Positions 1-51,420 of a stretch of DNA of 51,420 nucleotides are shown here, in pieces. This DNA comes from Patescibacteria group bacterium (GTDB taxonomy: Bacteria > Patescibacteriota > Minisyncoccia > Minisyncoccales > Staskawiczbacteraceae). How positions within the stretch are numbered: position 1 is the stretch's first letter; every line of letters starts with the position of its first letter. Location: NCBI GenBank assembly GCA_038065835.1, contig JBBTQB010000007.1:1-51420 (forward strand), in the 5' to 3' direction. Both the position numbers and the translations under genes were made by a program. The notes below the pieces were generated by a model, which saw only the letters and a list, made by a program, of their open reading frames with translations, was not told where the DNA came from and searched no databases.

Positions 1-28
1 TATCTCATTTTTGAGATTCTCAATCTGA

Positions 29-51
29 TGATAGTTCGAATCCTGCACTCT
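29..51. repeat. Family-A repeat, solo right arm (TGATAGTTCGAATCCTGCACTCT)
   Basis: Exact 23-nt match to the right arm of the 51-bp palindrome at 28898-28948. With flanking bases (19-51) it is a 32/33-nt inverted copy of 51370-51401 at the opposite end of the window. Confidence 0.9.
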
Positions 52-75
52 AAGATTCAAGATTCAAGACTTATA

Positions 76-948
76 CTATCCAGAAACGCATTGATTAAAC
101 AGGTTTACCTCATTATTATACTGTAAAATGAGATTTTTAGTATCTTGAACCAAGGCATTATAATTATTTACCAACTGATTGTAATTTTGTACTAATTGAT
201 TGTACTCAGGTGATCTTTTATTTGTATTATCAATCTCGTTTTTTAACTCATTAATTTGCAAGGATAATTGGCTTAACTGGCTTTGATTAATGTCAATCTG
301 GTCCCTTAAGTTTAAGCTTGGCTGATCACAGCTTGAAAGCGGAAGTCCAAATTCCTGCACCCCGATCCAAGTTGTTTGCCCGTTGTATGTACCTTTTATA
401 ACTGCCACCCCAATTTCTGTAAACCTTTCATTTAAAATATTGGCCCTGTGACCGAGACTGTTCATCCAAAGTTGCACAACCTCTTTTTCATTTTTAAAGT
501 TACCTAAAATTAAGTTTTCCCCCGTAACTACATAGTCATAACTATAAGTTTTTACCAAGTCACCCGGCCCCACTCCAATTGGAGAGATGTGCTCAAAATA
601 TTGTTTCAAAAACATATCATTAGCTTTTGCCAAAGCAGCCTGGTTAAGCATTGTATTTTCAATTAATGGCAGCAACATTCCATTGTTATACCTTTGAATA
701 TTTGTCTCTGCAATTACTTTTGACCTAACTAAAACAACTTGGTTTGACTGTCCTCCAACATTCAGCGGAACTGGTGCTAAAACTTCTCTTTTAATTTCAT
801 TTATAATATTTCCTAAATCCGTCTTTTCAAATTTCTGCAAATTATCATTATAGCTTTTCAAAATTACGTCACGAAAAAAATAAACAAAACCTGCAGTAAC
901 CAAAATTAAAATAATTATTCTTATTAATACTTTTAAAAATTTACTCAT
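76..948 (-). CDS. Membrane-anchored CAP/SCP (PR-1, YkwD-like) domain protein with Q/N-rich coiled-coil tail
   Basis: 290-aa ORF. N-terminal hydrophobic anchor VLIRIIILILVTAGFVYFF. CAP-type core around GHRANILNERFTEIGVAV. The last ~80 aa are heptad-like and Q/N/L-rich. Confidence 0.65.
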   Translation of the reverse strand: MSKFLKVLIRIIILILVTAGFVYFFRDVILKSYNDNLQKFEKTDLGNIINEIKREVLAPVPLNVGGQSNQVVLVRSKVIAETNIQRYNNGMLLPLIENTMLNQAALAKANDMFLKQYFEHISPIGVGPGDLVKTYSYDYVVTGENLILGNFKNEKEVVQLWMNSLGHRANILNERFTEIGVAVIKGTYNGQTTWIGVQEFGLPLSSCDQPSLNLRDQIDINQSQLSQLSLQINELKNEIDNTNKRSPEYNQLVQNYNQLVNNYNALVQDTKNLILQYNNEVNLFNQCVSG

Positions 949-950
949 AT

Positions 951-1634
951 TTACAAAAAATTCTTCAGAATTTTGAAGTCCTCAAACATTTGCTGTTTCA
1001 AGCTGTTTTGATATAAAGCCACAGCGGGGTGATATAATGTTACGATTTTCACCCGGTCAAATTGTCTGACTGTGCCAGACACCGCTTCGCTTTGCGAAGC
1101 GGATTTGACTGGGTTAATGTCCCCATACCACCAAGCTTCTGCATCAAAAACTTTCCCATGAATTTGGCTGATTGGTTTTAATTCCCAAAGAAGTTTGAAT
1201 TTTTGCATAATATAAGCCATAGAATATCTCCCGAGGGTAGCAATAATTTTGGGCTGGATAATTTCAATTTGCCTGTCCAAAAAAGGAGCATATGTTCTTA
1301 TTTCGCTTGGCAACGGGTCTCTGTTATTGGGCGGCCTGTCTTTTATAATGTTGGTAATATAAACATCTTCGCGCCTTAAACTAATTGACTCTACTAGTTC
1401 AGTCAATATATCTCCCGCCGCTCCGCAAAAAGGCCTGCCAGTTTCCGCTTCATTTTTTCCCGGACCCTCTCCAACAAACACAACTTTTGCATCGTGGCTT
1501 CCTTCTCCAATTACGGGAAAAGCTCTATTCTTTATCCTTTCCTTATAAAGCGGTGAATCTTTTAAATTCACTATCTCTTCCTTGATTTGCCTTAAAAGTT
1601 CGTATTTTTCACTATTTGTCATGTTATTTGCCAT
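951..1634 (-). CDS. Uracil-DNA glycosylase, family 4
   Basis: 227-aa ORF with family-4 motifs GEGPGKNEAETGRPFCGAAG and HPAVALY. Contains an in-frame palindromic insert at 1051-1114. Confidence 0.85.
   Translation of the reverse strand: MANNMTNSEKYELLRQIKEEIVNLKDSPLYKERIKNRAFPVIGEGSHDAKVVFVGEGPGKNEAETGRPFCGAAGDILTELVESISLRREDVYITNIIKDRPPNNRDPLPSEIRTYAPFLDRQIEIIQPKIIATLGRYSMAYIMQKFKLLWELKPISQIHGKVFDAEAWWYGDINPVKSASQSEAVSGTVRQFDRVKIVTLYHPAVALYQNSLKQQMFEDFKILKNFL
1051..1114. repeat. Family-F structured palindromic element (closing stem plus two hairpins), intragenic in UDG
   Basis: Termini ACCCGGTCAAAT (1051-1062) and ATTTGACTGGGT (1103-1114) enclose hairpins TGTCTG-n7-CAGACA and CCGCTTCGC-ttt-GCGAAGCGG. 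Local G+C spike. Translated in frame as NPVKSASQSEAVSGTVRQFDRV. Confidence 0.85.
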
Positions 1635-1639
1635 ACAAA

Positions 1640-1963
1640 CTATAATTCTTTATTAATCCACTCTAAATATTCTTGACTTCCTTCAATAATTGGCAGAGCA
1701 ATAATTTCTGGCAATTCATAAGGATGAATTATCTTAATTTCCTTTTCTACTTTTTTATAATTACTCATTTTTGTTTTTATAATACATAAAAATTCTCTTG
1801 ATTTCTCAATTTTGCCATGCCAACGGTAAACACTTTCAATTGGTCCTGTGATTTGGACACAGGCAGAAAGTTTTTTATTTACTAAAGTTTTGGCAATTTT
1901 ATACGCATCATTTTTCTTTGTCGTTGTTGTAAAAATTTGTATGTATTTCTGCCTGTTTTTCAT
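1640..1963 (-). CDS. cutA: Divalent-cation tolerance protein CutA
   Basis: 107-aa ORF. Size and pattern (ACVQI..P.ESVYRW.GKIE...E..L.IKT....Y..VE..I...HPYE.PEI) are typical of the CutA1 family. Confidence 0.8.
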   Translation of the reverse strand: MKNRQKYIQIFTTTTKKNDAYKIAKTLVNKKLSACVQITGPIESVYRWHGKIEKSREFLCIIKTKMSNYKKVEKEIKIIHPYELPEIIALPIIEGSQEYLEWINKEL

Positions 1964-2012
1964 AATATTTTATAATGATATAATTAATCAAAGGTCTCTA
2001 TTCACTAAAATT

Positions 2013-2210
2013 ATGTTAATTCAACAAAAAACTTATTTTACTGTGGTTTCCACAATCTTTCTTATCATTGCTGTATTACATCTACTAAGAATAGTTTTAG
2101 GGTGGTACGCTGAAATCGGAGGATGGAGTGTCCCAATTTGGCTAAGCTGGATTGCTTTGATTATTTCTGGATACTTAGCTTTCGCTGGTTTTAAATTAGC
2201 AAAAAAATGA
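2013..2210 (+). CDS. Small two-helix membrane protein (unknown function)
   Basis: ATG at 2013 inside the longer 1848-2210 ORF, whose 5' part is antisense to cutA. 65 aa with two hydrophobic helices. One of the only plus-strand coding candidates. Followed by a bidirectional terminator. Confidence 0.35.
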   Translation: MLIQQKTYFTVVSTIFLIIAVLHLLRIVLGWYAEIGGWSVPIWLSWIALIISGYLAFAGFKLAKK

Positions 2211-2214
2211 TGAA

Positions 2215-2403
2215 ATGATGAATATATTTAAATCCTTCACCTTAAAATAGTGGCAGGGTAGTTTGTTTAAAATAGCTTTGCTTTCTCTCGGCATTGCCAT
2301 TGGTGCCAATTGGCCTGAATTATTTGTTGATTGGACGGGTGTTTTTCTTATTCTATTTATAGTATTATCCGGTTACGTTACAATAGTATGGTGGAAACAG
2401 TAA
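2215..2403 (+). pseudogene. Second small two-helix membrane ORF interrupted by an in-frame TAG
   Basis: The frame from ATG 2215 reads MMNIFKSFTLK-TAG(2248-2250)-WQGSLFKIALLSLGIAIGANWPELFVDWTGVFLILFIVLSGYVTIVWWKQ-TAA. A TTG at about 2263 could be an alternative start. Confidence 0.25.
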
Positions 2404-2420
2404 ACTAAATAGTGCCTTCC

Positions 2421-2464
2421 AACTATCCCATCTTTTTTGCAATTGCAAAAAAGATGGGATAGTT
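2421..2464. terminator. Bidirectional rho-independent terminator between convergent genes
   Basis: Perfect 44-nt palindrome AACTATCCCATCTTTTTTGCAATTGCAAAAAAGATGGGATAGTT, with T-runs usable on either strand. Confidence 0.7.
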
Positions 2465-2731
2465 TTATTCTAGCGAAATAATTTGCAATCCTTTTCCTTT
2501 AATTTCTTGTTCTGACCAGAATGACTCATCAATTTTTAATTTAAAAACATACGTCGCCTTTTTCTCAACCTTTCTGCCGGTATACTCTTTTGTTTTTGGA
2601 TCCCACTCTTCTAATACCAATGTATCGCCTTCTCTTATATCAAAATCATTCAATCTTAAATCAAACTTCTTTTTTCCTGAAACAATATCGTCAAAATATC
2701 CCGGCCAAACTTTCTTCTTAGTTACTGCCAT
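2465..2731 (-). CDS. ASCH-fold / DUF3850-like small RNA-binding-type protein
   Basis: 88-aa ORF. The pattern G.KKFDLRLNDFDIREGDTLVLEEWD....YTGR resembles the DUF3850/ASCH family. Confidence 0.5.
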   Translation of the reverse strand: MAVTKKKVWPGYFDDIVSGKKKFDLRLNDFDIREGDTLVLEEWDPKTKEYTGRKVEKKATYVFKLKIDESFWSEQEIKGKGLQIISLE

Positions 2732-2757
2732 ATTTTTTATTAGATAATAATGTACTG

Positions 2758-3278
2758 CTACTCTTTACCATGACATTTCTTATAATAGGGAGAGCCTTTG
2801 GGAAAATTATACATTTGCCGAACATCTTCTAAGTCGGTGGATCTTGCAACAATGGATTTATAACCTATTAACTCATCTCTGTTAACAACTGGTAAACACA
2901 TCTCGTAAATAAGAAACATTTTTGATCTAGAAAAATCGGTAGGATAGTTAATCCATTCGCCCGTTTTTGCATCATGTATTTTAACTTTATATGCACCCCC
3001 CAAATCAATTGGCTGATTATGATAATTTAACGTTAATAACATTAAGTTAAAGTGATCAGATTTATGTAGATAAGGACCTTTAACTATGAATCTCCTAACA
3101 TAATCAGTTAATACATCGAACCTGTCCTCTGGTATATCTATGTCTATATCGTATAAGGGGCGAGTTGAACATAAATACGAGCAGCAAAACCAGCTGTTAT
3201 CTGATAAGGGATTCTGTGGCTTTTTAGAATACTGCTTATCCAGACTAAAGCATTTTTCACTTTACAATCATTTCCCAT
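2758..3278 (-). pseudogene. Nucleotidyltransferase-fold protein (aminoglycoside/lincosamide NTase-like) with a frameshift in a G4/C4 run
   Basis: ATG at 3278 (overlaps the secA stop by 11 nt) reads MGNDCKVKNALVWISSILKSHRIPYQITAGFAARIYVQLAPYTI-stop(3144). The -1 frame continues RPLYDIDIDIPEDRF... into ORF 2758-3042. One extra C in the CCCC run (plus-strand GGGG 3157-3160) would give the NTase motif ...LAPLYDIDIDIPE. Confidence 0.5.
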
Positions 3279-5748
3279 GGCATTTTTTAAACTTTTTACC
3301 ACCCCCACACCAGCATGGGTCGTTTCGGCCAATTTGGGTGTTGGTTGTTTGATTTTGGGTATTAGATATTTGACTTTGATTCGCTAAGTTTTCGACAATC
3401 CTTGGTTGCCGTTGTGGTTGTACTTGCGTCCCTGCTCTCAAAATATTATCCACAACTTCAAAATCTATCTGATTTAATAGTTGTTGAAATAATCTTCTGC
3501 CCTCGTTTTTGTACTCAACTAAAGGATCTTTACCACCGTAAGCTCTTAATCTTACTGAATCTCTCATATGGTCCATATTGGTAAGATGTTCCTGCCATAG
3601 CATATCTAAAACCCTCAAGTTTATAAACTTAGCGGTCTGATAAAAGTTTTCTTCGCCTAATTCTTTTTTCTTTTTTACTAACTCTTCGGCATTTTGTAAA
3701 TTGTTTATTGTATATTGTTTATTTTCTAGGATTTCTGGTTTAGAGTTTTCAAGAAGTGCCTTGCGCTTCTTGTATATAATTTCCCTGTGCTTATTCATTA
3801 CGTCGTCATATTCTAGCAAGTGATGTCTTGCGTCAAAGTTAAATCCTTCAATTTTTGCCTGTGCAGATTCTAGAGCCCCTGAAATCATTTTTGCCTGAAT
3901 TGGCTCGTCTTCTGGCACCTTTAAAGCAGACATTAACCCTTTAATCCTGTCCCCACCAAAAACTCTCATTAAGTCATCTTCAACAGAAACAAAAAATTGG
4001 GTTGACCCCGGATCTCCCTGCCTTCCAGACCTTCCTCTTAGCTGATTATCAATTCTTCTTGCCTCGTGTCGTTCGGTTCCAATGACATACAAACCACCTA
4101 ATCCCAAAACCCTTAGACTTTGCTCAGGGTCCTGGGGGTTGCCCCCCAGAATAATATCAACCCCGCGGCCTGCCATATTGGTTGCGATAGTTACTGCCCC
4201 CTTTTTTCCGGCTTGAGCTATAATTTCTCCCTCCTTTTCATGGTTTTTAGCATTTAAAATTTGGTGTGGAACGCCTTCTAAATCCAGAAGTTTTCCCAAA
4301 TACTCATTTTTTTCAACGGATCTCGTACCTACCAATACTGGCTGGCCTTTTTGGTTTAGTTCTTTAATTTCTCTTACTACTGCTTTTAACTTTCCGGCTT
4401 CCGTTTTAAAAATCTTATCCTCCAAATCTTTTCTTATCATGGGTTTGTTAGTTAAAACTACAGCAACATCTAATTTGTAAACTTTATCAAACTCTTCAGC
4501 TGAAGTTAAAGCGGTCCCTGTCATACCTGAAAGCTTTTTATAAAGTCGGAAATAATTTTGAAAAGTAATGGTTGCCAATGTTACAGATTCTGGCTGTATT
4601 TTCACGTCCTCTTTTGCCTCAACTGCTTGGTGCAGTCCCTGTGACCAGCGGCGCCCCGGCAGCATTCTGCCAGTGAACTCATCAATAATTATTATTTCGT
4701 CGTTTTTTACAACATAATCTCTGTCTTTTTGAAACAAAGATTTTGCTCTTAATGCAGATTCTAACTGATGAGTTGACGTTATGTCGTTTTCTGCCCAAGG
4801 GTCAGCCCCCAGATTTTTTACAACTTTATCTTGGCCGACCTCGGTAAAATGGACTGCTTTTAATTTTTCGTCAACTGTATAATCTTCATCTCTAACTAAG
4901 GGAGCTACAACTTTTGTGAATTGATGGTATTTTTCCGTTGGATCTTCTGCCTGCCCTGAAATAATTAGAGGAACTCGTGCTTCATCAATTAAAATAGAGT
5001 CCACTTCGTCAACAATGACAAAGTTATGCCCTCTTTGCGATTGCTGGCCCAAATCATAAACCATGTTATCTCTCAAATAGTCAAAACCAAACTCATGGTT
5101 GGTCCCGTAAGTTATATCAGCTTCATATGCTTCTTTTTTACTAACGGGCCTTAAATAATCCTCCACTACCTTAAAACCACCCACCGTGTCTCTTTTTTTA
5201 TCCAAATCGTTCCTTTCTAAATTTTCATTTTGATTTTTGATTTTTGATTTTTGATTTTCGTATACGTATCCTCCTTCATGAGTTATACAACTCACAGACA
5301 ATCCCAAGGCAGTGTAAATTTGTCCCATCCAAACAGCGTCTCTTTTTGCCAAGTAGTCGTTAACCGTTACAATATGAACTCCTTTTCCCTCCAAAGCATT
5401 TATATAGGCAGGCAGAGTGGCAGTTAAAGTTTTTCCTTCTCCCGTTCTCATTTCAGCAATTTTTCCCTGATGCAAGATAATTCCACCCATCAACTGTACA
5501 TCGAAATGGCGCTGATTTAGAGTACGCAGTGCCGCTTCGCGAACCAATGCAAAAGCCTCTGATAAAATATCATCTAAAGTTCCTCCTTTTGCCAATCTTT
5601 CCTTTAATTCTTTTGTTTTTTCTTTTAATTGATCCTCCGATAACTTCTGAATTTCTGGCTCAAGAGAATTTATTTTTTCAGTAATTGGCTGCAGGCTTTT
5701 GGCAACTTTTTGGTTAGAATCCCCAAAAATTTTAGTAAAAATAGACAT
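3268..5748 (-). CDS. secA: Preprotein translocase ATPase SecA
   Basis: Start taken at MSIFTKIFGDSNQK (ATG 5748); the longer ORF to 5817 reads through an upstream terminator hairpin. Walker/DEAD-type VIVDEVDSILIDEARVPLIISG. C-terminal zinc motif CWCGGGKKFKKCHGK. Confidence 0.97.
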   Translation of the reverse strand: MSIFTKIFGDSNQKVAKSLQPITEKINSLEPEIQKLSEDQLKEKTKELKERLAKGGTLDDILSEAFALVREAALRTLNQRHFDVQLMGGIILHQGKIAEMRTGEGKTLTATLPAYINALEGKGVHIVTVNDYLAKRDAVWMGQIYTALGLSVSCITHEGGYVYENQKSKIKNQNENLERNDLDKKRDTVGGFKVVEDYLRPVSKKEAYEADITYGTNHEFGFDYLRDNMVYDLGQQSQRGHNFVIVDEVDSILIDEARVPLIISGQAEDPTEKYHQFTKVVAPLVRDEDYTVDEKLKAVHFTEVGQDKVVKNLGADPWAENDITSTHQLESALRAKSLFQKDRDYVVKNDEIIIIDEFTGRMLPGRRWSQGLHQAVEAKEDVKIQPESVTLATITFQNYFRLYKKLSGMTGTALTSAEEFDKVYKLDVAVVLTNKPMIRKDLEDKIFKTEAGKLKAVVREIKELNQKGQPVLVGTRSVEKNEYLGKLLDLEGVPHQILNAKNHEKEGEIIAQAGKKGAVTIATNMAGRGVDIILGGNPQDPEQSLRVLGLGGLYVIGTERHEARRIDNQLRGRSGRQGDPGSTQFFVSVEDDLMRVFGGDRIKGLMSALKVPEDEPIQAKMISGALESAQAKIEGFNFDARHHLLEYDDVMNKHREIIYKKRKALLENSKPEILENKQYTINNLQNAEELVKKKKELGEENFYQTAKFINLRVLDMLWQEHLTNMDHMRDSVRLRAYGGKDPLVEYKNEGRRLFQQLLNQIDFEVVDNILRAGTQVQPQRQPRIVENLANQSQISNTQNQTTNTQIGRNDPCWCGGGKKFKKCHGK
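5228..5258. repeat. Heptanucleotide tandem repeat (TTTTTGA x about 4) inside secA
   Basis: GA dinucleotides recur at 7-nt spacing (5232, 5239, 5246, 5253). Encodes KSKIKNQNEN within a lineage-specific SecA insert. Confidence 0.85.
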
Positions 5749-5788
5749 AGAATTATACTTCACTCTACATAAAAATGACACTTTTAGC

Positions 5789-5822
5789 AATAAAAAGGCT
5801 CGAGATCCGCGGATCACGAGCC
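5789..5822 (-). terminator. Rho-independent terminator of the G+C-rich gene
   Basis: Near-perfect 26-nt palindrome GGCTCGAGATCCGCGGATCACGAGCC (5797-5822), followed on the minus strand by TTTTTATT. It lies 10 nt after the stop at 5832. Confidence 0.7.
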
Positions 5823-5831
5823 ATGAATTGA

Positions 5832-6698
5832 TCAGTTGAAGCTCAGCTCAACAGCTGAGGCTTCGGGATGTTCACCGTGCCCGATGTGGGGTTGGTAATC
5901 TTTCTCATCCCGCCATTTGAGAACAGCAGATATGCCACTGCTCTCGTACAGCCGTCCCAACTCATCCTTGTATCCTGGCCGGAAGTGACGATGCAAGAGG
6001 CCATCAGTACCAATGAGTACCCATAACACCTGATGGAGGTGGTCGATGTGCACCATTGTTCGATATTGAAGAACGGTTGGATCCCCGTTTAGCGTGGCCC
6101 AGCCGCCCTTGCCGATGTTCTTGTTGGCGTAACGCACGCGCTTTTCCTGGTAGTGCGGGTAGTACAGATTCCAGGCTTCGCCTTTGTTGCCACCAGCTTG
6201 CTCGAGGCACTTGCCATAGGCATTAATGTCCTGCTCCTCGACTTCGTGAGCGGCTTGGTCGAAACCAGACACGAAGTGGTACCCTTCCAAATCCTTCCAG
6301 AGCTGGAAGCAATCTCCCCCTAGAAATGTGAGAGCGACGTTATCGAAAATCCGACAGATGGCGAAGCTTGCTCCGCCCACATCGTCTCCATTGCAAGGAT
6401 CTTTGCCGATGCTCTGGTGCATTCGGCGGACTCCATCGTTTGTCTGGCGGAGAAAAGAGTAGAGATCAATAGGGCCATTCAAGGCTGCCGCATTGGCAGT
6501 GAGTACTATTGAGGCCATTTGCCCTCCCGTAAGCCCGCAACACGGGTAACGCACGGGTGGGTGCTTTGGGCAGTAGGCTGCCGAGTCGCCATCCGCAGTG
6601 GCATAGACCTGAGCTTCGTCGTTGCAGGATACCGCATCCTCCCTGATAGCCCTCTCATCCGACGGTGGACGGGAGAAGGGTTTGGCAGAAAATCTCAT
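5832..6698 (-). CDS. PP2C-like (PF13672-type) putative Ser/Thr phosphatase, compositionally foreign
   Basis: ATG at 6698 (MRFSAKPF) preceded by GGAGAG. Motif series REDAV, ATADGDSAAY, GGASFAI, GGDCFQLW, IGTDGLL resembles PP2C_2 metal-binding motifs. Clearly G+C-rich relative to both flanks. Confidence 0.5.
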   Translation of the reverse strand: MRFSAKPFSRPPSDERAIREDAVSCNDEAQVYATADGDSAAYCPKHPPVRYPCCGLTGGQMASIVLTANAAALNGPIDLYSFLRQTNDGVRRMHQSIGKDPCNGDDVGGASFAICRIFDNVALTFLGGDCFQLWKDLEGYHFVSGFDQAAHEVEEQDINAYGKCLEQAGGNKGEAWNLYYPHYQEKRVRYANKNIGKGGWATLNGDPTVLQYRTMVHIDHLHQVLWVLIGTDGLLHRHFRPGYKDELGRLYESSGISAVLKWRDEKDYQPHIGHGEHPEASAVELSFN

Positions 6699-6782
6699 GC
6701 ATCTCTCCACTGAAATGTGCTACTGCAGAAACCAAATCCCCCGCAGTATGGGTGCTAAGCAGAAATGCAAAGCATAGTAAAT

Positions 6783-6811
6783 ATATTATGACAAAGATTA
6801 TATACTGTCAA
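6783..6811 (-). promoter_or_regulatory. Sigma-70-type promoter for the G+C-rich gene
   Basis: Minus strand TTGACA (6811-6806), 17 nt spacer, TAATAT (6788-6783). About 85 nt upstream of the ATG and just downstream of the hpf stop. Confidence 0.55.
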
Positions 6812-6851
6812 ACTAAAAAACCGCTACACCGGAGTTTTTAGTTTTTTATTT

Positions 6852-7205
6852 TTAGATAATTTCTCTCTTTGTTTTTCTGTACTTGCGGCGGGGCAGCTCA
6901 ACTGTTTTTGACTTATACTTTCTTATTTCTCTTTCCATCTCGCTCTTTACTTTTGTAATTACCCTGCCTAGATTTTCCCCATGAGACCTTGCCACCAGGT
7001 TGGTTCCGGGTAGATTAATCATTGCTTCTGATTTAAAAATATCTCCTTTACGATGGTGCTTTGTCTCTTTTTCTACCTCAAATAATAATTCTGAACTTTC
7101 CTGCAAATTTTTAACCAACTTTTTGAGACTTACCATTTTCTTATTAATTAAATTTTCTAGCGAATCAGTAAGCTCTAAATTTTTGGTCTTAATAATTATA
7201 TTCAT
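6852..7205 (-). CDS. hpf: Ribosome hibernation promoting factor / RaiA family (short form)
   Basis: 117-aa ORF. N-terminal MNIIIKTKNLELTDSLENLINKK and a basic C-terminus are typical of the S30AE/HPF family. Confidence 0.8.
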   Translation of the reverse strand: MNIIIKTKNLELTDSLENLINKKMVSLKKLVKNLQESSELLFEVEKETKHHRKGDIFKSEAMINLPGTNLVARSHGENLGRVITKVKSEMEREIRKYKSKTVELPRRKYRKTKREII

Positions 7206-7222
7206 ATTTTCTCTTTAGAGAT

Positions 7223-8197
7223 TTAAAGGCCAATGAATTGCACTTCTATCTCTAATTCTATATTATATTTATTCTTAACCTTTTTCTTAATCAGTTCAAC
7301 TAATTTTAAAACATCTTTTGCTTTTGCTCCGCCTAAATTTACAATGTAATTTGAGTGCTTTTTTGAAATCTGGGCCTGGCCGATCTTTTTACCTGCCAAA
7401 CCGGCCCCAATAATAAACCAGGCTGAAGGTATAATCAAGAAAGGATCTTTTTTTACTTTGTCTAAAAAAAGTTTCTGTATTTTCAGCGTAACTTTTCTAA
7501 AGTCTACATTCTTAAATATGCTGCCTGCATTCGGGTATTCCAAGGGATGCTTTTCTTTCCGATATTCAATGTGAGAATTTGCGATATTTTTTAAATTCTT
7601 TTTAATTCCCTTAACTAGCTTTAACTCTGCTGAAATCACAGCCCAATTTTTTTCCTTGAAAATTGACGACCTATAAGAAAATCTGCATTGTTCATTAGAT
7701 AATTTCCTTAATCTCAATTTATTGTCTAATGCCTCAACTGTTAAAATTGAATCCTTTATTTCTCCGCCAAAAGCACCGGCGTTCCCCCTTATAGCTCCTC
7801 CAAATGTTCCGGGTAATCCCCCTGACCATTCTAGTCCCTGCAGGGATTTATCTATTGAAAACTGGACAACTTTACCCAGTTGAATGCCGGCTGGGGTCTG
7901 AATAATATTTCTCCTTTTTAAAATTATCGGCTCCTTATTTTGTAACTTAACTACCAATCCCTTTATTCCATTATCTGAAACTAAGAGATTACTTCCTCCG
8001 CCTAATACAAAAACCGGTAATTTTAACTTTTTAGCTATTCTTATGGCCCTTAAAAGATCTCTTCTTTTTCTTGCAAATAAAAAATACTCGGCAGGGCCGC
8101 CGATTTTAAAAGTTGTATGGTTTTTCATCAAAACATTTCTTTTTATACCTGTGAACTCCTTTTTAAGAATCAAAAAAGCATTATCGCCTCGTTTCAT
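7223..8197 (-). CDS. murB: UDP-N-acetylenolpyruvoylglucosamine reductase MurB
   Basis: 324-aa ORF. FAD-binding motifs FKIGGPAEYF and VLGGGSNLLVSD. C-terminal MurB domain (NAGSIFKN). Confidence 0.9.
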   Translation of the reverse strand: MKRGDNAFLILKKEFTGIKRNVLMKNHTTFKIGGPAEYFLFARKRRDLLRAIRIAKKLKLPVFVLGGGSNLLVSDNGIKGLVVKLQNKEPIILKRRNIIQTPAGIQLGKVVQFSIDKSLQGLEWSGGLPGTFGGAIRGNAGAFGGEIKDSILTVEALDNKLRLRKLSNEQCRFSYRSSIFKEKNWAVISAELKLVKGIKKNLKNIANSHIEYRKEKHPLEYPNAGSIFKNVDFRKVTLKIQKLFLDKVKKDPFLIIPSAWFIIGAGLAGKKIGQAQISKKHSNYIVNLGGAKAKDVLKLVELIKKKVKNKYNIELEIEVQFIGL

Positions 8198-8209
8198 GTT
8201 TCATGTTTC

Positions 8210-8268
8210 CCGCCTTCGCCAACCTGTCTGCGTGCGGATACGCACAGGCAGGAGCTATGGCGGGCAGG
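8210..8268. mobile_element. Family-C G+C-rich palindromic insert flanked by 8-bp direct repeats
   Basis: CATGTTTC at 8202-8209 and 8269-8276 flank a 59-nt imperfect palindrome (CCGCC...CCTGTCTGCGTGC-GGATAC-GCACAGGCAGG...GGCGG). It sits between the peptidase stop (8275) and the murB start (8197). Confidence 0.7.
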
Positions 8269-8274
8269 CATGTT

Positions 8275-9951
8275 TCATAACTTCAATAATTGATTAATTT
8301 TTGCTCTTGTTAAAACCCCCGCAAAGCCTGTTGATGAGATTTGGTACTTTTGTTGAAAACGAATTACTGCAGCTTTTGTAAGATTGCCAAAATACCCAGT
8401 TATAAGGCCTTCGGGATAAATATTTGAATCCTGGACTTTTAAAAATTGCTGCAGACACTTTACTTGGTCGCTTGCTTTAACACCAATATAAAGATTAACG
8501 CTTATTAAAGAGCAAAAAGAATTTGCGCTACTCCCTGCTTGTAAAGTGGCGATTTGTTTTTTTAAATAATCAATTTGCGCCAAGAGTTTTTGGATTACAA
8601 GCTGGTCTTCCTCTGGTACAGCCCCCGTAATTGAAACTTTAAAGGTATAAGGATAAGTAAACTCAAATCCGTCAAATCCTGAAGTTTTGGTATGTAAAAA
8701 AGGCATAATAACCAGAGAATTATATTTACTTCCAAAATTTTTAATGCTGATTTCTCCTTTTTCTTTTTGGTCTAACTGTATGAAATTTATTGAATAATTG
8801 TTATCCTTGTCAAAAATTATGTAGGGAACTGTAAAATCGAGTCCGGGTATGCTTTCAAATTCAAGCTTTAAGTCTCCATTGCCACCAATAATTTTTTGCC
8901 AGTTCCCTGACCAATTTTTCGTAACATTAGTAACTGACAAAGAACTATTTCCAGATAAAGGCAAGAAATTAAGAATTGGATTTATTCTTAAATTAGAAAG
9001 ATTTTTATTTAAAAAGCAATATTTTAAATCAGGAGAACAGTAATTAAGTGTCATGGCTATAGTCCAATTTGTAAAAATCTGTTTGAAATCCTCTTTATAT
9101 CCATTTTTCAAAAGGAGTTCATTTATACTGGCTATACCAATCAGCTTAGATTTTAACGAATCAGCTAAAATATTTATTCCGTAATGGTCTACTAAATAAT
9201 GAAAAAAAACATTTACCACTCCGTAGTCATGTTTTGTTTCCTGCCATTCAGTTAAAGAATCTGAGGGTTTTTCCAAAAAATCTTTAACTCTTTTTGCAAG
9301 ATTACTACTATCGTAAATATTATTGTATCCTAAAATGGTTGAAGCATAGTCTGCCCTTGCTTCATTCAACCAAACTTCTTCTTGCACACCATGCACTCTG
9401 TCTTTTTGATTAAAAGTTATCAAGTGAACAAACTCATGAGCTAAAGCAACTTTTAGCCTGGGGAAATTATCAATGTGAGCAATTGGCAAATAAAGCATCT
9501 CTCTTTCATTTGAGATTGGAGTTTGCAGTTTTATGTGTTCGTCTGCCGAACGGAAGTATCCGCCAACTCCATCTTTCATTGAATGGAACAAAATGGTAAT
9601 TCTTTTGTCGCCATCAACTCCAGGATTCCATTCAGATCCAAAAACAGAAGTTAGGATTGGATATATAGTACTGCCAAACTCCAGAGATAGGGCGTCTATA
9701 TAAGCTAAGATTTCACTCTGTTTTGCCGGTAATTGCGCTTCCCACCAGTTTTTTTCAACATAAAAATAAAGATTGGGGTAAGTTTTTACTAAAGTTGCTG
9801 AAATTTGTGATTTTTCACTAACTTCGAAGTTTTTATCCACATTAAAGTTTACGTAATCACTTGCATTGGCGATTTTGGCGAACGAGAAACTAAAAAAGAC
9901 AAAAACTAATCCTATAACAAAAAAAACAATTCTATATTTTTTCTTAGGCAT
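8275..9951 (-). CDS. Secreted gluzincin-type metallopeptidase with C-terminal peptidoglycan-binding domain
   Basis: Start uncertain (MPKKKYRIVFFVIGLVFVFF signal/anchor from ATG 9951). HEFVH plus WLNEARADY (HExxH...NExxA). C-terminal PG_binding_1-like YFGNLTKAAVIRFQQKYQI. Confidence 0.6.
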   Translation of the reverse strand: MPKKKYRIVFFVIGLVFVFFSFSFAKIANASDYVNFNVDKNFEVSEKSQISATLVKTYPNLYFYVEKNWWEAQLPAKQSEILAYIDALSLEFGSTIYPILTSVFGSEWNPGVDGDKRITILFHSMKDGVGGYFRSADEHIKLQTPISNEREMLYLPIAHIDNFPRLKVALAHEFVHLITFNQKDRVHGVQEEVWLNEARADYASTILGYNNIYDSSNLAKRVKDFLEKPSDSLTEWQETKHDYGVVNVFFHYLVDHYGINILADSLKSKLIGIASINELLLKNGYKEDFKQIFTNWTIAMTLNYCSPDLKYCFLNKNLSNLRINPILNFLPLSGNSSLSVTNVTKNWSGNWQKIIGGNGDLKLEFESIPGLDFTVPYIIFDKDNNYSINFIQLDQKEKGEISIKNFGSKYNSLVIMPFLHTKTSGFDGFEFTYPYTFKVSITGAVPEEDQLVIQKLLAQIDYLKKQIATLQAGSSANSFCSLISVNLYIGVKASDQVKCLQQFLKVQDSNIYPEGLITGYFGNLTKAAVIRFQQKYQISSTGFAGVLTRAKINQLLKL

Positions 9952-10007
9952 CTTAAAATACATATTTAACTCTAACATATAAACAAAAAAACCTCTAAGC
10001 AACAGGT

Positions 10008-11864
10008 CTATTGGGTCTTATAATAGGGTGTAATATTTTTTAGGCCGGCAATAATTTCCTTGCTATTGCCTTTGTATAGTATATTTCTTAGTTTATTGAG
10101 ATCTTCCTTTATTGCATTAAAATTTACATCAGACATTTTTGCTATAAAAATCTTTTGGTTCTGCGTTACAACGGTTCCTTCTTCTGCCGTTAAAATTTCT
10201 TCGAATAATTTTTCCCCGGGTCTTATACCAGTAAAAACAATCGGTATATCCTTATCTGGTTTGTAACCTGATTGTTTAATCATTTCTTTTGCCAAGTTCA
10301 AAATTTTTATGGGTTTTCCCATATCTAAAACAAAAACTTCTCCTCCTTGGCCCATAGCTCCTGCCTGCATAACTAAAAGGCAGGCTTCAGAATTCAACAT
10401 AAAATATCTTTTCATTTCGGGATCCGTTACAGTAACTTCTTCTCCCCTTCTTATTTGCTCCCTGAATATCGGTATTACACTGCCCCTGCTATCCAAAACG
10501 TTTCCGAATCTTACTGAAATAAATTTCGTCTGATTTTTCTGATTATATGCCTGGCAAATCATTTCTCCGATTCTTTTGGTAGCCCCCATGACTGATATTG
10601 GGTTCACTGCTTTATCGGTGGAGATGAAAACAAGTTTCTCCACATCGCTTTGCAAGCTGGCTTTAACTAATATCTCAGTTCCAAAAATATTATTTTTAAC
10701 AGCTTGATCCGGCTGCATTTCCATTAAGGGTACGTGTTTGTAGGCCGCTGCGTGAAAAATTATCTGAGGCTTAAGGCTACTAAAAACATTTCTTATCTTT
10801 ATTTCATCTTTGATATCTGCAACGAATGATTTTATATCCAAACCGGAAAAATTTTTCTTGATTTCGCTTTCTACATTAAATATGCCTGTTTCATCTTGAT
10901 CCAAAAGTACTAACAAAGAAGGGTTAAACTTTGCAACTTGGCGTGACAGTTCAGAACCGATAGAGCCTGCGGCTCCAGTAATTAATACTCTTTTATCTCT
11001 TATAAAATTTTCAACTTGGCTTTTATCCAATGAAATCGGCTCCCTGCCTAATAAATTGCTGACATCAACATCTTTTAAGTTCTTTAAAGAAAGCTGGCTC
11101 TTGATAATAGCAAACACAGAAGGAACAATTTTTATTTTATACAAGCCGGCCTGTCGGCCTAGTTCAACTGCCTTTTTTATGAAATTATCGCCAGCCGAGG
11201 GAATGGCAATAATCAACTGCTTTATTTGGTGATTTTTGACAATATGGGGAATGTCTTGAATCTTGCCTAAAACCTTAATACCGTGGATTTTTACGCCTCT
11301 TTTAATAGGACTATCATCAACAAAACCAACAGGCAAGTAAGGATTTATTTTGGAAGATGAAATGTTTCTTAATATTTGCTCGCCGGCATCGCCAGCCCCA
11401 ACAATTAATGTCCTTTCTTTATTGGCCTTGCCACCTCTGCCTTTAATATTGAGATAAATCCTTTTAGAAAAACGAATCGCGCCACATAAGATAAAAACAA
11501 GAATATAACTTATAAAAATTGTTGATCGGGGAAAATTTTGAAAAAGGGGAAAATACTTGGAAATATAAATAGCAATAGCCCAAAAAATGAAGGCAATGGT
11601 GGTAGCTTTAAACAAAGATAAAGCCTCATTGACCGACACATAAGACCAGGAAAAAGAATACAATCTTTGGAAATAAAATATCGGTATAATAAAAACAACT
11701 GCCAGAATAGATAATCTCTCAATCAAAAAGTAATACCCGGGGGGAATCTCTCCCTCAAATCTTATAAAAAAAGAAAGCCAAATTGCCAAGGCAATAAAGA
11801 TAACATCGGCTAAAACAAAAAATAAAAATTTGATTATTGGATTTTCTTCAATTAAGTCCTTCAT
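10008..11864 (-). CDS. Membrane-anchored UDP-HexNAc 4,6-dehydratase (CapD/PglF/WbpM family)
   Basis: 618 aa. Four N-terminal helices, two Rossmann segments (LIVGAGDAGEQ, LITGAAGSIGSEL) and the CapD-type core. Confidence 0.85.
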   Translation of the reverse strand: MKDLIEENPIIKFLFFVLADVIFIALAIWLSFFIRFEGEIPPGYYFLIERLSILAVVFIIPIFYFQRLYSFSWSYVSVNEALSLFKATTIAFIFWAIAIYISKYFPLFQNFPRSTIFISYILVFILCGAIRFSKRIYLNIKGRGGKANKERTLIVGAGDAGEQILRNISSSKINPYLPVGFVDDSPIKRGVKIHGIKVLGKIQDIPHIVKNHQIKQLIIAIPSAGDNFIKKAVELGRQAGLYKIKIVPSVFAIIKSQLSLKNLKDVDVSNLLGREPISLDKSQVENFIRDKRVLITGAAGSIGSELSRQVAKFNPSLLVLLDQDETGIFNVESEIKKNFSGLDIKSFVADIKDEIKIRNVFSSLKPQIIFHAAAYKHVPLMEMQPDQAVKNNIFGTEILVKASLQSDVEKLVFISTDKAVNPISVMGATKRIGEMICQAYNQKNQTKFISVRFGNVLDSRGSVIPIFREQIRRGEEVTVTDPEMKRYFMLNSEACLLVMQAGAMGQGGEVFVLDMGKPIKILNLAKEMIKQSGYKPDKDIPIVFTGIRPGEKLFEEILTAEEGTVVTQNQKIFIAKMSDVNFNAIKEDLNKLRNILYKGNSKEIIAGLKNITPYYKTQ

Positions 11865-12982
11865 TTTATAATATTAAGCACTGCTTTTAATTGCCTAACC
11901 ACAAAGTCAATTTGGTTTTCCCGTAAGTCGTTAAAAAATGGCAGAGCAATGGTTCTTTTGCTGATATCCTCACACACGGGAAAATCACCTTCTTTAAACC
12001 CAAGTATTTCTTTATAAAACGGCTGTAAATGTATTGACTTATAATAATCTCTGGATTCTATTCCCCTTTCTTTAAGTTTTTCCATCACAATATCTCTTTT
12101 ACCAGCAGCGTTTCCGATTAACTTAATAACATATATCCACCAATGTAATTTAACATCTTTGGCAACATAGGGGATTTCTATATCTTTGATATATTTTAAT
12201 TTTTTATTGTATAACGATGCGGCTTTCTGCCGTTTTCTCATTGTATCTTTTATTCTTCTTAGCTGAGATAGTCCTACCGCACAGCTCATTTCGTTTAACC
12301 GATAGTTATAACCTAATCTTATGTGCTCTAACCATTTGCCGCCTTCAATTTTTCTCCCTTGGCTAGCTGAGCTTCTGCAAAAGTTAGCAATCTCTTCATT
12401 ATCAGTTAAGACCATTCCGCCTTCACCGATTGTAATTTGCTTGTTGGGCGAAAAAGCAAAAATACTAGCATCCCCAAAGTTTCCGCATCTTTTTCCCCTA
12501 TACTCACTGCCGACGGATTCAGCTGAATCTTCAATTAAAAATAGGTTATGTTTTTTGGCGATTTTACTTAAGGCATCCCAGTCGGCTGGATGAGCAAACA
12601 TGTCGGGCGCTAAAATTGCCTTGGTCTTTTGAGTAATACGTCTTTGGATAAGCTCAGGGTTGATATTAAGGGTATCACCCTTAATATCAACAAATACCGG
12701 TTTGGCTCTTTCAAATAAAATGCAATTAGCAGAGGCAATAAATGAAAAAGGACTGGTAATGACTTCATCACCGTCTTTAATGCCCAGTGCTCTTATAATT
12801 AAATGCAAGGCGCTGGTTCCGGAGTTTACAGCAACGGCATACTTTACGCCCGCAAAACCAGCCAATTTTTCCTCAAATTCTTTTACCTTGGGACCTATGG
12901 AAAGTTTTTGCGATCTCAAAACTTCTAAAACTTCTTTTATTTCTTTATTGGTAATATCCGCCTGAAAAAGAGGTACATTCAT
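11861..12982 (-). CDS. DegT/DnrJ/EryC1/StrS sugar aminotransferase (PglE-like)
   Basis: 373 aa. PLP-lysine context FAFSPNKQITIGEGGMVLT. 4-nt overlap with the dehydratase. Confidence 0.85.
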   Translation of the reverse strand: MNVPLFQADITNKEIKEVLEVLRSQKLSIGPKVKEFEEKLAGFAGVKYAVAVNSGTSALHLIIRALGIKDGDEVITSPFSFIASANCILFERAKPVFVDIKGDTLNINPELIQRRITQKTKAILAPDMFAHPADWDALSKIAKKHNLFLIEDSAESVGSEYRGKRCGNFGDASIFAFSPNKQITIGEGGMVLTDNEEIANFCRSSASQGRKIEGGKWLEHIRLGYNYRLNEMSCAVGLSQLRRIKDTMRKRQKAASLYNKKLKYIKDIEIPYVAKDVKLHWWIYVIKLIGNAAGKRDIVMEKLKERGIESRDYYKSIHLQPFYKEILGFKEGDFPVCEDISKRTIALPFFNDLRENQIDFVVRQLKAVLNIIK

Positions 12983-12986
12983 TAAT

Positions 12987-13391
12987 TTAGGATTTATGAT
13001 TTATTTTACGAACGACTTTTGCTGGAATCCCAAAAGCCACAACATTATCTGGAATGTCTTTGTTCACAAAACTAAAAGCTCCAACGATTGAATTTTTCCC
13101 GATAGCAACGCCTGGCATAACTACCGAGTGGCTCCCTATTTTGCAATTTTCTTTTAAAACAACTTTGGCATTTTTTTCTCCTATGCTGGAATAAGAATAT
13201 ATTGAGCAATGAGATCCTATTTGAACATAATCTTCAATTACAACACCGTTCTTGGCATTAATGTAAGTAAAAATTCCTATATCTGTTTTATATCCTAATT
13301 TTAGATTTTTTACATGCTGAACAACCCAGCCATATTTGGTTGGTTTCATTTCTTTAATCACCGGCTTTTTCCAATTTTTGAATCGTTCCAT
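12987..13391 (-). CDS. Left-handed beta-helix (hexapeptide) sugar N-acetyltransferase (PglD/WbbJ-like)
   Basis: Hexapeptide repeats IGSHCSIYSYSSIGEKNAKVVLKENCKIGSHSVVMPGVAIGKNSIVGAFSFV. ATG at 13391 preferred over GTG at 13400. Confidence 0.75.
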   Translation of the reverse strand: MERFKNWKKPVIKEMKPTKYGWVVQHVKNLKLGYKTDIGIFTYINAKNGVVIEDYVQIGSHCSIYSYSSIGEKNAKVVLKENCKIGSHSVVMPGVAIGKNSIVGAFSFVNKDIPDNVVAFGIPAKVVRKINHKS

Positions 13392-13400
13392 AGAAGTCAC

Positions 13401-13570
13401 GGAGGCAGGTCGCTCGCCTTATCGTCCTCGCTTCGCTCGGACTAGCTCCTCGACCCGCTTAGCGGGTCTTCGGTTCCGGCTCGCTCCTTAGAAACCCACG
13501 GTTTCTAACGTGTCCGCTTCGCGGCACTGTTTTCCTACACGGGGAAACCGAAGTTTCCCCGACCCCCTTC
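13401..13570. repeat. G+C-rich cluster of four or more stem-loops (intercistronic)
   Basis: GACCCGC-tta-GCGGGTC (13452-13468), TTAGAAACC-cac-GGTTTCTAA (13487-13507), CCGC-ttc-GCGG (13514-13524), CGGGGAAAC-cgaa-GTTTCCCCG (13540-13561). The last one is C(UUCG)G on the gene strand. Confidence 0.8.
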
Positions 13571-13603
13571 CAGTTGTATTAATAATAGTTAATCTAATAT
13601 GAA

Positions 13604-14269
13604 TTACTTATTAATTTCTCTTATTAACATAAACGCTTCAGCATATTCTAAGCCAGCTTCTATTCCCCTCTTCTTTGCTAAAATTTCTATTCCCTCCAGT
13701 GACCGGGGATGAGGATACTCTTTCAATTCGCTTTTGTAACAAGCCATGGCTTCTTTTTTGGCATCAACAAAACCTGAAATATCTTCGTAGTAATTTGGCA
13801 CGAACACGCTATCTCTGGGCATATTCCATTCAGTTTCAGATAACACTTCATAAGCAAATATTTTTTTTACTAATGATCCGGGTTTAGGACGAGCGGCAAC
13901 CAAACCAGCTCTGGAAACTATTTGATGGTCGTGGTTAATGTCGCCAAAAAATGGAATGTATAAAATTTGCGGTTTTAACTTTTCGCAAATTTTAATAAGC
14001 TGGTCGTTCAAGTCTTTTTGGGCAATAGTGTCCAGTCTCAAGGCTGGCAAATCCAAAAAGAAGGTTTCTTTAAAACCTAATGCCTTATTTGAGGCTTCTA
14101 TTTCCTTCTGTTTACTTGCAATATACTCCTCTGACCAATCGGGAACTCGAGGTTTTGTTATAATACAAAGATAAACCTCATCTCCGGATTCCACATATTT
14201 TTTAATTGTTCCTCCGCAACCCAAAACCTCGTCGTCTGGATGCGGAGCAATTACTAAGATTTTGCTCAT
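13604..14269 (-). CDS. PIG-L/LmbE family N-acetyl-sugar deacetylase
   Basis: 221 aa. Signature VIAPHPDDEVLGCGGT and a downstream HxDH-type histidine cluster (DINHDHQ). Confidence 0.8.
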   Translation of the reverse strand: MSKILVIAPHPDDEVLGCGGTIKKYVESGDEVYLCIITKPRVPDWSEEYIASKQKEIEASNKALGFKETFFLDLPALRLDTIAQKDLNDQLIKICEKLKPQILYIPFFGDINHDHQIVSRAGLVAARPKPGSLVKKIFAYEVLSETEWNMPRDSVFVPNYYEDISGFVDAKKEAMACYKSELKEYPHPRSLEGIEILAKKRGIEAGLEYAEAFMLIREINK

Positions 14270-14302
14270 CTTTTGCGAGCTTTAGCGAGCATAAAAGTGA
14301 GC

Positions 14303-14455
14303 ACCCCGCTCAAATTTTGCCATCGCAATTACTCTTCTTACGATAAATCTGGCTAAAAAATTTGGACTCTTACAACCTGCGTGGGGCGAATAGCCCCATC
14401 CCTTGTTGAGCGAAGCGGGTTGCCACCCAGCGTCTTGCAAAATTTGAGCTGGGGT
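14303..14455. repeat. Large family-F-like structured element in the leader of the PIG-L gene
   Basis: 18-19-nt inverted termini ACCCCGCTCAAATTTTGC (14303-14320) and GCAAAATTTGAGCTGGGGT (14437-14455), closely resembling family-F termini. Internal hairpin TGGGGC-gaata-GCCCCA. G+C-rich. Confidence 0.75.
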
Positions 14456-14519
14456 CATAATCATTTAATATATTTAATTTCTTTAATACTATCAGATTTT
14501 TTCCTTAAAGCAATAATTT

Positions 14520-14552
14520 AAATAAAAAATCCGCTGCAGCTTCCTGCAACGG
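14520..14552 (-). terminator. Rho-independent terminator after the WbqC gene
   Basis: Minus strand CCGTTGCAG-gaag-CTGCAGCGG followed by ATTTTTTATTT. Confidence 0.7.
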
Positions 14553-14690
14553 ATATGTTTAGTTGTCTAACTAAGCACAAGCGACAAGACTCCTTTTTTG
14601 TTCGTCAGAAAAATCTATCACAGAGTCTTACCCTTTCTTATAGAGTAACCCTTGATCCAATCAAAGAACCTTTTTAAGGATACCATACTA

Positions 14691-15443
14691 TTATAAATAG
14701 TCAATACTTTTCTTAATTACTTCAAGACTCTTCGGCCCTTCATTAAATAATAAATCAATTGCGGAAAGATTTTCCATAAATGGCTCAAATCTTTGGGGGT
14801 AAATTGGGTGTTTGAAGTCCGAAAAAACGAGCTTTAGATTATTATCTTTAAACTTTTCTATTTCAATATAGGATTTTCCACCTGATCCCGAAAGATAGCT
14901 GTTTGCCTTGAATTCCTTGCATAATTCAATTATTAAATCTGTTCTTTCCAGAACGGGATTTTTCGCTTCGCGAATAAATCTCGCGTTCAGACCTTTAAAA
15001 TCGTAATCAGAACTTTTGATAAGGGTGGTTTTAATGCCTAATTCCCTCTTGATATATTGAATGATAGTCTCGTTCAAATCCACCAATTTTTGCCATTTTT
15101 TTGAATAAAGCTTTTCAAAGAACCCGCTGTATTTGTCAAAAAATGGAGTTCTCTTGTAATTAAAATAAATAAGTTGCCAATGGTGTTTTGCCCAGGGAGT
15201 AGAATTGTCTATTTGAACTTCATTTATCTTTTGGTATCCCTTTTTGTTGGCAAGAACTGGCACTGTCAGCCAAACCCAGCCCTGAGAATTAGAGTTAGTT
15301 CTAATTCGGTTACGATTTTGAAATCCCTTTCTAGAGAATTGAAGATGGTCAACCAAAATAAATTCATCGGCTTTAGCCATCTTATAAAAAAAGCCGAGGT
15401 AAGGAAGGTATTCTGGCTGATGAGCAGAAATAGTCATAAACAT
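14691..15443 (-). CDS. WbqC-family protein (copy 1)
   Basis: 250 aa. N-terminal AHQPEYLPYLGFF and FQNRNRIRT are typical of PF08889. Confidence 0.75.
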   Translation of the reverse strand: MFMTISAHQPEYLPYLGFFYKMAKADEFILVDHLQFSRKGFQNRNRIRTNSNSQGWVWLTVPVLANKKGYQKINEVQIDNSTPWAKHHWQLIYFNYKRTPFFDKYSGFFEKLYSKKWQKLVDLNETIIQYIKRELGIKTTLIKSSDYDFKGLNARFIREAKNPVLERTDLIIELCKEFKANSYLSGSGGKSYIEIEKFKDNNLKLVFSDFKHPIYPQRFEPFMENLSAIDLLFNEGPKSLEVIKKSIDYL

Positions 15444-15450
15444 GACACAA

Positions 15451-15540
15451 ATCTACAAATTTAATGCAAATTTACAGATATGCGAATACGTATTTGCATA
15501 TTCGTAGATTGGCATTATTTGCATCGTATTCGTATCTTAC
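15451..15540. repeat. Family-D AT-rich repeat array (ATTCGTA / ATTTGCAT words, imperfect palindrome)
   Basis: Near-palindrome ATGCGAATACGTATTTGCAT (15480-15499). ATTTGCAT occurs three times (one inverted) and ATTCGTA twice to three times. Shares words with 38588-38672. Confidence 0.7.
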
Positions 15541-15543
15541 AAT

Positions 15544-16212
15544 TTATTCGGGGGGCTTGTTTACGCCCTCTTTACCATAAACTCCGCGTCTTGACAAAAC
15601 CGCAAAAAAACCTAAAAATAATATTTTAAAATCCAGCCAAAAAGACCGATTTTCAACATACCAGACATCTAATTCTAACCTTTCCCGCCAAGATGATACA
15701 AAACCTCTTCCTTTAATATCCACTAAACATATTAGGCCAGGTTTTACTGATACTCTCTTTTGCCAAAGTGTAGCTGGAAGAATATTTTGGTTAGGATACT
15801 GAGGTAGAGGCCTTGGCCCAACTAGACTCATTTCTCCTTTTAAAATATTAATAAATTGGGGCAGCTCATCAAGCGTCCATTCTCTTAAAAATCTGCCTAC
15901 TCTTGTAATGCGGAAATCATCTTTTGAAACTCCAAGACCTAAACCAATTTTTTCTGCATTTTCTACCATTGTTCTGAACTTTAAAAACTTAAATAACTTT
16001 CCATTCTTTCCTACTCTGTCTTGAATAAAAAAAATCGGGCCTTTAGAGTCCAACTTTATTAATAAGGCAATAAGTAAAAACAGAGGCATTAAAAAAACAA
16101 AGGCAATTAAAGTTATCGTGAAGTCAATTATATTTTTTACCCCGTTAAATAATTTTGCCTTTGGTAAAATTACCGCCCTGCGGTATTTAACTGGGTGAAT
16201 TTTTTCCTTCAT
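15544..16212 (-). CDS. Small monotopic phosphoglycosyltransferase (bacterial sugar transferase, PglC/WbaP C-terminal type), copy 1
   Basis: KLDSKGPIFFIQDRVGKNGKLFKFLKFRTM and DELPQFINILKGEMSLVGPRP. Residues about 5-25 are encoded by repeat 16139-16196. Confidence 0.85.
   Translation of the reverse strand: MKEKIHPVKYRRAVILPKAKLFNGVKNIIDFTITLIAFVFLMPLFLLIALLIKLDSKGPIFFIQDRVGKNGKLFKFLKFRTMVENAEKIGLGLGVSKDDFRITRVGRFLREWTLDELPQFINILKGEMSLVGPRPLPQYPNQNILPATLWQKRVSVKPGLICLVDIKGRGFVSSWRERLELDVWYVENRSFWLDFKILFLGFFAVLSRRGVYGKEGVNKPPE
16139..16196. repeat. Family-F structured element spanning the WbqC stop / PGT N-terminus
   Basis: Termini ACCCCGTTAAATA (16139-16151) and TATTTAACTGGGT (16184-16196). 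Inner hairpins ATTTTGCC-ttt-GGTAAAAT and TACCGC-cct-GCGGTA. Confidence 0.85.
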
Positions 16213-16903
16213 CTGAGTTAAATATTATCTGTTTGCTCTCAGGACCCTTATTAAATAATAAATCGATTGATGACATGTTTGGCACGAATGGTTCATATTT
16301 TTGTTTGTAAATAGGGTGTTTGAATTCGCAATATTGATGAGAAAGCCCTGCTTTTTTAAACTTTGATTCATCAACATAAAGCTTGCCACCCTGTCCTGAC
16401 AAATAACCTTCAGCCCCTATCTTTTTGCACATGTCCAAGAGCATATCTGTTTTTTCGCCGACAATATTGTAATCAGAGTTTCTTAAAATTTTAATATCAG
16501 TGTCCAATATTTTAAAAATAGTCCTTAAAATAGTTTCGTTTAAATCTACAAGTTTTTCCCATTTTTTTGAATATATTTCTTCAAAAAAGGGAATGTAATT
16601 TTCAAAAAAGGGAGTGCTTTTATAAGAGTAATATATTGATTTAAAATGTTTTTCCCTCCATTTTAATTTGTTATTTATTAAAACATCTTTTATCTTTTGA
16701 TGGAAACGCCCATGTGTTATAACAGGAACTGTTAGCCAAATCCAGCCATCGGGCCCATTTGAAGTTCTTATTCTATTTCTATTTTGAAACGATTTTTTGG
16801 CATATTGGGTATTGTCAACAAAAACAAAAGTATCGGCATGCATTGCCTTACAAATAAGGCCTATATAAGGGAGATATTCTGGCTGATGTCCTGCGATTAT
16901 CAT
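16187..16903 (-). CDS. WbqC-family protein (copy 2)
   Basis: 238 aa. GHQPEYLPYIGL and FQNRNRIRT. Its TAA stop (16187-16189) lies inside the repeat terminus. Confidence 0.75.
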   Translation of the reverse strand: MIIAGHQPEYLPYIGLICKAMHADTFVFVDNTQYAKKSFQNRNRIRTSNGPDGWIWLTVPVITHGRFHQKIKDVLINNKLKWREKHFKSIYYSYKSTPFFENYIPFFEEIYSKKWEKLVDLNETILRTIFKILDTDIKILRNSDYNIVGEKTDMLLDMCKKIGAEGYLSGQGGKLYVDESKFKKAGLSHQYCEFKHPIYKQKYEPFVPNMSSIDLLFNKGPESKQIIFNSDEGKNSPS

Positions 16904-16914
16904 ATTTAGATATT

Positions 16915-16981
16915 GGGTGTTTGGTGTTAGGTTTTGGCTTATAACGATTCCCCGTTATCTAATACCTAACACCTAAAACCC
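16915..16981. repeat. Intercistronic long hairpin
   Basis: GGGTGTTTGGTGTTAGGT (16915-16932) pairs with ACCTAACACCTAAAACCC (16964-16981) at 16/18 positions. Inner ATAACG-attcc-CGTTAT contains the CCCCGTTA word. Confidence 0.75.
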
Positions 16982-16993
16982 ATCACCTAGCGC

Positions 16994-17611
16994 CTACTCA
17001 TAATCTTTAGAAATTCCGTCTTTGTCATACTGCAAATTGGTCAGCAGAATCATAAAGGGGGTTAAAAATAATATCTTAGAATCCAGCCACAAAGACCAAT
17101 GTTCTATGTACCAAATGTCCCATATTATCCTTTGTTTCCAGGGGAGATTATTGCCTCCCTTTATTATATCCATATTTGTAATCCCAGGTTTCGCCAAAAG
17201 TCTTTTCTTTTCGAGCTCTGTATATTTGACCACTTGGTGGGGCGAAGCCGGCCTAGGGCCCACCAAAGACATGCCATCAAAAATAACATTTATAAGCTGA
17301 GGAATTTCATCTAGTCCAACTCTTCTTATAACTTTCCCAACTCTTGTGACTCTTGGGTCGTCTTTAGATGTTTCATATCTCATGCCAATATGTTCTGTGT
17401 TTTGCTGCATTGTTCTAAATTTTAGCATTATAAATTCTTTTCCATTCCTACCTACCCTTTTTTGCTTAAAAATCACGGGGCCTTTTGAATCAAGCTTTAT
17501 CAAGATAGCTATAACTAAACATAATGGACTCAATAATATAAGCAAAAAAATAGAAAATAAAAGATCTATTATATCTTTTATAACGTACTGAATAGTTAGG
17601 CTTTTTTTCAC
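16994..17611 (-). CDS. Small monotopic phosphoglycosyltransferase, copy 2
   Basis: 205 aa. KLDSKGPVIFKQKRVGRNGKEFIMLKFRTM and DEIPQLINVIFDGMSLVGPRP. GTG start at 17611 lies inside the repeat terminus. Confidence 0.85.
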   Translation of the reverse strand: MKKSLTIQYVIKDIIDLLFSIFLLILLSPLCLVIAILIKLDSKGPVIFKQKRVGRNGKEFIMLKFRTMQQNTEHIGMRYETSKDDPRVTRVGKVIRRVGLDEIPQLINVIFDGMSLVGPRPASPHQVVKYTELEKKRLLAKPGITNMDIIKGGNNLPWKQRIIWDIWYIEHWSLWLDSKILFLTPFMILLTNLQYDKDGISKDYE

Positions 17612-17731
17612 GCCGTTAGAAGTCTGTTCTTATGGTACTTTAAAGTTATTTTGAACAGATATGTTACTTTAATATTAATTTGTTAGTACGTAACAGGAAA
17701 ATTTCAATGAAATTTTCCTGTCTAACGGGGT
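17610..17731. repeat. Family-B stop-to-start palindromic element (short copy)
   Basis: Termini ACGCCGTTAGAAGT (17610-17623) and GTCTAACGGGGT (17720-17731). The upstream TGA (17732-17734) abuts it and the downstream GTG (17611-17609) is embedded. Internal perfect hairpin CAGGAAAATTT-caatg-AAATTTTCCTG. Confidence 0.85.
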
Positions 17732-19624
17732 TCATCTTACTTTTCTTGCTTCCAAATAAAAGTTATGTGAAAAAATAATAAACAATGGTAAAAAAAGATT
17801 AAAAAAACGGTGAATTCTAAGCTTTATAATAACATCTGCCATAAAATCCAAAAAACTTGGCATAACATAAACACCTTTTAAATTAAATCTATCAAAACCA
17901 TTTTGCCTCATCAAGCCTTTGAATCTGTAGGGATTGTATCTTATTAACTTTTCTTTCTGTAATAAAATATCTAAAGCAAAAACATTTAAAGTAACAATAA
18001 TTAAAAGTCCGTCTTTTTTTAAAACTCTTTTTAATTCACCAATAGCTCTTTCTGAATCAGATAAAACTTGAAGAACTCCTTTACAAATAACAATATCAAA
18101 AAAACCATCTTCAAACGGCAAATTATAAGCATCAGCCACTTGGAAATTTATACTTTTGTCTTTATTTTTTGCAGCTTCAATAATTTCTGGAATATAATCG
18201 ACTCCATAGCATTGAAAACCTAATTCTAATAAGGGCATCAGGGTGTCTCCAAAACCACAGCCGACATCAAGTATTTTATTTTTTAAATTATAATCTCTAC
18301 TTCCAATATGCTTTTTAAAATAATCAAAAAAATAAACATTATCATTTCTAAATCCGGTTTTAGAATGAAACATTATTTCATGCTCTTTTTTCCCGTCCCT
18401 GGCAGCCCGACTGTATTTTGAAAACCATTCATCTTCAAGTCTAGTATTAAGTTTTTTCTTGATTAACTCTTCATAGGCAGAACCCAATCTTTCAAGAACT
18501 ATTTTTTTGCTGAATTTTTGAATAACTTTTTTTCTCCCCATGATTCCCATCTCTCTTGCTATTTCTGGGTTATCTAAAAGATAACCTATGGCACTCACGA
18601 TTTTGTTCGGGTTATTTACGGGAATTAATATGCCTGTTTTGCCATCATCAACTGCCTCAAGAATTCCTCCGGTATTAGTGGCTATGACCGGCCTCTCCAT
18701 TGACGAAGCTTCTAATATTACTGCTCCCAAACCTTCCCTGCGAGACGGCAAAACAAAAATATCCATCACCGAATACAGCTCCTGAACATCAGTCCTATCT
18801 CCCAGGAAAATAACATTACTGCCAAAGCCATAGGATTTAATTGTTTCAAGGTTAATGGGATCTTTTTTTTCCGGCTCAAGGGGCCCTACAACCAAAAGCA
18901 CGACATTATCGTATTTCTTTAAAATTTCCTGAAAAGCTTCGAATAATTCCAAGTACCCTTTTTCAACTACTAATCTGGCAACAATTCCAACTATTCTTTT
19001 ATCATCAGGTATACTTAATTCTTTTTTCTTCCTCTTTTTGAATTCATCGTTAAAGTTTTGAGGATTGAATCTATCAGTATCTATATCCCTCCCCAGGTAC
19101 AAAAGAACATCGGCAGAGAATATTTTATGTTCTTTGGCTTTGTTAATTATATCGTCACTTATTGAAAAAACTACTGATGAATATTTTCCAGTTATCTTTT
19201 GGAGCAACAGGTAAAGTTTTTTCTGCCAATAAGGAAGAGATCTGGGTAAGTCAGATCCAAATCCATGTAAAGTATTTAAAATAATGGGAACTCCCGCCAA
19301 GTAAGCTGATAACTGGCCGTAAATTTCAGCTTTGGGAGTATGAACATGAACAATATCAAACTTTTCTTTCTTGAAATAAAAAAATAACCTTATAAAAGCC
19401 AGTAAATCAGAAAATGGACTTATCATTCTTCTAGATAGTTTTATTGTTTTAACTTTAATGCCTTCGTTTTCTAGGCTCTGAATCCACTTTCCAGGGCTAC
19501 AAACAGCATGAACATCATAATCTTGAGATCGCAAAAACTTTAACTGGTCAAACAGCATAAATCTTAAGGTAAAGTCGGAGCTGACAACTTGGCAGATTTT
19601 GACATTTCTTTCTTTATTGTTCAT
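17732..19624 (-). CDS. Fusion: GT4 glycosyltransferase + class I SAM methyltransferase + C-terminal membrane helix
   Basis: 630 aa. GT4 E-x7-E region EGLGAVILEASSMERPVIATNTGG. Methyltransferase motif I ILDVGCGFGDT. Hydrophobic tail FFNLFLPLFIIFS. Confidence 0.75.
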   Translation of the reverse strand: MNNKERNVKICQVVSSDFTLRFMLFDQLKFLRSQDYDVHAVCSPGKWIQSLENEGIKVKTIKLSRRMISPFSDLLAFIRLFFYFKKEKFDIVHVHTPKAEIYGQLSAYLAGVPIILNTLHGFGSDLPRSLPYWQKKLYLLLQKITGKYSSVVFSISDDIINKAKEHKIFSADVLLYLGRDIDTDRFNPQNFNDEFKKRKKKELSIPDDKRIVGIVARLVVEKGYLELFEAFQEILKKYDNVVLLVVGPLEPEKKDPINLETIKSYGFGSNVIFLGDRTDVQELYSVMDIFVLPSRREGLGAVILEASSMERPVIATNTGGILEAVDDGKTGILIPVNNPNKIVSAIGYLLDNPEIAREMGIMGRKKVIQKFSKKIVLERLGSAYEELIKKKLNTRLEDEWFSKYSRAARDGKKEHEIMFHSKTGFRNDNVYFFDYFKKHIGSRDYNLKNKILDVGCGFGDTLMPLLELGFQCYGVDYIPEIIEAAKNKDKSINFQVADAYNLPFEDGFFDIVICKGVLQVLSDSERAIGELKRVLKKDGLLIIVTLNVFALDILLQKEKLIRYNPYRFKGLMRQNGFDRFNLKGVYVMPSFLDFMADVIIKLRIHRFFNLFLPLFIIFSHNFYLEARKVR

Positions 19625-20900
19625 TCTTTAACATTTTATTGATAAATAATAAGTACATCCAACCAAAAAAATAAGTCAGCATAAGAACGGTGACCGCCCC
19701 CATAAGTGAAAACCTAGGGATTAAATACCAATTCAGTAAAATATTAATAAGAAACATGGATAATGAGAATACCATAATCAGTCTAGCCTCCTTAAGGCTT
19801 TTTGAATATAAAAGCCAATTATAAACGTTATAAATGAAAAATAATATTGACGCCAAGGCAAATAAAAACATCAAAAGATAATCAGTCGGGTAATCTTTGC
19901 CAAAAAGTTTTAAAACTATCAATTCAAATAAAAACAAAGCAACTAGGCCAAACACGAACAAGGGTAAGGTTGATTTTCTAATTATTCTCAAAATCTTAAC
20001 TTTAGAAACGTATTGGGAGGCAGTTGGGAAAAAAACGGCAACAAAAATAGTACTGGCAAACATCATTAAGTTAAGCGACGAAAAATAATAAGCATTGTAA
20101 ATGCCAACTTCAGATACGGTTAAAAACTTATTGATCATTAGTTTGCTTAATGGCGGAAGAAGGAAAAACAGGAAACTTCCGCCGGTAGCATAAAGCCCGT
20201 ACTCAAGGACTTTCTTTAACCAATTTTTGTCAATTTGAAAAGAAAGATATTTAGCAATATTAATGAGTACTAACACAAAAACAGCTAGGTAACTAAAACA
20301 AGCTATTAAAATTACTGTTATAAAGGAAATGCTATTTTTAAGTAAAAAAAGCGACAAGAGTAAAACCACAAAAAATCCGAACAAAGCTCTAATTAGCGAT
20401 AAACTCTTCATCTTATGCAAACCCCGTAAAGTATCAGTAGCCAACATATACAAGGCGTAACAAACTGCAAAAATAATAGACAAATAAAATACTGTCAGAG
20501 AAACTTTAATTGTCTTTGACAAGGGGCCTGCAAAAACAAAGAACAAAACAGTAATGATAATTAAAAAAACAGCTACTACTAAATAAGATGTTGAGATTAT
20601 TTTTTTTGAGGTAAGATAATCTTTTGTTTGGGCAGTATAGCGCACCAAGGCCATGCTAATGCCAAGAGTCATCAAAAGGTATAAAAAAGTTGCTATTGAA
20701 TCTACTAAGGCATACTTGCCGTATTCCTCCGGCCCCAAAATTCTACCAGCTAAAACCTGAAATAAAAGGAGCAGAACTGCTGAAATACCGTAGCCAAACA
20801 CCAAGCTCTGGAAGTTATCGAAAAAAATTTTAATTGCAGGGGTAACTCTTTCTCTAAAAATTATTTCGTATATTTTTATGAGTAATTTTTGTAAGAACAT
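19614..20900 (-). CDS. Wzx-like oligosaccharide flippase (MOP superfamily), copy 1
   Basis: 428 aa, about 12 hydrophobic helices, positioned within the glycan locus. Confidence 0.6.
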   Translation of the reverse strand: MFLQKLLIKIYEIIFRERVTPAIKIFFDNFQSLVFGYGISAVLLLLFQVLAGRILGPEEYGKYALVDSIATFLYLLMTLGISMALVRYTAQTKDYLTSKKIISTSYLVVAVFLIIITVLFFVFAGPLSKTIKVSLTVFYLSIIFAVCYALYMLATDTLRGLHKMKSLSLIRALFGFFVVLLLSLFLLKNSISFITVILIACFSYLAVFVLVLINIAKYLSFQIDKNWLKKVLEYGLYATGGSFLFFLLPPLSKLMINKFLTVSEVGIYNAYYFSSLNLMMFASTIFVAVFFPTASQYVSKVKILRIIRKSTLPLFVFGLVALFLFELIVLKLFGKDYPTDYLLMFLFALASILFFIYNVYNWLLYSKSLKEARLIMVFSLSMFLINILLNWYLIPRFSLMGAVTVLMLTYFFGWMYLLFINKMLKNEQ

Positions 20901-20921
20901 TATTTATAAAACTTAGTAATT

Positions 20922-20949
20922 AGAGTGCAGGATTCCAATCCTGCACTCT
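20922..20949. repeat. Family-A repeat, short hairpin form
   Basis: AGAGTGCAGGAT-tcca-ATCCTGCACTCT. Arms equal the outer 12 nt of the 51-bp palindrome arms. The last base overlaps the TAA stop of the epimerase gene. Confidence 0.9.
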
Positions 20950-21893
20950 TATTTCTCATGTTGCTTTTTGAACCAATCTACTGTTGAAGACAATCCCTTA
21001 TCTAAGTTGTATTGAGGCTGCCATCTAATAGCTCGTTTTGCCTTCTTAATAGACAAAGCTCCCCTTTTTAATACGCCTGTTGGCAAGGGAATATGTTTGG
21101 CTTCTTTTTTAAATCCGGTAATCTTCTTTAATTTATTAAAGATTTCCATAACTGAAGTTTCTCTGCCTGTGGCTACATTAATAATTCCATTGATATTTTT
21201 ATTGCAAGCAGCCATAGTAACTTTTATAGCATCATCAATAAAAATATAATCTTTTGTCTGCTTGCCGCTACCGTGGATAACACATTGTTTGCCCTGCAGC
21301 ATATTGTTAGCAAAAATTGCAACTACGCCCGCTTCTCCAAATGGATTCTGCCTGGGCCCATAAACATTACCGTAGCGCAGTGCCAAATAGCCTATGTTGT
21401 ACATCATAAAATAAGAATCCAAGTATTTCTCAAAAGCCAATTTGGCAACGCCGTAAGGAGATAAGGGACAAGGAAGATAATCTTCAGGTGTTGGCATGAC
21501 CTTTGCCCGGCCATATATTTCTCCTCCGCTAGAAGCAAAAACTATTTTTTTAACCCCAACACTGCGGCAGTTTTCCAAGATATTTAAACTTCCCAAAATA
21601 TTTGCTTTGGCATCAAAAATTGGATCTTTGACTGACTGCCTAGCTTCAATATGGGCGGCAAAATGAAAAACCATTTCCGGTTTTTCTTTCCTAAAAATAT
21701 TACCAATTTTAAAATCCGTAATGTCTTTTTTATAGAATTTAGCTCTCGCATTTATATTTTCCTTTTTACCGGCGGAAAGGTTATCAATAATAACTACTTT
21801 GTGGCCTTGTTCAAGCAGATTATCAACAAGATGGCTACCTATGAATCCGGCTCCACCAGTAACTAAGATATTTTTTTTGCTAAAACTTTTCAT
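20949..21893 (-). CDS. NAD-dependent sugar-nucleotide epimerase/dehydratase (GalE/WbpP-like SDR)
   Basis: 314 aa. ILVTGGAGFIGSHLV and catalytic SPYGVAKLAFEKY (YxxxK). Confidence 0.8.
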   Translation of the reverse strand: MKSFSKKNILVTGGAGFIGSHLVDNLLEQGHKVVIIDNLSAGKKENINARAKFYKKDITDFKIGNIFRKEKPEMVFHFAAHIEARQSVKDPIFDAKANILGSLNILENCRSVGVKKIVFASSGGEIYGRAKVMPTPEDYLPCPLSPYGVAKLAFEKYLDSYFMMYNIGYLALRYGNVYGPRQNPFGEAGVVAIFANNMLQGKQCVIHGSGKQTKDYIFIDDAIKVTMAACNKNINGIINVATGRETSVMEIFNKLKKITGFKKEAKHIPLPTGVLKRGALSIKKAKRAIRWQPQYNLDKGLSSTVDWFKKQHEK

Positions 21894-21898
21894 CTTAT

Positions 21899-23503
21899 TT
21901 ATAATTTTAGATACTTCTCTAAAAGTGGCACTTTGACGTTCTTTAATCTATCAAGTCCGAAGGGTAGTAGGCATAAAAGGGCTAAAAATGCCGGCATTCT
22001 AATTCTAGTTATCATGCCAAAATTATTTATGTAAAGAGACAAAACTCCAAAAATAAGAAGACTGAAAATAATTAAAGGCAAGATAACTTTGTAATTTACT
22101 TTTATGGATTTTAGCATACCCTTTATAATAAAGAATAGCAGAAAATACCAGGGGATTACTTCTGGCAAAACAAAAAGGTGTTTGGCTTTTTTTAACTGCC
22201 AGGGGAAGGGACCCAAAATAGAGTAAACAAAAGATAAGGAATTGCTTTTAAGAAATGAAATGGGATTGTCAAAACCAGCATCTATTACAATTGAGGAATC
22301 TTGAGCTATTGTACTTTTACCCTCTGGCAGAGGTATGGTTTCTTCTGCTTTTTTGGTTTCTTGAAGCTGAGATTTTGGGGGATAAGCTAGTTCTCTATAA
22401 CCAACAATTGTTTGGGGATTTAAAAAATTTTTAATAGCTTTTACACCCATATATCCTTGAGTAGCTCCGTCTAATGGAGCAATTCTCGGCAAAAAACCAA
22501 GAAGAAGAATCATTATAATTCCATAAATAACTCTTTTTTTAATTCTTAAATCACAAAAGCTAAACCAACAAATTATGAAACTTAAAATAAGTGCATAACC
22601 AATATAAAAACGGAAATGGGTCACTCCAGCCAACACAATATAGAAAATCAAAAAATTTAACCAGGAGAATTTTTTAATTATCTTTAAGGTCAACAACAAC
22701 CCAATAACGCTCAGTAAAACAACTAAAGCATCTTTTAATAACAAACTTCCGTAGAACGCCAAAGAGGGGTAAAAACAAACAATTAATCCCACAATGAAAC
22801 CTTCTTTTTTTGAACGACCTATTTGACAAACCAATAAAAAAACAAATACGGCTATGAGGGCAACTATCCAAGCGTTAAGCAACTGACCCATCAGCATGCT
22901 GGGAACTGTTAGAAGATAAACATAACCAATAGCAAGCGGATAGTAGTGGACCAGCGGCAAACCTAAGAATGGTAAACCTTCTAAAGAAAAATTTCCCGCA
23001 GAAACTCTTTTTGATATTTCTAGTGCAATTGCATGATATTCATTGAAATCTCCCCTTCCCTCACTGAATGGTTGAAAATCTGCATAATATACAAAAACAA
23101 CCATTACGATATGAATCAAAAAAACAATTAAAAAGAGTAGGGTTAAAAACTTTACCGTTTCCCCGCCCGCATCGCTATGCCAGCCTGCATTACCTGCGTT
23201 ATTATGTCTGGCAGGCGAAGCATTGCGGGCAGGCTTTTCTTTTACCCAGTTAGAAAGCTCTGCTTCTTTTTTCTCTTTTTCTAAAAAAGGACTATTGTTT
23301 GTTAAAATATTGCCCTTTCTAACGGGGTTTATTGTGTTAATAAAAAATAAAGCAATAGAAGATAAAAAAACAACAAATATAGCTCCTACAGCCAAATCTT
23401 TGTCAATCAAGGAAAGCAAAGCTAATATAATACAGATTAATATAACTTTATGATACCTTGAAAATGATTCTAAAAAATCCACCTCGTTAGAAGTTATGGG
23501 CAA
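21899..23503 (-). CDS. Polytopic membrane protein, GT-C-like (ArnT/PMT-type) or glycan polymerase/ligase; N-terminus built from repeats
   Basis: 534-aa ORF with at least 9 hydrophobic helices. An acidic loop GDFNEYH follows the helix FLTLLFLIVFLIHIVMVVFVYY. The first ~125 codons overlap three repeat copies, so the start is uncertain (TTG 23503 or GTG 23482). Confidence 0.4.
   Translation of the reverse strand: MPITSNEVDFLESFSRYHKVILICIILALLSLIDKDLAVGAIFVVFLSSIALFFINTINPVRKGNILTNNSPFLEKEKKEAELSNWVKEKPARNASPARHNNAGNAGWHSDAGGETVKFLTLLFLIVFLIHIVMVVFVYYADFQPFSEGRGDFNEYHAIALEISKRVSAGNFSLEGLPFLGLPLVHYYPLAIGYVYLLTVPSMLMGQLLNAWIVALIAVFVFLLVCQIGRSKKEGFIVGLIVCFYPSLAFYGSLLLKDALVVLLSVIGLLLTLKIIKKFSWLNFLIFYIVLAGVTHFRFYIGYALILSFIICWFSFCDLRIKKRVIYGIIMILLLGFLPRIAPLDGATQGYMGVKAIKNFLNPQTIVGYRELAYPPKSQLQETKKAEETIPLPEGKSTIAQDSSIVIDAGFDNPISFLKSNSLSFVYSILGPFPWQLKKAKHLFVLPEVIPWYFLLFFIIKGMLKSIKVNYKVILPLIIFSLLIFGVLSLYINNFGMITRIRMPAFLALLCLLPFGLDRLKNVKVPLLEKYLKL
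23161..23234. repeat. Family-C G+C-rich imperfect palindrome, intragenic
   Basis: GCCCGCA...TGCGGGC, TCGC/GCGA and GCCAG/CTGGC pairings. Shares the words GGCGAAG, GCGGGCAGGC and CCTGC with 8210-8268. Read in frame as ...ARNASPARHNNAGNAGWHSDAGGE... Confidence 0.7.
23244..23328. repeat. Family-B-type element, intragenic, opposite orientation
   Basis: Termini ACCCAGTTAGAAAG (23244-23257) and CTTTCTAACGGGGT (23315-23328), 13/14 complementary. Read in frame as NPVRKGNILTNNSPFLEKEKKEAELSNWV. Confidence 0.75.
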
Positions 23504-23670
23504 AATGTCATATGGGACATTTTGCTTACTCTTTGTTAATTTTTATTATTTACCTTATTTTAACCCATTGAAGTTTTAATTATCCTCATACAAACCCCGT
23601 TAGGGGTTTGTTTCTTTTGCATTTACCTTAAAACTCCTTGACCTCTAACGGGGCAAACTTCTAACGGAGT
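23481..23670. repeat. Family-B stop-to-start palindromic element (long copy 2)
   Basis: Termini ACCTCGTTAGAAGT (23481-23494) and ACTTCTAACGGAGT (23657-23670). Nested pair ACCCCGTTAGGGG (23594-23606) and ACCTCTAACGGGG (23641-23653). TGA of the upstream GT4 at 23671-23673 abuts it. High similarity to 33804-34027. Confidence 0.9.
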
Positions 23671-24687
23671 TCATCTTAAAACGTTATTGATTAAATCCAG
23701 CCATTCTTGGTTAAACCTTTCTATAGTAAAATCTTTGGCGTAATTATAACCTATCTGACCGATTTTTTTTCTTTCCTCTGAATTATTCAGTAAATATTCC
23801 ACCTTCTGTTTTAATTCCTTAAAATCGGTGCAAATTATCTGTCCCCCATTCTCCAATAACTCTCTCATTCCACCCATTCCAGAACCAATTGTAGGCACTT
23901 TCAAAAGCATTGCCTCATGAGTGGTCATAGACCAACCCTCTTTAAATTTAGACATCGTTACAACAACGGAAGATGCTTTCAGCAAGATTAAATAATTTTT
24001 ATAATCTAAATCAAGATTTAGCGTTGGGACTTCAACTTCTTTTCTGCCAGAGGTAACAAGATAAACATCTAAGTCTTTAAGCGCTTCATAAGCATCAACG
24101 ACACCTTTTGGTTTTTGACAGTTTCCAAGATATACTATCGGTTTTCCTTCTAACTTATATTTTTTCTTAAACTCTGAAACTTCTTCTGCTGTAATGTTAA
24201 AATTATTCATACTAAACCCGCAATAAATTTTGCAGACATTTTTGTATCCTTTCTCTAAAAAATAATTCTTCCAGTATTCAGATATTACAACAGTAGCATC
24301 TGCTCTTTTTACCTGAATGTAAAAAAAAGTTTTTTCTAATAAGGGTAACAGCAATCTTGGAATTAAACGAAACCCCGAAAAATCAATGTGAAAAATCAAA
24401 GTTAAGTTTTTGCCTCTTGTATTTTTTTTATTTAATGTGATTGTTGAATAAAAATCTCTTATCCAAAGGTCTTTTTTGCCTCTAAAAAACAAAAGCTTTA
24501 TAAAAGACTCTAAACTTTTAAGGTATCTGTTTTTAAAATAATTTGCCTCTAAATTTACGTACTCTACATCAAAAGTTCCAGATAAGGTGTTAATAACTTG
24601 ATTTTTGTAAATATTCCCCCCAGATCTTTTTGAAAAAATGTTAATCAAACCGATAGTTTCCATGATAGTTATACTGTTTCCCTCCAA
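23671..24687 (-). CDS. GT4-family glycosyltransferase
   Basis: 338 aa. C-terminal EGWSMTTHEAMLLKVPTIGSGMGGMRELLENG (E-x7-E). The true start may be ATG 24663 (METIGLINIF). Confidence 0.7.
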   Translation of the reverse strand: MEGNSITIMETIGLINIFSKRSGGNIYKNQVINTLSGTFDVEYVNLEANYFKNRYLKSLESFIKLLFFRGKKDLWIRDFYSTITLNKKNTRGKNLTLIFHIDFSGFRLIPRLLLPLLEKTFFYIQVKRADATVVISEYWKNYFLEKGYKNVCKIYCGFSMNNFNITAEEVSEFKKKYKLEGKPIVYLGNCQKPKGVVDAYEALKDLDVYLVTSGRKEVEVPTLNLDLDYKNYLILLKASSVVVTMSKFKEGWSMTTHEAMLLKVPTIGSGMGGMRELLENGGQIICTDFKELKQKVEYLLNNSEERKKIGQIGYNYAKDFTIERFNQEWLDLINNVLR

Positions 24688-25634
24688 TAATTAAGCGTGT
24701 CCTCTAGGGTTTTTTCAAAAGGAATCTGTAGTTCCCATCCAGTCGCAGCTTTGAATTTATGGCAATCACCCAAAAGAATCTGCACGTCCGAAGGCCTCAT
24801 TCTGGCAGGATCTTGCCTTACCTCAATGTGTTTCTTTGTGCTTTTGCTAAGCAGTAAATCCAAAACTTCTTGAATCTTCCATGCTCTGCCAGAACAAACA
24901 TTATAGGGCTCGCCAAAATTGCATTTTTCGGTTGCCAGCCAATAAGCATGAACAATATCCCGAACATCTAAGTAGTCTCTTTGTGCCTCTAAATTTCCCA
25001 CATAAATTACCGGCTCCTTTTTACCCTTTTCAATTTCTGCTATCTGTTTTGCAAAGTTAGAAGTAACAAAGGCTTCTCCTCTTCTTGGCCCCTCATGGTT
25101 AAAGCCCCGCGTAACTACTGTCTTTAGTCCATAGCTATAATGGTATTGGCAAGCCAAGGTATCTTGAGCTACCTTGGAAACGCCATAAGGAGACAGGGGT
25201 CTTAAAGGATTTGATTCTTTTATCGGCAACTCACCTTCTTTTACCAACCCATACTCTTCTGATGATCCGGCAATATGGATTACCGGGTGTATTCTCATTT
25301 CCCTGACCGCTTCAAAAATGTTCAACTCTGAAATAATATTATTGGTTAGGGTATCTTCGGGAGACTGCCATGAAACAGGCACGAAACTCTGGGCAGCCAA
25401 ATGGAAAATTTTATCCGGCTTTACTTTTTCCATTACCCGCTGGACTGCAACCCTATTTTGTAGGTTGCACTCCAAAAGCTCTATTTTATCCTTAAGATGC
25501 TCAACTCTTTTGAGCTCATCCCCTAAGTGATGTGAAAAAACCGTCCCATAGACTTTTACGTCCGGCTTTGATAGGCAATATTCCGCTAAATGGCTGCCAA
25601 CAAACCCCGTGATACCCGTAATCAAAACTTTCAT
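24669..25634 (-). CDS. GDP-4-keto-6-deoxy-D-mannose reductase-like SDR (Rmd/GMD family)
   Basis: 321 aa. VLITGITGFVGSHL, SPYGVSKVAQD, FNHEGPRRG, YNVCSG...QDPARMRPSDV. Confidence 0.7.
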   Translation of the reverse strand: MKVLITGITGFVGSHLAEYCLSKPDVKVYGTVFSHHLGDELKRVEHLKDKIELLECNLQNRVAVQRVMEKVKPDKIFHLAAQSFVPVSWQSPEDTLTNNIISELNIFEAVREMRIHPVIHIAGSSEEYGLVKEGELPIKESNPLRPLSPYGVSKVAQDTLACQYHYSYGLKTVVTRGFNHEGPRRGEAFVTSNFAKQIAEIEKGKKEPVIYVGNLEAQRDYLDVRDIVHAYWLATEKCNFGEPYNVCSGRAWKIQEVLDLLLSKSTKKHIEVRQDPARMRPSDVQILLGDCHKFKAATGWELQIPFEKTLEDTLNYWRETV

Positions 25635-25730
25635 TTATAATAATTTTAATAAAAATTGAAAGGCATAACATCATAGCTCTGATTAATAGACCTTACCACA
25701 AAAATCAGCTTATTTTCAAGTATTTATATT

Positions 25731-25897
25731 GTGAGCTTGGTGAATAATGCCATATTGGCGTCTTTATCTAAAATATCGGCTGCAAATTGGTAAAGATTAT
25801 TCAACGATGCCCTCTGGCATCGCCTCATAATCTTTACCAATTTTCGCTGTGATATTTTAAACAAATCCATCCAAAGAGCATTATTCACCAAGCTCAC
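25731..25897. repeat. 167-bp nested palindrome upstream of the SDR/GT4 sub-operon
   Basis: Perfect 20-bp inverted repeat GTGAGCTTGGTGAATAATGC (25731-25750) / GCATTATTCACCAAGCTCAC (25878-25897). Inside it are the 16-bp pair AATTGGTAAAGATTAT / ATAATCTTTACCAATT and the core GATGCC-ctct-GGCATC. Confidence 0.9.
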
Positions 25898-25921
25898 GTT
25901 ATAATGTACAAACATGGCGCG

Positions 25922-25963
25922 CACAGACACCGGGTGTCTGTGAGGCTGGGTGTCTGTGAGGCT
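25922..25963. promoter_or_regulatory. Iteron-like 10-mers (GGTGTCTGTG, two direct plus one inverted)
   Basis: CACAGACACC (25922-25931) is followed by the 16-nt unit GGGTGTCTGTGAGGCT repeated in tandem (25932-25947, 25948-25963). Directly downstream of the ParB-like gene terminator. Confidence 0.75.
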
Positions 25964-25990
25964 CACTATTTTTAAAATCAGGCATTAACA

Positions 25991-26019
25991 ATAAAAAAAG
26001 CTGCTAGTTTCCTAACAGC
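25991..26019 (-). terminator. Rho-independent terminator of the ParB-like gene
   Basis: Minus strand GCTGTTAG-GAAA-CTAGCAGC followed by TTTTTTTAT. Confidence 0.7.
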
Positions 26020-26040
26020 CTTTGGTGATGTTGGCTAGAT

Positions 26041-26871
26041 TTAAATATTTTTTAATTCTAGTTTCATAATCACCTGTTTGAGAACGCCGATGATTTGCCT
26101 GATCGTCGGATTAGGTTCAGGAAAACTTACCGATACCACAGCCCCATACAGAGTCTCAAAGGAACGTTTATAGCCTTTTTCTTTGCGGGGTCTTCCGCTG
26201 CGTTCTTTACGCTCTTCCTTACCCCTGTCTTTTGCATTATGCAACTGCTCGCGAAGTCTGCCACCAGGAATTTTTTCATCAATTACCTCTTGAAGAACCT
26301 TTGGCTGCTCCTTTTCGGGAATTCCTGATACTTGGTAAAGATTTTCCATTCCAACCTTGCTCGCTCCTGCTGAAGATGCGATCTTTTTAGCTTTTGGGCC
26401 AAGATTCTTAGCAACACTAAGCACCTTGCTAACCCATGATTCGCTTTTATGAACCATTGCTGCAATCTCTATTAAAGTTTTCTTGCGTTCTTCTTTATGA
26501 GCTAGCAACTCTTCTGCTAATTCTATGGGCGACAGATCTTCCCTATGAAGATTTTCGATCAGCCGGATTTTGCTAATGTTGCCATCGCTGATGTCAGCAA
26601 CAATTACCGGAATGGCATGCAAGTTGGCTAATTTGGCCGCTCGTCTGCGACGATCGCCGCATACGGTTTCATATCTCAAACTGCCCTTTTTAGGACGCGC
26701 TAACACCGGCTGAATTATGCCGACATCGGCGATACTCTGAGACAATTCCCTTAGGGAAGAGTCTCCCTTTGTAGGATCAACTGTCCTCAATGCTTTGGCC
26801 GGCGGCTCTAAATGTTTGACTTTCATCATCAAAAACTGAGGATTCCATTTTTCGATTCCGATGACAGCCAT
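26041..26871 (-). CDS. Orphan ParB/KorB-like DNA-binding protein (ParB N-terminal domain + HTH)
   Basis: 276 aa. Arginine patch GDRRRRAA, IENLHREDLSPIELAE, HTH-like SESWVSKVLSVAKNL, basic tail. Strong SD GGAGGT 5 nt before the ATG. G+C visibly above the neighbours. Confidence 0.75.
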   Translation of the reverse strand: MAVIGIEKWNPQFLMMKVKHLEPPAKALRTVDPTKGDSSLRELSQSIADVGIIQPVLARPKKGSLRYETVCGDRRRRAAKLANLHAIPVIVADISDGNISKIRLIENLHREDLSPIELAEELLAHKEERKKTLIEIAAMVHKSESWVSKVLSVAKNLGPKAKKIASSAGASKVGMENLYQVSGIPEKEQPKVLQEVIDEKIPGGRLREQLHNAKDRGKEERKERSGRPRKEKGYKRSFETLYGAVVSVSFPEPNPTIRQIIGVLKQVIMKLELKNI

Positions 26872-26921
26872 AGGTGACCTCCATGGAAAAAGTGTTTGTT
26901 AAGGTTCAGAACAACAGTTTT

Positions 26922-26950
26922 ATCATACAATAGTTTCGCTTAATTTACAA
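26922..26950 (-). promoter_or_regulatory. Sigma-70-type promoter of the ParB-like gene
   Basis: Minus strand TTGTAA (26950-26945), 17 nt spacer, TATGAT (26927-26922). Confidence 0.5.
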
Positions 26951-26979
26951 ATTAGCATAACCAAGCAAGTGTATTATTT

Positions 26980-27729
26980 TTATGGTTTTTTAAAATATAC
27001 TCCTGTATAATCTATTTTTATTAAATCCGGCCTTACATTTCGCTTTAAAAAAAATTCTTCTAAAGCCTTTTTCGCCCCTTCCCAGTGGCCATAATCATCA
27101 ATTATTATATATCCTCCAACTATAACATTGTCGTATAAATTATCAAGGCAACATTTCGTGGATTCATACCAGTCCCCGTCTAACCTTAGGATGGAAATTT
27201 TCCCTATTTTTTCTCTCGCTTTTGGCAAAGTGTTCTGAAACCAGCCTTTTTCAATAACTATGTTATCTTTTTTTAACCTCAACACTTCAAAAAGCACTTC
27301 TTTTACATCTTTTAAAGATGCTACGCATTGCTCTATTGTTTGAAGTTTGCCTTCTGTTTTATTGCCAGCATACTCTTTTGCTACAAGCCCGTCTTCTTTA
27401 GTTGGCTCCGGTAAACCTTCAAAAGAGTCAAAAAGCCATGTTTTGCGATTTGAATTATATTTTTTTGCCACAAAAGCCATTATTGCTGAACATCCTCCTT
27501 TCCATACCCCACATTCAACAAAAGCACCATTTATTTTCTTTCCCTCTATTTTTTTTGCCAATTGGTAGACATTGGACAGTCTTTTGTAGCCAGACATAGT
27601 ATAGGGATAAACTTTCAAGAACAGCCACAATTTTTCAAAGTTAAAAAAATCTTGCGGTGAAATTCCGCTCCAAAATCTTAACTTTTGGTATAATTGACTT
27701 TCTCTTATTAAATTTTTAATTATTTGCAT
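26980..27729 (-). CDS. TylF/MycF-family (macrocin-O-methyltransferase-like) sugar O-methyltransferase
   Basis: 249 aa. ECGVWKGG and LRLDGDWYEST motifs. Confidence 0.75.
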   Translation of the reverse strand: MQIIKNLIRESQLYQKLRFWSGISPQDFFNFEKLWLFLKVYPYTMSGYKRLSNVYQLAKKIEGKKINGAFVECGVWKGGCSAIMAFVAKKYNSNRKTWLFDSFEGLPEPTKEDGLVAKEYAGNKTEGKLQTIEQCVASLKDVKEVLFEVLRLKKDNIVIEKGWFQNTLPKAREKIGKISILRLDGDWYESTKCCLDNLYDNVIVGGYIIIDDYGHWEGAKKALEEFFLKRNVRPDLIKIDYTGVYFKKP

Positions 27730-28882
27730 TTTCTAGAAACTGCCACTCTTTAATAATATTTTTAATATCAAAATCCAATGCTCTTTTTATTGATTTTTCT
27801 TTAAGTTCATTTAATAAATTTTCATCTGAAAGGAGTTTTACCGCGGCCTCGCTTAATTTATCTTTATCCCTTGGCCTTACCAATGTCCCGTATTCTGCAT
27901 ATTCAATATCTTCTGTTTCAAAACCGAAATTAGTATCGGGAGCTAAAATCTCCCTTGGTCCAGATTTACAATCAAAAGAAACAATGGGTAGACTGCAAAC
28001 CATTGCCTCTAACAGAACATAGGGCAAACCCTCCCACAAAGAAGATAATAAAAAAAGTTTTGACCTTGCAAGAAATTTAAATGGGTTTTTCTGCCACCCA
28101 AGAAAGTAAATATCTTTATCTAAACCTAATCTTTTTGAAAGTTCTTTTAATTCTCTCTCCAGCTCTCCCTGTCCGAGAATCACTAATTTTACATTTTTTA
28201 TTTCCTTCTTTATCTTTAAAAATGCTTCTATTAGGCTTTTTTGATTCTTTTGAAAAGTAAGTCTGCCCACATTTATAATAACAGGATTATCAAATATTTC
28301 TTGATACTTTGTTTCAAGAGGTTCTTCTGCTAATTTTTCAATTTCTTTTACATTTAAGGGGTTGTAAATTACTTTGATTTTATTAGCTTTTACCCCAAAA
28401 TTCTCAATTAAATCTTTAGCGGAAGCTTTTGACACATCAATAACAAAATATGCTTTGTTAAAAAACCTCTTAATAAAAAATTTATAAATTCTGCCGCCTA
28501 AATCATAACAAGAATTGGACAAAAATCCTTCTACTCTGACAATAGCTCTTTGCTCCCTGCCTGCCGGCAGGCAGGCGGAAAGAATATTGATGACGTTGGC
28601 AGGATGCCCGAAGCTTATTACATAGTCTGGATTCTCTGTTTTAACTATTTTCCTAAACTTCAGTAAACCCAGTAAATAATGGAAAATCTTGGAAAACGGA
28701 TTTTTTAGCGGTAAGGGAATATTTAAGGAAATTAAATTTCCTTTATAAGGATAAGAAACTTCTTTTTTAAATAAAACAATAACCCTCTCCATGGACTCGG
28801 GCAAATTTAAAGAAAGTTCTGAAACTACCCTTTCTCCCCCGCCAATGCTTAGAGTTGGTATTAAAAATAAAACCTTCTTCAT
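27716..28882 (-). CDS. GT4-family glycosyltransferase
   Basis: Start taken at MKKVLFLIPTLSIGGGERV (ATG 28882); the longer ORF to 28945 reads through the 51-bp palindrome. EGLPYVLLEAMVCSLPIVSFDCKSGPREIL. Carries the 20-nt palindrome at 28556-28575 in frame. Confidence 0.8.
   Translation of the reverse strand: MKKVLFLIPTLSIGGGERVVSELSLNLPESMERVIVLFKKEVSYPYKGNLISLNIPLPLKNPFSKIFHYLLGLLKFRKIVKTENPDYVISFGHPANVINILSACLPAGREQRAIVRVEGFLSNSCYDLGGRIYKFFIKRFFNKAYFVIDVSKASAKDLIENFGVKANKIKVIYNPLNVKEIEKLAEEPLETKYQEIFDNPVIINVGRLTFQKNQKSLIEAFLKIKKEIKNVKLVILGQGELERELKELSKRLGLDKDIYFLGWQKNPFKFLARSKLFLLSSLWEGLPYVLLEAMVCSLPIVSFDCKSGPREILAPDTNFGFETEDIEYAEYGTLVRPRDKDKLSEAAVKLLSDENLLNELKEKSIKRALDFDIKNIIKEWQFLENANN
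28556..28575. repeat. 20-nt perfect palindrome CCTGCCTGCCGGCAGGCAGG (copy 1, inside GT4)
   Basis: Identical to 28997-29016. Read as ACLPAGR. Confidence 0.95.
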
Positions 28883-28897
28883 GAAATATCGATGCTT

Positions 28898-28948
28898 AGA
28901 GTGCAGGATTCGAACTATCATCAATTGATAGTTCGAATCCTGCACTCT
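28898..28948. repeat. Family-A 51-bp perfect palindrome (23-bp arms, 5-nt loop)
   Basis: AGAGTGCAGGATTCGAACTATCA-tcaat-TGATAGTTCGAATCCTGCACTCT. Contains the TGA stop of the methyltransferase and ends 15 nt before the GT4 ATG. Confidence 0.95.
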
Positions 28949-29946
28949 TTAGCGAATAGGCACATACGAATTATTGGCTGCATTAGTATGCATTTGCCTG
29001 CCTGCCGGCAGGCAGGTATATTGGTATCGCGGTTTATTTGTAGTTCAACAAACATTATTCCGTTATTGCGACCCGTTAATCTTCCAAACGTCCACAAAAA
29101 AAACGCCGGGACAAATCCTATTAAATACATCTTAATCTTTGCCAGAATATACAGTACCTTGGCAAGCAGAGAAGATTTTTTGTTTTCAATAGAATTGCTA
29201 GCCGTCCTAGCTGCTAATCCTGACCTAAATCTGCCGTCTATTGCGCCCATTATCATTTTAAACTGCTCTACATAGCAAAAATCCGATATTTCAAAGTTAA
29301 TTTTTGAAAATAAATTAGAAATTGCCTCTTTATTCCACCTTGTGAGGTGATGTGGGGGGAAATCCCAATTATTCCAATTTGCCAGCATGCGTTCCCTAGA
29401 TGGAGTGCTTATTATCATCTTTCCCCCCGGTTTTAACAACTTCTTTGCGCTTTTGATGAATTTCAAAGGATCTTGGACGTGCTCTATCACTTCAAAAAAG
29501 ACAACATAATCAAACAAGGGCAAATTTTGCCTTTTAAAAAAACCTTCAAATGGTTCAGCAAATACATTTTTTAAGCCAAAATATTTTTTGGCTAATTCAA
29601 TGCCTTTTCGGTCAAAATCAACTCCAAAAACCGTATATCCTCTTTTTTCCAGTTCAGCAATAAACTCTCCCGAGCCGCAACCTAGTTCAAGTACGGCAGT
29701 ACCTGCTGGAAACTGCAAATACTTCTGTAAAAACTTTTTGTGGGACCCGCGATATATCTTTGGGCCTATTACATTTTTTATTTCGTAATCGCTTGTCTCT
29801 TCATACCAATGAGCTCCTGGGTTTTTCGCGCCCCAAAAGAATTGCACCTTACAATCTTTGCATTGGTACATAAAAAACTCATTATATTTCATGATGGGTA
29901 TTAGTTCTCTGCTTTCTTTACAAATTGGGCAAACATTGGGATTCAT
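28921..29946 (-). CDS. Zinc-ribbon + class I SAM methyltransferase with membrane helix; repeat-encoded C-terminus
   Basis: CPICKES...CKDCKVQ. Motif I VLELGCGSGEF. Helix MYLIGFVPAFFLWTF. The last ~30 codons run through the 20-nt palindrome and the 51-bp palindrome. Confidence 0.7.
   Translation of the reverse strand: MNPNVCPICKESRELIPIMKYNEFFMYQCKDCKVQFFWGAKNPGAHWYEETSDYEIKNVIGPKIYRGSHKKFLQKYLQFPAGTAVLELGCGSGEFIAELEKRGYTVFGVDFDRKGIELAKKYFGLKNVFAEPFEGFFKRQNLPLFDYVVFFEVIEHVQDPLKFIKSAKKLLKPGGKMIISTPSRERMLANWNNWDFPPHHLTRWNKEAISNLFSKINFEISDFCYVEQFKMIMGAIDGRFRSGLAARTASNSIENKKSSLLAKVLYILAKIKMYLIGFVPAFFLWTFGRLTGRNNGIMFVELQINRDTNIPACRQAGKCILMQPIIRMCLFAKECRIRTIN
28997..29016. repeat. 20-nt perfect palindrome CCTGCCTGCCGGCAGGCAGG (copy 2, inside methyltransferase tail)
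   Basis: Identical to 28556-28575. Read in a different frame as PACRQAG. Confidence 0.95.
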
Positions 29947-31439
29947 TTTTGTGATGTCAAAAACCTTTTTATTTCCTTGCAGATAAACTGGTAATTATTT
30001 TTATCATTTGGGTCTTTCGCATAAAGGATATCTGCCAAGATACTGTTCCTCAAATAAGAAATAATGAATCTCATATTAATTTCCTCCAAATTCACCCCGT
30101 TAGAGGTTTGCTTTGTTTCATTTTCTCTCAAGACTCCCTGATCTCTAATGGGGTTGGGTAAATCCCAATTTATTTGAAGGTCTCTTTTTATTTTTTCCTT
30201 TAAGTCTTCAAAGTTTACTACCTTTTGGCATAAAGGATGATAAGAATAAAATACGTTTCCCAAAACATAGACTGGTTTTCCCTGTATTGCCGCTTCCATG
30301 CCAACCGTGCTGGTCATGGTAATTACGCCTATTGAATTAGCAATAACGTTTGGCGTTGATTCTTCTGAAGACAACAATACAGCATTGGGTATTTTTTTTA
30401 TCTCTTCGTAAAACTGATTGGTCCTTGAGCCAATAGAGCCCGGATGCTCTTTTAAACATAATTTATAAGGAAATGGCAGGGTGGCTGAAACATATTTTAT
30501 GGTAGCTAACTGGTTTGAATAATAGGTTGCTAAAACTAAAGTTGAAGCTTCCGGCTCGTATTGAATAGGAAAAAAGAAATATTTGTCTTTTGAGCTAAGC
30601 TTATTAAATATATTTCCCTGGAGTTTGATTTTAATATTTTTTTTAATGGTTCTAAATGGAGCCATAAGGCTTCTCCTTAACACTGCCTCGCTTTCGTAGT
30701 CAAATCTCTTAACTTTGGACCTATCCAAAAAATACCTGAAGAAAACGTAGCTGGATTCTTTAAGTCTTCTTAAGTAATGTCTAATATAATCAAATAAACT
30801 AAATCTTACTTTGACTATATAATAAGAAGAATAAATGGTTTTGTGAGATATGAACTTTTTTATGAAATTTTTGGCAAATTCTGTTTCGCCCGGCAAAAAA
30901 TCTTCCTTTTTCAAATTTTTGAAATTATCTTCAAATTTTGAGCAGGTCCATTCTAAGTCCCAAATATCTATCCTACCCGGGAAGCGCGATTCGGCGATGC
31001 CACAAAAAGGAATATTATTTTTTTTAGTAAAATAGTAAGCCACCTCGCCAAAAAGCCCTGGCGGCGGTTCCCCAATTACAATATCTGGCTTTTCATAACT
31101 AAAAATGTAGTCAAAAAATTGATAAAGTTGATTTACTATATCCAAAGATTGATTGTAATTGTACCTATTATAAAGATTAAACCTTTCAAAAACAGTAAAA
31201 AGCTCTCTCCAGCTCAAATTCCCAAAGTCTTTTTTTGAAGAATCGTAGTTTTTAATGCACCAATCTATTTTTGATAAAAACTTGGAATTTTTAGGAAAAA
31301 ACTTGCCCTTTTCATACTCAGCAATCTTGCTGTTAAAAACAACCAAACATTCATCTCCTTCTTTTGTAAGCTGATGGGAAATCTTGCCTAAAAATTCAAA
31401 TAAATATGACGCATCATTTATTAAAAATAGCCATTTCAT
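29943..31439 (-). CDS. Capsule polysaccharide biosynthesis protein (KpsS/LpsZ-like, Capsule_synth family)
   Basis: 498 aa. YFFFPIQYEPEAS...CLKEHPGS...ITMTSTVGMEAAIQGKPVYVLG pattern. Carries the in-frame repeat 30094-30154 near the C-terminus. Confidence 0.5.
   Translation of the reverse strand: MKWLFLINDASYLFEFLGKISHQLTKEGDECLVVFNSKIAEYEKGKFFPKNSKFLSKIDWCIKNYDSSKKDFGNLSWRELFTVFERFNLYNRYNYNQSLDIVNQLYQFFDYIFSYEKPDIVIGEPPPGLFGEVAYYFTKKNNIPFCGIAESRFPGRIDIWDLEWTCSKFEDNFKNLKKEDFLPGETEFAKNFIKKFISHKTIYSSYYIVKVRFSLFDYIRHYLRRLKESSYVFFRYFLDRSKVKRFDYESEAVLRRSLMAPFRTIKKNIKIKLQGNIFNKLSSKDKYFFFPIQYEPEASTLVLATYYSNQLATIKYVSATLPFPYKLCLKEHPGSIGSRTNQFYEEIKKIPNAVLLSSEESTPNVIANSIGVITMTSTVGMEAAIQGKPVYVLGNVFYSYHPLCQKVVNFEDLKEKIKRDLQINWDLPNPIRDQGVLRENETKQTSNGVNLEEINMRFIISYLRNSILADILYAKDPNDKNNYQFICKEIKRFLTSQK
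30094..30154. repeat. Family-B core hairpin, intragenic and in frame
   Basis: ACCCCGTTAGAGGT (30094-30107) and ATCTCTAATGGGGT (30141-30154). About 80 percent identical by eye to the inner unit of 33951-34010. Translated NPIRDQGVLRENETKQTSNGV. Confidence 0.85.
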
Positions 31440-32871
31440 GGATTAAACTCTTTAAAAATATAAATTCCTTACTACTAAAACCTTTTAATAATGCCATTAA
31501 TGCTAAATAAACAATAATGCTAAATACTATTGATAGTATTAATCCCGGCAATCCCTGCAAATCAATCAAAAGAATAAAAAAAGCTATAAAAATAGAGGCT
31601 ATTGTGGTTTTTAAAACAAAAGCCCATTCTACCTTGAAACGGAATTCTCTAAAAGCAAAATAATGCATCAATAAGAGGGCGCATAAATAAGCTAAAAATG
31701 TGGTGATGGCAGCCCCCAAAATACCTAAAAAGGGAATGAAAATAATGTTTAACCCTAAATTTAAAAAAGCGGCTGCAGCCCAAATAGATGCAATGATTTT
31801 TGTTTTTTTTGCCAAAACCAAAATTTGGCTGAAAAAATAAGTAAGGCCGTACAGGAAAATACCCGCAGCTATAAAAGGAACAACAAAATAAGCGTTATTG
31901 GCAATTTCTCTTGTGGAAAAAAGTATAAGCAGCTTTCTTGAAAGCACCGATATGACAAAGGCAGCAGGAAGTACAATCCCCCAAAAATATTTTAGTGAAT
32001 TTCTCAAATAGTTTTGGACTTGGACCATATTGTCTTCATCAAAAAACTTGGGTAAAATCACCGATAGCATAAAAGAGAGAGGAAAAATAAAAGTGGTAAG
32101 AAGATAAGCAATTGAGTAAGCAGGCACGTAATAACCCACAAAAATTATGCCCAAAAAAAACGCTATTAAATATCTGTCTGAAGAGGTAACTATCCAGTAA
32201 AAAAGGCCGTCAGCCATAGTGGGAAGCCCAAAAGACAAATATTTTTTAACCAGTGAAAAATCAGGAAACTTAAACCCGATTTTTTTAATTATGTAAAAAA
32301 GCAAAGATATGAAAAAAAGAATTTTAACCAATAAATAAGAAATTACCACCCCGAGAATACCGTACCCCAAGAAGATAACAATCGTTAACAGTATTATTTC
32401 GGAAGTCATTTTTGAGGCCATAAACCAAAAGTATTTCCCTATTTCTCTTTTTGCCCTGATTGCAACCAAAAAAATGCTGTTTAATGACTCAAAAATAACT
32501 ATCAAAGACAGTATTTTGACAAAAGTTTGGCTAATTTTTAAAAATGAAGCCACGTAATCAGAAAACGCCATCAAAAACAAAGATATTGCCAAATTGATAC
32601 AAAACATCAAAAAAACCGAAGAATAAACTCCTTCTTTAACATTTTTTTCGTCTTTATCCCCCGGGATAAATCTTATCAGGGCTTCGTGCATTCCTAAAAA
32701 GGCAACAGAAACCACCAATCCTACAGTAACCCTTATTTGAGACCAAATACCATAATCTACTGCACCCAAGGTTTTTGTTATTAAAGATAAAAAAATTAAA
32801 CCTTGAGCCATCCCTAAAAAATCAAGGAATCCGACAGTAAATATATTTTTTGCAAATTTAATGTACGACAT
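31414..32871 (-). CDS. Wzx-like oligosaccharide flippase (MOP superfamily), copy 2
   Basis: 485 aa, about 12-14 hydrophobic helices. Confidence 0.6.
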   Translation of the reverse strand: MSYIKFAKNIFTVGFLDFLGMAQGLIFLSLITKTLGAVDYGIWSQIRVTVGLVVSVAFLGMHEALIRFIPGDKDEKNVKEGVYSSVFLMFCINLAISLFLMAFSDYVASFLKISQTFVKILSLIVIFESLNSIFLVAIRAKREIGKYFWFMASKMTSEIILLTIVIFLGYGILGVVISYLLVKILFFISLLFYIIKKIGFKFPDFSLVKKYLSFGLPTMADGLFYWIVTSSDRYLIAFFLGIIFVGYYVPAYSIAYLLTTFIFPLSFMLSVILPKFFDEDNMVQVQNYLRNSLKYFWGIVLPAAFVISVLSRKLLILFSTREIANNAYFVVPFIAAGIFLYGLTYFFSQILVLAKKTKIIASIWAAAAFLNLGLNIIFIPFLGILGAAITTFLAYLCALLLMHYFAFREFRFKVEWAFVLKTTIASIFIAFFILLIDLQGLPGLILSIVFSIIVYLALMALLKGFSSKEFIFLKSLIHEMAIFNK

Positions 32872-33805
32872 TTATTATTTTACCATTGTTATTCGCGCTT
32901 TTTTTTATGGCAAACAAAACTTTTAGAACTTCCAATCCGTCCTGCCCCGTGCTTTGAGGCCGTTCTCTTTTTTCTAAGCAAGAGACAATATGCCAAACCA
33001 TTTGAGCCATTAAACTTCTCTGGCTTCCTATTTTTAAATTATTGTAACTTATCTGCATCCCTAATTTTTTAAGAAATAATTTATTCTTTTCACCATAGAA
33101 AGACCATTCGGTAAGTTTTTGCTTTTCGCTTACAGATTGAAGAAATGCCCTTGCTCCACTTTTAAAGAAGATTATTGCATCAACGTTTTTATCTCTTTTG
33201 GGGTTGGATGTTAAATTATTGTAAAAACCAATTACCTCCTTTACTTCGCCTAGAAACATTCTCAGTAAATCCATAATATGGGTTCCATTATTAAAAAGAC
33301 CATTGTGGTAAGCCGAATAAGATTGCAACACGTTTCCCAAAATTCCATTCTTAACTTTTCTTTGCCATCTTTGTATTAAAGAATCAAAGTGCCTTGAGTG
33401 GTTTACAAACAAAAGGCATTTTTTCTGACGACACAATTTAACCATCTCTTTGGCTTCCCCAAGAGAATCAGCAATTGGTTTTTCACAAACTATTGCTTTT
33501 ACTCCCAAGCCCGCTGCCATTTTAACAAACTTATAGTGGGTATTAGTATGAGTCGCTACCGAGACAATATCGGGTTTGGTTTCTTTAAGCATCTTTTTGG
33601 CTGATGAATATAAAGAGACGTCTGGAAAAAGTTTCTTAGCTTTTTTTAATTTTTCAGAATCAATATCACAAAGACCTACCAATTCAATTTTGGAGTTTTT
33701 AAAATAAGCCGCGGCGTGAGTAGCTGGCCTTACGTTTCTTGAGTAATTCCATTCTTGGGCTCCAATCCGACCGCAACCAATAACTACTGCTTTGTATTTT
33801 TTCAC
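32858..33805 (-). CDS. Gfo/Idh/MocA-family sugar-nucleotide oxidoreductase
   Basis: 315 aa. N-terminal Rossmann KAVVIGCGRIG. GTG start at 33805 embedded in the repeat terminus. Confidence 0.8.
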   Translation of the reverse strand: MKKYKAVVIGCGRIGAQEWNYSRNVRPATHAAAYFKNSKIELVGLCDIDSEKLKKAKKLFPDVSLYSSAKKMLKETKPDIVSVATHTNTHYKFVKMAAGLGVKAIVCEKPIADSLGEAKEMVKLCRQKKCLLFVNHSRHFDSLIQRWQRKVKNGILGNVLQSYSAYHNGLFNNGTHIMDLLRMFLGEVKEVIGFYNNLTSNPKRDKNVDAIIFFKSGARAFLQSVSEKQKLTEWSFYGEKNKLFLKKLGMQISYNNLKIGSQRSLMAQMVWHIVSCLEKRERPQSTGQDGLEVLKVLFAIKKSANNNGKIINVVH

Positions 33806-34027
33806 CCCGTTAGAAGTATGGGCAAAATGTTAATCATGAGACCTGGTCTTATCAACGAGGCCGGGTCTCGTTGTGACAATTTGCTTGCTCTTTGTTAATA
33901 ATTATCATATTAAATTTTGACTCATTAAAGCTTTTTACTACCTTATCCAAACCCCGTTAGAGGTTTGTTTCTTTTGCATTTACCTTAAAGCTCCTTGACC
34001 TCTAACGGGGCAAACTTCTAACGGGGT
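33804..34027. repeat. Family-B stop-to-start palindromic element (long copy 1, with nested insert)
   Basis: Termini ACCCCGTTAGAAGT (33804-33817) and ACTTCTAACGGGGT (34014-34027). Nested pair at 33951-33964 / 33998-34010. A 44-nt G+C-rich insert (33831-33874) splits a hairpin that is intact in the 23481-23670 copy. Confidence 0.9.
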
Positions 34028-34894
34028 TCATTCTTTTACACAATCAACCAAGAAAGCATTGGCCATGAAATGGCCGTACCAATCTTTTGATTTTTTTACT
34101 TCCAATTGTCTTTTAAATCTTTCTAACTTATCTTTATATTTATTTTCTATCAATCTAGGTAGGGGGAAAAAGCTATAAAAATATTTCTGCAATAACCTGA
34201 GTTTGTACTTAGCGAGTTCTTCACCAATCGTTAAGGGGTTGGTTGTTTCAACATAAATATTATCCCTAGCAATCTTAGCTGAATAATCTGGCTTGTTTGG
34301 GTGTGTTATTAGGCTCTCTAGGTCCTTAACTATGCCTTTGCCTAATAACTTTTCTAACCTCAACGGTTCAAAAAACTTCTCTTCAAAAAAATAAATGGTG
34401 TATTTATTGAAAGTGAATAAATCAAAAAGAGCGTTTTGGAAGGTAGCCATCATATGGCCTTTGGGTTTTAGTAAGCGATGAATTTTTATATACAATTGGC
34501 TTCTTTTTTTTGGAGGCAAATACTGAAATACTCCCATTAGAATAACAAAATCAAAAGAATTTTTAGGCAAGCTACCTAATTCTTTGATACTTCCCCTAAT
34601 AATGCTGTCTTCACTAAAACCCGCTTCTTTGAGACGTCCTTTTGCTAATCTGAATAATTCCTTGCCTTTTTCAATTCCCTTAGCTTTAATACCGAGCTTT
34701 AGCATTTTCAATAGCAAAGCTCCCCCGCCGCATCCAAAATCTAAGACAGTAATCTTGCTTTTATTTTTTTCTCTATACTCTGGCAGGATTAACTCAAGAA
34801 ATATTTCGTCTCTGGGAGCATGAGCTGAAAAATAACCTTCGGCTAAATCTTCAAAATACTTTTTTGTTTTTTTGGCATTATATTTATGAACCAT
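34028..34894 (-). CDS. Class I SAM-dependent methyltransferase
   Basis: 288 aa. Motif I VLDFGCGGGALL. Confidence 0.7.
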   Translation of the reverse strand: MVHKYNAKKTKKYFEDLAEGYFSAHAPRDEIFLELILPEYREKNKSKITVLDFGCGGGALLLKMLKLGIKAKGIEKGKELFRLAKGRLKEAGFSEDSIIRGSIKELGSLPKNSFDFVILMGVFQYLPPKKRSQLYIKIHRLLKPKGHMMATFQNALFDLFTFNKYTIYFFEEKFFEPLRLEKLLGKGIVKDLESLITHPNKPDYSAKIARDNIYVETTNPLTIGEELAKYKLRLLQKYFYSFFPLPRLIENKYKDKLERFKRQLEVKKSKDWYGHFMANAFLVDCVKE

Positions 34895-35921
34895 TTTTTA
34901 AGATATTATTTATAAAATTTATTACTTTATAGGTTGAATTATTTCTGGTATATTTTTCAAATTCTTCTTTTTTAGCAAGGGGCTTCCTGAAAATATTTCT
35001 TAAAGCAGAATCAAGCTTTTCCTTTTTGTAAACTGGAAAAGACCAGCCGTTTTTGTTGCTTAAAAGCGTGTCGTTTTTTTTGTTTTTACCTGGCTGATAG
35101 CTAACTACTCTTTTACCCATTAAAGAAGCGTCAACAAGTGCTATGGAATTCATGCCAATTGTTAACTCAGCTTTTTGGGCCAATCTTTTACTATCTTCCT
35201 GTTTGCCTGCTTTTTTAATTTTTAATATTGAATTTTTGATTATATGATCGTACTTTTTCCTATTTTTTTCATCATTTTCCTTTGTTGGGTGGAACTTAAT
35301 AATAATTTCTTTTTCAGGATAAACTCCCTCTAAAACACCGACAATGTCTCTGAAAATTTGCAATTCATGTAAATTTCTTCTTGAAAGGGGTTGGGAATAA
35401 AAAATTACCAAATTCTTCCTCTCTTTAACTTTCTTTCCACCAGACAATATGTCAAAACGGGGAGAGCCGGTGATTTTAATTATAGCCTGTGGAATTCCTA
35501 ATTTCTCCAAATCATCTTTCATTTTTCTATCTATTGCCAAAATAGTATTTGGAAGGCTTGATCCTAATCTTTTTTGGTATGAATCCCATGAATCCAGAAT
35601 GATAACTGTTTTTTTATTTAACTTTTTTGAGGCAACAATGAATTTTTTAGCAATGGAAAATTTAAAATCAGAATCATTGGTATCTGCAAAAACAATATCA
35701 GGATTTATTTTTTTGATTATCTTTTCAATATTTGAAAAAGAGCTGTCAGTTAGTAACCTGCATTTGATTTTTTGATTTCTTGCAAAGCGGTATATGTTTT
35801 TATTATCTGAAAAAAGGAGGACAGTAAATTTTCTATTTTTAATCTTTTCAATTATCGGCAAAAAAATGTCTAGTCCTCCCCTTTGTTCTGCGGCAAAAAT
35901 AATCTTAAAGCTTTTTCTCAT
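34884..35921 (-). CDS. GT-B-like protein of unresolved family (candidate sugar-nucleotide 2-epimerase/hydrolase or capsule-type transferase)
   Basis: 345 aa. Weak resemblance only: ITGSPRFD, IIKFHPT, IGMNSIALVDASLMGKRVV. Confidence 0.3.
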   Translation of the reverse strand: MRKSFKIIFAAEQRGGLDIFLPIIEKIKNRKFTVLLFSDNKNIYRFARNQKIKCRLLTDSSFSNIEKIIKKINPDIVFADTNDSDFKFSIAKKFIVASKKLNKKTVIILDSWDSYQKRLGSSLPNTILAIDRKMKDDLEKLGIPQAIIKITGSPRFDILSGGKKVKERKNLVIFYSQPLSRRNLHELQIFRDIVGVLEGVYPEKEIIIKFHPTKENDEKNRKKYDHIIKNSILKIKKAGKQEDSKRLAQKAELTIGMNSIALVDASLMGKRVVSYQPGKNKKNDTLLSNKNGWSFPVYKKEKLDSALRNIFRKPLAKKEEFEKYTRNNSTYKVINFINNILKNGS

Positions 35922-37203
35922 AATCCTTCAGTGCTTTAATGTTCAACTCAATTTTTTCTATGGCTTTAATAAATAGGTCAATTTCCTTCTTGGTTTGGTT
36001 TGGCTGGCAAATATCCGTGCATAACAGTTCTTTTTCGTACATCCTTTCAGCTACCGGACATATGCCTTTGCTATAATCTATTTGATGTGGGTAATCTTTT
36101 GAAACAAATGGAAACTGGGAGTGAGAGTACACTTCTTTCTTTTGGTACATGGGAAACAAGTAAATGGGCTCTTGGTACCCTTGGCCTAAGGGGAAACCTT
36201 CGGCTTTCATTGCTTTGGCAAAAGTTTCTCTTTTTATTCCAATCTTCCTATCCCAAAATCTGATTGGATACGTATAATAAATATGAATATTTTCTTTGGG
36301 TAGGGAAGGAACAACGAGCCAGTTAAACTTTTTCAACCTTTTGGTCAAATAATTAGCTAATATTATTTTTTTATTATTTAGTTTTTTAAGTTTTTTAAGC
36401 TGCTCTGTAACAATTACTGCCTGTAACTCTGTCATACGATAATTACTTCCCAAAACTGGCTCAAAGACACCCTTATTCTTCAAATCATTCATTACTGCCT
36501 CTCCATGATTTCTTATTAACTGGGTGCGAAAAGCGTAGTTTTTATTGTTAGTTACCAGCATACCACCCTCACCAGATTGAATGACTTTATGAACATTAAA
36601 ACTAAATATTCCAATATCGCCTATCGTGGCTAAAAATTTATTTTTGTAAGTAGCTCCAGCTGATTGGGCATTATCTTCAATAATTTTTAAATTATATTTT
36701 TTAGCTATCTTTAAAATTTTACTATAATCAGCAGTTCCACCAAATAAATTAACGGTTAAAATGGCTTTGGTGTTTTTGTTTATCAATGGTTCAATTTTAT
36801 CTGGATCGATACAAAAATCATTTTCATTAATATCACAAAATACGGGCAAGGCATTGTTAAAAAGAATAGCTGAAGCTGTAGCTGACATGGTAAAAGGCGT
36901 AGTAATGACTTCGTCGCCGGGCCCAATACCCAAAGCCCCAATAGCTGCCTGCAGAGCGGTTGAAGCTGAATTGAAAGAAACAGCATACTTTATTTTGAAG
37001 TATTGGCAAAACTTTTTTTCTAATTCTTTTACATAATGTCCCCCTAAAAAATACTGCCCTTCCCTGCCCAAAAAAGCAGAAAGAACTTTAGTCTTCATCA
37101 CCTTTAAAGCAGCTCTTTCTTCTTCTTTTCCCAGCGAGTTGTAAGGTGGCAGTGGATTTTTCAACACCGGCCTGCCTCCAAAAATAGCGAGTTTATTTTT
37201 CAT
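35905..37203 (-). CDS. DegT/DnrJ/EryC1/StrS sugar aminotransferase (long form)
   Basis: 432 aa. PLP lysine in FSFNVHKVIQSGEGGMLVT. Confidence 0.8.
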   Translation of the reverse strand: MKNKLAIFGGRPVLKNPLPPYNSLGKEEERAALKVMKTKVLSAFLGREGQYFLGGHYVKELEKKFCQYFKIKYAVSFNSASTALQAAIGALGIGPGDEVITTPFTMSATASAILFNNALPVFCDINENDFCIDPDKIEPLINKNTKAILTVNLFGGTADYSKILKIAKKYNLKIIEDNAQSAGATYKNKFLATIGDIGIFSFNVHKVIQSGEGGMLVTNNKNYAFRTQLIRNHGEAVMNDLKNKGVFEPVLGSNYRMTELQAVIVTEQLKKLKKLNNKKIILANYLTKRLKKFNWLVVPSLPKENIHIYYTYPIRFWDRKIGIKRETFAKAMKAEGFPLGQGYQEPIYLFPMYQKKEVYSHSQFPFVSKDYPHQIDYSKGICPVAERMYEKELLCTDICQPNQTKKEIDLFIKAIEKIELNIKALKDYEKKL

Positions 37204-37228
37204 GTTTTTTAAGAATCATAAATCATTC

Positions 37229-37284
37229 ACCCGGTTAAATAGCCCAAGGGGCTAATTTCGCAAAGCGAAATTATTTAACTGGGT
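37229..37284. repeat. Family-F structured element, intergenic copy
   Basis: ACCCGGTTAAAT (37229-37240) and ATTTAACTGGGT (37273-37284). Hairpins AGCCC-aag-GGGCT and AATTTCGC-aaa-GCGAAATT. Followed by the tandem repeat (AAATCGT x3). Confidence 0.85.
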
Positions 37285-37308
37285 AAATCGTAAATCGTAA
37301 ATCAAAAA

Positions 37309-38568
37309 TCAATCACCTTCCCACCCTCGACCAATTAAAACATATTTATCTTCCTTTTCTTTTACTCCCACTCCTTCTCTTTTGTTAATAATAAATTGAC
37401 AATTATCCTTTTTAGTTAATCTAGCCGAATCAACGCCCTCATCTTTTGCATGATTGATTACAGAATCTTGGAGTTGCCACTGATTTCTTTTATTCTTTTT
37501 CCAAATTTCTGGATCTCTTTTCTTGTCAATATAAGACCAGAATTCCTTTTCTGGCATTGAAATCCAACTTAAAAATAATTGTAAGGCTTTTTTGCTTGGT
37601 TTTAAATTCTGATATTTTCTTACAAGTTCAATCCCCTTTTCCTGGGTTAGGCGCTTTAACCTAATTTCTCTAGTTGCATGATCGGTAGCTTTTCCGTAAC
37701 CCCATTTTAAAAATTTAATATAATCATGTAATTCAGAATAATTAAAACAGTCTACATCGTTATATGTGTCAAAAGTTCTTGGCTGCAAAACTGTTTTGTA
37801 GCCATAAAGATTTATCATCAACTCGTGCTGTTTTTTTGAGTCCCAGCGGATATAATTTGAAAGATAAATTCCTCTGACTCCAACTTTTTCTATTTCCTTA
37901 TCGTGAGGGTATTTATAGGGAGTAACATCACTTTCTGATATATTGTCATCAATCAAATCTTCCGATTCAAAACCCATCAAATCATGGTCTTTTCTATACC
38001 TTCTCGTCATTTCTACCTCGTCTAAATGGCTAAACTGACCAACTTGGTCAACTCCTTGATGAACCCCCCAAATGATAAGAGGAATTTTAAATCTAACAGC
38101 GATTTGAACCGGAAAAACAGTCTGCCCGGCAATACAATGCCAGTATACGCTGCCCATTTTTTCTATTGTATACCTCGTTATCTTCTTAACGGTTTCTGGG
38201 GAAATCGTTAAAGTAAATAAATCGCATCCAAAAATGGTTTTTAAATAGGCTAAGTTTCTTATTCCCAATTTTGTGTTGTATTGCTTGTTGTAAGTTACCA
38301 ATAAAGGATGCATTTTATAAACATTTTTTACGGTATGAACTATAAAATAAGAATCTCTAGCTCCGCTAACTGGTATAATGCAGTCATAATTTTTGCCGTC
38401 TTTATTTCTATACTGCTCCAGTATTTTTTTTAATTTTTTCTCACGCTCCGACCAATTAATAACGTCTTTTTCTCCATGGATAAGACACCCGCTGCAAACA
38501 CTTTTTTCATTAAAGATTATGCCAAGAGGATGATTTGCTGGGTATAAACATCTTACACAATATTTCAT
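37309..38568 (-). CDS. N-acetyl sugar amidotransferase (WbuX/PseA/LfnA-type PP-loop enzyme), copy 2
   Basis: 419 aa. N-terminal Cys cluster CVRCLYP...CSGC. PP-loop-like IIPVSGARDS. Confidence 0.75.
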   Translation of the reverse strand: MKYCVRCLYPANHPLGIIFNEKSVCSGCLIHGEKDVINWSEREKKLKKILEQYRNKDGKNYDCIIPVSGARDSYFIVHTVKNVYKMHPLLVTYNKQYNTKLGIRNLAYLKTIFGCDLFTLTISPETVKKITRYTIEKMGSVYWHCIAGQTVFPVQIAVRFKIPLIIWGVHQGVDQVGQFSHLDEVEMTRRYRKDHDLMGFESEDLIDDNISESDVTPYKYPHDKEIEKVGVRGIYLSNYIRWDSKKQHELMINLYGYKTVLQPRTFDTYNDVDCFNYSELHDYIKFLKWGYGKATDHATREIRLKRLTQEKGIELVRKYQNLKPSKKALQLFLSWISMPEKEFWSYIDKKRDPEIWKKNKRNQWQLQDSVINHAKDEGVDSARLTKKDNCQFIINKREGVGVKEKEDKYVLIGRGWEGD

Positions 38569-38587
38569 AATTTACTGCGATAAATTT

Positions 38588-38672
38588 CCTACGAATAGCG
38601 AATATTTTCGAATTACGAATTATTACGTGTGATTTTTTTTATTCGTAATTCGTTGCATTCGTAATTCGTAGG
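38588..38672. repeat. Family-D repeat array (ATTCGTAATTCGT direct and inverted)
   Basis: CCTACGAAT (38588-38596) pairs with ATTCGTAGG (38664-38672). CGAATTACGAAT (38609-38620) pairs with ATTCGTAATTCG (38641-38652). A second direct copy is at 38657-38669. Confidence 0.8.
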
Positions 38673-38676
38673 GCCT

Positions 38677-39546
38677 TTATATAATTTCTTCTTTAATATA
38701 TTCGAATCTAAGCTTATCTAAATAATTTTCCGGCCTTTTTGCTATTCTCCCGTTTTCCACAAAATTTATCTCTTGGTAATTGGCATAGGTATCTAATCTA
38801 ACATCTACCCCTTTTTTAATTAAAAATGATTTTAACGTTATCGGACTATGTTCTGTAAAATGGAAAAAGTTTCCTGCAGCCGAGGCCAAAGCGCTAGTTT
38901 TAGTGAAAACTTCCAAGAAATGTTTGGGCTGCCCAGCTCCTCCGCAGGCAATGACAGGGATTGAAACAGCTTTACTTATTTTTTTAATTATCTGCAGGTC
39001 ATAGCCTCGTTTTGAGCCATCCCTATCAATAGAATTAAGCAATATTTCTCCGGCCCCCAAATTTTCAACTTCTCTTGCCCATTTTACGGGATCCAATCCA
39101 GTAGGATTTTTGCCATTGTCAGAATAAACTTCATATTTGCCGTTTTTTCTTTTTACATCCATGGAAACTACGATGCACTGGTTTCCAAAAATTTCTGCTG
39201 CCTTTTTAATGATACTTGGATTTTTTAATGCCAATGCATTGATTGAAATTTTATCTGCCCCTTCTCGTATGATTTTCCTCATATCATCCAAGTTTCTTAT
39301 TCCTCCTCCTACAGTTAATGGCACGAAACTTTTTTTAGAAACTTCTGTTATCAATTTAAAATCTGGTCCCTTACCCTGCCTCGTTTTATCAATGTCAAGC
39401 AAAATTATCTCGTCTATGCCCCACTTATTTAAAAATTCAATACAAACACCAATGCTTCCAATCGGCAAATACTTTTTAAATCCTACGCTTTGCACAACAA
39501 TTCCGTCTTTAATGATTAATGTAGCGACAATTCTTTTTTTAAGCAT
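38677..39546 (-). CDS. HisF-like cyclase subunit (WbuZ-type) of a glycan amidotransferase complex
   Basis: 289 aa. LLDIDKT, TVGGGIR, NSIDRDGSKRGYD, ACGGAG. Confidence 0.85.
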   Translation of the reverse strand: MLKKRIVATLIIKDGIVVQSVGFKKYLPIGSIGVCIEFLNKWGIDEIILLDIDKTRQGKGPDFKLITEVSKKSFVPLTVGGGIRNLDDMRKIIREGADKISINALALKNPSIIKKAAEIFGNQCIVVSMDVKRKNGKYEVYSDNGKNPTGLDPVKWAREVENLGAGEILLNSIDRDGSKRGYDLQIIKKISKAVSIPVIACGGAGQPKHFLEVFTKTSALASAAGNFFHFTEHSPITLKSFLIKKGVDVRLDTYANYQEINFVENGRIAKRPENYLDKLRFEYIKEEII

Positions 39547-39552
39547 AGTAAT

Positions 39553-41589
39553 TTATTCCCTTGCGCTTTTTAACGCACTATAAAATGTTTCGTATTCTTT
39601 TACTAATTGGTAGTCATCAACATTCGCAACAAGATCATCATATTTTTGTGCATTTATAGTTTTTAAAGACTGACGTATTTTCTCAAAAACACCCTTGATT
39701 TTTTCTTCGGACGGATTTCTGGTGTCGACTATATATTCATAATGGCTTAATATGGGCGATTTGCTTAATAAGTATTTTAGTTCCGTAGCATCTTCTTCTT
39801 TTGTTCCAGGTGAAAAATCAAAGAATAATTCTGGCATAGCTTCCCTCATTTTTACTCTAAATCTTGGACTCTCTTTGAGGAGTTTCTCAAAATCTTTATG
39901 AGATTTTAATTCTTCAAACACTTCCCTTTGTAGGTTGTTATCTAAAAAAATCAACGATTGTGCATGGTAATCTGAAAGTGTTTTATTTTTTAAGTAATTT
40001 TTAAGAATACCCCTAAAATCTAGTTCAGAATTTGTTTGCGAAATCTTATATAGCGTTTCAATTTCAGTCCTGTCTGCACTCTCTGCAATTTTTAAGTATT
40101 CTTGTCCAATTGCTTTAATAAATGGTTTTGGTAGTCCCTGCGGCACTCCTTGTTTTTTCATCAGTTCCAATGCTCTTGATACATAAAACTGCTTTTCTTC
40201 TTCTGGGCTTACATGACCTCCTACATCACCAGGTTTTTCCATTTTCAAGGCATAAAAAGACAGAATGTGTTTTAATTGTTCTTCCTTATTTGGAGCAGTA
40301 TCTTTAAGGTCTTTTCCAATTGCATTAACCACAGGCTCCATTCTGGTGAGCGTATAATCTAAACCTTCTATCTCTTTAGTATCTAAATTTCTCTTTGCCC
40401 ACGTAGTATCAATGATAACCGCATTTGCAGCACCCCCTCTTGAAACAGTAACGAATGTATTCCAAGCATGTCCGCTCTTATTCATTTGTTGCTTGTTCCA
40501 ATCCTCTCTTTTGGGAGCAAAAGTTTCTGTGCCTTTTTCATATAGGCAATAAGTATCACGAAGTTGACTGAACTGCGTTTGGTTTTCCTTTAATGCTTCA
40601 AAAACTGCTTTAATAGCACTGGCAAAATTTCTGCAGACTCCATTACCCTTCCAATCTTTATTATCTCTTTTTTTCTTTCCTTCTTTCAAAAGTTCCAAGG
40701 TAGTGCTTTCATCTGCCTCTGTTTTTTCTGGCTCACCCGTATAAATTCCTTTGTATTTTTTTACATCACTCCACTTATATTTCGTTAAATCAATAACTAT
40801 TTGAGTTGCTAACTCTATTGCTTGTTTTGGAGTAAGTGCATCTAAATGTTCAATTTTTAACTGCTTCAAAATGTCTTGACCATCCTTTTGGAGATGTTCA
40901 GAAACAAAAGCAAAGAGCTTTTTCTCCCAATCTTTTTCTTTAATTGTTTCTTGATACGTTGAAGCTCCCGGTTCAGTTCCGTCCAGTCTTCCTTCCCCTA
41001 TTAAATACTTTTTAATGGAATCTGGTATTTCGTGAGTCTCTTTTGACGGGGCAACATTTGGATTAAATGCGGTAAGTTCTTCAAAGGCAATCTTTTCATT
41101 TTCAGCTGTTTTAATTTCAAGCAAGGGATTACGTGTTAACTTTTCCTCATCTTTTCTCCTTTCTAAAAAATAATCCTTAGCTTCGTTCCAGGTATCAAAT
41201 TCTTTATAGGTTGTGCCAATATAATGACCTGTTTTTGTATCAACTAATCCCGGAAGCATAACTCTAAATTTGCCCTCTGGATTTTCATCAATTCTGAAGA
41301 AATATTTTGAATATGTTTTTTCCAGCGAGGCTCTTTCAAATTGCTCTTTCACATCTTCTTTTACTTGTTCTACGGCTGTCTCAGCTTCTTGTCTTGTTTC
41401 AAAAATTTTCTTGGTTGTTCCAAAAATCAACCTTTTATTTTTATCCAAAAGACCGGGCATATTAACTTCAAAACCATTTTCAACTGGACTTATTTCATAC
41501 AAACCTATCACAGATTTCTTTTTTTCTGGCTTTAACCGTTCTTTATTATCTTGTGATTGTTGTTGTGACTGCTCATTTTTTTTTGACAT
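39553..41589 (-). CDS. Large cytoplasmic protein with transglutaminase/papain-like Cys-His-Asp core and duplicated N-terminal module
   Basis: 678 aa, no signal peptide. Candidate triad GVCRNFA / SGHAWNTFV / IIDTTW. Two ~50-aa N-terminal repeats (NGFEVNMPGLLDKNKRLIFGTTKKIFETRQEAE and GKFRVMLPGLVDTKTGHYIGTTYKEFDTWNEAK). Confidence 0.45.
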   Translation of the reverse strand: MSKKNEQSQQQSQDNKERLKPEKKKSVIGLYEISPVENGFEVNMPGLLDKNKRLIFGTTKKIFETRQEAETAVEQVKEDVKEQFERASLEKTYSKYFFRIDENPEGKFRVMLPGLVDTKTGHYIGTTYKEFDTWNEAKDYFLERRKDEEKLTRNPLLEIKTAENEKIAFEELTAFNPNVAPSKETHEIPDSIKKYLIGEGRLDGTEPGASTYQETIKEKDWEKKLFAFVSEHLQKDGQDILKQLKIEHLDALTPKQAIELATQIVIDLTKYKWSDVKKYKGIYTGEPEKTEADESTTLELLKEGKKKRDNKDWKGNGVCRNFASAIKAVFEALKENQTQFSQLRDTYCLYEKGTETFAPKREDWNKQQMNKSGHAWNTFVTVSRGGAANAVIIDTTWAKRNLDTKEIEGLDYTLTRMEPVVNAIGKDLKDTAPNKEEQLKHILSFYALKMEKPGDVGGHVSPEEEKQFYVSRALELMKKQGVPQGLPKPFIKAIGQEYLKIAESADRTEIETLYKISQTNSELDFRGILKNYLKNKTLSDYHAQSLIFLDNNLQREVFEELKSHKDFEKLLKESPRFRVKMREAMPELFFDFSPGTKEEDATELKYLLSKSPILSHYEYIVDTRNPSEEKIKGVFEKIRQSLKTINAQKYDDLVANVDDYQLVKEYETFYSALKSARE

Positions 41590-41635
41590 AAGTTCAATAT
41601 CTGACCAATCATCTGCGAGATGGACAAATTACTCA

Positions 41636-42262
41636 CTATGAAATGCTTAGATGATTGAAGAATGACCTAAACAACTTCAAGCCGTTGTTTTGTGATTTCT
41701 CGGGGTGAAATTGGACTCCAAAAATATTATCTTTTTGCACCGCCACCGCCATCTCTTGGCCATAATTACAAGTTGCCGCAGTATATTTTCTATTACACTC
41801 TAAATAGTAGCTATGGTCAAAATAAAAATTTGAACCATCTGATAATTTTGAGAATAAAGGCTCTTTTTTAAAAATATTTATTGTATTCCATCCAACGTGA
41901 GGTATTCTAAATCCCTTTTTTTCTTTAAACCTTACAACATTCCCGCTTATAAAACCCAATCCCCTGTGAAATCCGTTTTCTTCTGACCAGTCAGCAAACA
42001 CCTGGAATCCCAGGCAAATTCCTAAAATCGGCTTTTTCTTTTTTAAAACTTGTTGCTTTAACAATTGAGTGATTTTAAACTTTTCAAGATTCTTCATTGC
42101 TTCGCCAAAAGCGCCAACACCGGGTAAAATAAGAACCTTGGCATTTTCAATGTCCTTTTTTTTATTTGAAACCAAAAAATCATATCCTAAGGATTCAAGC
42201 GCGTTTATCACCGATTGATCATTTCCAACCCCATAATCAATAATAAGAATGGGTTTGTTCAT
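41636..42262 (-). CDS. HisH-like glutamine amidotransferase subunit (WbuY-type)
   Basis: 208 aa. Nucleophile elbow GICLGFQV. HVGWN. FGVQFHPEKS. Confidence 0.85.
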   Translation of the reverse strand: MNKPILIIDYGVGNDQSVINALESLGYDFLVSNKKKDIENAKVLILPGVGAFGEAMKNLEKFKITQLLKQQVLKKKKPILGICLGFQVFADWSEENGFHRGLGFISGNVVRFKEKKGFRIPHVGWNTINIFKKEPLFSKLSDGSNFYFDHSYYLECNRKYTAATCNYGQEMAVAVQKDNIFGVQFHPEKSQNNGLKLFRSFFNHLSIS

Positions 42263-43383
42263 TTTAACTCTACTTTTAATTTAAATTTCTCATTTCTATC
42301 TTTTTTCCAGATGTTTTTATTACGATATGATTCAGCAACTTTCCAAAATTTCTTTTCTGAAATTCCAAGGTATTTACAAAATCTTTTAATAAATCTATCA
42401 GCGCATTTGCCATCGTACTTTTTAACAAACTCTATTGCTTTTTTTCTTGTTATCATTTTGAGTCTCACTGCTTCAGCTATCTGGTCGGTAACTTGGCCAA
42501 AACCAAATTTTAAATATTTTAGCATCTGGTTTACCACTACATAGTCTTCGTCTAAGGCGCCGAAGCCATAAATATCTCCAATATCTTCAGGCGGATCGTC
42601 CCGCACCATCAAACCTCTTTTAACAGCAAATTCAGCATTTTTAAACCTTGTGAAATCTTTTATATAGTAACCCAAATAAACAATTCTCAATTTTGCCCAC
42701 TCTAATTCTTCATCTTCAGGATATTTGTATAAAATAAGATCTTGGTCCTCCATTTCTTCAGTCACTAAATTATTTTTTCTTGGATCTCCCCCTTGCAACG
42801 TATGATAATATTTCATTTTGTTTGCATCTCCTGTTAAAGATCCGACACCCGTATCTCCCATGGCGATAGCTGGATTTTCTCCTAAAAATATAAGAGGGAT
42901 ATGATAGGCAATAGCAACCTTAGGAGCCGACGCGTAAAGAGCCATCTCTGTTGATTTACACCAATTTCCATATTTCAAAAACCCTTGCAACATTAATTTT
43001 TTCCATACTTTAGGATTTGGAGCCGTTGTAATACAGTCAAAACCCAGGGAAATGAGATTTGATATGTTGCGAGCTCCCCTTTCTGCAAGCTGCTCTGGTG
43101 GGTATTGGCAAGAAACCAATAACGGCTTTAATCCTAGCTCATCTCTAACAAATATGGACTGGCGAGTACTGTCTTTTCCTCCGCTCACCCCAATAATACA
43201 ATCGTATCCTGAAACATTATGTTTCTTCCCATATTCAGCAATTTCCTTTAATTCCCTAGCTCTTTCCCCCCAATCAATTGCTTGGGTCTGTTTAGCAAAA
43301 AAACAGGCCAGGCAAACCCCATTTTTATCAAATTGAATGCCAGGCCTGGTATCTGGTTGAACACATTCTTTGCAATATTTCAT
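42259..43383 (-). CDS. N-acetyl sugar amidotransferase (WbuX/PseA/LfnA-type), copy 1
   Basis: 374 aa. CKECVQPDTRPG...CLAC. Canonical PP-loop IIGVSGGKDS. Confidence 0.8.
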   Translation of the reverse strand: MKYCKECVQPDTRPGIQFDKNGVCLACFFAKQTQAIDWGERARELKEIAEYGKKHNVSGYDCIIGVSGGKDSTRQSIFVRDELGLKPLLVSCQYPPEQLAERGARNISNLISLGFDCITTAPNPKVWKKLMLQGFLKYGNWCKSTEMALYASAPKVAIAYHIPLIFLGENPAIAMGDTGVGSLTGDANKMKYYHTLQGGDPRKNNLVTEEMEDQDLILYKYPEDEELEWAKLRIVYLGYYIKDFTRFKNAEFAVKRGLMVRDDPPEDIGDIYGFGALDEDYVVVNQMLKYLKFGFGQVTDQIAEAVRLKMITRKKAIEFVKKYDGKCADRFIKRFCKYLGISEKKFWKVAESYRNKNIWKKDRNEKFKLKVELK

Positions 43384-43405
43384 TTATTATTAATTTCGGT
43401 TAAAT

Positions 43406-44116
43406 TTAACTTGATTTTCTAGCGTCTTCAATAAATATAGCCACTCCCTCTTTGGATTTTGCCGATACTAAGGATTTAGCAAGGGCTTCCGGAGGAATAG
43501 TTATGGCGTGGCCTCCAGCTCTTGAAAAGTATTCAACGTTTTCTGGACTCCTTACGGAAGCTATTAAAATTTCAACACCATTAATCTGATAACAATCAAG
43601 CCAATCGCGCGTATTTTTAATTGCGTTAAAAGCGACTTGAACTCCGTGCTCTTCTGCGATTCTACCCGCAAAAATGCTGATGAAATGAGGTTTTTTTGCA
43701 TTTGCAGATTGTAAACCATTGGCAAGAGTTTTTGCTGTCAATATTGCCTGATTATAGGTCATCACTGAGGTCACGTTTATAATTATTCCCTCTTTGACCA
43801 ATTGATTAATCGCTGAAAGCAAAGAGTTGCCATTTCTGTCAATTACAGTCACTTTCACTACTATATTTAGAGCCCAGTTGGTAAATTCTCTTGCCTGGCT
43901 TATAATTTCTTCTGGGTTTTCTGATGTTACTTCAACACTTAGTGGTCTTGGATCAATTAATTTTGCAATTTCCAGGATTCTTTCCTTAACTTTTTCCTTG
44001 TCCAAAATTCCCGCTTTTACAAAAGTTGTGGGATTGGTAGTAACCCCGTCGCAAAGCCCTTCTGCAAGATATTTTTTAATTTCCTCTATGCTGGCTGTGT
44101 CTATAAATATTTTCAT
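43406..44116 (-). CDS. Fructose-6-phosphate aldolase / type-3B transaldolase family protein
   Basis: 236 aa. MKIFIDTASIEEIKK and DGVTTNPT. Confidence 0.8.
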   Translation of the reverse strand: MKIFIDTASIEEIKKYLAEGLCDGVTTNPTTFVKAGILDKEKVKERILEIAKLIDPRPLSVEVTSENPEEIISQAREFTNWALNIVVKVTVIDRNGNSLLSAINQLVKEGIIINVTSVMTYNQAILTAKTLANGLQSANAKKPHFISIFAGRIAEEHGVQVAFNAIKNTRDWLDCYQINGVEILIASVRSPENVEYFSRAGGHAITIPPEALAKSLVSAKSKEGVAIFIEDARKSS

Positions 44117-44133
44117 ATTTTGTTCTTTTTAAT

Positions 44134-46380
44134 TTAACTTTGTTTTACGAGATTGCCAATCCAATTAATTCTTTTGGGGACCGAGGTACTTTCTGCTTTT
44201 GTAGATACATAGTTTACTAAATCAAAATATCTGTTTGTCGAATTTTCATTGTCAAAATAACCATGCAAATATAAATTATTGTTCAACATACGAACATTAT
44301 CCTCAATAAAGACGGCTGAATGCGTTGTAAACTTATGCTCTTCTGGTCCCTTATCAGAATCTTGAAAAAGGTAAAGATTTTTCAGTTCTCCTTCTTTAAA
44401 GGCTCTTTTAAGGTCTTCAAGAACTTGCTCTTTAGAGACATTATTTGTAAGCTTGAACCTAAAATCAAGCATTGAAACTCCGTCGTAGGGAACGACGGTG
44501 TAATTTACCGTAAAATTATTTTTGTTAATGAAATCTAAAAGATTAGGTCCTGATTTTTCAAGAGTACAAAATTTTCTGTTCATAGTATTAAAATCTTTAA
44601 GTTTGTAATTGGGAACACTGTGTACAAAGTTAGCATCGCTTTCCAAAACGCCGTACTTTTTATTGATATAATTTGTTAAAGGAACATATGAGTTGACTGT
44701 GCAAGAACCGTAAGAAATTACCTTCATGTCTTTATTGTATTCAAGATGATTAAAACCATAAATTAAATTTTTAGCGTCCCATGAAGTTGCAGAAATTACT
44801 ACTAATTTTGTGTTGTCTAGAATATACTTTTCACAGTCTTTGGCAATATTGTTTTTACCAGAGCATTCCAAAAATATATTAGGCTTTCCTACCCAAGGTA
44901 TTTGGTCTTTTAATTTGTTTGTATACTCTATAGTAACCTTTGCGGCATCTGAGTCAGAAAAAACCAAATTACTTTGCAATATACTCACCTTATAATCTTT
45001 AAAAGAAACGTAAGAGTCATTATTAATGATAGAAAGCGCATCTTCAATTGAAAGAAAATTATCGTTAATGTAATTAATTTCAAAATTAGCGCTGTTTTTC
45101 CTATCAAGCCAATACCTTAAAAGGTGAAGTCCGAACCTGCCAAATCCATTTATTCCAGTAGTTGTTATAGGCCTTGTTTTAATAATGAGGGTTTCTTGTA
45201 TTTTATCTTCTATTTTCAGTAAATCTTCAAGTGTATCTGCAGAACTTATAATTTGATTGGTCCTTGCAGCTGAATGTACCAGGGGTTTTACTCTATCTCC
45301 AATTTTAGACCTGAAATAGACATCTCGCACCCCCCTTATATTTTTAAGTTCTTCTGCCCCTTGAATATCAACAATGATTCCTGAATCATGGATTACCGAA
45401 ATGGTAGAAGACCATTTCACCCATTTGGGCACCAAGTCAACCGGATCTAATGGAAGCCCACAGGCAATATCTATTGTAGCTTTTAAGATATCCATGCCAA
45501 AGCTATAGGGTTTTCTCAGTTGTGAATCAAATCCTCCGGAAGTTCTGGCAGTTACTTCAAGAATTCTTACATTTCCCTCTTCATCTACTAATAAATCTCC
45601 CTTAAATGCTCCATCCGTGACACCCAAGACCTTGGCAGCTTTATCCATTTTTTCATACATGGCGCTCTGCACGCTTTCTGGCAGTAAAGAGGGAGTGCGG
45701 GAGCCAATATGCACCGCATATTTTTCCTTTGGCAGGAAAATCCTGTCTGAAACGCCAGCGGGATATAATTTACCCTGATACAAAACTGTGTCCACACTAT
45801 ATTCTTCACCTTTTAATTCTTCTTCAATTAAAACTTCTTTTGTAAAGTTGCAAAAACTTAACGCTAAGTTAAATGCTTGCTCTAACTGGTCTTCGCTAGT
45901 TATTTTAGTTATCCCCTTACAAGCCCAGCTGTCTGCTGGCTTTACATAACAGGGGAAACCAACATCTTTTACTGCTTCCTCAACTTCCTGTAGGTTCTTA
46001 GCCGTGGCGAAGCGGACATTTTCTACGCCAGCCCCCGAAAGAATGTGACGCATTCTAATTTTACTCTTGCAATTTAAAGCAGCTTCGGGGTCTATGCCGG
46101 GCAAACCAGCTTCTTTTGCAGCATAAGCTACGGTGTAAGCGACATCATGTCCTTGAGTGTATACTGCAATGATTTTGCCTTCTGACTTTAACTGCTTTGC
46201 CACTTTAGCTGCTCCACCTAAGTCATTTATATCAACGCAATAGAAAAAGTCAGCGTATTCTCTTGCAACACAGTTTTCTGAACCATCTAAAAGATAGGTG
46301 GTAAAACCAAGCTCTTTTGCCTTCTTCAAACCCGGTATCTGCAGCTCACCCCCCCCAATAATTAAAATTCCTTTTTCCAT
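44134..46380 (-). CDS. Fusion protein: N-terminal ATP-grasp ligase + C-terminal divergent GAPDH-like dehydrogenase
   Basis: 748 aa. Residues about 1-400 are ATP-grasp-like (GFPCYVKPADSWACKG, ILEVTARTSGG). Residues about 405-748 carry GAPDH landmarks INGFGRFGLHLLR, SYGSCTVNSYVPL (catalytic Cys context) and YFDNENSTNRYFDLV. Confidence 0.7.
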   Translation of the reverse strand: MEKGILIIGGGELQIPGLKKAKELGFTTYLLDGSENCVAREYADFFYCVDINDLGGAAKVAKQLKSEGKIIAVYTQGHDVAYTVAYAAKEAGLPGIDPEAALNCKSKIRMRHILSGAGVENVRFATAKNLQEVEEAVKDVGFPCYVKPADSWACKGITKITSEDQLEQAFNLALSFCNFTKEVLIEEELKGEEYSVDTVLYQGKLYPAGVSDRIFLPKEKYAVHIGSRTPSLLPESVQSAMYEKMDKAAKVLGVTDGAFKGDLLVDEEGNVRILEVTARTSGGFDSQLRKPYSFGMDILKATIDIACGLPLDPVDLVPKWVKWSSTISVIHDSGIIVDIQGAEELKNIRGVRDVYFRSKIGDRVKPLVHSAARTNQIISSADTLEDLLKIEDKIQETLIIKTRPITTTGINGFGRFGLHLLRYWLDRKNSANFEINYINDNFLSIEDALSIINNDSYVSFKDYKVSILQSNLVFSDSDAAKVTIEYTNKLKDQIPWVGKPNIFLECSGKNNIAKDCEKYILDNTKLVVISATSWDAKNLIYGFNHLEYNKDMKVISYGSCTVNSYVPLTNYINKKYGVLESDANFVHSVPNYKLKDFNTMNRKFCTLEKSGPNLLDFINKNNFTVNYTVVPYDGVSMLDFRFKLTNNVSKEQVLEDLKRAFKEGELKNLYLFQDSDKGPEEHKFTTHSAVFIEDNVRMLNNNLYLHGYFDNENSTNRYFDLVNYVSTKAESTSVPKRINWIGNLVKQS

Positions 46381-46396
46381 ATTATAGACTTGCTTT

Positions 46397-46427
46397 GTAA
46401 TAATTTTTCGTGACGAAAAATTATTAC
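46397..46427. repeat. Intercistronic 14-bp perfect hairpin incorporating the HAD stop codon
   Basis: GTAATAATTTTTCG-tga-CGAAAAATTATTAC. Confidence 0.85.
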
Positions 46428-47122
46428 GCAGTAAGTTTTTTTTCTAATTCTTTTAAACTTTTAACTATTATTAAATTGTCTTTAACTAAATTTTCTTTGT
46501 TATTCGTTATCCAACAAACTTTAGCTCCCATATTAAGAAATCCCTCAACATCATTTTTAAAATTATCACCTATATAAAGAAACTCTTCTGGAAATTTTAC
46601 TGATATTTTATTCAAATATTTATTAAGACTTTCAAGTATTTTTTTGGTTGGTTTTTTATCTTTCTTGCCTTTTCCGTAAATAACGAAGTCAAAATAATCA
46701 TAAATTCCGGCCTTTTTTATTCTTCCTTCCTGGTACGACCGTTTTCCATCTGTAATAATTCCCATTTTAAATACAGTTTTCTTTATTGATTCCAATAAAT
46801 CTTTTGCGCCATTTAGGAGTTTTTCGTCTTGGAAAGTTTTTCTTAGTTCTAATAAAATCTCTTCTTTAAATTCCTTGCCAATTTTAAGCTCGGCTAAAGT
46901 ATCATCTAAGTGAAATTTGTAATTTGGTCCCTTCTTATTATATATCTCAAAAAACCTTTTTTCCAAATTTGGTGATAAAAAACTGTAATCTCTTAAAACT
47001 TTTTGCCACCTTTGTCTTATTGAATACTGCCCGTCAATCAAAGTATCATCAAAATCAAATCCAATTGCTCTTATGTTTCCAAAAAATTTAGTATTTCCTG
47101 ATTTTTTCTGTAATTTTGCCAT
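46424..47122 (-). CDS. HAD-superfamily phosphatase
   Basis: 232 aa. DxDxT motif GFDFDDTLIDG. ITDGK. YIGDNFKNDVEG. Confidence 0.7.
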   Translation of the reverse strand: MAKLQKKSGNTKFFGNIRAIGFDFDDTLIDGQYSIRQRWQKVLRDYSFLSPNLEKRFFEIYNKKGPNYKFHLDDTLAELKIGKEFKEEILLELRKTFQDEKLLNGAKDLLESIKKTVFKMGIITDGKRSYQEGRIKKAGIYDYFDFVIYGKGKKDKKPTKKILESLNKYLNKISVKFPEEFLYIGDNFKNDVEGFLNMGAKVCWITNNKENLVKDNLIIVKSLKELEKKLTA

Positions 47123-47777
47123 ATTTTTTCCTTAGCTGGCTAATTCCTTTTTCTACAACTTTTTCATCAAAAGTCAAACTGCCTTCTGTTCTTATGTAGA
47201 CATATAGGGGAATGGGTAGGTGTTTGCCTATTTTTTTGGCTTTCATCATTCTCAACAAAAAGTCATATTCTGCAAATACAAAATCTTTGTTGTAAAGCCC
47301 TAATTCTTTGAATAATTCTTTCTTAAACATTATTGCAGTAGCCAAGCTGTTAAATATGTTTTTTTTTAAAGAAACCTTTTTCCTTTTTACGCCATAAAAA
47401 GGCTTTTCAAAATAATCACAATAAACAAAGTCCGCAAATTTATCCTTTTCAAATTCCTTCAACATTTTTTCTAAAGTATAGGGAAGAAACTGGTCATCTG
47501 AATCAAGTAAAGTTACATATTTGCCCCGGCTTTCCAAAATACCTCTATTGGTTGCAGGAGTACCTCCCAAGTGTTCTTGATGAATTAATCTTATTTTCCC
47601 TTTGTAATTTTTTAGGATATCCAGTGTATTGTCTTCTGACCCATCATCTATTACCAGGATTTCGTAAAGTTCTTTATTTAATGTTTGACGAAGAGCGCTG
47701 TCAATAGCTTTTTTCACGAATTTCCCTGAGTTATAAGTACGTATTATAACGCTTATTTTTGGTTTGTTATTTTTCAT
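47088..47777 (-). CDS. GT2-family glycosyltransferase
   Basis: 229 aa. ISVIIRTYNSGKF, VIDDGSEDNT, LLDSDDQF. Confidence 0.8.
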   Translation of the reverse strand: MKNNKPKISVIIRTYNSGKFVKKAIDSALRQTLNKELYEILVIDDGSEDNTLDILKNYKGKIRLIHQEHLGGTPATNRGILESRGKYVTLLDSDDQFLPYTLEKMLKEFEKDKFADFVYCDYFEKPFYGVKRKKVSLKKNIFNSLATAIMFKKELFKELGLYNKDFVFAEYDFLLRMMKAKKIGKHLPIPLYVYIRTEGSLTFDEKVVEKGISQLRKKYGKITEKIRKY

Positions 47778-47786
47778 TTCAAATTT

Positions 47787-48893
47787 TCATTTTGAAAGCA
47801 CGTGTTCCCAACTTATGCTCCGATATTTTTGCAGATTTTTTGTTGCTTTATATCCCCCAACCAGCAATTCGTAATACTTAGGGTCCAATCCTCTTCTATG
47901 ATTGCCCGGTCTTAAAACGGCAATATTTTCCCTGCTGAATTTTTCCCCCTTTTTAATGTTTTTTATGGCAAAGACGCATCTTTGAGCAAAGGATCTAGGA
48001 ATCATTTCATTTTTATAAGCTTTTCTTTCTGGACTCCCTAGTAATTGGTTTTGAATCTTTATTTTCCTGCCTATTTTCATCTCTTTTTCTGTTCGCCTTA
48101 TGGTTTTTACCATTAAAGTAAGCTCTTTGGGCTCTAGGGCAAAAAAGTGATCAGGCCCTGGCATATTTTTATCTAGTGTTATATGTTTTTCAATGATTTT
48201 TGCTCCCAATGCCACGGCTGCCCTTGGCGCAATTATTGGGTCAGCTGAATGGTCTGAATATCCTATCACTATATCAGGAAAAGCTGTCTTTAGGGCGTAA
48301 ATCACAGAAAGATTAAGTCTATTCAGGGGTGCTCCGTATTCGGCAATGCAATGCAGAAGGGCTATTCTATTGTTTTTTTCCTCTTTAAATATTTCCAGTG
48401 CCTCTGCTATCTCTTTTATTTCAGCTGCCCCACAGGAAAATATAATTGGCTTCTGGAATCTAGCCACATATCTTAAAAGTGGAATGTGGGTTATTTCATA
48501 CGAGGCAAACTTAAAAGCTGGCATTTTGTATTTTTTTAAGATATCCGCCCCCTTCTCTTCGCAGACAGTGCAAAAAAATTCTAACCCCTTACTTTCAGCA
48601 TATTTCTTTAATTTGGGAATCCAACTTTGGGGCAATTGGGCACTTTTGACTATTTGATATATATTCTTCTTCCTGCCTTGACCGCTTTTATCATTTCCGG
48701 CGCTAGGAGGATACATTTTTTTAGCAAAAAACAGTTGAAATTTTACCGCATCGCAACCGGCCCTTGCCGCTGAATCTATCAATTTTAAGGCATTTTCGTA
48801 TTCTCCATTAAAGTTAATACCAACTTCAGCAACTATAAAACAGGGGTTGCTGCCTCCAATTTTAGTTTTTCCAATGTTAAACTCTTTTGCCAT
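47787..48893 (-). CDS. Nonulosonic-acid synthase (NeuB/PseI/LegI family) with SAF domain
   Basis: 368 aa. CFIVAEVGINFNG, DAVKFQLF, GYSDHS. C-terminal SAF-like RENIAVLRPG. Confidence 0.85.
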   Translation of the reverse strand: MAKEFNIGKTKIGGSNPCFIVAEVGINFNGEYENALKLIDSAARAGCDAVKFQLFFAKKMYPPSAGNDKSGQGRKKNIYQIVKSAQLPQSWIPKLKKYAESKGLEFFCTVCEEKGADILKKYKMPAFKFASYEITHIPLLRYVARFQKPIIFSCGAAEIKEIAEALEIFKEEKNNRIALLHCIAEYGAPLNRLNLSVIYALKTAFPDIVIGYSDHSADPIIAPRAAVALGAKIIEKHITLDKNMPGPDHFFALEPKELTLMVKTIRRTEKEMKIGRKIKIQNQLLGSPERKAYKNEMIPRSFAQRCVFAIKNIKKGEKFSRENIAVLRPGNHRRGLDPKYYELLVGGYKATKNLQKYRSISWEHVLSK

Positions 48894-48913
48894 AAATTAT
48901 AATTTTGATATTT

Positions 48914-48969
48914 ATCCCGCACTTAAAAATATATCTCAGCTACAAAATCATAATTTTTAAGTGCGGGAT
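48914..48969. repeat. 17-bp perfect inverted repeat, family-A-like core (AGTGCGGGAT)
   Basis: ATCCCGCACTTAAAAAT (48914-48930) pairs with ATTTTTAAGTGCGGGAT (48953-48969), 22-nt loop. Core GTGC[G]GGATT resembles the family-A GTGCAGGATT. Confidence 0.8.
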
Positions 48970-49035
48970 TCCGCTCGTAATTTAAGCTTCCTATAAGTAA
49001 GCAAAAACTTGTTAATAGGGCTTGAATTACTCGCT

Positions 49036-50232
49036 TCATTTTCTGTAATATGCAATAATTTTTATTACGGCCCTAACAACATCCTCTGCATCTTTCTTGC
49101 CTAAATCAGGATGCATAGGCAAGGAAATTATTCTGTCAAAAATATATTCTGCATTGGGAAAATTACCTCGTCTAAATCCAAATTTTTCCTTATAATAAGG
49201 GTGCAAATGGACAGGAATAAAATGAACGCTGGCTCCAATATTTTCTGCGTCCAAAGCAATGAAAAACTGATTTCTGTCTACTTTTAATTTATCAATGTCA
49301 ATTAAAATTGAGTACAGGTGCCTAGCGTGCTTTATGTACTTTCTTGGAGTAGGAATAGTGATTTCTTTAACATGTTTAAAATTCTTGTTATAAAACTGGG
49401 CTATTTTTTCTCTCTTCCTAATAAAACCCTCCAATTTTTTAATTTGATGCATGCCCATAGAGGCCTGGATGTCTGTCATATTATATTTAAATCCAGGATA
49501 CTTTATCTCATAATACCAATATCCTTTCTTAGAATACCTTTTCCAGGCATCCCTATTCATACCGTGTAGACTCATTACTCTTATCTTTTCTTCTGCGTTA
49601 TTATCTTTTAAGCAAACCATTCCACCTTCGGCAGTCGTTATATTTTTTGTTGCGTAAAAGCTGAAGGTTGTATAATCACTGATTGTTCCTATATTTCTGC
49701 CTTTATACTTAGCTCCTATGGCGTGAGCCGCGTCCTCTATTACTACTAAGTTATGCTTCTTGGCAATCTTTAAAATTTCATCCATATCGCAGGGATGTCC
49801 TCCGTAGTGCACGGGCATTATGGCTTTGGTTTTCTTTGTTATAGCTCTTTCAATTAAACTAGGATCAATATTATAGGTATCTTTTTGAATATCAACGAAA
49901 ACCGGTTTTGCTCCAACATGCAAAATGACATTAGAAGTAGCCGCAAAAGTAAACGGGGTTGTAATAACTTCATCCCCGAACCCAATACCAGCTGCAATTA
50001 GTGATAAATGTAGCCCGGCAGTACAGGAATTTAAAGCTACGGTATATTTGCAACCCACATATTTTCTAAGTATCTGTTCAAATTTATGTGTTTTTGGACC
50101 AGTGGTTATCCAGCCCGATTTTAAAGTATCAACTACTTCACTAACTTCCTCCTTGCCAAAAGAATAAGGGAAGGGAGATAGTTGACTTTTTCTTACTTTT
50201 TTACCACCGGCAATAGCTGGTTTCTCTATCAT
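49036..50232 (-). CDS. DegT/DnrJ/EryC1/StrS sugar aminotransferase (PseC/LegC/ArnB-like)
   Basis: 398 aa. PLP lysine in FSFYATKNITTAEGGMV. Confidence 0.85.
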   Translation of the reverse strand: MIEKPAIAGGKKVRKSQLSPFPYSFGKEEVSEVVDTLKSGWITTGPKTHKFEQILRKYVGCKYTVALNSCTAGLHLSLIAAGIGFGDEVITTPFTFAATSNVILHVGAKPVFVDIQKDTYNIDPSLIERAITKKTKAIMPVHYGGHPCDMDEILKIAKKHNLVVIEDAAHAIGAKYKGRNIGTISDYTTFSFYATKNITTAEGGMVCLKDNNAEEKIRVMSLHGMNRDAWKRYSKKGYWYYEIKYPGFKYNMTDIQASMGMHQIKKLEGFIRKREKIAQFYNKNFKHVKEITIPTPRKYIKHARHLYSILIDIDKLKVDRNQFFIALDAENIGASVHFIPVHLHPYYKEKFGFRRGNFPNAEYIFDRIISLPMHPDLGKKDAEDVVRAVIKIIAYYRK

Positions 50233-50984
50233 ATTCTATTTCTTTGAACTATATGAGCGTTAATTTCTTTTAATTCCGGCTTTTGATTAATAAACTCTAA
50301 AACTTCTTCTGTTCCAAAAAATTCTCCTTTCTTATACAAATTTTCGTAAATTTTAGTTATTAATTCCAAGTCTTCTTTAGTATCAAGAGTTAAGCGCAAA
50401 TCAGGATTTTGGAAGTATTTGGGAAGTTCTACCTTGCTAATCTTAAAAATATTGGGGTTTTCTTGAAAATAAGATGTAAGGTTTTCTCTGTTATAGGTGT
50501 CTCCTGCCTTTTTATAAGCCAAATCTAATGCTTGAAAATTCAAAACTGCTACATCTAATCCCAAAGGCAGAAGCCTTGAGGGATAAGAGGTGTCAGTATA
50601 GTCAGAATTTCTGTCTATGTGTTGTTTAATTGTTAAATCAATTATCTCTGGATCAATTAGGGGCTTATCAGCCGGAACTTCTACAACAACGTCACAGCCA
50701 TTTTCTTTAGCCGCTAAATAAACCCTTTCTAGAACTTCTTTTTCGCTGCCTCGGTAATAGGAAATCGAGTTTTCCAAGGCAAATTTCTCTAAAATATCAT
50801 TCTCTTTTGTATTAGGAATCGCTAAAATAATCTGGCTCATCAATTTTGAAAACCTTAAGCGCTCAATGATGTGCTGCAGTACAGATTGGCCAAAAATAGG
50901 AAGTAAAACTTTTCCTGGCAATCTTTCAGAGCTCATTCTTGCTTGAATAATTGCAGATATTTTTTTTTGCTCCGAGTTTACCAT
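50229..50984 (-). CDS. NulO/acylneuraminate cytidylyltransferase-family protein (SpsF/PseF-like)
   Basis: 251 aa. AIIQARMSSERLPGKVL. Confidence 0.75.
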   Translation of the reverse strand: MVNSEQKKISAIIQARMSSERLPGKVLLPIFGQSVLQHIIERLRFSKLMSQIILAIPNTKENDILEKFALENSISYYRGSEKEVLERVYLAAKENGCDVVVEVPADKPLIDPEIIDLTIKQHIDRNSDYTDTSYPSRLLPLGLDVAVLNFQALDLAYKKAGDTYNRENLTSYFQENPNIFKISKVELPKYFQNPDLRLTLDTKEDLELITKIYENLYKKGEFFGTEEVLEFINQKPELKEINAHIVQRNRI

Positions 50985-51226
50985 TTCTCAATTACTTTTT
51001 TAGTTTTTTCCCGGAGGTTCTTATAAATTTTATAGACCTTAACATCAAGCTTTGGAGAAACAAGCTTTAATATTTCATGCCCCCAAATTCTGTACTGGCC
51101 CGAAACTTTATAAGCTTCAATAATACCGTTTTTTAGCATTCTTTTCATTGTACTCTCGCTAATCTTTAAAAAATCGCGGGTTTCCTTTGAGGTATATATT
51201 TTATCTGGTTTAATTTGTTCTACCAT
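50978..51226 (-). CDS. Excisionase-family helix-turn-helix (HTH_17/MerR-like) DNA-binding protein, first gene of the locus
   Basis: 82 aa. IYTSKETRDFLKISESTMKRMLKNGIIEAYKVSGQYRI. Overlaps the next gene by 7 nt. Confidence 0.65.
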   Translation of the reverse strand: MVEQIKPDKIYTSKETRDFLKISESTMKRMLKNGIIEAYKVSGQYRIWGHEILKLVSPKLDVKVYKIYKNLREKTKKVIEKW

Positions 51227-51247
51227 TTTCTTTATGTTTCATGATCT

Positions 51248-51297
51248 ATGTTAAACCCCTATTGACGGGGTGTCAATAGGGGTCAAAATAGGTCAAA
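51248..51297 (-). promoter_or_regulatory. Candidate locus promoter with overlapping palindromic operator and phased TTGAC repeats
   Basis: Minus strand TTGACA (51276-51271), 17 nt spacer, TAACAT (51253-51248). The spacer lies within the palindrome CCCCTATTGAC-ggggt-GTCAATAGGGG (51256-51282). Two further TTTGACC repeats sit at 10-nt spacing (51281-51297). Confidence 0.5.
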
Positions 51298-51369
51298 TTG
51301 ATTATAGAACAGTTGGCTTTGCTGTATCTTTTTTTCGTAATCCAAAATTAAATCAATGATTTTACTTAA

Positions 51370-51401
51370 AGAGTGCAGGATTCGAACTATCATCAATTGA
51401 G
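51370..51401. repeat. Family-A repeat, solo left arm (AGAGTGCAGGATTCGAACTATCATCAATTGAG)
   Basis: The first 31 nt are identical to 28898-28928. Inverted copy of 19-51. Confidence 0.9.
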
Positions 51402-51420
51402 CGTCGGGTCTCTGGCTTTT

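Follow-up and report, generated by a model that had tools for sequence, protein, structure and literature searches.

A 20-base palindromic hairpin in genes of a Patescibacteria group bacterium, apparently a previously undescribed form of mobile DNA

Two identical 20-nt perfect palindromes (CCTGCCTGCCGGCAGGCAGG) lie 441 bp apart in neighbouring genes of a 51,420-nt stretch of Patescibacteria DNA (the window). We find that both are best read as independent insertions of a GC-rich hairpin micro-element of about 20 nt, non-coding selfish DNA that has spread within and between bacterial genomes (probability roughly 0.78), probably via phages. In the Patescibacteria, this element repeatedly appears as a gain of 7 codons in conserved genes, with the peptide LPAGRQ favoured. 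Literature searches for the 20-mer, its core or this peptide gave no match, and only analogues were found by keyword; the 20-base hairpin is apparently a previously undescribed kind of mobile DNA.

Two palindrome copies at a gene junction

The features discussed below are as follows.

27716..28882, minus strand: GT4-family glycosyltransferase, host of copy 1 (Pfam Glycos_transf_1, 1.3e-35; Glyco_transf_4, 1.3e-13)
28556..28575, unstranded: copy 1 of the palindrome CCTGCCTGCCGGCAGGCAGG (exact match and ssDNA fold)
28556..28576, minus strand: 21-nt in-frame insertion, GCC TGC CTG CCG GCA GGC AGG = A103-R109 (homologue and codon-level alignment)
28883..29031, minus strand: ~149-nt repeat mosaic between the native methyltransferase end and the GT4 start codon (syntenic-locus comparison)
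28898..28948, unstranded: family A 51-bp perfect palindrome, containing the methyltransferase stop codon (23-nt arms, 100% complementary)
28921..29946, minus strand: SAM-dependent methyltransferase ORF, last 36 codons from the mosaic (Pfam Methyltransf_23, residues 71-220 only)
28981..29029, minus strand: composite repeat with copy 2, cgataccaatata-[hairpin]-caaatgcatactaatg (flanks recur at other contigs)
28997..29016, unstranded: copy 2 of the palindrome CCTGCCTGCCGGCAGGCAGG (exact match)

Both copies match with 0 mismatches, and a search of the window at up to 3 mismatches revealed no other. Their presence exceeds chance, as the preliminary description of this DNA had argued: 100 shuffles of the window gave 0 occurrences, with none expected. 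That description called the 20-mer G+C-only, which is wrong, the composition being 16/20 G+C plus two T and two A. It was right that the copies flank the gene junction and the 51-bp palindrome, and that they are read in different frames, copy 1 as ACLPAGR in the GT4 gene and copy 2 as PACRQAG in the methyltransferase ORF. Both host genes lie on the minus strand, and none of the six reading frames of the 20-mer holds a stop codon. Single-stranded, the 20-mer forms a hairpin of -8 kcal/mol whose stem has 8 bp and whose loop is CCGG. With a genome total of only 4–5 copies, a spacing of 441 bp has a probability of about 0.013. Both copies are unchanged in assemblies from four runs in two studies and are therefore not an assembly artefact; the structural-variant and population check was made on assembled contigs, not raw reads.

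The insertion of copy 1 lies in a surface loop of the GT4 protein and amounts to a net gain of 21 nt and 7 residues. The protein has 1314 homologues at E<=1e-40; its nearest ones (P0002, P0003 and P0004, 72–77% identical), together with L010–L014, lack exactly these 7 (6–7) residues, and a codon-level DNA alignment places the 21-nt gain between TCT and GGA. In an AlphaFold model the insert runs from the last part of helix 93-104 into the loop before strand 112-117, and is the locally lowest-confidence block. In the GT4 tree, the window’s gene nests within homologues that have the empty site, while a separate clade carries decayed palindrome copies at the identical codon, which together indicate at least two gains at this codon. 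Such repeated gain may be due to selection for a tolerant loop, rather than to target preference.

Copy 2 has a different setting. In the syntenic loci L216 and L217, the stop codon of the methyltransferase (312/320 aa) overlaps the GT4 start. In the window, homology of the methyltransferase stops at ...FVELQIN and is followed by 36 unrelated codons; the mosaic is wedged into the overlapping stop/start junction, and the methyltransferase therefore reads 36 foreign codons. Since copy 2 sits in this 36-residue tail, which has no counterpart in homologous methyltransferases, it is not an indel within a conserved protein. It is part of a mosaic of several repeat families at a formerly overlapping junction, resembling BIME/NIME mosaics. 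The flanks of the composite repeat also enclose longer hairpins of (CTGACTGCC)n/(GTCAGGCAGGC)n at C14:6890-6958, C19:5860-5937 and C2:19705-19814, and at C14 and C2, as at copy 2, a family-A palindrome comes next. Family A itself has 121 arm copies in the genome, with an arm <=80 nt from the end at 68/136 contig ends, and in the metagenome contigs the depth of the family-A palindrome is ~230x that of its flanks.

The suggestion that the palindromes are miniature inserts tolerated in frame, with an indel of 6–7 residues in both proteins, is thus borne out for copy 1, a 7-codon gain without counterpart in the nearest homologues, and for the family at large, but not for copy 2, which belongs to a larger mosaic that is merely read through. 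The 20-mer does occur elsewhere, and the peptide segments are not conserved in homologues, contrary on both counts to what would have spoken against inserts.

Distribution and insertion footprint

A genome-wide count gives 4 exact copies in this 692-kb Patescibacteria genome. A second in-frame case is MurJ (C46:2748), which is 7 residues longer than its same-genus orthologues. The 20-mer is present in 28/61 relatives, with 0–24 copies each. Patescibacteria have almost no intergenic DNA, and of ~55 sites inspected in four relative genomes the majority fall within long ORFs. At 24 sites the host gene could be aligned across the palindrome to its orthologue from our genome; an exact gain of 7 codons is seen at 9 of these, and a gain of 14 codons at one that holds a double copy. 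The three reading frames are used in a ratio of 24:7:6 (P=2.5e-4), the favoured one giving the cysteine-free LPAGRQ. Pairs of copies less than 1 kb apart number 7 against 1.4 expected (P=7e-4), revealing local clustering. At L035 and in MurJ, a 21-nt reading aligns no better and no worse than one in which 20 nt were gained and a frameshift close by compensates.

Beyond close relatives, 86/401 sampled genomes of the phylum carry the 20-mer, in up to 24 copies, with G027 and G322 among the carriers of many. The exact sequence is also found in 35 viral contigs and in genome stretches of about ten phyla, including cultured Bacteroidota; Winogradskyella echinorum KCTC 22026 and Flagellimonas yonaguniensis are cultured carriers.

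The footprint of insertion is clearest at tRNA genes. At L097, L166, L178 and L212, the same locus holds both an interrupted tRNA fragment and the intact tRNA. In each pair the two differ by exactly +20 nt, with no duplicated target base in any of the four. Deleting the 20-mer mostly failed to restore a tRNA in ARAGORN, since the interrupted copies are themselves only fragments of a tRNA gene. At position -1 of the flank, A reaches 41% and T only 4–9%, and A..T, G..G and C..C pairs are over-represented; the flank profile holds no strong target-site motif beyond this position.

At these four loci and at L120, the hairpin lies 16–50 nt upstream of a small GIY-YIG ORF or domain, and four of the five are gene cassettes docked at tRNA genes. 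Overall, 7/10 GIY-YIG ORFs in 20-mer loci lie <=150 nt from the hairpin (permutation P<5e-5), which is invariably on the upstream side of the neighbouring ORF. The proteins at these loci include one of 79 aa at L097, in a WWE3 genome, and one of 88 aa at L212. The nearest solved relatives of these nucleases are UPF0213 proteins (1YWL, 1ZG2; E about 6e-4), and an NCBIfam search with them gave no match. The arrangement occurs in only about 6/155 cross-phylum loci. In this genome and in relatives G027, G020 and G059, no small GIY-YIG gene adjoins a 20-mer; those of this genome (on C26, C46, C39 and C59) carry other hairpins or inverted repeats nearby.

Alternative readings and known systems

It is improbable that selection keeps the hairpin, even if only at copy 2 and its mosaic, as a domesticated signal in RNA or DNA, for example as a translational pause, an operon-junction insulator, or a site that stabilises or processes mRNA. 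The hairpin is stable, the mosaic sits exactly at a gene junction and recurs at C14, C2 and C19, and in the nuclease cassettes the hairpin precedes the start codon by 16–32 nt, a position from which it could control expression. However, it has no terminator-like T tract, matches no Rfam family above threshold, and is missing from relatives with the same operon. Coding copies occupy arbitrary protein positions and decay through C>T/G>A changes, and even within the genus copy number is patchy, from 0 to 14.

We regard as very improbable that the two copies form a functional pair of cis sites, for inversion/deletion recombination or protein binding, placed purposely around the methyltransferase/GT4 junction, as the preliminary description had also proposed. 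The copies do flank this junction and share 21 nt in inverted orientation (28556-28576 vs 28996-29016), and other genomes likewise have pairs spaced by a few hundred bp (e.g., 385, 556, 645, 658 and 690 bp). Nevertheless, syntenic relatives keep the operon without either site, other copies are single and lie at unrelated places inside unrelated housekeeping genes, and recombination at perfect palindromic sites would have no defined orientation. Neither function is needed or supported: the assembled contigs of four runs contain no form inverted or deleted between the copies. The lone ‘skip 420’ joint has just a 22-nt side and represents a different locus with a shared repeat; a ‘skip 63’ joint, considered as a structural variant, likewise comes from other loci with shared repeats.

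Independent local mutation, by (CCTG)n slippage and quasi-palindrome correction, or sequencing and assembly error deserves very little credence. The 20-mer is indeed made of CCTG/CAGG repeats, the longer hairpin variants grow by tandem 9-nt units, and in two orthologue pairs (L030, L049) the site without the insert is already similar to a portion of a palindrome arm. Yet at least 120 genome stretches contain the identical 20 letters, where chance predicts ~0.03 for the whole collection, and the reversed 20-mer, used as control, is present in 0/401 genomes. Coding copies keep the reading frame, their decay indicates evolutionary age, and carriers include isolates and one complete long-read chromosome in addition to our four independent runs.

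Finally, that the palindromes are the ends of a ~460-bp element moved as a block is scarcely credible and, at the level of syntenic sequence alignments, already refuted: although the inverted termini are identical and 441 bp apart, what lies between them is the GT4 gene's own N-terminal third plus the junction, homologous and collinear with palindrome-free loci of relatives, BLAST of the interior found no second genomic copy, and copy 1 lies in frame inside a continuous GT4 alignment.

Independent insertion of a micro-element invites comparison with known repeats. Rickettsia palindromic elements (RPEs) were reportedly described by Ogata and colleagues in 2000 as palindromic selfish repeats inserted in frame within conserved protein genes. 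They are ~100–150 bp long, belong to a single genus and have diverged into families (RPE-1 to RPE-8), and no transposase is known for them, nor for the 20-mer. The likeness is close: a palindromic selfish repeat, in frame in conserved genes of a reduced genome, giving tolerated peptide loops, and the 20-mer shares the in-frame trait in GT4, in MurJ and in the 9 exact gains of relatives. With a unit of 20–22 nt and a Patescibacteria host, it is set apart by length and host. It is moreover letter-perfect over about ten phyla and viral contigs, at 1–24 copies per genome. RPEs are mentioned in PMC1779305 and PMC10969869.

Ssn proteins (Chenal et al. 2025, PMC11893778) are single-domain GIY-YIG ssDNA nucleases linked to NTS/SRM hairpin repeats, among them the dRS3 palindrome of Neisseria, which is 20 bp long. 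The SRM consensus is CGTCATTCCCGCG...GCGGGAATC, with hundreds of extragenic copies, and the NTS is CGTCATTCCCGCGMAVGCGGGAATCYRG; Ssn is described as a modulator of transformation, not as a mover of its own repeat (PMC11893778). As at the five loci above, but at no small GIY-YIG gene of this genome, G027, G020 or G059, a short dispersed hairpin repeat lies beside a small stand-alone GIY-YIG gene; it also joins NIME-like intergenic mosaic arrays, as copy 2 does. However, the 20-mer is unrelated in sequence to SRM and NTS, and the nucleases beside it, nearest to UPF0213, are at most candidate members of cd10448.

REP/REPIN sequences are GC-rich hairpins whose mobilisation is usually ascribed to the Y1 transposase RAYT, acting in trans on ssDNA hairpins and without target duplication. 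A REP is an imperfect palindrome with a conserved GTAG-type 5' tetranucleotide, flanks a cognate RAYT gene in its carrier genomes, is present in hundreds of copies that are overwhelmingly extragenic, and in the BIME mosaics of E. coli is combined with other repeats at gene junctions. The 20-mer resembles REPs as a GC-rich hairpin that forms mosaics with other repeats at gene junctions. It differs in being a perfect palindrome whose flanks show, instead of a conserved tetranucleotide, just the depletion of T and enrichment of A at -1, and in having 1–24 copies per genome, mostly inside ORFs in Patescibacteria. Nor does the presence of Y1_Tnp genes follow the 20-mer. We considered Y1/RAYT as the mobiliser and set it aside on gene presence and counts: Y1-transposase counts do not track copy number (rho 0.14 within family), and this genome has 3 PF01797 matches while relative G010, with 7 copies of the 20-mer, has 0.

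Short GC-rich palindromes are also known from an AT-rich, compact organelle genome, as the GC clusters of yeast mitochondria. Like the 20-mer, organellar palindromes invade AT-rich compact genomes, coding sequence included; unlike it, they are lineage-specific, and none is known to be common in unchanged form to distant lineages. PMC2670323 (Volvox) and PMC6649704 (Nematomorpha) report coding palindromes in AT-rich organelle genomes. The 20-mer is comparable to MITEs as a non-autonomous element with terminal inverted repeats (10+10 nt, with no interior), sometimes in frame. MITEs are 50–500 bp long, have target-site duplications and derive from recognisable IS elements. The 20-mer, by contrast, adds exactly 20 nt without target duplication in the four tRNA pairs, and no parent IS came to light among sequences with termini CCTGCCTGCC...GGCAGGCAGG, of which only short internal variants were seen. 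Prokaryotic MITEs are the subject of a review (PMC10969869).

A possible mechanism and its implications

We infer that the element travels as a hairpin of single-stranded DNA, without DDE-type cut-and-paste, and is mobilised by an enzyme acting in trans. In genes, the survivors would be the rare additions in multiples of three (20+1) in tolerant loops. The assembled contigs showed neither a transposition event nor an empty allele or excision product. The upstream hairpin at five loci makes the GIY-YIG nuclease a candidate mobiliser, and a small UPF0213-like GIY-YIG nuclease may be the best one, a step we hold to be somewhat less likely than not. GIY-YIG enzymes are hydrolytic and unable to join DNA alone, so a ligation step must be assumed. 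In this genome, the nuclease lacks support as the mobiliser. We also tried the GIY-YIG gene count as a predictor of copy number and rejected it: the two correlate across the order (rho 0.50), but within the family this vanishes (0.11), which indicates phylogenetic confounding.

More speculatively, the 20-mer might be the smallest mobile unit yet: a bare, cargo-free hairpin, excised or copied and reinserted as ssDNA with the help of a UPF0213-type stand-alone GIY-YIG nuclease, whose cassettes dock in tRNA genes and cross phyla partly on phages. We hold this full scheme to be doubtful as it stands.

In sum, the perfect conservation of 20 letters over about ten phyla, together with residence in essential genes, is hard to explain without active, widely shared mobilisation. 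For annotation, such inserts mimic ‘lineage-specific’ loops and C-terminal extensions, such as the 36-residue methyltransferase tail, and together with other repeat families they fragment assemblies. If the mechanism is true, it would set a new lower size bound for mobile DNA and give a role to a large uncharacterised family of mini-nucleases (UPF0213/YhbQ-like). It would also be a natural case of sequence- and structure-specific ssDNA handling, of possible value as a tool, and would explain some of the unusual protein insertions in candidate-phyla-radiation genomes, including in-frame micro-insertions in essential genes of Patescibacteria.

Two copies of a hairpin in one gene pair

The palindrome CCTGCCTGCCGGCAGGCAGG occurs in the window at 28556-28575 (copy 1) and 28997-29016 (copy 2), identical at both coordinates as the preliminary description had claimed, and each copy is read in the frame it had assigned. 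Its observation that the copies flank a longer palindrome is likewise borne out:

27716..28882, minus strand: GT4 glycosyltransferase, 388 aa, with copy 1 read as ACLPAGR
28921..29946, minus strand: SAM-methyltransferase ORF, 341 aa, with copy 2 read as PACRQAG
28898-28948: 51-bp perfect palindrome of another family (family A), between copies 1 and 2

The window contains no third match to the 20-mer at ≤3 mismatches, and none of 100 shuffles contains it. Its composition is 16/20 G+C, not "G+C-only" as first described, in a window of 32-42% G+C. The proposed genome-wide count in the window's own genome (G000; 692 kb in 68 contigs, 36.5% G+C, the window being contig C7) yields four exact copies, two in C7 and one each at C46:2748 and C49:533, with near variants at C28:2166, C52:2306, C2:2045 and C56:5314. 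By homologue names and sample labels, this genome is that of a groundwater Patescibacteria. It also holds longer GC hairpins with the same ends (C14:6903-6942, C19:5873-5934, C2:19710-19800, C48:7368-7409), whose arms have lengthened symmetrically through tandem units of 9-11 nt, one arm carrying (CTGACTGCC)n and the opposite arm (GTCAGGCAGGC)n; this suggests that a palindrome expanded arm by arm.

Alignment of GT4 orthologues from related genomes (47-58% identity) shows 6-7 residues missing at ACLPAGR. The closest homologues from a deeper search (P0002 and P0003, 77%; P0004, 72%) read ILSG directly followed by ARAIVRV; the corresponding window sequence is ILS-ACLPAGR-EQRAIVRV. In the DNA, the added codons are GCC TGC CTG CCG GCA GGC AGG, 3' of a conserved TC(T/C) codon and 5' of a G-starting codon. 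Copy 1 is a 21-nt in-frame insertion of 7 residues, and the suggestion of a miniature insert tolerated in frame holds for this copy, the 72-77% homologues lacking these codons. Decayed copies lie at exactly the same codon in the more distant homologues P0014 (TCLPAGM) and P0020 (GGLPVGRE). In a maximum-likelihood GT4 tree, the window gene is nested with starred support among empty homologues, and the decayed copies belong to another clade, which has full support and includes an empty member as well. By this placement, the most parsimonious history has at least two gains at one GT4 site; of these, the perfect copy in the window is the younger.

We note that the same loop codon carries unrelated inserts in other lineages (P0005, P0008, P0018 and P0015; alignment A1, columns 113-126), of 7 aa (SWFFSNRK) or 14 aa (RLGVFASRTTLATS / NLGVWASERTIAARY). 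The loop is at least very tolerant; several elements may share a hotspot here, or this may simply be the one tolerant spot. In the AlphaFold GT4 model (mean pLDDT 87.8), residues 103-109 fall where helix 93-104 ends and in the loop that leads to strand 112-117, and form the lowest-confidence block of their neighbourhood.

Copy 2 has a different setting. Two syntenic loci share the gene order capsule-synthesis gene, methyltransferase, GT4 and TylF-like methyltransferase; their methyltransferases are 312 or 320 aa long, with a stop codon overlapping the GT4 start. In the window, methyltransferase homology stops at ...NGIMFVELQIN and is followed by 36 unrelated codons, ending at a TGA inside the loop of the 51-bp palindrome; thus ~149 nt (28883-29031) are wedged into the junction. 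At C14, C19 and C2 the flanks of the 20-mer (cgataccaatata...caaatgcatactaatg) enclose a longer hairpin, made of (CTGACTGCC)n and its complement, and at C14 and C2 the family-A palindrome comes next after the hairpin, as in the window. By its composition, the wedge is a repeat mosaic. PACRQAG, lying past the end of homology, is therefore a read-through of intergenic-type repeat beyond the conserved domain, and not the indel in a conserved protein that had been proposed.

The further proposal of a ~460-bp unit that moved as a block does not hold: what separates the copies is native GT4 and junction sequence, collinear with palindrome-free loci and unique in the genome. Contigs assembled from four runs in two studies contain both copies unchanged and show neither the inversion nor the deletion between them that had been envisaged, though rare variants could escape such contigs. 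The two reported joints come from other loci with these repeats.

Family A, 51-55 bp long, also lies at both ends of the window (26-54, 51367-51400). Its arm AGAGTGCAGGATTCGAACTATCA resembles a tRNA T-arm and has 121 copies in 692 kb, occurring at 68/136 contig ends, so that family A fragments the assembly. Its depth in metagenome contigs, ~230 times that of flanking genes, suggests that it is common to many organisms of the sample.

Distribution in relatives and across phyla

At ≤1 mismatch, the 20-mer is present in 28/61 related genomes (0-14 copies per genome within the genus, at most 24 in a sister genus), and the reversed-sequence control gives zero in all 61. From four of them we retrieved ~55 sites, the majority inside long ORFs, and aligned the host proteins to G000; a gap repeatedly opens exactly at the palindrome. 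Where the G000 orthologue aligns across the palindrome (24 sites), 9 sites show exact 7-codon gains with well-conserved flanks, and an array of 1.5 copies accounts for a 14-codon gain. Hosts of the 7-codon gains include, by conserved motifs only, an apparent triose-phosphate isomerase, KsgA/RsmA rRNA dimethyltransferase and UMP kinase. Similarly, MurJ on C46 carries 7 extra residues (YLPAGRQV) relative to same-genus orthologues.

All frames of the 20-mer are free of stop codons. Usage of its three readings is 24:7:6, with LPAGRQ, the sole cysteine-free one, favoured (P=2.5e-4); we read this bias as a selection filter, the alternative being a phase preference of insertion. Copies cluster: across six genomes, 7 pairs are <1 kb apart where 1.4 would be expected (P=7e-4), and the pair in the window by itself has P ~0.013.

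In an even sample of the phylum, 86/401 genomes and 76/320 genera carry the exact 20-mer (control 0/401). A scan of bacteria and archaea, one genome per species, found at least 120 stretches with the 20-mer; the matches listed include Patescibacteria, Omnitrophota, Bacteroidota (among them cultured Winogradskyella, Flagellimonas, Longitalea and Flavivirga), Bdellovibrionota, Gamma- and "Delta"-proteobacteria, Planctomycetota, Nitrospirota-type Thermodesulfovibrio, Thermodesulfobacteriota, Chloroflexota and others. It also occurs in 35 viral contigs. The chance expectation for the whole collection at 40% G+C is ~0.03 copies. Copies outside Patescibacteria look mostly intergenic.

Insertion junctions

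In all three data sets, T is depleted (4-9%) and A enriched (41%) at flank position -1, the flank pairs A..T, G..G and C..C are in excess, and no wider target motif is found. The best empty sites are four loci in which a partial tRNA with the 20-mer lies beside an intact tRNA (L097 Lys, L166 Gly, L178 Leu, and L212): the gain is exactly 20 nt in 4/4, with no base duplicated or lost. An exact gain that duplicates no target speaks against DDE-type transposition and fits insertion of the 20-mer as a single-stranded hairpin. Coding copies show a net +21; their additional base may be a variable product of the junction, kept by selection, or a piece of a 22-nt A...T form.

In two further pairs (L030 with C44, L049 with C18), the "empty" G000 orthologue already has a stretch of the arm (either AGGCAGG or TTACCTGTTGGC, which encodes SLPVG), and 18 or 15 nt were gained, through either partial deletion of an old copy or microhomology-aided insertion. 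In a predicted viral contig (L205:2284-2303), the 20-mer occupies the variable region of a tRNA-Met; ARAGORN still calls this tRNA and counts the hairpin as its long variable arm. A related viral contig (L182:8616-8635) shares the 5' part and lacks the 3' part. At L075:4041-4060 it lies in the D-loop of a tRNA 5' half, split by a complete tRNA-Met gene from the 3' half downstream, in a nested-tRNA arrangement.

A candidate mobiliser and relation to known elements

A profile built from the four small GIY-YIG proteins of G000, searched against all ORFs of 20-mer loci, gave ten matches, 7/10 of them <150 nt from the hairpin (permutation P<5e-5). L097, L166, L178 and L212 share one order: hairpin-interrupted partial tRNA, 16-32 nt spacer, ~80-aa GIY-YIG ORF, intact tRNA. 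In L120 (Thermodesulfobacteriota), hairpin and GIY-YIG domain lie in frame within a type I restriction specificity subunit (Methylase_S): the 20-mer at 3861-3880 is followed ~20 codons on by a complete domain (residues 391-458 of ORF 2751-4892), which looks like a hairpin-plus-nuclease unit inserted within a gene. The hairpin-linked nucleases are closest to the UPF0213 proteins 1YWL and 1ZG2 and have no NCBIfam name.

Several observations count against a simple partnership. The arrangement occurs in only ~6/155 loci; no GIY-YIG gene adjoins a 20-mer in G000 or its copy-rich relatives; GIY-YIG gene counts do not track 20-mer copy number once phylogeny is controlled; and in the tRNA-docked cassettes a distance of 8-15 nt separates the hairpin from the apparent boundary, placing it outside, in tRNA-derived sequence. 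Y1 transposase counts likewise do not track copy number. The hairpin at a cassette may be a cleavage-site mark, a regulator or an independent landing.

Two small GIY-YIG genes of G000 (C46:617-826 and C59:7885-8103) form cassettes beside structured-RNA genes. The inverted repeat CCCCCCACTAATT/AATTAGTGGGGGG brackets one of them, which is directly upstream of an apparent RNase P RNA gene (by its GGAGGAAAGTCCG motif). The other is flanked by two tRNA-Met genes, and an imperfect hairpin of its own immediately precedes its start codon.

Neither an Rfam family nor a terminator accounts for the 20-mer sites, and we found no match to the 20-mer, its core or its peptide in 8.4 million searchable papers. 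It behaves like Rickettsia palindromic elements, at one-fifth their size and across phyla. It resembles Ssn/SRM (PMC11893778) in pairing a hairpin with a mini-nuclease but lacks the SRM consensus, and follows the logic of REP/RAYT without the GTAG tag or extragenic high copy number; unlike MITEs, it has no target duplication.

In sum, we explain the palindromes by two landings of a 20-nt hairpin micro-element shared across phyla: copy 1 is a 7-residue in-frame insert, and copy 2 belongs to a repeat mosaic by which the gene junction was remodelled. The mobilising enzyme and chemistry we infer; that the micro-element is mobile and selfish is well supported by these comparisons.

Follow-up and report, generated by a model that had tools for sequence, protein, structure and literature searches.

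In-frame selfish DNA within protein genes has so far been regarded mainly as a peculiarity of Rickettsia. One account (PMC10969869) describes the Rickettsia palindromic elements (RPEs; Ogata et al. 2000): repeats of ~150 bp found only in Rickettsia and its relatives, where they lie in frame in unrelated, often essential genes and add a peptide that is compatible with the fold and function of the host protein. Typical bacterial miniature transposons (MITEs) are 100-400 bp long, and most of them use a TA target (PMC5896051, PMC10969869). REPs are extragenic repeats of 20-40 bp that carry a GTAG or CGTC tag and lack a target duplication (PMC3733652).

Here, we analysed a window (the whole stretch of DNA under study, 51,420 nt) from an uncultivated groundwater bacterium of the Patescibacteria (CPR). 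A preliminary description had reported a hairpin inside a KpsS-like capsule gene. The gene assignment proved correct, as the 498-aa open reading frame (ORF) matches Capsule_synth in Pfam (PF05159, E=5.7e-12; Table 1). The protein has a GT-B-like fold with two Rossmann domains, and an identical protein, insert included, occurs in three independent assemblies.

The hairpin was found where it had been reported, at 30094-30154, with the left arm ACCCCGTTAGAGGT (30094-30107) and the right arm ATCTCTAATGGGGT (30141-30154). The 33-nt loop of its 59-nt core is rich in pyrimidines on the plus strand, and the core aligns with other members of a 59-nt subfamily (L001, L039, L041, L064, L085, L119). Together with one 4-nt flank the core makes 63 nt, or 21 codons, and the minus-strand reading gives residues 429-449 (NPIRDQGVLRENETKQTSNGV) without stops, in line with the in-frame reading claimed before. 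Identity to the inner unit of an intergenic copy, previously put at about 80%, is lower when measured against 33951-34011 (46/61, 75%): the left arm agrees at 14/14 positions, the right arm at 11/14 and the loop at 21/33. The two arm mismatches, which appear as A-C in the mRNA sense, had been read as GC-to-AT decay. Both are indeed transitions, but decay is secure for one of the two; GAGAT stands on both arms in other 59-nt copies, and the GAGGT/ATCTC difference may be a subfamily polymorphism instead. The flanks are equal at 2/4 positions, a decayed target duplication, and for this reason we argue transposition from the family and not from the in-gene copy.

Table 1 Coordinates of the host gene and of the element copies in the window
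Feature	Position	Strand	Remarks
Capsule_synth host gene	29943..31439	(-)	498 aa, KpsC/KpsS-type; reading frame intact
59-nt in-gene core, CCCC...GGGG	30095..30153	(.)	inverted-repeat element; matches 59-nt subfamily of other Patescibacteria
Left terminal repeat of in-gene core	30095-30107		CCCCGTTAGAGGT
Right terminal repeat of in-gene core	30141-30153		ATCTCTAATGGGG
In-gene core with both 4-nt flanks	30091..30157	(-)	flanks TTCA (30091-30094) and TTGG (30154-30157)
Peptides expected if in-gene insert is translated			...DLPNPIRDQGVLR... and ...ETKQTSNGVNLEEINMR
Intergenic composite, outer element	33805..34026	(.)	CCCCGTTAGAAGT repeats; perfect TTCA/TTCA duplication (33801-33804, 34027-34030)
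Inner 59-nt element	33952..34010	(.)	own perfect CAAA/CAAA duplication (33948-33951, 34011-34014)
Second intergenic composite	23482..23669	(.)	flanks TCCA/TTCA
Inner 59-nt element of second composite	23595-23653		nested; perfect CAAA/CAAA duplication
120-nt copy	17611..17730	(.)	degenerate terminal repeats CGCCGTTAGAAGT / GTCTAACGGGG; perfect TTCA/TTCA duplication

The 21 residues are an insertion. All 33 aligned homologs (47-74% identical), which include the seven longest among the 120 listed, show a 21-column gap at this segment, and homologs are mostly 472-483 aa long compared to 498 aa for the insert-bearing protein. In L003, the nearest relative with synteny (protein 72% identical), the insert is missing, as is the intergenic composite at the orthologous junction. 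On the AlphaFold model, the insert lies in a coil between helices 410-421 and 451-464, with low confidence (pLDDT <50) at residues 426-447. These checks on homologs, relatives and structure, which the preliminary description had proposed, all support the insertion, and the finding that it had named as a refutation, homologs with the segment, did not turn up among the 33. In addition, a homologous gene from Nealsonbacteria (P0066/L001) contains an independent copy of the element family at a different site. There, the hairpin is perfect (ACCCCGTTAGAGAT-33 nt-ATCTCTAACGGGGT), is flanked by a TAAA/TAAA duplication and translates as NPVRD...ISNGV.

The in-gene segment belongs to a family that recurs in the window. 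Its arm motif CCCCGTTAGAGGT (<=2 mismatches) occurs 11 times compared to 0.4 expected, a count reached by 0/100 shuffles, and the window contains six units of the hairpin element in total. Each of the two intergenic composites holds a nested 59-nt element, which in the first lies beside the right-hand terminal repeat of the enclosing one; the inner unit at 33951-34011 and the copy at 23594-23654 agree at 59/61 positions. A fourth copy (17611-17730), absent from the preliminary description, occupies the gap between a sugar-transferase gene (16994..17611) and a GT4-methyltransferase gene (17732..19624).

A genome scan with the two-arm pattern recovered at least 119 loci, compared to ~0.1 expected by chance according to our estimate, with 121 copies among the matches listed. 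The record titles of these matches name Patescibacteria, Planctomycetota, Omnitrophota, Nitrospirota, Elusimicrobia and others, and the listed matches span about a dozen bacterial phyla. The core measures 51-71 nt, with variants of 120-222 nt, and 13-bp terminal inverted repeats (CCCCGTTAGARRT / AYYTCTAACGGGG) delimit all window copies and the 121 copies listed. A 4-nt YNNR direct repeat lies beside the core and is perfect in 77/120 copies among the matches listed. Counts for its sequence, read in either orientation, include TAAA/TTTA (31), TCAA/TTGA (18) and TGAA/TTCA (5). Flank identity per position in the listed copies is 0.77-0.88 inside these 4 nt and 0.16-0.46 outside. We rejected an alternative reading of the ends, with ACCCC...GGGGT repeats and a duplication of 2 bp: where G precedes CCCC or C follows GGGG, it is the direct repeat that is preserved and not the complementarity (TTTG/TTTG, TGAG/TGAG, CTTA/CTTA, CTAA/CTAA).

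Lineages rich in copies include Omnitrophica UBA1562 and Elusimicrobia JACQWV01, and L046 and L090 have an orthologous insertion in common. In several metagenome-assembled genomes (MAGs) the copies are distributed over more than one contig, as in UBA1562 (L006, L037, L052, L053, L082, L091), and one Elusimicrobia MAG has identical 71-nt copies with different flanks at two loci (L056, L112). We count this identical pair, together with the nested window copies that have their own duplications, as evidence that suggests recent mobility.

The family follows a length rule and avoids stops. Among the matches listed, 91/121 cores have a length of 2 mod 3, as do 34/58 copies outside ORFs; with the 4-bp duplication, such a core yields a multiple of three and thus adds whole codons. 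Whichever way round they lie, the terminal repeats leave two of the three frames free of stops, and the loops avoid stop codons as well. In 55/89 copies the PVR frame can be read through in both orientations, compared to 31.7+/-4.2 with shuffled loops. Among the scorable matches listed, 29/108 copies lie inside long ORFs, every one of them (29/29) with the frame kept, and in-register copies translate as xPVR[NDS]...[IT]SNG[VA]x. In-frame copies occur in essential genes such as those for SecA, DnaE (DNA polymerase III) and UvrA, and also in those for a Mur ligase, Tex, RACo, a sulfatase and IF-2. In an alignment with solved UvrA structures, the UvrA insert coincides exactly with a gap.

We consider it highly probable that the in-gene segment is a decayed MITE copy which integrated in a loop-coding part of the Capsule_synth gene. 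A staggered 4-bp cut of the target would have given rise to the YNNR duplication, with mobilisation in trans presumably by a DDE-type transposase that makes 4-bp staggered cuts. An element inserted in the right register would simply be translated as an extra peptide, and here 59+4 = 63 nt would add a hydrophilic and disordered loop of 21 residues, which separates two helices of the GT-B-like enzyme. The gene has remained open, with its function presumably kept. We infer that the insert is present in the translated protein and probably neutral for the capsule enzyme.

On balance, we also lean slightly towards a broader reading, in which the window copy is a member of an undescribed pan-bacterial superfamily of 'coding-proof' micro-transposons whose architecture is shaped for survivable gene insertion and whose mobiliser is possibly piggyBac/IS1380-like. 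In such a superfamily, 13-bp repeats open in two frames in both orientations, a 2 mod 3 core with a 4-bp duplication and stop-free loops would make insertion into genes survivable, and extra surface loops could thereby be seeded in SecA, DnaE, UvrA, IF-2 and Mur ligase of about a dozen phyla. The elements might likewise split overlapping stop/start gene junctions harmlessly, and recognition of their ends by the mobilising enzyme would be conserved among phyla.

A search for an autonomous copy among repeat pairs (<=2 mismatches, 100-6000 nt apart, matching 4-mers) in ~0.9 Mb of loci found none and recovered only pairs of separate small copies. Likewise, no recurrent transposase occurred among 634 clustered ORFs (>=200 aa) from the loci. 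The ORF clusters were all housekeeping (type IV pilus ATPases, GT4, ABC transporters, IF-2, V-ATPase), and the ORFs adjoining unpaired half-sites encode TPR, Memo/AMMECR1 and LptF/G proteins. The internal sequence of the longer outer elements had no match outside the window and gave no lead to a parent insertion sequence (IS). A phage vector was discarded, since 2 matches in 2.9 million viral contigs indicate no phage enrichment. Literature searches on the DNA string, the encoded peptides and in-frame MITEs in CPR or Planctomycetes found no description of the element.

The hairpin could instead have been retained or exapted for a role as RNA or DNA in the operon: it might stabilise the mRNA, offer a site to an RNase, pause or attenuate translation, or bind a protein as a cruciform, with the protein loop as a by-product. 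The three intergenic window copies do lie exactly at gene junctions of one long co-directional operon, and intergenic copies fold very stably (-13.9 kcal/mol, z = -5.9, for the DNA fold of the inner element at 33952..34010, and -11.3 kcal/mol, z = -3.7). Moreover, the loops of some family members fold into two GC-rich hairpins of differing sequence, which hints at structural selection beyond the MITE model. However, the genic copy reaches -4.9 kcal/mol in the mRNA sense (z = -0.47), and 58/200 shuffles fold as well; the multiple-of-three lengths and stop avoidance point to a protein-coding constraint. Nor does the element correspond to a known structured RNA family, as Rfam 15 gave no match at the gathering threshold over the whole window and, over 33700-34100, just two miRNA-model matches well below it (21/18 bits vs gathering 99/63). 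The window contains no tRNAs. We regard retention for such a role as very unlikely.

Spread without a DDE transposase, through a REP/RAYT-type HUH enzyme, an attC-like site-specific recombinase, or template switching and microhomology copying, would agree with the unusually broad host range and with the lack of a transposase in ~0.9 Mb of loci. The arms also hold GTTAGAA/TTCTAAC, reminiscent of the integron core sites GTTRRRY/RYYYAAC. Yet a 4-nt duplication that agrees on both sides of a copy and varies from copy to copy (TAAA, TCAA, TGAA, CTAA and others) is the signature of a staggered cut; insertion by an HUH enzyme or a tyrosine recombinase would not be expected to leave one, and the GTAG/CGTC tag is absent. 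An integron attC site was rejected as well: it needs RYYYAAC...GTTRRRY in cassette arrays beside intI, the order here is GTTAGAA...TTCTAAC, of opposite polarity, and the copies are single and dispersed in genes and junctions, with no cassette arrays. We give spread by such routes little probability.

There is scant reason to believe that the insert is missing from the mature protein through intron-like removal of the 63 nt from the mRNA or through ribosomal skipping. In phage T4 gene 60 and the yeast-mitochondrial 'byp' elements, a gap is flanked by matching take-off and landing sequences, and a hairpin between direct repeats formally resembles this arrangement. But splicing or bypass would impose neither a multiple-of-three nor a stop-free constraint, both of which are strong here; 29/29 in-ORF copies among the matches listed keep the frame, and the in-gene flanking repeats have decayed (TTCA/TTGG) while the ORF was kept. 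Finally, the 21 residues might be coding sequence that is ancestral or specific to the lineage, with a coincidental likeness to the repeat or with intergenic copies derived from the gene. This idea can draw on an open, in-frame segment and on flanking 4-mers equal at 2/4 positions only, but is effectively refuted by 33/33 aligned homologs without the segment, by the same inverted-repeat unit, complete with target duplications, within unrelated genes and between genes in about a dozen phyla, and by the different position of the P0066 copy.

With a decayed MITE as the preferred reading, the capsule-gene insert is a case with clean hallmarks in CPR, and the family does the same in housekeeping genes of many phyla. 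This makes the family a tractable system for the entry of new loops into proteins, the harmlessness of transposons in genes and the crossing between phyla. In practice, PVR...SNG peptides and the GTG starts that element ends create will mislead gene callers and disturb alignments and phylogenies for proteins of CPR, Planctomycetota and Omnitrophota. The 13-bp repeats provide a simple tag in the hunt for the mobilising transposase.

The 4-bp duplication is a feature shared with the IS5 and IS1380/piggyBac-like families, which duplicate 4 bp of their targets. piggyBac uses a TTAA target and has ends CCCTAGAAAG, while the ends of ISEcp1 read CCTAGA...; the element termini 5'-CC(C)...GG(G)-3' and the TAGA-containing repeat may resemble both. 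A difference is that the surroundings of the element copies, in ~0.9 Mb of loci, yielded no transposase, whatever the family. IS701 also makes a 4-bp target duplication, and was rejected as a parent as its end consensus ---YACT-Y--YR does not fit CCCCGTTAGAAGT (PMC2266710).

REP/BIME-RAYT systems (PMC3733652) similarly consist of small palindromic repeats in high copy number. The element family differs from them in being tagless (arms CCCCGTTAGA), in having a target duplication and in being often intragenic, with 29/108 scorable listed copies within long ORFs, and membership was rejected on these grounds.

With bacterial MITEs (Correia/NEMIS, ERIC, Coxiella QMITE1/2; PMC5896051, PMC10969869) the family shares terminal inverted repeats, a target-site duplication (in the window perfect at 17611, 33805, 33952 and 23595, and 2/4 in the genic copy), a small body that lacks coding capacity and a transposase, dispersal in multiple copies and, now and then, in-frame fusion with host ORFs. 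In contrast to them, it is much shorter than 100-400 bp, has no TA dinucleotide target, combines a length rule with both-orientation stop avoidance even in its non-coding copies, has a host range far beyond the usual single genus, and yielded no parent IS in ~0.9 Mb of loci. A Correia or IS630-type MITE was excluded, as these need a TA duplication and the element has 4 nt. For a MITE, it is unusual that a 13-bp terminal repeat is conserved over about a dozen phyla, and the ends could be recognised by something else than an IS transposase.

The likeness to in-frame palindromic inserts seen in the preliminary description stands, with the MITE hallmarks of terminal repeats and a 4-bp duplication now added to the picture. 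Like RPEs, the elements are short and palindromic, occur in frame in unrelated and often essential genes as a tolerated and presumably translated surface peptide, and have intergenic copies too. Unlike the Rickettsia-confined RPEs of ~150 bp, they have a core of 51-71 nt, sharp 13-bp terminal repeats and a 4-bp YNNR duplication, and are spread over about a dozen phyla. The proposed analogy thus holds for the way of working, a palindromic repeat in frame that forms a surface loop, but not for restriction to one lineage. As a whole, the family is unusually widespread, matched no transposase, Rfam family or paper in our searches, and seems RPE-like in function. Given its hosts (Patescibacteria, Planctomycetota, Omnitrophota and others) and its size of 51-71 nt, the element is probably best described as one that works like an RPE rather than as a member of that group.

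As the preliminary description had stated, the hairpin in the capsule gene reads without stops on the coding strand, where it corresponds to residues 429-449 (NPIRDQGVLRENETKQTSNGV) of the Capsule_synth protein. With at most two mismatches allowed, the 51-kb window holds 11 occurrences of its arm motif, where 0.4 would be expected. The proposed relationship to the inner unit of an intergenic copy was confirmed, but the estimate of about 80% made by eye was too high: 46 of 61 positions (75%) are identical. The window stems from a groundwater assembly (contig Hain_H51_01um_R3_247, 51,423 nt), and the same protein sequence, including the insert, was found in two more independent assemblies.

Coordinates of the repeat copies and associated genes in the window
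Feature	Position	With flanks	Details
In-gene copy	30094-30154		ACCCCGTTAGAGGT - 33 nt - ATCTCTAATGGGGT
Host ORF	29943..31439 (minus)		498 aa; sole Pfam match Capsule_synth PF05159, E=5.7e-12, residues 278-404
Junction copy	17611-17730	17607-17734	fills gene junction exactly
Junction copy	23482-23669	23478-23673	fills gene junction exactly
Junction copy	33805-34026	33801-34030	fills gene junction exactly
Inner unit of intergenic copy	33951-34011		
GFO/IDH/MocA oxidoreductase gene	32858..33805		
GC palindrome in GT4 gene	28556-28575		CCTGCCTGCCGGCAGGCAGG; in frame (...SACLPAGREQ...)
GC palindrome in methyltransferase gene	28997-29016		CCTGCCTGCCGGCAGGCAGG; C-terminal tail (...IPACRQAGK...)
Palindromic double copy	28898-28951		AGAGTGCAGGATTCGAACTATCATCA, near-perfect; methyltransferase/GT4 junction
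Single copies, inverted orientation	26-51; 51370-51395		AGAGTGCAGGATTCGAACTATCATCA; one per contig end
Adjacent repeated regions	14690-17200		families D3, D4, D5, D7
Inverted repeat	25724-25904		54-nt arms, 78% complementary, 73 nt apart
Second inverted repeat, in its spacer	25784-25843		28 nt

A database search returned 239 homologs of the Capsule_synth protein, nearly all from Patescibacteria/Parcubacteria-type MAGs and most of them 472-483 aa long. When the 33 best or longest of these (47-74% identical) were aligned, a 21-column gap lay opposite the window segment in 33/33, flanked by conserved sequence (...KIKxDL and NLEEINxRFIxSYxRN...). None of the 33 contained the segment, whose presence would have marked it as ancestral coding sequence. 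The few homologs near the window protein's total length owe their extra length to N- or C-terminal extensions. P0002, the closest relative (72% identical), is encoded on a contig (L003) that keeps the gene order of the window between 27.7 and 36 kb; it lacks the insert, with 8 residues in place of the window protein's 29. AlphaFold2, given the homolog alignment, predicted a GT-B-like structure with confidence (mean pLDDT 84.6, pTM 0.85), for which Foldseek returned the expected two-Rossmann GT-B/epimerase fold. Residues 426-447 were modelled as coil with pLDDT <50 between helices 410-421 and 451-464, and the insertion site is predicted to be a surface loop. The finding is real, and its earlier reading as an in-frame insertion is supported. 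Another of the aligned proteins, P0066 from a Nealsonbacteria MAG (GCA_030616085; 51% identical), carries 21 extra residues (NPVRDSRDREKIEKGGISNGV) at a different site. The DNA of this insert forms a hairpin without mismatches (ACCCCGTTAGAGAT - 33 nt - ATCTCTAACGGGGT) and, judged by its sequence, is an independent copy of the element in the same gene family.

The flanks of the in-gene copy, TTCA and TTGG, are identical at 2/4 positions and its arms are mismatched at two, suggesting that the copy is old and probably immobile. The mismatches had been ascribed to GC-to-AT decay. This holds for the C-to-T change in ...AATGGGG, which is private to the copy, but the GAGGT/ATCTC difference may instead reflect the GAGAT arms typical of a 59-nt subfamily. 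As single-stranded DNA, the plus strand still folds with -7.0 kcal/mol (z=-2.1); the mRNA-sense hairpin (-4.9 kcal/mol, z=-0.47) is not better than shuffled sequence, which argues against a retained RNA-structure role.

Scanning species-representative genomes with the pattern CCCCGTTAGARRT-N25-45-AYYTCTAACGGGG revealed at least 119 loci, compared to a chance expectation of ~0.1 matches estimated from the specified bases and database size. Judged by record title, hosts among the matches listed include many Patescibacteria lineages, Planctomycetota (Pirellulales, Phycisphaerae, Sedimentisphaerales), Omnitrophota, Nitrospirota, Elusimicrobia, Cloacimonadota, Thermodesulfobacteriota/Deltaproteobacteria, Acidobacteriota, Ratteibacteria, and a few Pseudomonadota and Clostridia MAGs, with loci of 31 to 63% G+C; the phylum count is approximate because MAG labels can be wrong. 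Family hallmarks were measured on 121 copies among the matches listed. The 4 nt preceding CCCC are directly repeated after GGGG; this repeat is perfect in 77/120 copies, with a per-position identity of 0.77-0.88 versus 0.16-0.46 immediately outside. Its consensus is YNNR (most commonly TAAA/TTTA, TCAA/TTGA, and TGAA/TTCA), and copies with TTTG/TTTG or CTAA/CTAA indicate a duplication rather than an extension of the palindrome. Although the search pattern admitted all core lengths (CCCC..GGGG) from 51 to 71 equally, 91/121 were 2 mod 3 (favoured: 53, 59, 62, 65, 68, and 71), so that the core plus the 4-nt duplication is a multiple of three. Terminal inverted repeats and an apparent 4-bp staggered target cut are hallmarks of a small transposon.

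One Elusimicrobia MAG holds two identical 71-nt copies at different loci with different flanks (L056, L112). In the window, a nested 59-nt copy with its own CAAA/CAAA adjoins the right end of a longer TTCA/TTCA copy; it and the other nested copy match each other at 59/61 positions. Both cases are evidence of what would be recent movement. Separately, orthologous sulfatase genes of two different Pirellulales MAGs (L046 6846-6907, L090 3890-3951) share the insertion site of the element, with diverged loops (...NPVRSNPDKLGDPSSVQISNGVNHN... and ...NPVRSNTDKLGDTYPLQTSNGVNHN...), which points to a presumably old, in-frame, vertically inherited copy; L040 and L071 likewise have flanks in common.

Among the matches listed, 108 copies have 300 nt or more to either side; 29 of these lie in stretches that are stop-free for at least 150 nt both ways, and all 29 have a frame-preserving length. 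Host proteins by Pfam include SecA, DNA polymerase III alpha, UvrA, Mur ligase, Tex, RACo, sulfatase, and a PMT_2/TPR glycosyltransferase. The UvrA insert is an exact gap against solved UvrA structures in an otherwise 1,226-bit alignment. In the IF-2 gene of a Jorgensenbacteria genome (L014 ~2205-2237), a minimal 33-nt copy (...NPVRNSSISNGV...), barely more than a pair of terminal repeats, reads in frame as ...KINPVRNSSISNGVKI.... Whichever their orientation, the terminal repeats leave two of the three frames open (xPVR[NDS]...[IT]SNG[VA]x and TPLE[IV]...[FL]LTG), and 24/30 in-ORF copies listed use the PVR...SNG frame. Outside ORFs, the length rule still holds for 34/58 listed copies versus one third expected. 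Stop codons are avoided within the element loops: 55/89 copies keep the PVR frame open both ways round, versus 31.7+/-4.2 for shuffled loops (maximum 45, 500 shuffles). Together, the length rule in non-ORF copies and stop avoidance indicate that the whole family is coding-compatible, not just the survivors within genes. The window copy belongs to the 59-nt subfamily seen in other Patescibacteria, for which the sense strand in genes is purine-rich and the predicted peptide K/E/R-rich (L001, SRDREKIEKGG; L064, YKNTEEVREKQ; L085, YTNGEKAKKGH; window, QGVLRENETKQ).

All window genes lie on the minus strand. At the junction copies, the upstream gene's TGA stop falls within one duplication copy (TGAA, gene strand), while the downstream gene's GTG start combines the element's last G with the TG of the other. 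As the Rossmann motif of the GFO/IDH/MocA oxidoreductase starts at residue 5, the junction GTG is its only possible start. The corresponding gene pair in L003 is separated by ~33 nt and lacks the element; the same stop/start arrangement recurs in L093 (6326-6387) and L109 (5145-5207). This suggests that junction copies inserted into overlapping stop/start junctions, and we infer that tolerance of insertion into ...TGAA... stop/start junctions and tolerance of insertion in frame have the same cause.

The window contains further repeats. A perfect 20-nt GC palindrome, unrelated to the element, occurs twice versus 0 expected. Its copy in the GT4 glycosyltransferase gene marks the exact site of a 7-aa gap in the 76%-identical L003 ortholog, and the methyltransferase tail holding the other is missing from L003 (341 vs 320 aa). 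A 14-aa insert private to the Capsule_synth homolog P0011 (ADGQSGQAGLARVS), close to the C terminus (alignment A1 columns 525-538), may derive from this palindrome family. The repeat AGAGTGCAGGATTCGAACTATCATCA looks to us like a tRNA T-arm, and ARAGORN detected no tRNA in the window; the end copies probably explain the position of the assembly breaks. Two adjacent regions 1,450-1,508 nt apart and 72-77% identical over several blocks indicate that a gene pair of the polysaccharide cluster was probably duplicated in tandem.

The best-supported model is that a putative DDE-type transposase mobilises the element in trans, making 4-bp staggered cuts at YNNR. In ~0.9 Mb of loci, no terminal-repeat pairs with matching 4-mers surrounded a transposase-sized ORF, and no recurrent transposase-like family was found near copies in the fetched loci. 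Two of 2.9 million viral contigs contained the element. The 5'-CCC...GGG-3' ends, TAGA-containing repeat, and 4-bp target presumably resemble piggyBac and IS1380-type elements, which offers a lead. The model accounts neither for the extraordinary cross-phylum conservation of the 13-bp ends nor for the conserved two-hairpin loop of one subfamily (L015, L059, L069, L080, L086, L089, L116), whose GC-rich hairpins differ in sequence and meet the terminal stem at a three-way junction. IS701 was rejected as parent, as its end consensus (PMC2266710) does not fit the element termini.

A search of Rfam 15 returned no family describing the element, and full-text literature searches, including the DNA string and encoded peptides, found no description, with coverage incomplete and an earlier report possible. 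The element falls outside the definitions of REP, attC, and TA-MITE. The analogy to Rickettsia palindromic elements drawn previously applies to function, as summarised in PMC10969869, but host, size, and architecture all differ. In function, the family also resembles the MITEs that occasionally lie in frame in enterobacteria, cyanobacteria, and Coxiella (PMC5896051, PMC10969869). The in-gene copy is a coding-tolerant MITE, a known kind of element, and the family it revealed is a more interesting result than the single copy.

Follow-up and report, generated by a model that had tools for sequence, protein, structure and literature searches.

A stop/GTG-bounded palindrome in a Patescibacteria operon as the probable footprint of a MITE-like transposon relic in an overlapping stop/start junction

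In a stretch of 51,420 nt from a Patescibacteria group bacterium (hereafter the window), an intergenic palindrome begins at the base next to the TGA stop of a methyltransferase gene (34030-34028, minus or gene strand) and ends within the GTG start codon of the following Gfo/Idh/MocA gene, which raises the question of how a repeat came to be fitted so exactly between a stop and a start. The initial annotation took this architecture to be selected, that is, it proposed a portable translational-coupling or RNA-processing cassette in which a terminating ribosome unmasks the GUG, and regarded the layout as defining a new class of repeats. According to the present analysis, for which the source organism was represented by the window and one further contig, the stop-element-GTG layout is the footprint of the insertion of a MITE-like transposon relic into an overlapping ATGA stop/start junction, with a probability of about 0.85. 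The element itself is very probably a non-autonomous DNA transposon relic of the MITE-like palindromic type.

The 224-bp palindrome was found as described, its termini being ACCCCGTTAGAAGT at 33804-33817 and the exact reverse complement of this sequence at 34014-34027; the span consists of the core of the element (copy A), extended at either end by a single base of the target duplication. The parts of copy A are the following:

33805..34026, minus strand: copy A, composite element core, 222 nt, from CCCC to GGGG
34014..34026, minus strand: left terminal inverted repeat, CCCCGTTAGAAGT
33805..33817, minus strand: right terminal inverted repeat, ACTTCTAACGGGG
34027..34030, minus strand: left target-site duplication TGAA, including the methyltransferase stop TGA
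33801..33804, minus strand: right target-site duplication TGAA, which with G33805 gives the GTG (33805-33803) of the Gfo/Idh/MocA gene
33952..34010, minus strand: nested hairpin, 59 nt, CCCCGTTAGAGGT...ACCTCTAACGGGG
33853..33873, minus strand: small internal palindrome, CAACGAGGCC/GGTCTCGTTG

The 13- to 14-nt inverted termini of copy A are perfect; the last G of the right terminus is base 1 of the GTG start, and A34031, just before the left TGAA, completes what would be an orphaned ancestral ATG. The nested inverted pair noted earlier (33952-33964 / 33998-34010, 13 nt) is 100% complementary, and, since the nested hairpin has a TTTG/TTTG duplication of its own (34014-34011 and 33951-33948), it is a shorter member of the family lodged in a longer one; its 59-nt relatives are found in other genomes, e.g., at the loci L106, L125, L128 and L129. 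Copy A can be aligned over its full length with copy B of the window and with L131, the third of the composite copies, which comes from the aquifer of the source (Hainich), at a mean column identity of 81%, the small internal palindrome falling in a 33-column segment that is absent from copy B. A member of ~159 nt probably took the nested 59-nt insertion, after which the composite spread as A, B and L131. The AAGGAG tract with the short frame MQKKQT(S/P)NGV, which the initial annotation reported as conserved, is indeed present in copies A and B, while its conservation fails, as both the ATG and the AAGGAG are gone in L131; the short ORF was rejected as a gene on these grounds and by the use of another frame there in copy D. 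The identical arrangement is also present in other Hainich samples (L002, L005) that were assembled independently, which excludes an assembly artefact.

The repeat is dispersed, as had been supposed, with further copies both in the window and in other genomes. With up to 3 mismatches allowed, 16 occurrences of the terminal motif were counted in the window (expected, 2.5), a number reached by none of 100 shuffles, and the window holds five copies (the nested hairpin being counted once) and two related copies, those other than copy A being as follows:

23482..23669, minus strand: copy B, composite core, 188 nt, with a nested hairpin at 23595-23653
17611..17730, minus strand: copy C, core of 120 nt, having only its termini in common with A and B
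30095..30153, minus strand: copy D, 59-nt hairpin within the Capsule_synth gene, in-frame reading NPIRDQGVLRENETKQTSNGV
23245..23327, minus strand: copy E, 83 nt, TAAA/TAAA duplication (23331-23328 and 23244-23241)
37230..37283, minus strand: copy F, related subfamily, 54 nt, Y-shaped
16140..16195, minus strand: copy G, related subfamily, 56 nt, CCCAGTTAAATA...TATTTAACGGGG

The geometry of stop, element and GTG recurs, in agreement with the first description, at 23481-23670 (TGA 23673-23671, GTG 23482-23480) and at 17610-17731 (TGA 17734-17732, GTG 17611-17609), thus at 3/3 junction copies in the window, and the composite copy L131 likewise adjoins a start codon. In copy B, the left duplication TGAA (23673-23670) contains the glycosyltransferase stop, the right one is TGGA (23481-23478), and the GTG at 23482-23480 starts a membrane-protein gene; in copy C, both are TGAA (17734-17731, containing the stop, and 17610-17607), and the GTG starts a sugar transferase whose Bac_transf domain extends from residue 12. 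The exact duplications in the window are therefore TGAA/TGAA (A, C), TAAA/TAAA (E) and TTTG/TTTG (nested hairpin), and imperfect ones belong to copies B (TGAA/TGGA) and D, as well as to L131. Two of the copies are read through in frame: copy D adds exactly 21 residues in comparison with two orthologues, so that deleting 59 + 4 = 63 nt restores the orthologue length, and copy E (83 + 4 = 87 nt, or 29 codons) lies in a loop of a 534-aa membrane protein, which in the orthologue comparison is hypervariable and carries additional palindromes. Copy F is intergenic, upstream of a DegT-type aminotransferase gene, and in copy G a TAA inside the left terminus ends the upstream ORF, the downstream 222-aa ORF reading through in frame. 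The tRNA-like GGTTCGAATCC repeat at the contig ends is a separate palindrome, and a tRNA scan of the window found no tRNA.

That the GTG at 33805-33803 is the true start of the 315-aa Gfo/Idh/MocA ORF was supported by the N-termini of its orthologues, of which 16, at 58-74% identity, share the MKKYKAVVIGCG N-terminus from which the alignment begins, and by two syntenic relatives, which have an ATG precisely at the GTG codon of copy A, the sequence there being ATGAAAAAATACAAAGCAG. The glycine motif GCGRIG, cited earlier for this start, is present near the N-terminus, with the trivial difference that it occupies residues 10-15 rather than 11-16. The lack of a Shine-Dalgarno tract before the GTG, also rightly observed, is not distinctive, as most of the 45 genes of the window have no Shine-Dalgarno match. 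The comparison of orthologous junctions, which the initial annotation itself had proposed, showed that the element is absent from them in the closest relatives available, whose operons are only ~72% identical at the amino-acid level. The syntenic operons L007/L010 and L009 contain zero copies of the motif and the same genes in the same order, beginning with ATG at the same codon, as, e.g., in the copy B junction of L010, which reads ATGAATTTTTTAGAATCA at that codon.

The proposed origin of the layout is as follows. In a compact and nearly all-coding operon, the ancestral junctions would have been ATGA(A) stop/start overlaps; ATGAA starts were counted from the start contexts in 18/45 window genes. 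The element would have inserted into TGAA, the left TGAA retaining the upstream stop with the former ATG orphaned, and the right TGAA giving GTG-AA after the terminal G of the element, so that the downstream gene would have kept its frame and the position of its first codon, with GTG replacing ATG; the reconstructed empty junction would read ...GAATGAAAAAATAC... In line with this, at the left boundary of each of A, B and C the sequence ATGAA runs up to the first C of the element, with the orphaned ATG still there (3/3), and the same footprint is found in L064, from an unrelated genome (a Staskawiczbacteria MAG), as TAG-c-ATGAA, element, TGAAAAACC. The junctions of A and B in the relatives are 13-nt and 4-nt spacers with no ATGA overlap, hence the ancestral overlap is reconstructed rather than observed; another junction of the window, occupied by an unrelated palindrome family, does correspond to an ATGA overlap in the relative.

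The wider distribution of the family was established with a degenerate search pattern, which found at least 119 short copies of 51-71 nt, most of them bounded by the same 13-mer, in Patescibacteria, Planctomycetota, Omnitrophota, Nitrospirota and other phyla; the family appears to have crossed many phyla. Its hallmarks are the 13-nt inverted termini CCCCGTTAGAAGT with CC...GG ends and a 4-bp duplication YNNR, mostly TNNA. Identical 4-bp flanks were present in 71/118 short copies from other genomes, with no identity in the next-outer 4 bp; among these 71 exact pairs, TAAA (12), TTTA (10), TCAA (8), TTCA (7), TTGA (6) and TGAA (5) were found, and the canonical TTAA only once. Longer termini with a 2-bp duplication are incompatible with pairs such as TTTG/TTTG and TGAG/TGAG. 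The lengths are of the 3n+2 type in 86/119 copies (p = 7e-18), which together with the 4-bp duplication means that whole codons are added. The commonest identifiable location among 109 copies elsewhere is the inside of long ORFs (42), where 40/42 are 3n+2, e.g., in the seryl-tRNA synthetase (SerRS) of two genomes, which carries a 21-residue insertion. Interior stops are avoided (3.23 open frames versus 2.58 +/- 0.10 in shuffles), two frames being open on both strands and the third stopping at once. The short 3n+2 copies, adding whole codons with two open frames on both strands, would thereby persist inside genes. The long copies contain internal stops and, therefore, survive only at such junctions as those of the window, which gives the seeming junction specificity; as a rule for the family, the junction architecture does not hold, only 7/109 copies being flanked on both sides by same-strand ORFs of 80 codons or more.

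Of the features by which MITEs are recognised, terminal inverted repeats, target duplication, a small, non-coding, dispersed and multicopy nature, and empty sites in relatives were found; an autonomous element or transposase with the same termini was found neither in the window nor in the flanks of the 119 copies. The family is undescribed in the literature searched. A full-text literature search with the 13-mer and 10-mer termini gave chance matches only, nothing specific was found in the literature on MITEs in Patescibacteria/CPR or on start-codon regeneration, and Rfam 15 at the gathering threshold gave no match on the elements, either in the window or in 18 copy-bearing loci. Viral contigs gave a single match and no phage link.

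The reading of the element as a purpose-built cassette is improbable, even though several of its premises are sound. The termini can, as claimed, pair into a long helix of the predicted fold that buries the start codon: the copy A region folds at -73.2 kcal/mol (z = -6.0 versus shuffles) and the RNA of copy C at z = -5.2, the minimum-free-energy structures of A and C include the terminal helix, base pairing engages the GUG in A, B and C alike, and the stop stands directly at the helix base in 3/3 junction copies. Moreover, the genome is mostly devoid of Shine-Dalgarno tracts and its start regions are A/T-rich and unstructured, for which reason a buried GUG would need unfolding. However, the TGAA duplication and the terminal G produce the geometry mechanically and predict it fully, which leaves no ground for a new repeat class defined by its stop/start architecture; the same junctions are empty in the relatives, other junctions are occupied by unrelated palindromes, and family copies elsewhere are mostly in ORFs or other intergenic settings. 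The stems of B, C and L131 are decaying with no compensatory changes, those in B and L131 being C-A mismatches, and the internal Shine-Dalgarno-like tract and ORF are missing in L131, so the unconserved small ORF, the decaying stems and the element-free relatives speak together against a repeat built for coupling or RNA processing. Helix-mediated re-coupling may plausibly arise as a side effect of the inverted termini with no evolved function. The downstream gene is probably still expressed, as ribosomes on the upstream gene or on the short ORF of the orphaned ATG would melt the terminal helix burying the GTG.

An outward-facing promoter within the element, as in some Correia elements, would yield a transcript with the left arm missing and the GTG unmasked, and on the gene strand a sigma-70-like TTGATA-17-TAACAT (33855-33827) precedes the GTG by ~20 nt; we rate this slightly lower still than the cassette, for the 600-nt scanned region has 3 such matches versus 1.6 expected, copy B lacks the segment of the -35 box, which is altered in L131, and the interior of copy C is of unrelated sequence. 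Palindromes spread as REP/REPIN sequences by a RAYT (Y1 HUH) transposase, or hairpins of non-transpositional processes, would account for short, structured, multicopy elements, many of which here have two GC-rich internal hairpins. REPINs are extragenic and have no target duplication, whereas in this family duplications are the rule and 42/109 copies are intragenic, and no RAYT-like gene is among the recurrent flanking proteins; such an origin is very unlikely. Least credible of all is the derivation from integron attC or other recombination sites at gene-cassette boundaries. The R-box consensus of attC is GTTRRRY/RYYYAAC, which the GTTAGAA/TTCTAAC of the imperfect palindromes resembles, the sites come directly after stop codons, and matches occur in phyla known as integron-rich; yet the polarity is reversed (GTT is outer here and at the inner end of the attC R box), 4-bp direct duplications flank the copies, the element-free relatives have identical gene order, copies lie within conserved genes, and no integrase was found. 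As to an intrinsic terminator, the scan detects none in the element on the gene strand, where the outer stem is followed by GUGAAAAAA and not by a U-run; its sole minus-strand match falls within the methyltransferase gene, and on the plus strand one match falls in the nested hairpin.

For the transposon relic preferred here, the CC..GG ends and the 4-bp duplication point to a possible IS1380/piggyBac parentage. IS1380 and piggyBac have 4-bp duplications and 5'-CC..GG-3' termini in common (PMC10045372), with a TTAA-like palindromic target and inverted repeats of ~13-14 bp (PMC10045372; PMC10140906). The present family is similar to them in its 4-bp duplication, 5'-CC...GG-3' ends and 13-nt inverted repeats, and differs in the rarity of canonical TTAA (1/71) and in the lack, in the DNA searched, of a transposase gene bearing such termini. 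A cognate transposase was sought in the window and in the ~0.8 Mb flanking the 119 copies and none was detected, hence mobility is inferred solely from the footprints. Paired termini 1-5 kb apart in the copy loci enclose ordinary genes, and an all-against-all clustering of 611 flanking ORFs gave housekeeping families only (GspE/F, MgsA, SerRS, L25, MiaB and others). Two window ORFs that the relative lacks, encoding a 678-aa protein and a ParB_N protein, were considered as well; neither is a transposase, and neither is bracketed by the termini.

Among the known systems, the Rickettsia palindromic elements (RPEs) are short mobile palindromes often found in frame in unrelated genes, including housekeeping ones, where they add a peptide segment and the protein is not destroyed; they are roughly 150 bp in length and reported from Rickettsia species (PMC10969869). 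The in-frame insertions described here (copy D, SerRS and the 42/109 copies in long ORFs) are alike, whereas the sharp 13-nt termini, the 4-bp duplication, the 3n+2 quantisation, the 51-71-nt length of the short copies and the occurrence in many phyla are unlike RPEs as they have been described. As the hosts belong to unrelated phyla, the family is best taken as a functional analogue of RPEs rather than a member of the families RPE-1 to RPE-10. The Correia elements (CREE/NEMIS) of Neisseria are MITEs with inverted termini of 26 bp, a TA duplication and an IHF site, which are co-transcribed with their neighbour genes as long RNA hairpins, processed by RNase III, and can affect downstream expression. 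The present family is, like them, of the MITE type with inverted termini, would be co-transcribed as a long RNA hairpin and may affect the downstream gene, but it has different termini and duplication and none of the Correia sequence features. The Chunjie MITE of Geobacter uraniireducens (Chen et al. 2008, Genetics) is reportedly inserted in an operon with the operon structure undisrupted; its sequence and host differ from those of this family, and we know of no report for it of a start codon rebuilt from duplication and terminus, or of 3n+2 coding compatibility. In structure-mediated translational coupling, e.g., in the IF3-L35-L20 operon and the MS2 long-distance pairing, a downstream start is masked by pairing to a remote upstream segment and opened by ribosomes of the upstream cistron, which is also the mechanism that would operate here as a side effect, but that pairing is conserved and selected, while here it comes from transposon termini and is decaying.

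For annotation, the consequences are that the genes downstream of the elements begin at a GTG lying within a repeat, and that the 17- to 29-residue "NPVR...SNGV" or "PLEV...LLTG" segments are transposon-derived peptides and not native sequence. For the biology of streamlined, near all-coding genomes, such as those of Patescibacteria, it is a case of a tiny transposon persisting by adding whole codons, avoiding stop codons, and regenerating the stop and the start at overlaps. A broader picture, tentative and in our estimate rather unlikely, is that of a cross-phylum MITE, possibly IS1380/piggyBac-related, that would be near-harmless in gene-dense genomes owing to its whole codons, a start rebuilt at TG-initial targets, and coupling restored by the helix. 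Re-initiation over a structured spacer of 120-220 nt, in bacteria that are mostly without Shine-Dalgarno sequences, has a natural test bed in the junction copies. If the broader picture is true, the stop/GTG copies would represent a working transposon-mediated, structure-dependent re-coupling in organisms without Shine-Dalgarno initiation.

The window, a Hainich groundwater contig, has a G+C content of about 34%, with the long ORFs nearly all on the minus strand. On this strand the methyltransferase gene ends in ...GTA AAA GAA TGA (stop TGA at 34030-34028), directly 3' of which stands ACCCCGTTAGAAGT, and the opposite end of the element runs ACTTCTAACGGG-GTG-AAA AAA TAC, with the GTG at 33805-33803. 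The initial annotation had described 14-nt inverted termini with an adjacent TGA and an embedded GTG at 33804-34027, and this was confirmed, the arms of this copy (A) being perfectly complementary; the nested inverted pair was also found, as 13 perfect nt at 33952-33964 / 33998-34010. With 3 or fewer mismatches allowed, the window contains 16 instances of the terminal motif where 2.5 would be expected, and 0 of 100 shuffles reached that number.

Copies of the element in the window
33805..34026, minus strand: copy A, 222 nt
23482..23669, minus strand: copy B, 188 nt
17611..17730, minus strand: copy C, 120 nt
30095..30153, minus strand: copy D
23245..23327, minus strand: copy E
37230..37283, minus strand: copy F, related subfamily
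16140..16195, minus strand: copy G, related subfamily

The stop/element/GTG layout is repeated at 23673-23480 (copy B) and 17734-17609 (copy C), in agreement with the recurrence claimed at 23481-23670 and 17610-17731. Since independent assemblies of other Hainich samples share the arrangement, it is not an assembly artefact. The GTGs at copies A, B and C are the real gene starts. The predicted start of the Gfo/Idh/MocA gene at GTG 33805-33803 was upheld by 16 orthologues (58-74% identity) that align from MKKYKAVVIGCG, and by the DNA at the start position in the syntenic relatives, which is ATGAAAAAATACAAAGCAG in L007 and ATGGGTGGCAAAAAATATAAAGCAG in L009. For the 534-aa membrane protein, the relative L010 reads ATGAATTTTTTAGAATCA in place of the ...GAGG-TGGATTTTTTAGAATCA of the window, and in the sugar transferase, whose Bac_transf domain runs from residue 12, no other start codon was found between the GTG and the domain start.

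The stop/GTG architecture is a footprint that follows predictably from a TGAA-duplicating MITE having landed in ATGA overlaps, and the initial suggestion of a new repeat class defined by that architecture was not sustained. The true boundaries of copy A, GAA-TGAA/CCCC...GGGG/TGAA-AAAATAC, and of copy C, AGA-TGAA/CCCC...GGCG/TGAA-AAAAAGC, are exact TGAA duplications, and copy B (AGA-TGAA/CTCC...GAGG/TGGA-TTTT) carries one substitution in the duplication, with ATGAAT at the position of its right duplication in the relative. Removal of the core and one TGAA from copy A yields ...AAA GAA TGA overlapping ATG AAA AAA TAC, a 4-base ATGA overlap. Such stop/start overlaps are common in bacterial operons; they are found elsewhere in the window operon (e.g., 29946-29943), as well as at the methyltransferase/glycosyltransferase junction of L010. 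Upon insertion at an ATGA overlap, the left TGAA retains the upstream stop, the ancestral ATG is left behind as an orphan, and the right TGAA with the element's final G forms GTG AA, by which the downstream frame is kept, with GTG replacing ATG. The left boundary reads ATGAA/C in 3/3 junction copies (A, B, C). A like footprint, TAG-C-ATGAA/CCCC...GGGG/TGAAAAACCTTAAAT followed by a 295-codon ORF, was found in an unrelated Staskawiczbacteria MAG (L064), and a GTG-initiated case in L111. Start codons offer plenty of TGAA targets, as 18 of the 45 window genes begin ATGAA (own count from gene-start contexts).

The degenerate hairpin pattern CCCCGTTAGRRGT-N25-45-ACYYCTAACGGGG, scanned against species-representative genomes, matched in at least 119 places; the matches listed fall in many Patescibacteria lineages, Planctomycetota (Pirellulales, Phycisphaerae), Omnitrophota, Ratteibacteria, Nitrospirota, Elusimicrobia, Pseudomonadota and Bacteroidota, and viral contigs gave a single match. 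Among the matches listed, 71/118 copies have the same 4 bases on both sides of the CCCC...GGGG core, with no such identity in the next 4 bases outward, and the duplication takes the form YNNR, mostly TNNA (TAAA 12, TTTA 10, TCAA 8, TTCA 7, TTGA 6, TGAA 5). Pairs such as TTTG/TTTG and TGAG/TGAG show that the duplication covers all 4 bases, which excludes one of 2 bp next to inverted repeats of greater length. Inverted termini, target duplication, small size, dispersed multicopy occurrence and empty orthologous sites together make the signature of a MITE. The family, like IS1380 and piggyBac, has CC...GG ends and a 4-bp duplication (PMC10045372); a transposase was sought in the window and in the flanks of the 119 copies and none was found, so this parentage is a lead only. 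No Rfam family matches the element, and full-text literature searches returned neither the terminal sequence nor any account of a comparable element from these phyla. The family appears to be undescribed.

Each of the six commonest duplications is one base away from TTAA, and the canonical TTAA itself is almost absent (1/71, among the matches listed); excision may be easier from perfect TTAA sites, or the scarcity may be a sampling effect. Further, 68/119 short copies among the matches listed have a predicted fold of two hairpins inside a terminal stem (Y shape), the hairpin sequence varying between copies with the predicted pairing kept, which suggests a structural constraint on DNA or RNA.

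Two of the three frames are open in the termini (CC CCG TTA GAA GT, PLEV; C CCC GTT AGA AGT, PVRS), the third frame giving an immediate stop (CCC CGT TAG), and since the termini are palindromic, the same is true of both strands. A 3n+2 core and its 4-bp duplication together make up a whole number of codons, and frames that are open on entry are joined to frames open on exit.

Lengths and frames of the short copies, among the matches listed
Short copies with 3n+2 length: 86/119 (p = 7e-18)
Copies within ORFs extending at least 60 codons either side: 42/109
Intra-ORF copies with 3n+2 length: 40/42
Remaining copies with 3n+2 length: 39/67 (p = 4e-5)
Interior open frames: 3.23 of 4 observed vs 2.58 +/- 0.10 shuffled

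In the window, copy D inserts exactly 21 residues into a Capsule_synth protein by comparison with two orthologues, and copy E lengthens a membrane-protein loop by 29 codons. A 222-aa ORF reads in frame across copy G close to its N-terminus, and this copy supplies the TAA stop of the upstream gene as well. The SerRS of two related Patescibacteria MAGs carries a 21-residue insertion, NPVRSATNGG..TSNGV, absent from three other SerRS sequences compared. Rickettsia palindromic elements are noted for such behaviour within coding sequence (PMC10969869); in the present family it is combined with termini of the classical transposon kind and with a far broader range of hosts. Several copies also lie exactly in the prepilin/pseudopilin N-terminal motif (L128 5052-5152, L019 3651-3715, L093 5171-5235), reading KGFT-PLEV...LLTG-FTLIELLVV with a TTTA duplication, and among the matches listed, the neighbours that recur most belong to type II secretion / type IV pilus systems (GspE at 7 and GspF at 5 of 119 loci); this may reflect a target preference for ...TTTA/CCC or the mere abundance of pilin genes.

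Copies A, B and C all contain stop codons and could not persist within a gene; with so little intergenic DNA in the operon, hardly any site other than the junction is tolerated. A third composite copy, on another Hainich contig (L131), again abuts a start codon (CGGG-ATG-AAT, with A in place of the terminal G). The inner 59-nt hairpin of copy A has its own TTTG/TTTG duplication and resembles free-standing 59-nt copies elsewhere (L106, L125, L128, L129), and is therefore a nested insertion into a member of about 159 nt; the composite then spread, as A, B and L131 can be aligned over their full length at 81%. Copy B is without a 33-column segment holding the small palindrome 33853-33873. Other, unrelated palindromes in the window occupy junctions as well: 28898-28948, with 23-nt perfect arms (AGAGTGCAGGATTCGAACTATCA), fills a methyltransferase/glycosyltransferase junction for which L010 has an ATGA overlap, and the TGA in the palindrome's loop now serves as the upstream gene's stop.

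Copies of this arm lie at both contig ends (26-51 and 51370-51395) and probably explain the site of the assembly break. A separate repeat family, a GC-rich 72-nt imperfect palindrome at 23162-23233 (CCTGCCCGCAATGC...GCGATGCGGGCGGG, in-frame reading PARNASPARHNNAGNAGWHSDAGG), shares the membrane-protein loop with copy E, and the same loop in L010 (about 18790-18820) holds yet another small palindrome, GGGACAGAA...TTCTGTCCC. A further repeat of palindromic form, GGTGTTAGGT...ACCTAACACC, fills the intergenic spacer 16904-16993 upstream of a 238-aa ORF, with a similar sequence at 3337-3368. Direct repeats (14691-15443 vs 16187-16903; 15544-16212 vs 16994-17611), spaced by about 1466 nt with 72-77% identity, adjoin copies C and G and point to a two-gene unit duplicated in tandem. 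Short tandem heptamer/hexamer runs (GATTTAC x3; TTGATT/TTTGAT) stand at 37285-37312, directly upstream of copy F, and at 5230-5260. The ParB_N/HTH_ParB gene 26041-26871, along with the adjacent cluster of long inverted repeats (25724-25904), and a 678-aa ORF without Pfam match (39553-41589) are missing from the syntenic L010 operon and may be insertions.

The initial annotation had read the repeat as a portable translational-coupling or RNA-processing cassette. The predicted RNA fold of copy A (-73.2 kcal/mol, z = -6.0) is closed by the outer helix with the GUG paired, and the GUG is likewise buried in the predicted folds of copies B and C. Most of the 45 window genes have no Shine-Dalgarno match and have A/T-rich start regions, so a buried GUG alone should initiate poorly; the clear Shine-Dalgarno exception is the ParB_N gene, with GGAGG upstream. 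Ribosomes completing the upstream gene could reasonably melt the helix and allow GUG initiation, or it might be opened by ribosomes on a 9-codon ORF running from the orphaned AUG to a UAG in the nested hairpin terminus. Nothing indicates selection for such an effect. The proposed comparison of orthologous junctions, made at copies A and B, found the element absent from relatives at about 72% identity; arm substitutions in B and L131 produce uncompensated C-A mismatches, and the AAGGAG/ATG mini-frame, noted as conserved in both long copies, is gone in L131. On these grounds a purpose-built cassette is not supported. No intrinsic terminator is predicted on the gene strand inside the element, and the promoter-like TTGATA-17-TAACAT inside copy A does not stand out statistically and is not conserved. 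The interest of the family lies in its cross-phylum spread, the 3n+2 quantisation of its lengths, its two open frames on both strands, and the regeneration of stop and start codons at the site of insertion.

Follow-up and report, generated by a model that had tools for sequence, protein, structure and literature searches.

The locus studied here raises the question of whether a large gene lying between two genes of a sugar amidation module takes part in the work of that module, and of what kind of protein it encodes. The module, WbuX/WbuY/WbuZ, is tied to the AglZ/HisF2 acetamidino modification family. In the window, by which we mean the whole stretch of 51,420 nucleotides that was analysed, its genes form a four-gene cassette on the minus strand, which would serve to modify a surface sugar with amidino or amido groups. 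The first gene (42259..43383) encodes a WbuX-type N-acetyl sugar amidotransferase (paralogue 1; TIGR03573, 2e-94) whose position is orthologous in some 50 of the 56 related loci compared, and its stop is overlapped by 4 nt by the ORF of a HisH-like class-I glutamine amidotransferase, the equivalent of WbuY (41636..42262; TIGR01855, 2e-69; PF00117, GATase). The cassette continues with WbuZ, the HisF-like cyclase-type subunit of the glycosyl amidation module (38677..39546; TIGR03572, 2e-85; PF00977, 1e-60), and ends with a second WbuX-type amidotransferase (paralogue 2; 37309..38568; TIGR03573, 1e-101). By NCBIfam score, or by a score near the threshold, the genes that flank the insertion are bona fide members of the amidation module.

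Between the HisH-like gene and wbuZ, on the same strand, lies an ORF of 678 amino acids with an ATG start (39553..41589), a member of a family recovered only from CPR bacteria. It is separated from the HisH-like gene by 46 nt (41590..41635), a spacer in which neither a Shine-Dalgarno sequence nor a promoter or terminator is obvious, and from wbuZ by 6 nt (ATTACT; 39547..39552) that directly precede the WbuZ start codon. The coordinates and the profile matches of the flanking genes confirm the placement and the gaps described in an earlier note on this DNA. The tight 6-nt spacing to wbuZ is also compatible with a recruited operon member.

This arrangement is not a chimera of the assembly, because an independently assembled contig of 2.7 kb (L136), which belongs to a Hainich groundwater series, matches positions 41832..39127 of the window at 99.93% and bridges both junctions. 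The composition of the 678-aa gene (GC 0.343, GC3 0.255) shows no anomaly compared to its neighbours, and the ends of the insert carry neither direct nor inverted repeats of at least 10 nt. An 8-bp inverted match (AGTAATTT / AAATTACT) noticed by eye at the two junctions was put down to likely chance in AT-rich DNA. Since the minus strand carries no terminator-like site between these genes, co-transcription of the 678-aa gene with the cassette is plausible, as the earlier note had supposed.

In order to place this arrangement among its relatives, the locus was compared with 56 loci encoding WbuZ relatives of 40-71% identity, from CPR bacteria, Omnitrophota, Bacteroidota, Proteobacteria, Leptospira and others. 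In about 50 of them the order WbuX1-HisH-WbuZ-WbuX2 is contiguous, with HisH abutting WbuZ at a spacing of about 4-40 nt, which bears out the expectation that WbuX, HisH and HisF genes normally adjoin. The window therefore shares its cassette order (TIGR03573, TIGR01855, TIGR03572) with some 50 loci from many phyla, and this comparison documents a strong cross-phylum conservation of the order, of which the insertion breaks the usually tight hisH-wbuZ junction. Among the loci compared, that junction is interrupted in the window only: within 6 kb on either side, no homologue of the 678-aa protein accompanies any of the 56 cassettes, and none of the 79 loci that do carry a homologue (64 non-redundant groups) contains HisH, WbuZ or WbuX. 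The 678-aa protein is thus found in no other WbuX/WbuY/WbuZ module compared, and it has no NCBIfam or Pfam match to the families of such clusters. A literature search on WbuX/WbuY/WbuZ found no papers.

The earlier note had asked whether the gene always lies between hisH-like and hisF-like genes, and had named its absence from otherwise identical loci of close relatives as the outcome that would speak against it. Absence from all the related cassettes compared is what was found, and on the terms of that note this counts as refuting a role in the pathway. Neither of the two roles it had proposed, an acyl- or amidotransferase acting on the sugar and a scaffold for the amidotransferase complex, gains support from these counts. 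A lineage-specific recruitment would nevertheless assign the gene one of these tasks in this lineage, either as a thiol acyl- or amidotransferase acting on a nonulosonic or N-acetyl sugar or as a scaffold for HisH, WbuZ and WbuX. Its co-directional placement inside the operon, with gaps of 46 and 6 nt, no terminator and the composition of its neighbours, would fit such a history. The transglutaminase-like fold, to which we provisionally assign the product below, takes in PNGase and the NAT-type arylamine N-acetyltransferases, enzymes that act on non-peptide amides, and weak PDB matches to both were obtained with an approximate transglutaminase-like bait, although these show only the breadth of the fold. 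Against recruitment stand the lack of co-occurrence in both sets of loci, the presence of a complete cassette, conserved across many phyla, without the 678-aa gene, and the conservation of the family (up to 80% identity) amid unrelated genes elsewhere, and we regard it as very improbable. Because the family is highly conserved in genomes where its neighbours are unrelated, its function would pre-date the cassette and be independent of it.

From the gene content of these loci, the 678-aa gene looks like an incidental insertion and not a new part of the sugar-amidation pathway. In one lineage, a stand-alone gene of a CPR family would have entered the short spacer between the hisH-like gene and wbuZ, leaving both neighbouring ORFs intact, and would now probably be read through from the glycan operon while having no functional link with the amidotransferase. 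No date can be assigned to the insertion, since the nearest relatives of the cassette are only about 71% identical to it. For the HisH/HisF-type sugar amidotransferase this locus appears to offer no new subunit, and the one-off split should not be carried into pathway models or annotation.

The family to which the gene belongs was delimited by homology searches. A first search returned 130 matches, all of the taxon-named ones from CPR bacteria and all, where a product name was given, called "hypothetical protein". An exhaustive search among 1.84 billion representatives recovered about 281 clusters at 50% identity (E <= 1e-3); the sole distant member with a taxon name belongs to the Peregrinibacteria. 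Comparison with Pfam, NCBIfam, PHROG, PADLOC and the PDB sequences, with single sequence and profile, yielded nothing usable: no PHROG match fell below E 0.09, and PADLOC gave only noise (E 0.0095). Distant, longer members (700-1200 aa) were scanned and revealed no informative fused domains. As judged from the sequences recovered, the family is undescribed, restricted to CPR/Patescibacteria, compact and well conserved, with up to 80% identity between members in genomes where the gene sits amid unrelated genes.

At the loci of the homologues, a Pfam census of 143 neighbouring genes found scattered housekeeping functions, e.g., tRNA synthetases, RF-1, ribosomal protein S2, DNA ligase and purD, and no recurrent integrase, transposase or phage genes. 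No relatives of the family were present in the 2.9 million viral contigs of IMG/VR. A phage, mobile-element or anti-phage defence protein was therefore rejected, given these results, the lack of PHROG and PADLOC matches and the lack of terminal repeats. The earlier note had also considered an unrelated inserted effector; the unrelated insertion agrees with the absence of co-occurrence in the 56 and 79 loci, but the effector finds no support in a protein that has no secretion signal, no phage or defence match and mostly housekeeping neighbours.

The architecture of the protein was examined in the sequence and in an AlphaFold2 model (pLDDT 87.6, pTM 0.82). No signal peptide or membrane segment is present, the highest mean Kyte-Doolittle hydropathy over 19 residues being 0.85, so no segment qualifies as hydrophobic, and residues 1-30 carry a net charge of +4, as expected from the charged N-terminus described previously. 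The N-terminal tail (residues 1-27; 41509..41589, minus strand as for all codons below) is rich in Lys, Gln and Glu, predicted to be disordered (pLDDT <50), variable among homologues and poorly conserved. It is followed by module 1 (residues 33-90; 41320..41493), consisting of three strands and a long helix with the motif PGLxD...GTT.K.F.T..EA, and by its tandem duplicate, module 2 (residues 99-147; 41149..41295), with an invariant W134. The duplication, which had also been proposed before, was borne out by internal alignment (residues ~36-81 against ~104-150, score 68; shuffle mean 23.5, sd 4.7, with none of 1000 shuffles as high) and by the model, in which the two modules form beta-beta-beta-alpha units. 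Recurrent Pfam matches over these modules (Cauli_VI/RNase H1 N-terminus, DUF7336, HNH_repeat, Phage_Y01A) were below threshold and too weak for use. A short beta linker (residues 150-187; 41029..41142), with the conserved motif IAFxxxxxFNPxVAPS and an invariant P177, leads to a helical subdomain together with the predicted transglutaminase-like catalytic core (residues 190-430; 40300..41022), which was delimited by hhalign against PF01841 fragments and by the topology of the model. The last part is an all-helical C-terminal domain without recognisable relatives (residues 435-678; 39556..40287), with invariant P586, D600 and E603; the model, in which helices extend over residues ~413-678, supports the helical C-terminus that had been anticipated. 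The beta linker weakly resembles a G5-domain repeat (profile against PDB: SasG/Aap G5, whole-sequence E 0.008, single stretches being non-significant).

The claim of a transglutaminase/papain-like Cys-His-Asp core could be approached in two ways, by the conservation and predicted position of the triad and by comparison with PF01841 (Transglut_core). The predicted nucleophile, Cys319 (GNGVCRNFA; codon 40633..40635), His374 (GHAWN; 40468..40470) and Asp394 (IIDTTW; 40408..40410) are invariant among 60 aligned homologues and align with the Cys, the HAW motif and the DPT motif of PF01841, respectively. Of 217 core segments recovered, the 12 with the lowest scores were inspected, and all of them have the triad as well; in the most divergent segments the Asp motif is the canonical DPT. 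In the AlphaFold2 model, Cys319 is predicted at the N-terminus of a helix (319-335), followed by strands 346-353, 374-382 and 387-393, with His374 at the start of the second and Asp394 just past the third, so that His and Asp lie on adjacent strands.

With an alignment of 34 sequences against the untrimmed PF01841, hhalign gave a probability of 5% (P 0.008); once the family core had been widened to 218 sequences and the template, made of 20 PF01841-annotated sequences, had been trimmed, the probability rose to 87% (P 4e-6) and all three triad residues aligned in register. The template was a narrow profile of TgpA-like fragments and one PDB fragment. The reversed template gave 0.1%. A gap-cleaned template gave 83.7% (P 8e-6) and a score of 34.1, which none of 150 column shuffles reached (maximum 21.2); an earlier shuffle control on a gappy template had produced 2 outliers in 200, of which one scored an aberrant 136. 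HMMER, with either the single sequence or the family profile, found no PF01841 match in Pfam. In Foldseek neither the full model nor a separate model of the 249-residue core matched the PDB at E <= 0.001, the full model had no significant match in BFVD, and the helical C-terminal domain gave only non-significant helical-repeat matches. The best matches, all non-significant, were to menin (E ~0.1) and to SpvD, a papain-like effector (E ~4). Predicted on its own, the core had a less confident sheet (pLDDT 55-64) than it had within the full model. Since the Foldseek search gave no confirmation of a papain-like fold, the assignment leans on sequence profiles and topology: of the earlier claim, the triad, the topology and the profile match in register stand, while the structural comparison of the model returned no significant match.

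Provisionally, then, the 678-aa protein is taken as a divergent transglutaminase-like thiol enzyme, on the basis of its invariant triad, its predicted topology and the PF01841 profile match. It shares with the PF01841 superfamily the predicted secondary-structure topology and the order of motifs, i.e., a helix with G-x-C-x-x-[FY]-A, a strand, a strand with H-A-W and a strand with D-[PT]-T. The likeness does not extend to the HMMER level, the protein lies below every Pfam threshold, and after the Cys helix it reads ALKxNQTxF in place of the usual RalGiPaRyv. Unlike PF01841 members, it surrounds the core with tandem N-terminal modules and a helical domain of 250 residues. Bacterial examples of PF01841 are TgpA of P. 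aeruginosa (PDB 6g49) and a "putative cysteine protease" (PDB 3isr); TgpA and the secreted bacterial transglutaminase-like proteases have a membrane anchor or signal peptide, whereas the 678-aa protein has neither.

The same fold can also support proteins without catalysis, such as Rad4/XPC or menin, and a structural or adaptor protein that binds a partner is therefore to be weighed. Menin, which consists of a transglutaminase-like domain and helical repeats, recurs among the top Foldseek matches of the full model, although these are non-significant (E 0.1-0.4, TM <0.2), and the large helical C-terminal domain of the model would suit such a role. Inactive transglutaminase-like members such as Rad4/XPC, however, have lost the triad, while here Cys, His and Asp and the motifs GNGVCRN, HAWN and DxTW are kept across 26-80% identity, which leaves a non-catalytic adaptor highly doubtful.

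We consider it probable, on the combined evidence, that a CPR-family gene without any tie to the amidotransferase was inserted once into the cassette, and that it encodes a soluble transglutaminase-like thiol enzyme. The product would most likely be a cytoplasmic member of the transglutaminase-like (papain-like fold) superfamily, in which His374 and Asp394, carried by two successive strands, would activate Cys319 at the N-terminus of its helix. The Cys would then attack a protein or peptide substrate at an amide bond, so that the enzyme would be a protease, isopeptidase or transamidase. Packed around the core, the two N-terminal modules and the helical C-terminal domain of 250 residues would presumably choose the substrate.

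A more specific role has to be considered in view of the genes upstream of some homologues. Within the clade of 57-70% identity, 13 of the 19 non-redundant groups have a gene for a small XRE-type HTH protein immediately upstream and in the same orientation, with a gap of about 5 nt where measured (L001, L002, L010). Its best PADLOC scores are to CapH and to restriction-modification control proteins, and some homologue loci also have a TrwB/TraG-like ATPase, PBECR2 or ART-PolyVal as neighbours. The family could accordingly be the protease partner of such a repressor, a cysteine analogue of ImmR/ImmA, CapH/CapP and DdrO/IrrE that cleaves its cognate HTH protein on a signal possibly sensed by the tandem modules, the copy in the window being an orphan that lost the HTH gene on relocation. 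The likeness to these pairs is one of gene order only, a small XRE-HTH gene followed by a putative protease; their proteases are Zn metallopeptidases (COG2856), whereas the present family is predicted to be a thiol enzyme. XRE-HTH genes are moreover very common and the PADLOC matches generic, and neither integrase, transposase or phage genes recurring nearby nor viral relatives accompany the family. As the HTH gene is absent from the window, from the two closest relatives (L008, whose upstream sequence spans only 291 nt, and L009) and from every clade further away, it is not a family-wide partner but a clade-restricted association, and we judge the repressor-protease pair unlikely. By analogy with the same systems, a CPR-specific, signal-regulated cysteine protease or transamidase could be envisaged, ancestrally paired with an XRE repressor that it would cleave or modify, and with the duplicated N-terminal modules as its sensor; the window copy, having lost the repressor, would couple this activity to glycan expression, and this we hold to be distinctly unlikely.

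The preferred reading, a stand-alone thiol enzyme inserted incidentally, has a parallel in CPR-C4, a vasohibin-like protein that was conserved in CPR and annotated as "hypothetical" until it proved to be a transglutaminase-like cysteine protease missed by sequence search (PMC9108980). Both are CPR "hypothetical" proteins with an uninformative gene context. CPR-C4, however, is a homodimer of 221 aa that has a Zn site and a triad of Cys61, His93 and a Leu carbonyl, the spacing between Cys and His being about 32 residues by description (PMC9108980), whereas members of the present family have about 680 aa, a Cys-His-Asp triad and a Cys-His spacing of 55 residues. The core region gave no match to PDB chains at E <= 10, and this result, together with the different triad and spacing, rules out membership of the CPR-C4/vasohibin-like group. 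A literature search combining Patescibacteria with transglutaminase-like proteins found no papers. The locus thus leads to a newly delimited CPR-restricted family, comprising about 281 clusters with a confident AlphaFold model, an invariant triad and no entry in Pfam, NCBIfam or PDB, which would be the second example, after CPR-C4, of CPR cysteine enzymes of transglutaminase-like fold that sequence searches miss.

Read as a whole, the window is a surface-glycan cluster (GC ~34%) with all genes on one strand; NeuB, DegT-type aminotransferases, glycosyltransferases and a PseB-like dehydratase are among its products, and SecA and MurB are encoded at one of its ends. The ORF list places a minus-strand gene of 678 aa (39553..41589) between an upstream HisH-like gene (208 aa; TIGR01855, 2e-69; PF00117) and a downstream WbuZ gene (289 aa; TIGR03572, 2e-85; PF00977), with spacers of 46 nt on the HisH side and 6 nt on the WbuZ side; two WbuX-type amidotransferases (TIGR03573, 2e-94 and 1e-101) lie outside HisH and WbuZ. 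No terminator-like sites were found on the coding strand between this gene and its neighbours. The arrangement, which the earlier note had described with the same gaps, is real, since both junctions are crossed by L136, an independently assembled 2.7 kb metagenome contig that is 99.93% identical to window 41832..39127. GC and GC3 of the gene are similar to those of the neighbouring genes, and a search for repeats framing it found none. An 8-bp inverted match at the edges of the insert (AGTAATTT ... AAATTACT; window 41590-41635 / 39547-39556), shorter than the reporting length of the repeat finder, is plausibly due to chance in AT-rich DNA. The sole indel of L136 (~3x coverage) lies at its position 2024, corresponding to window 39843, where it reads GG and the window GGG; the missing G breaks the 678-aa ORF into 603 + 94 aa, and most likely represents a sequencing error, while it could also be a frameshifted population variant.

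Loci coding for relatives of the WbuZ in this window, 56 in all, were taken from one-genome-per-species contigs, and the five window proteins were placed on them with tblastn. The order WbuX1-HisH-WbuZ-WbuX2 was present in ~50 of them, a gap of a few to ~40 nt separating the end of HisH from WbuZ (e.g. in locus L012), as expected from the claim that these genes are normally contiguous. These loci belong to Staskawiczbacteria and other Patescibacteria (71% identity), Omnitrophota, Bacteroidota, Ignavibacteria, Proteobacteria, Leptospira and one Nanoarchaeote. None of the 56 encodes a relative of the 678-aa protein. Relatives were located in 79 loci (11 by exact-protein look-up and 68 by metagenome scan; 64 non-redundant groups), and HisH, WbuZ and WbuX were absent from the flanks of all 79, so that the position between hisH and hisF is not kept in any of them. 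This twofold absence argues against the pathway role that had been offered as one option, absence from equivalent loci having been named beforehand as what would refute it, and recruitment of the gene into the glycan pathway in this lineage only is very unlikely. The amidotransferase is indeed split, and the split is most likely incidental; the insertion cannot be dated, because the nearest cassettes are 71% identical rather than near-identical. WbuX1 and WbuX2, which bracket HisH-WbuZ (window 37309-43383; loci L012-L067), are divergent paralogues, ~30% identical to each other, and their conserved order suggests that a single glutaminase/synthase pair is shared by two amidotransferases. In L014, L036, L039, L040 and L046 a further, more distantly related WbuX-HisH-WbuZ set lies nearby.

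A word-indexed search identified 130 relatives of the 678-aa protein (34-78% identity over its full length). Those with a taxon name are all Parcubacteria, Levybacteria, Moraniibacteria, Pacebacteria, Uhrbacteria, Falkowbacteria or "Patescibacteria group", and their product, where given, is "hypothetical protein". When 1.84 billion representatives were searched exhaustively with a profile, 281 clusters came up at E <= 1e-3, the sole taxon-named distant member being from Peregrinibacteria. No Pfam domains were found in family members, including the longer ones (700-1200 aa), and the family has no entry in Pfam, NCBIfam or PDB. The 60-member alignment contains 33 invariant columns, including W313-x-G-N-G-x-C319-R, H374-x-W376, D394-x-T-W397 and D411-x-T-x-x-R-M-E418, among which are all three residues of the Cys-His-Asp triad previously put forward as a candidate (Cys319, His374, Asp394). 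Of 217 core segments recovered, those with the lowest scores still have GVCRN[FY]A, HAWN and [IV]D[PTA]T, some of them with the canonical DPT. The invariant triad argues against a non-catalytic adaptor, a reading to which we give little probability.

The AlphaFold2 model, built with a 60-sequence alignment, is compact and confident (mean pLDDT 87.6, pTM 0.82). Residues 1-27 form a disordered tail; two modules of the beta-beta-beta-alpha type follow at 33-90 and 99-147, then a short linker of beta structure and a subdomain of helices (190-307). Next come a helix with Cys319 at its N-terminus (319-335) and strands at 346-353, 374-382 (His374 at the start) and 387-393 (Asp394 just after), and residues 413-678 are all-helical. 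Papain-like and transglutaminase-like enzymes have this topology of a Cys helix followed by His/Asp strands. The layout bears out what the earlier note had read from the sequence: the N-terminal modules are a tandem pair (mutual alignment score 68 vs 23.5 +/- 4.7 in shuffles), the C-terminal ~250 aa are helical, and the charged, disordered N-terminus carries no signal peptide, with no hydrophobic stretch anywhere in the protein (highest 19-residue Kyte-Doolittle mean 0.85). The conserved linker "EKIAFxxxxxFNPxVAPS" (window 41029-41142, residues ~150-187) gave a weak profile match to staphylococcal SasG/Aap G5 repeats (whole-sequence E 0.008; individual stretches not significant), which may reflect fortuitous similarity in a beta-strand motif, since G5 domains are normally extracellular.

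Foldseek searches with the full model against PDB and BFVD, and with a core of 249 residues that was predicted separately, returned no significant neighbours; menin and SpvD, a papain-like effector, appeared at noise level only. For profile-profile comparison, a transglutaminase-like sequence served as bait, and the real PDB sequences of TgpA (6g49), a "putative cysteine protease" (3isr) and PNGase (2f4m) were fetched; 23 PF01841-annotated proteins retrieved with the real TgpA fragment were then aligned as template. With a 34-sequence alignment hhalign gave P 0.008, and with 218 sequences in the core and a trimmed template it gave a probability of 87% (P 4e-6), with Cys, His (HAW on HAW) and Asp (D-T on DPT) in register. 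The reversed template scored a probability of 0.1%. After removal of gap-rich template columns the real score was 34.1 (83.7%, P 8e-6), compared to a median of 10.8 and a maximum of 21.2 in 150 column shuffles. The transglutaminase-like core recognised earlier is supported by the profiles, and the family quite likely lies within this superfamily, where it would stand as a new, highly divergent family with the PF01841 core as its closest known kind. The closest precedent, the CPR protein CPR-C4, belongs to another family and has no sequence match to the 678-aa protein; crystallography and assays showed that it is a cysteine protease of the vasohibin-like kind, with 221 aa and a Cys-His-Leu triad (PMC9108980).

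Neighbour clustering, Pfam annotation and a census of 143 neighbouring genes showed that the family mostly adjoins unrelated housekeeping genes, one distant clade adjoining ychF and tlyA. In the 57-70% identity clade only, an XRE-HTH protein of 68-137 aa is encoded directly upstream on the same strand in 13/19 groups (among others L001 1346-1552, L010 7846-7995 and L076 5767-6180), ~5 nt from the homologue where measured (L001, L002, L010). Its top PADLOC scores were to CapH and restriction-modification control proteins, and the two genes possibly form a putative repressor/protease pair. A repressor-cleaving protease would be compatible with the thiol-enzyme reading for the family; as an explanation it is unlikely, the XRE-HTH gene being absent from the window, from more distant clades and from the two closest relatives, L008 (80%, with just 291 nt available upstream) and L009 (71%). 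In a few loci the genes near the homologue include one for a TrwB/TraG-like ATPase, a methyltransferase-like protein, PBECR2 or ART-PolyVal. The ATPase, a TrwB/TraG/DUF87-type coupling-protein-like protein of ~812-853 aa, lies within a few genes of the homologue in three groups (L010 10882-13362, L086 5375-7813, L134 1744-4305), and the methyltransferase-like protein occurs in four (L008, L010, L084, L086). No recurrent integrases or transposases were found among the neighbours, and no relatives on 2.9 million viral contigs. The family often changes neighbourhood, and carriage on a mobile element is not demonstrable from these data.

Taken together, the 678-aa protein is probably a soluble thiol enzyme with a transglutaminase-like fold, predicted to act on an amide bond in a protein or peptide, with specificity that would come from the flanking domains. 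Its insertion between hisH and wbuZ would be accidental and tolerated by selection because both flanking ORFs were left intact. As a side effect the usual tight hisH-wbuZ junction is lost, and the subunit balance may be altered; WbuZ now starts 6 nt after the stop codon of the inserted gene.

Elsewhere, a search of the whole window for rRNA, tRNA and Rfam families found none. A 1-kb stretch at 6001-7000 has a GC of 0.50 (otherwise ~0.34 on average in the window) and coincides with a 292-aa GTG-start ORF without Pfam match (5832-6710, minus strand), just upstream of SecA. Upstream of the amidotransferase cassette, and adjoining a transaldolase/FSA-family gene (43406-44116), a minus-strand gene (44134-46380) encodes a 748-aa fusion, unusual within a glycan cluster, of an ATP-grasp/L-amino-acid-ligase-like N-terminal half (Dala_Dala_lig_C, ATP-grasp_4, LAL_C2) and a GAPDH-like C-terminal half (Gp_dh_N; Gp_dh_C weak).
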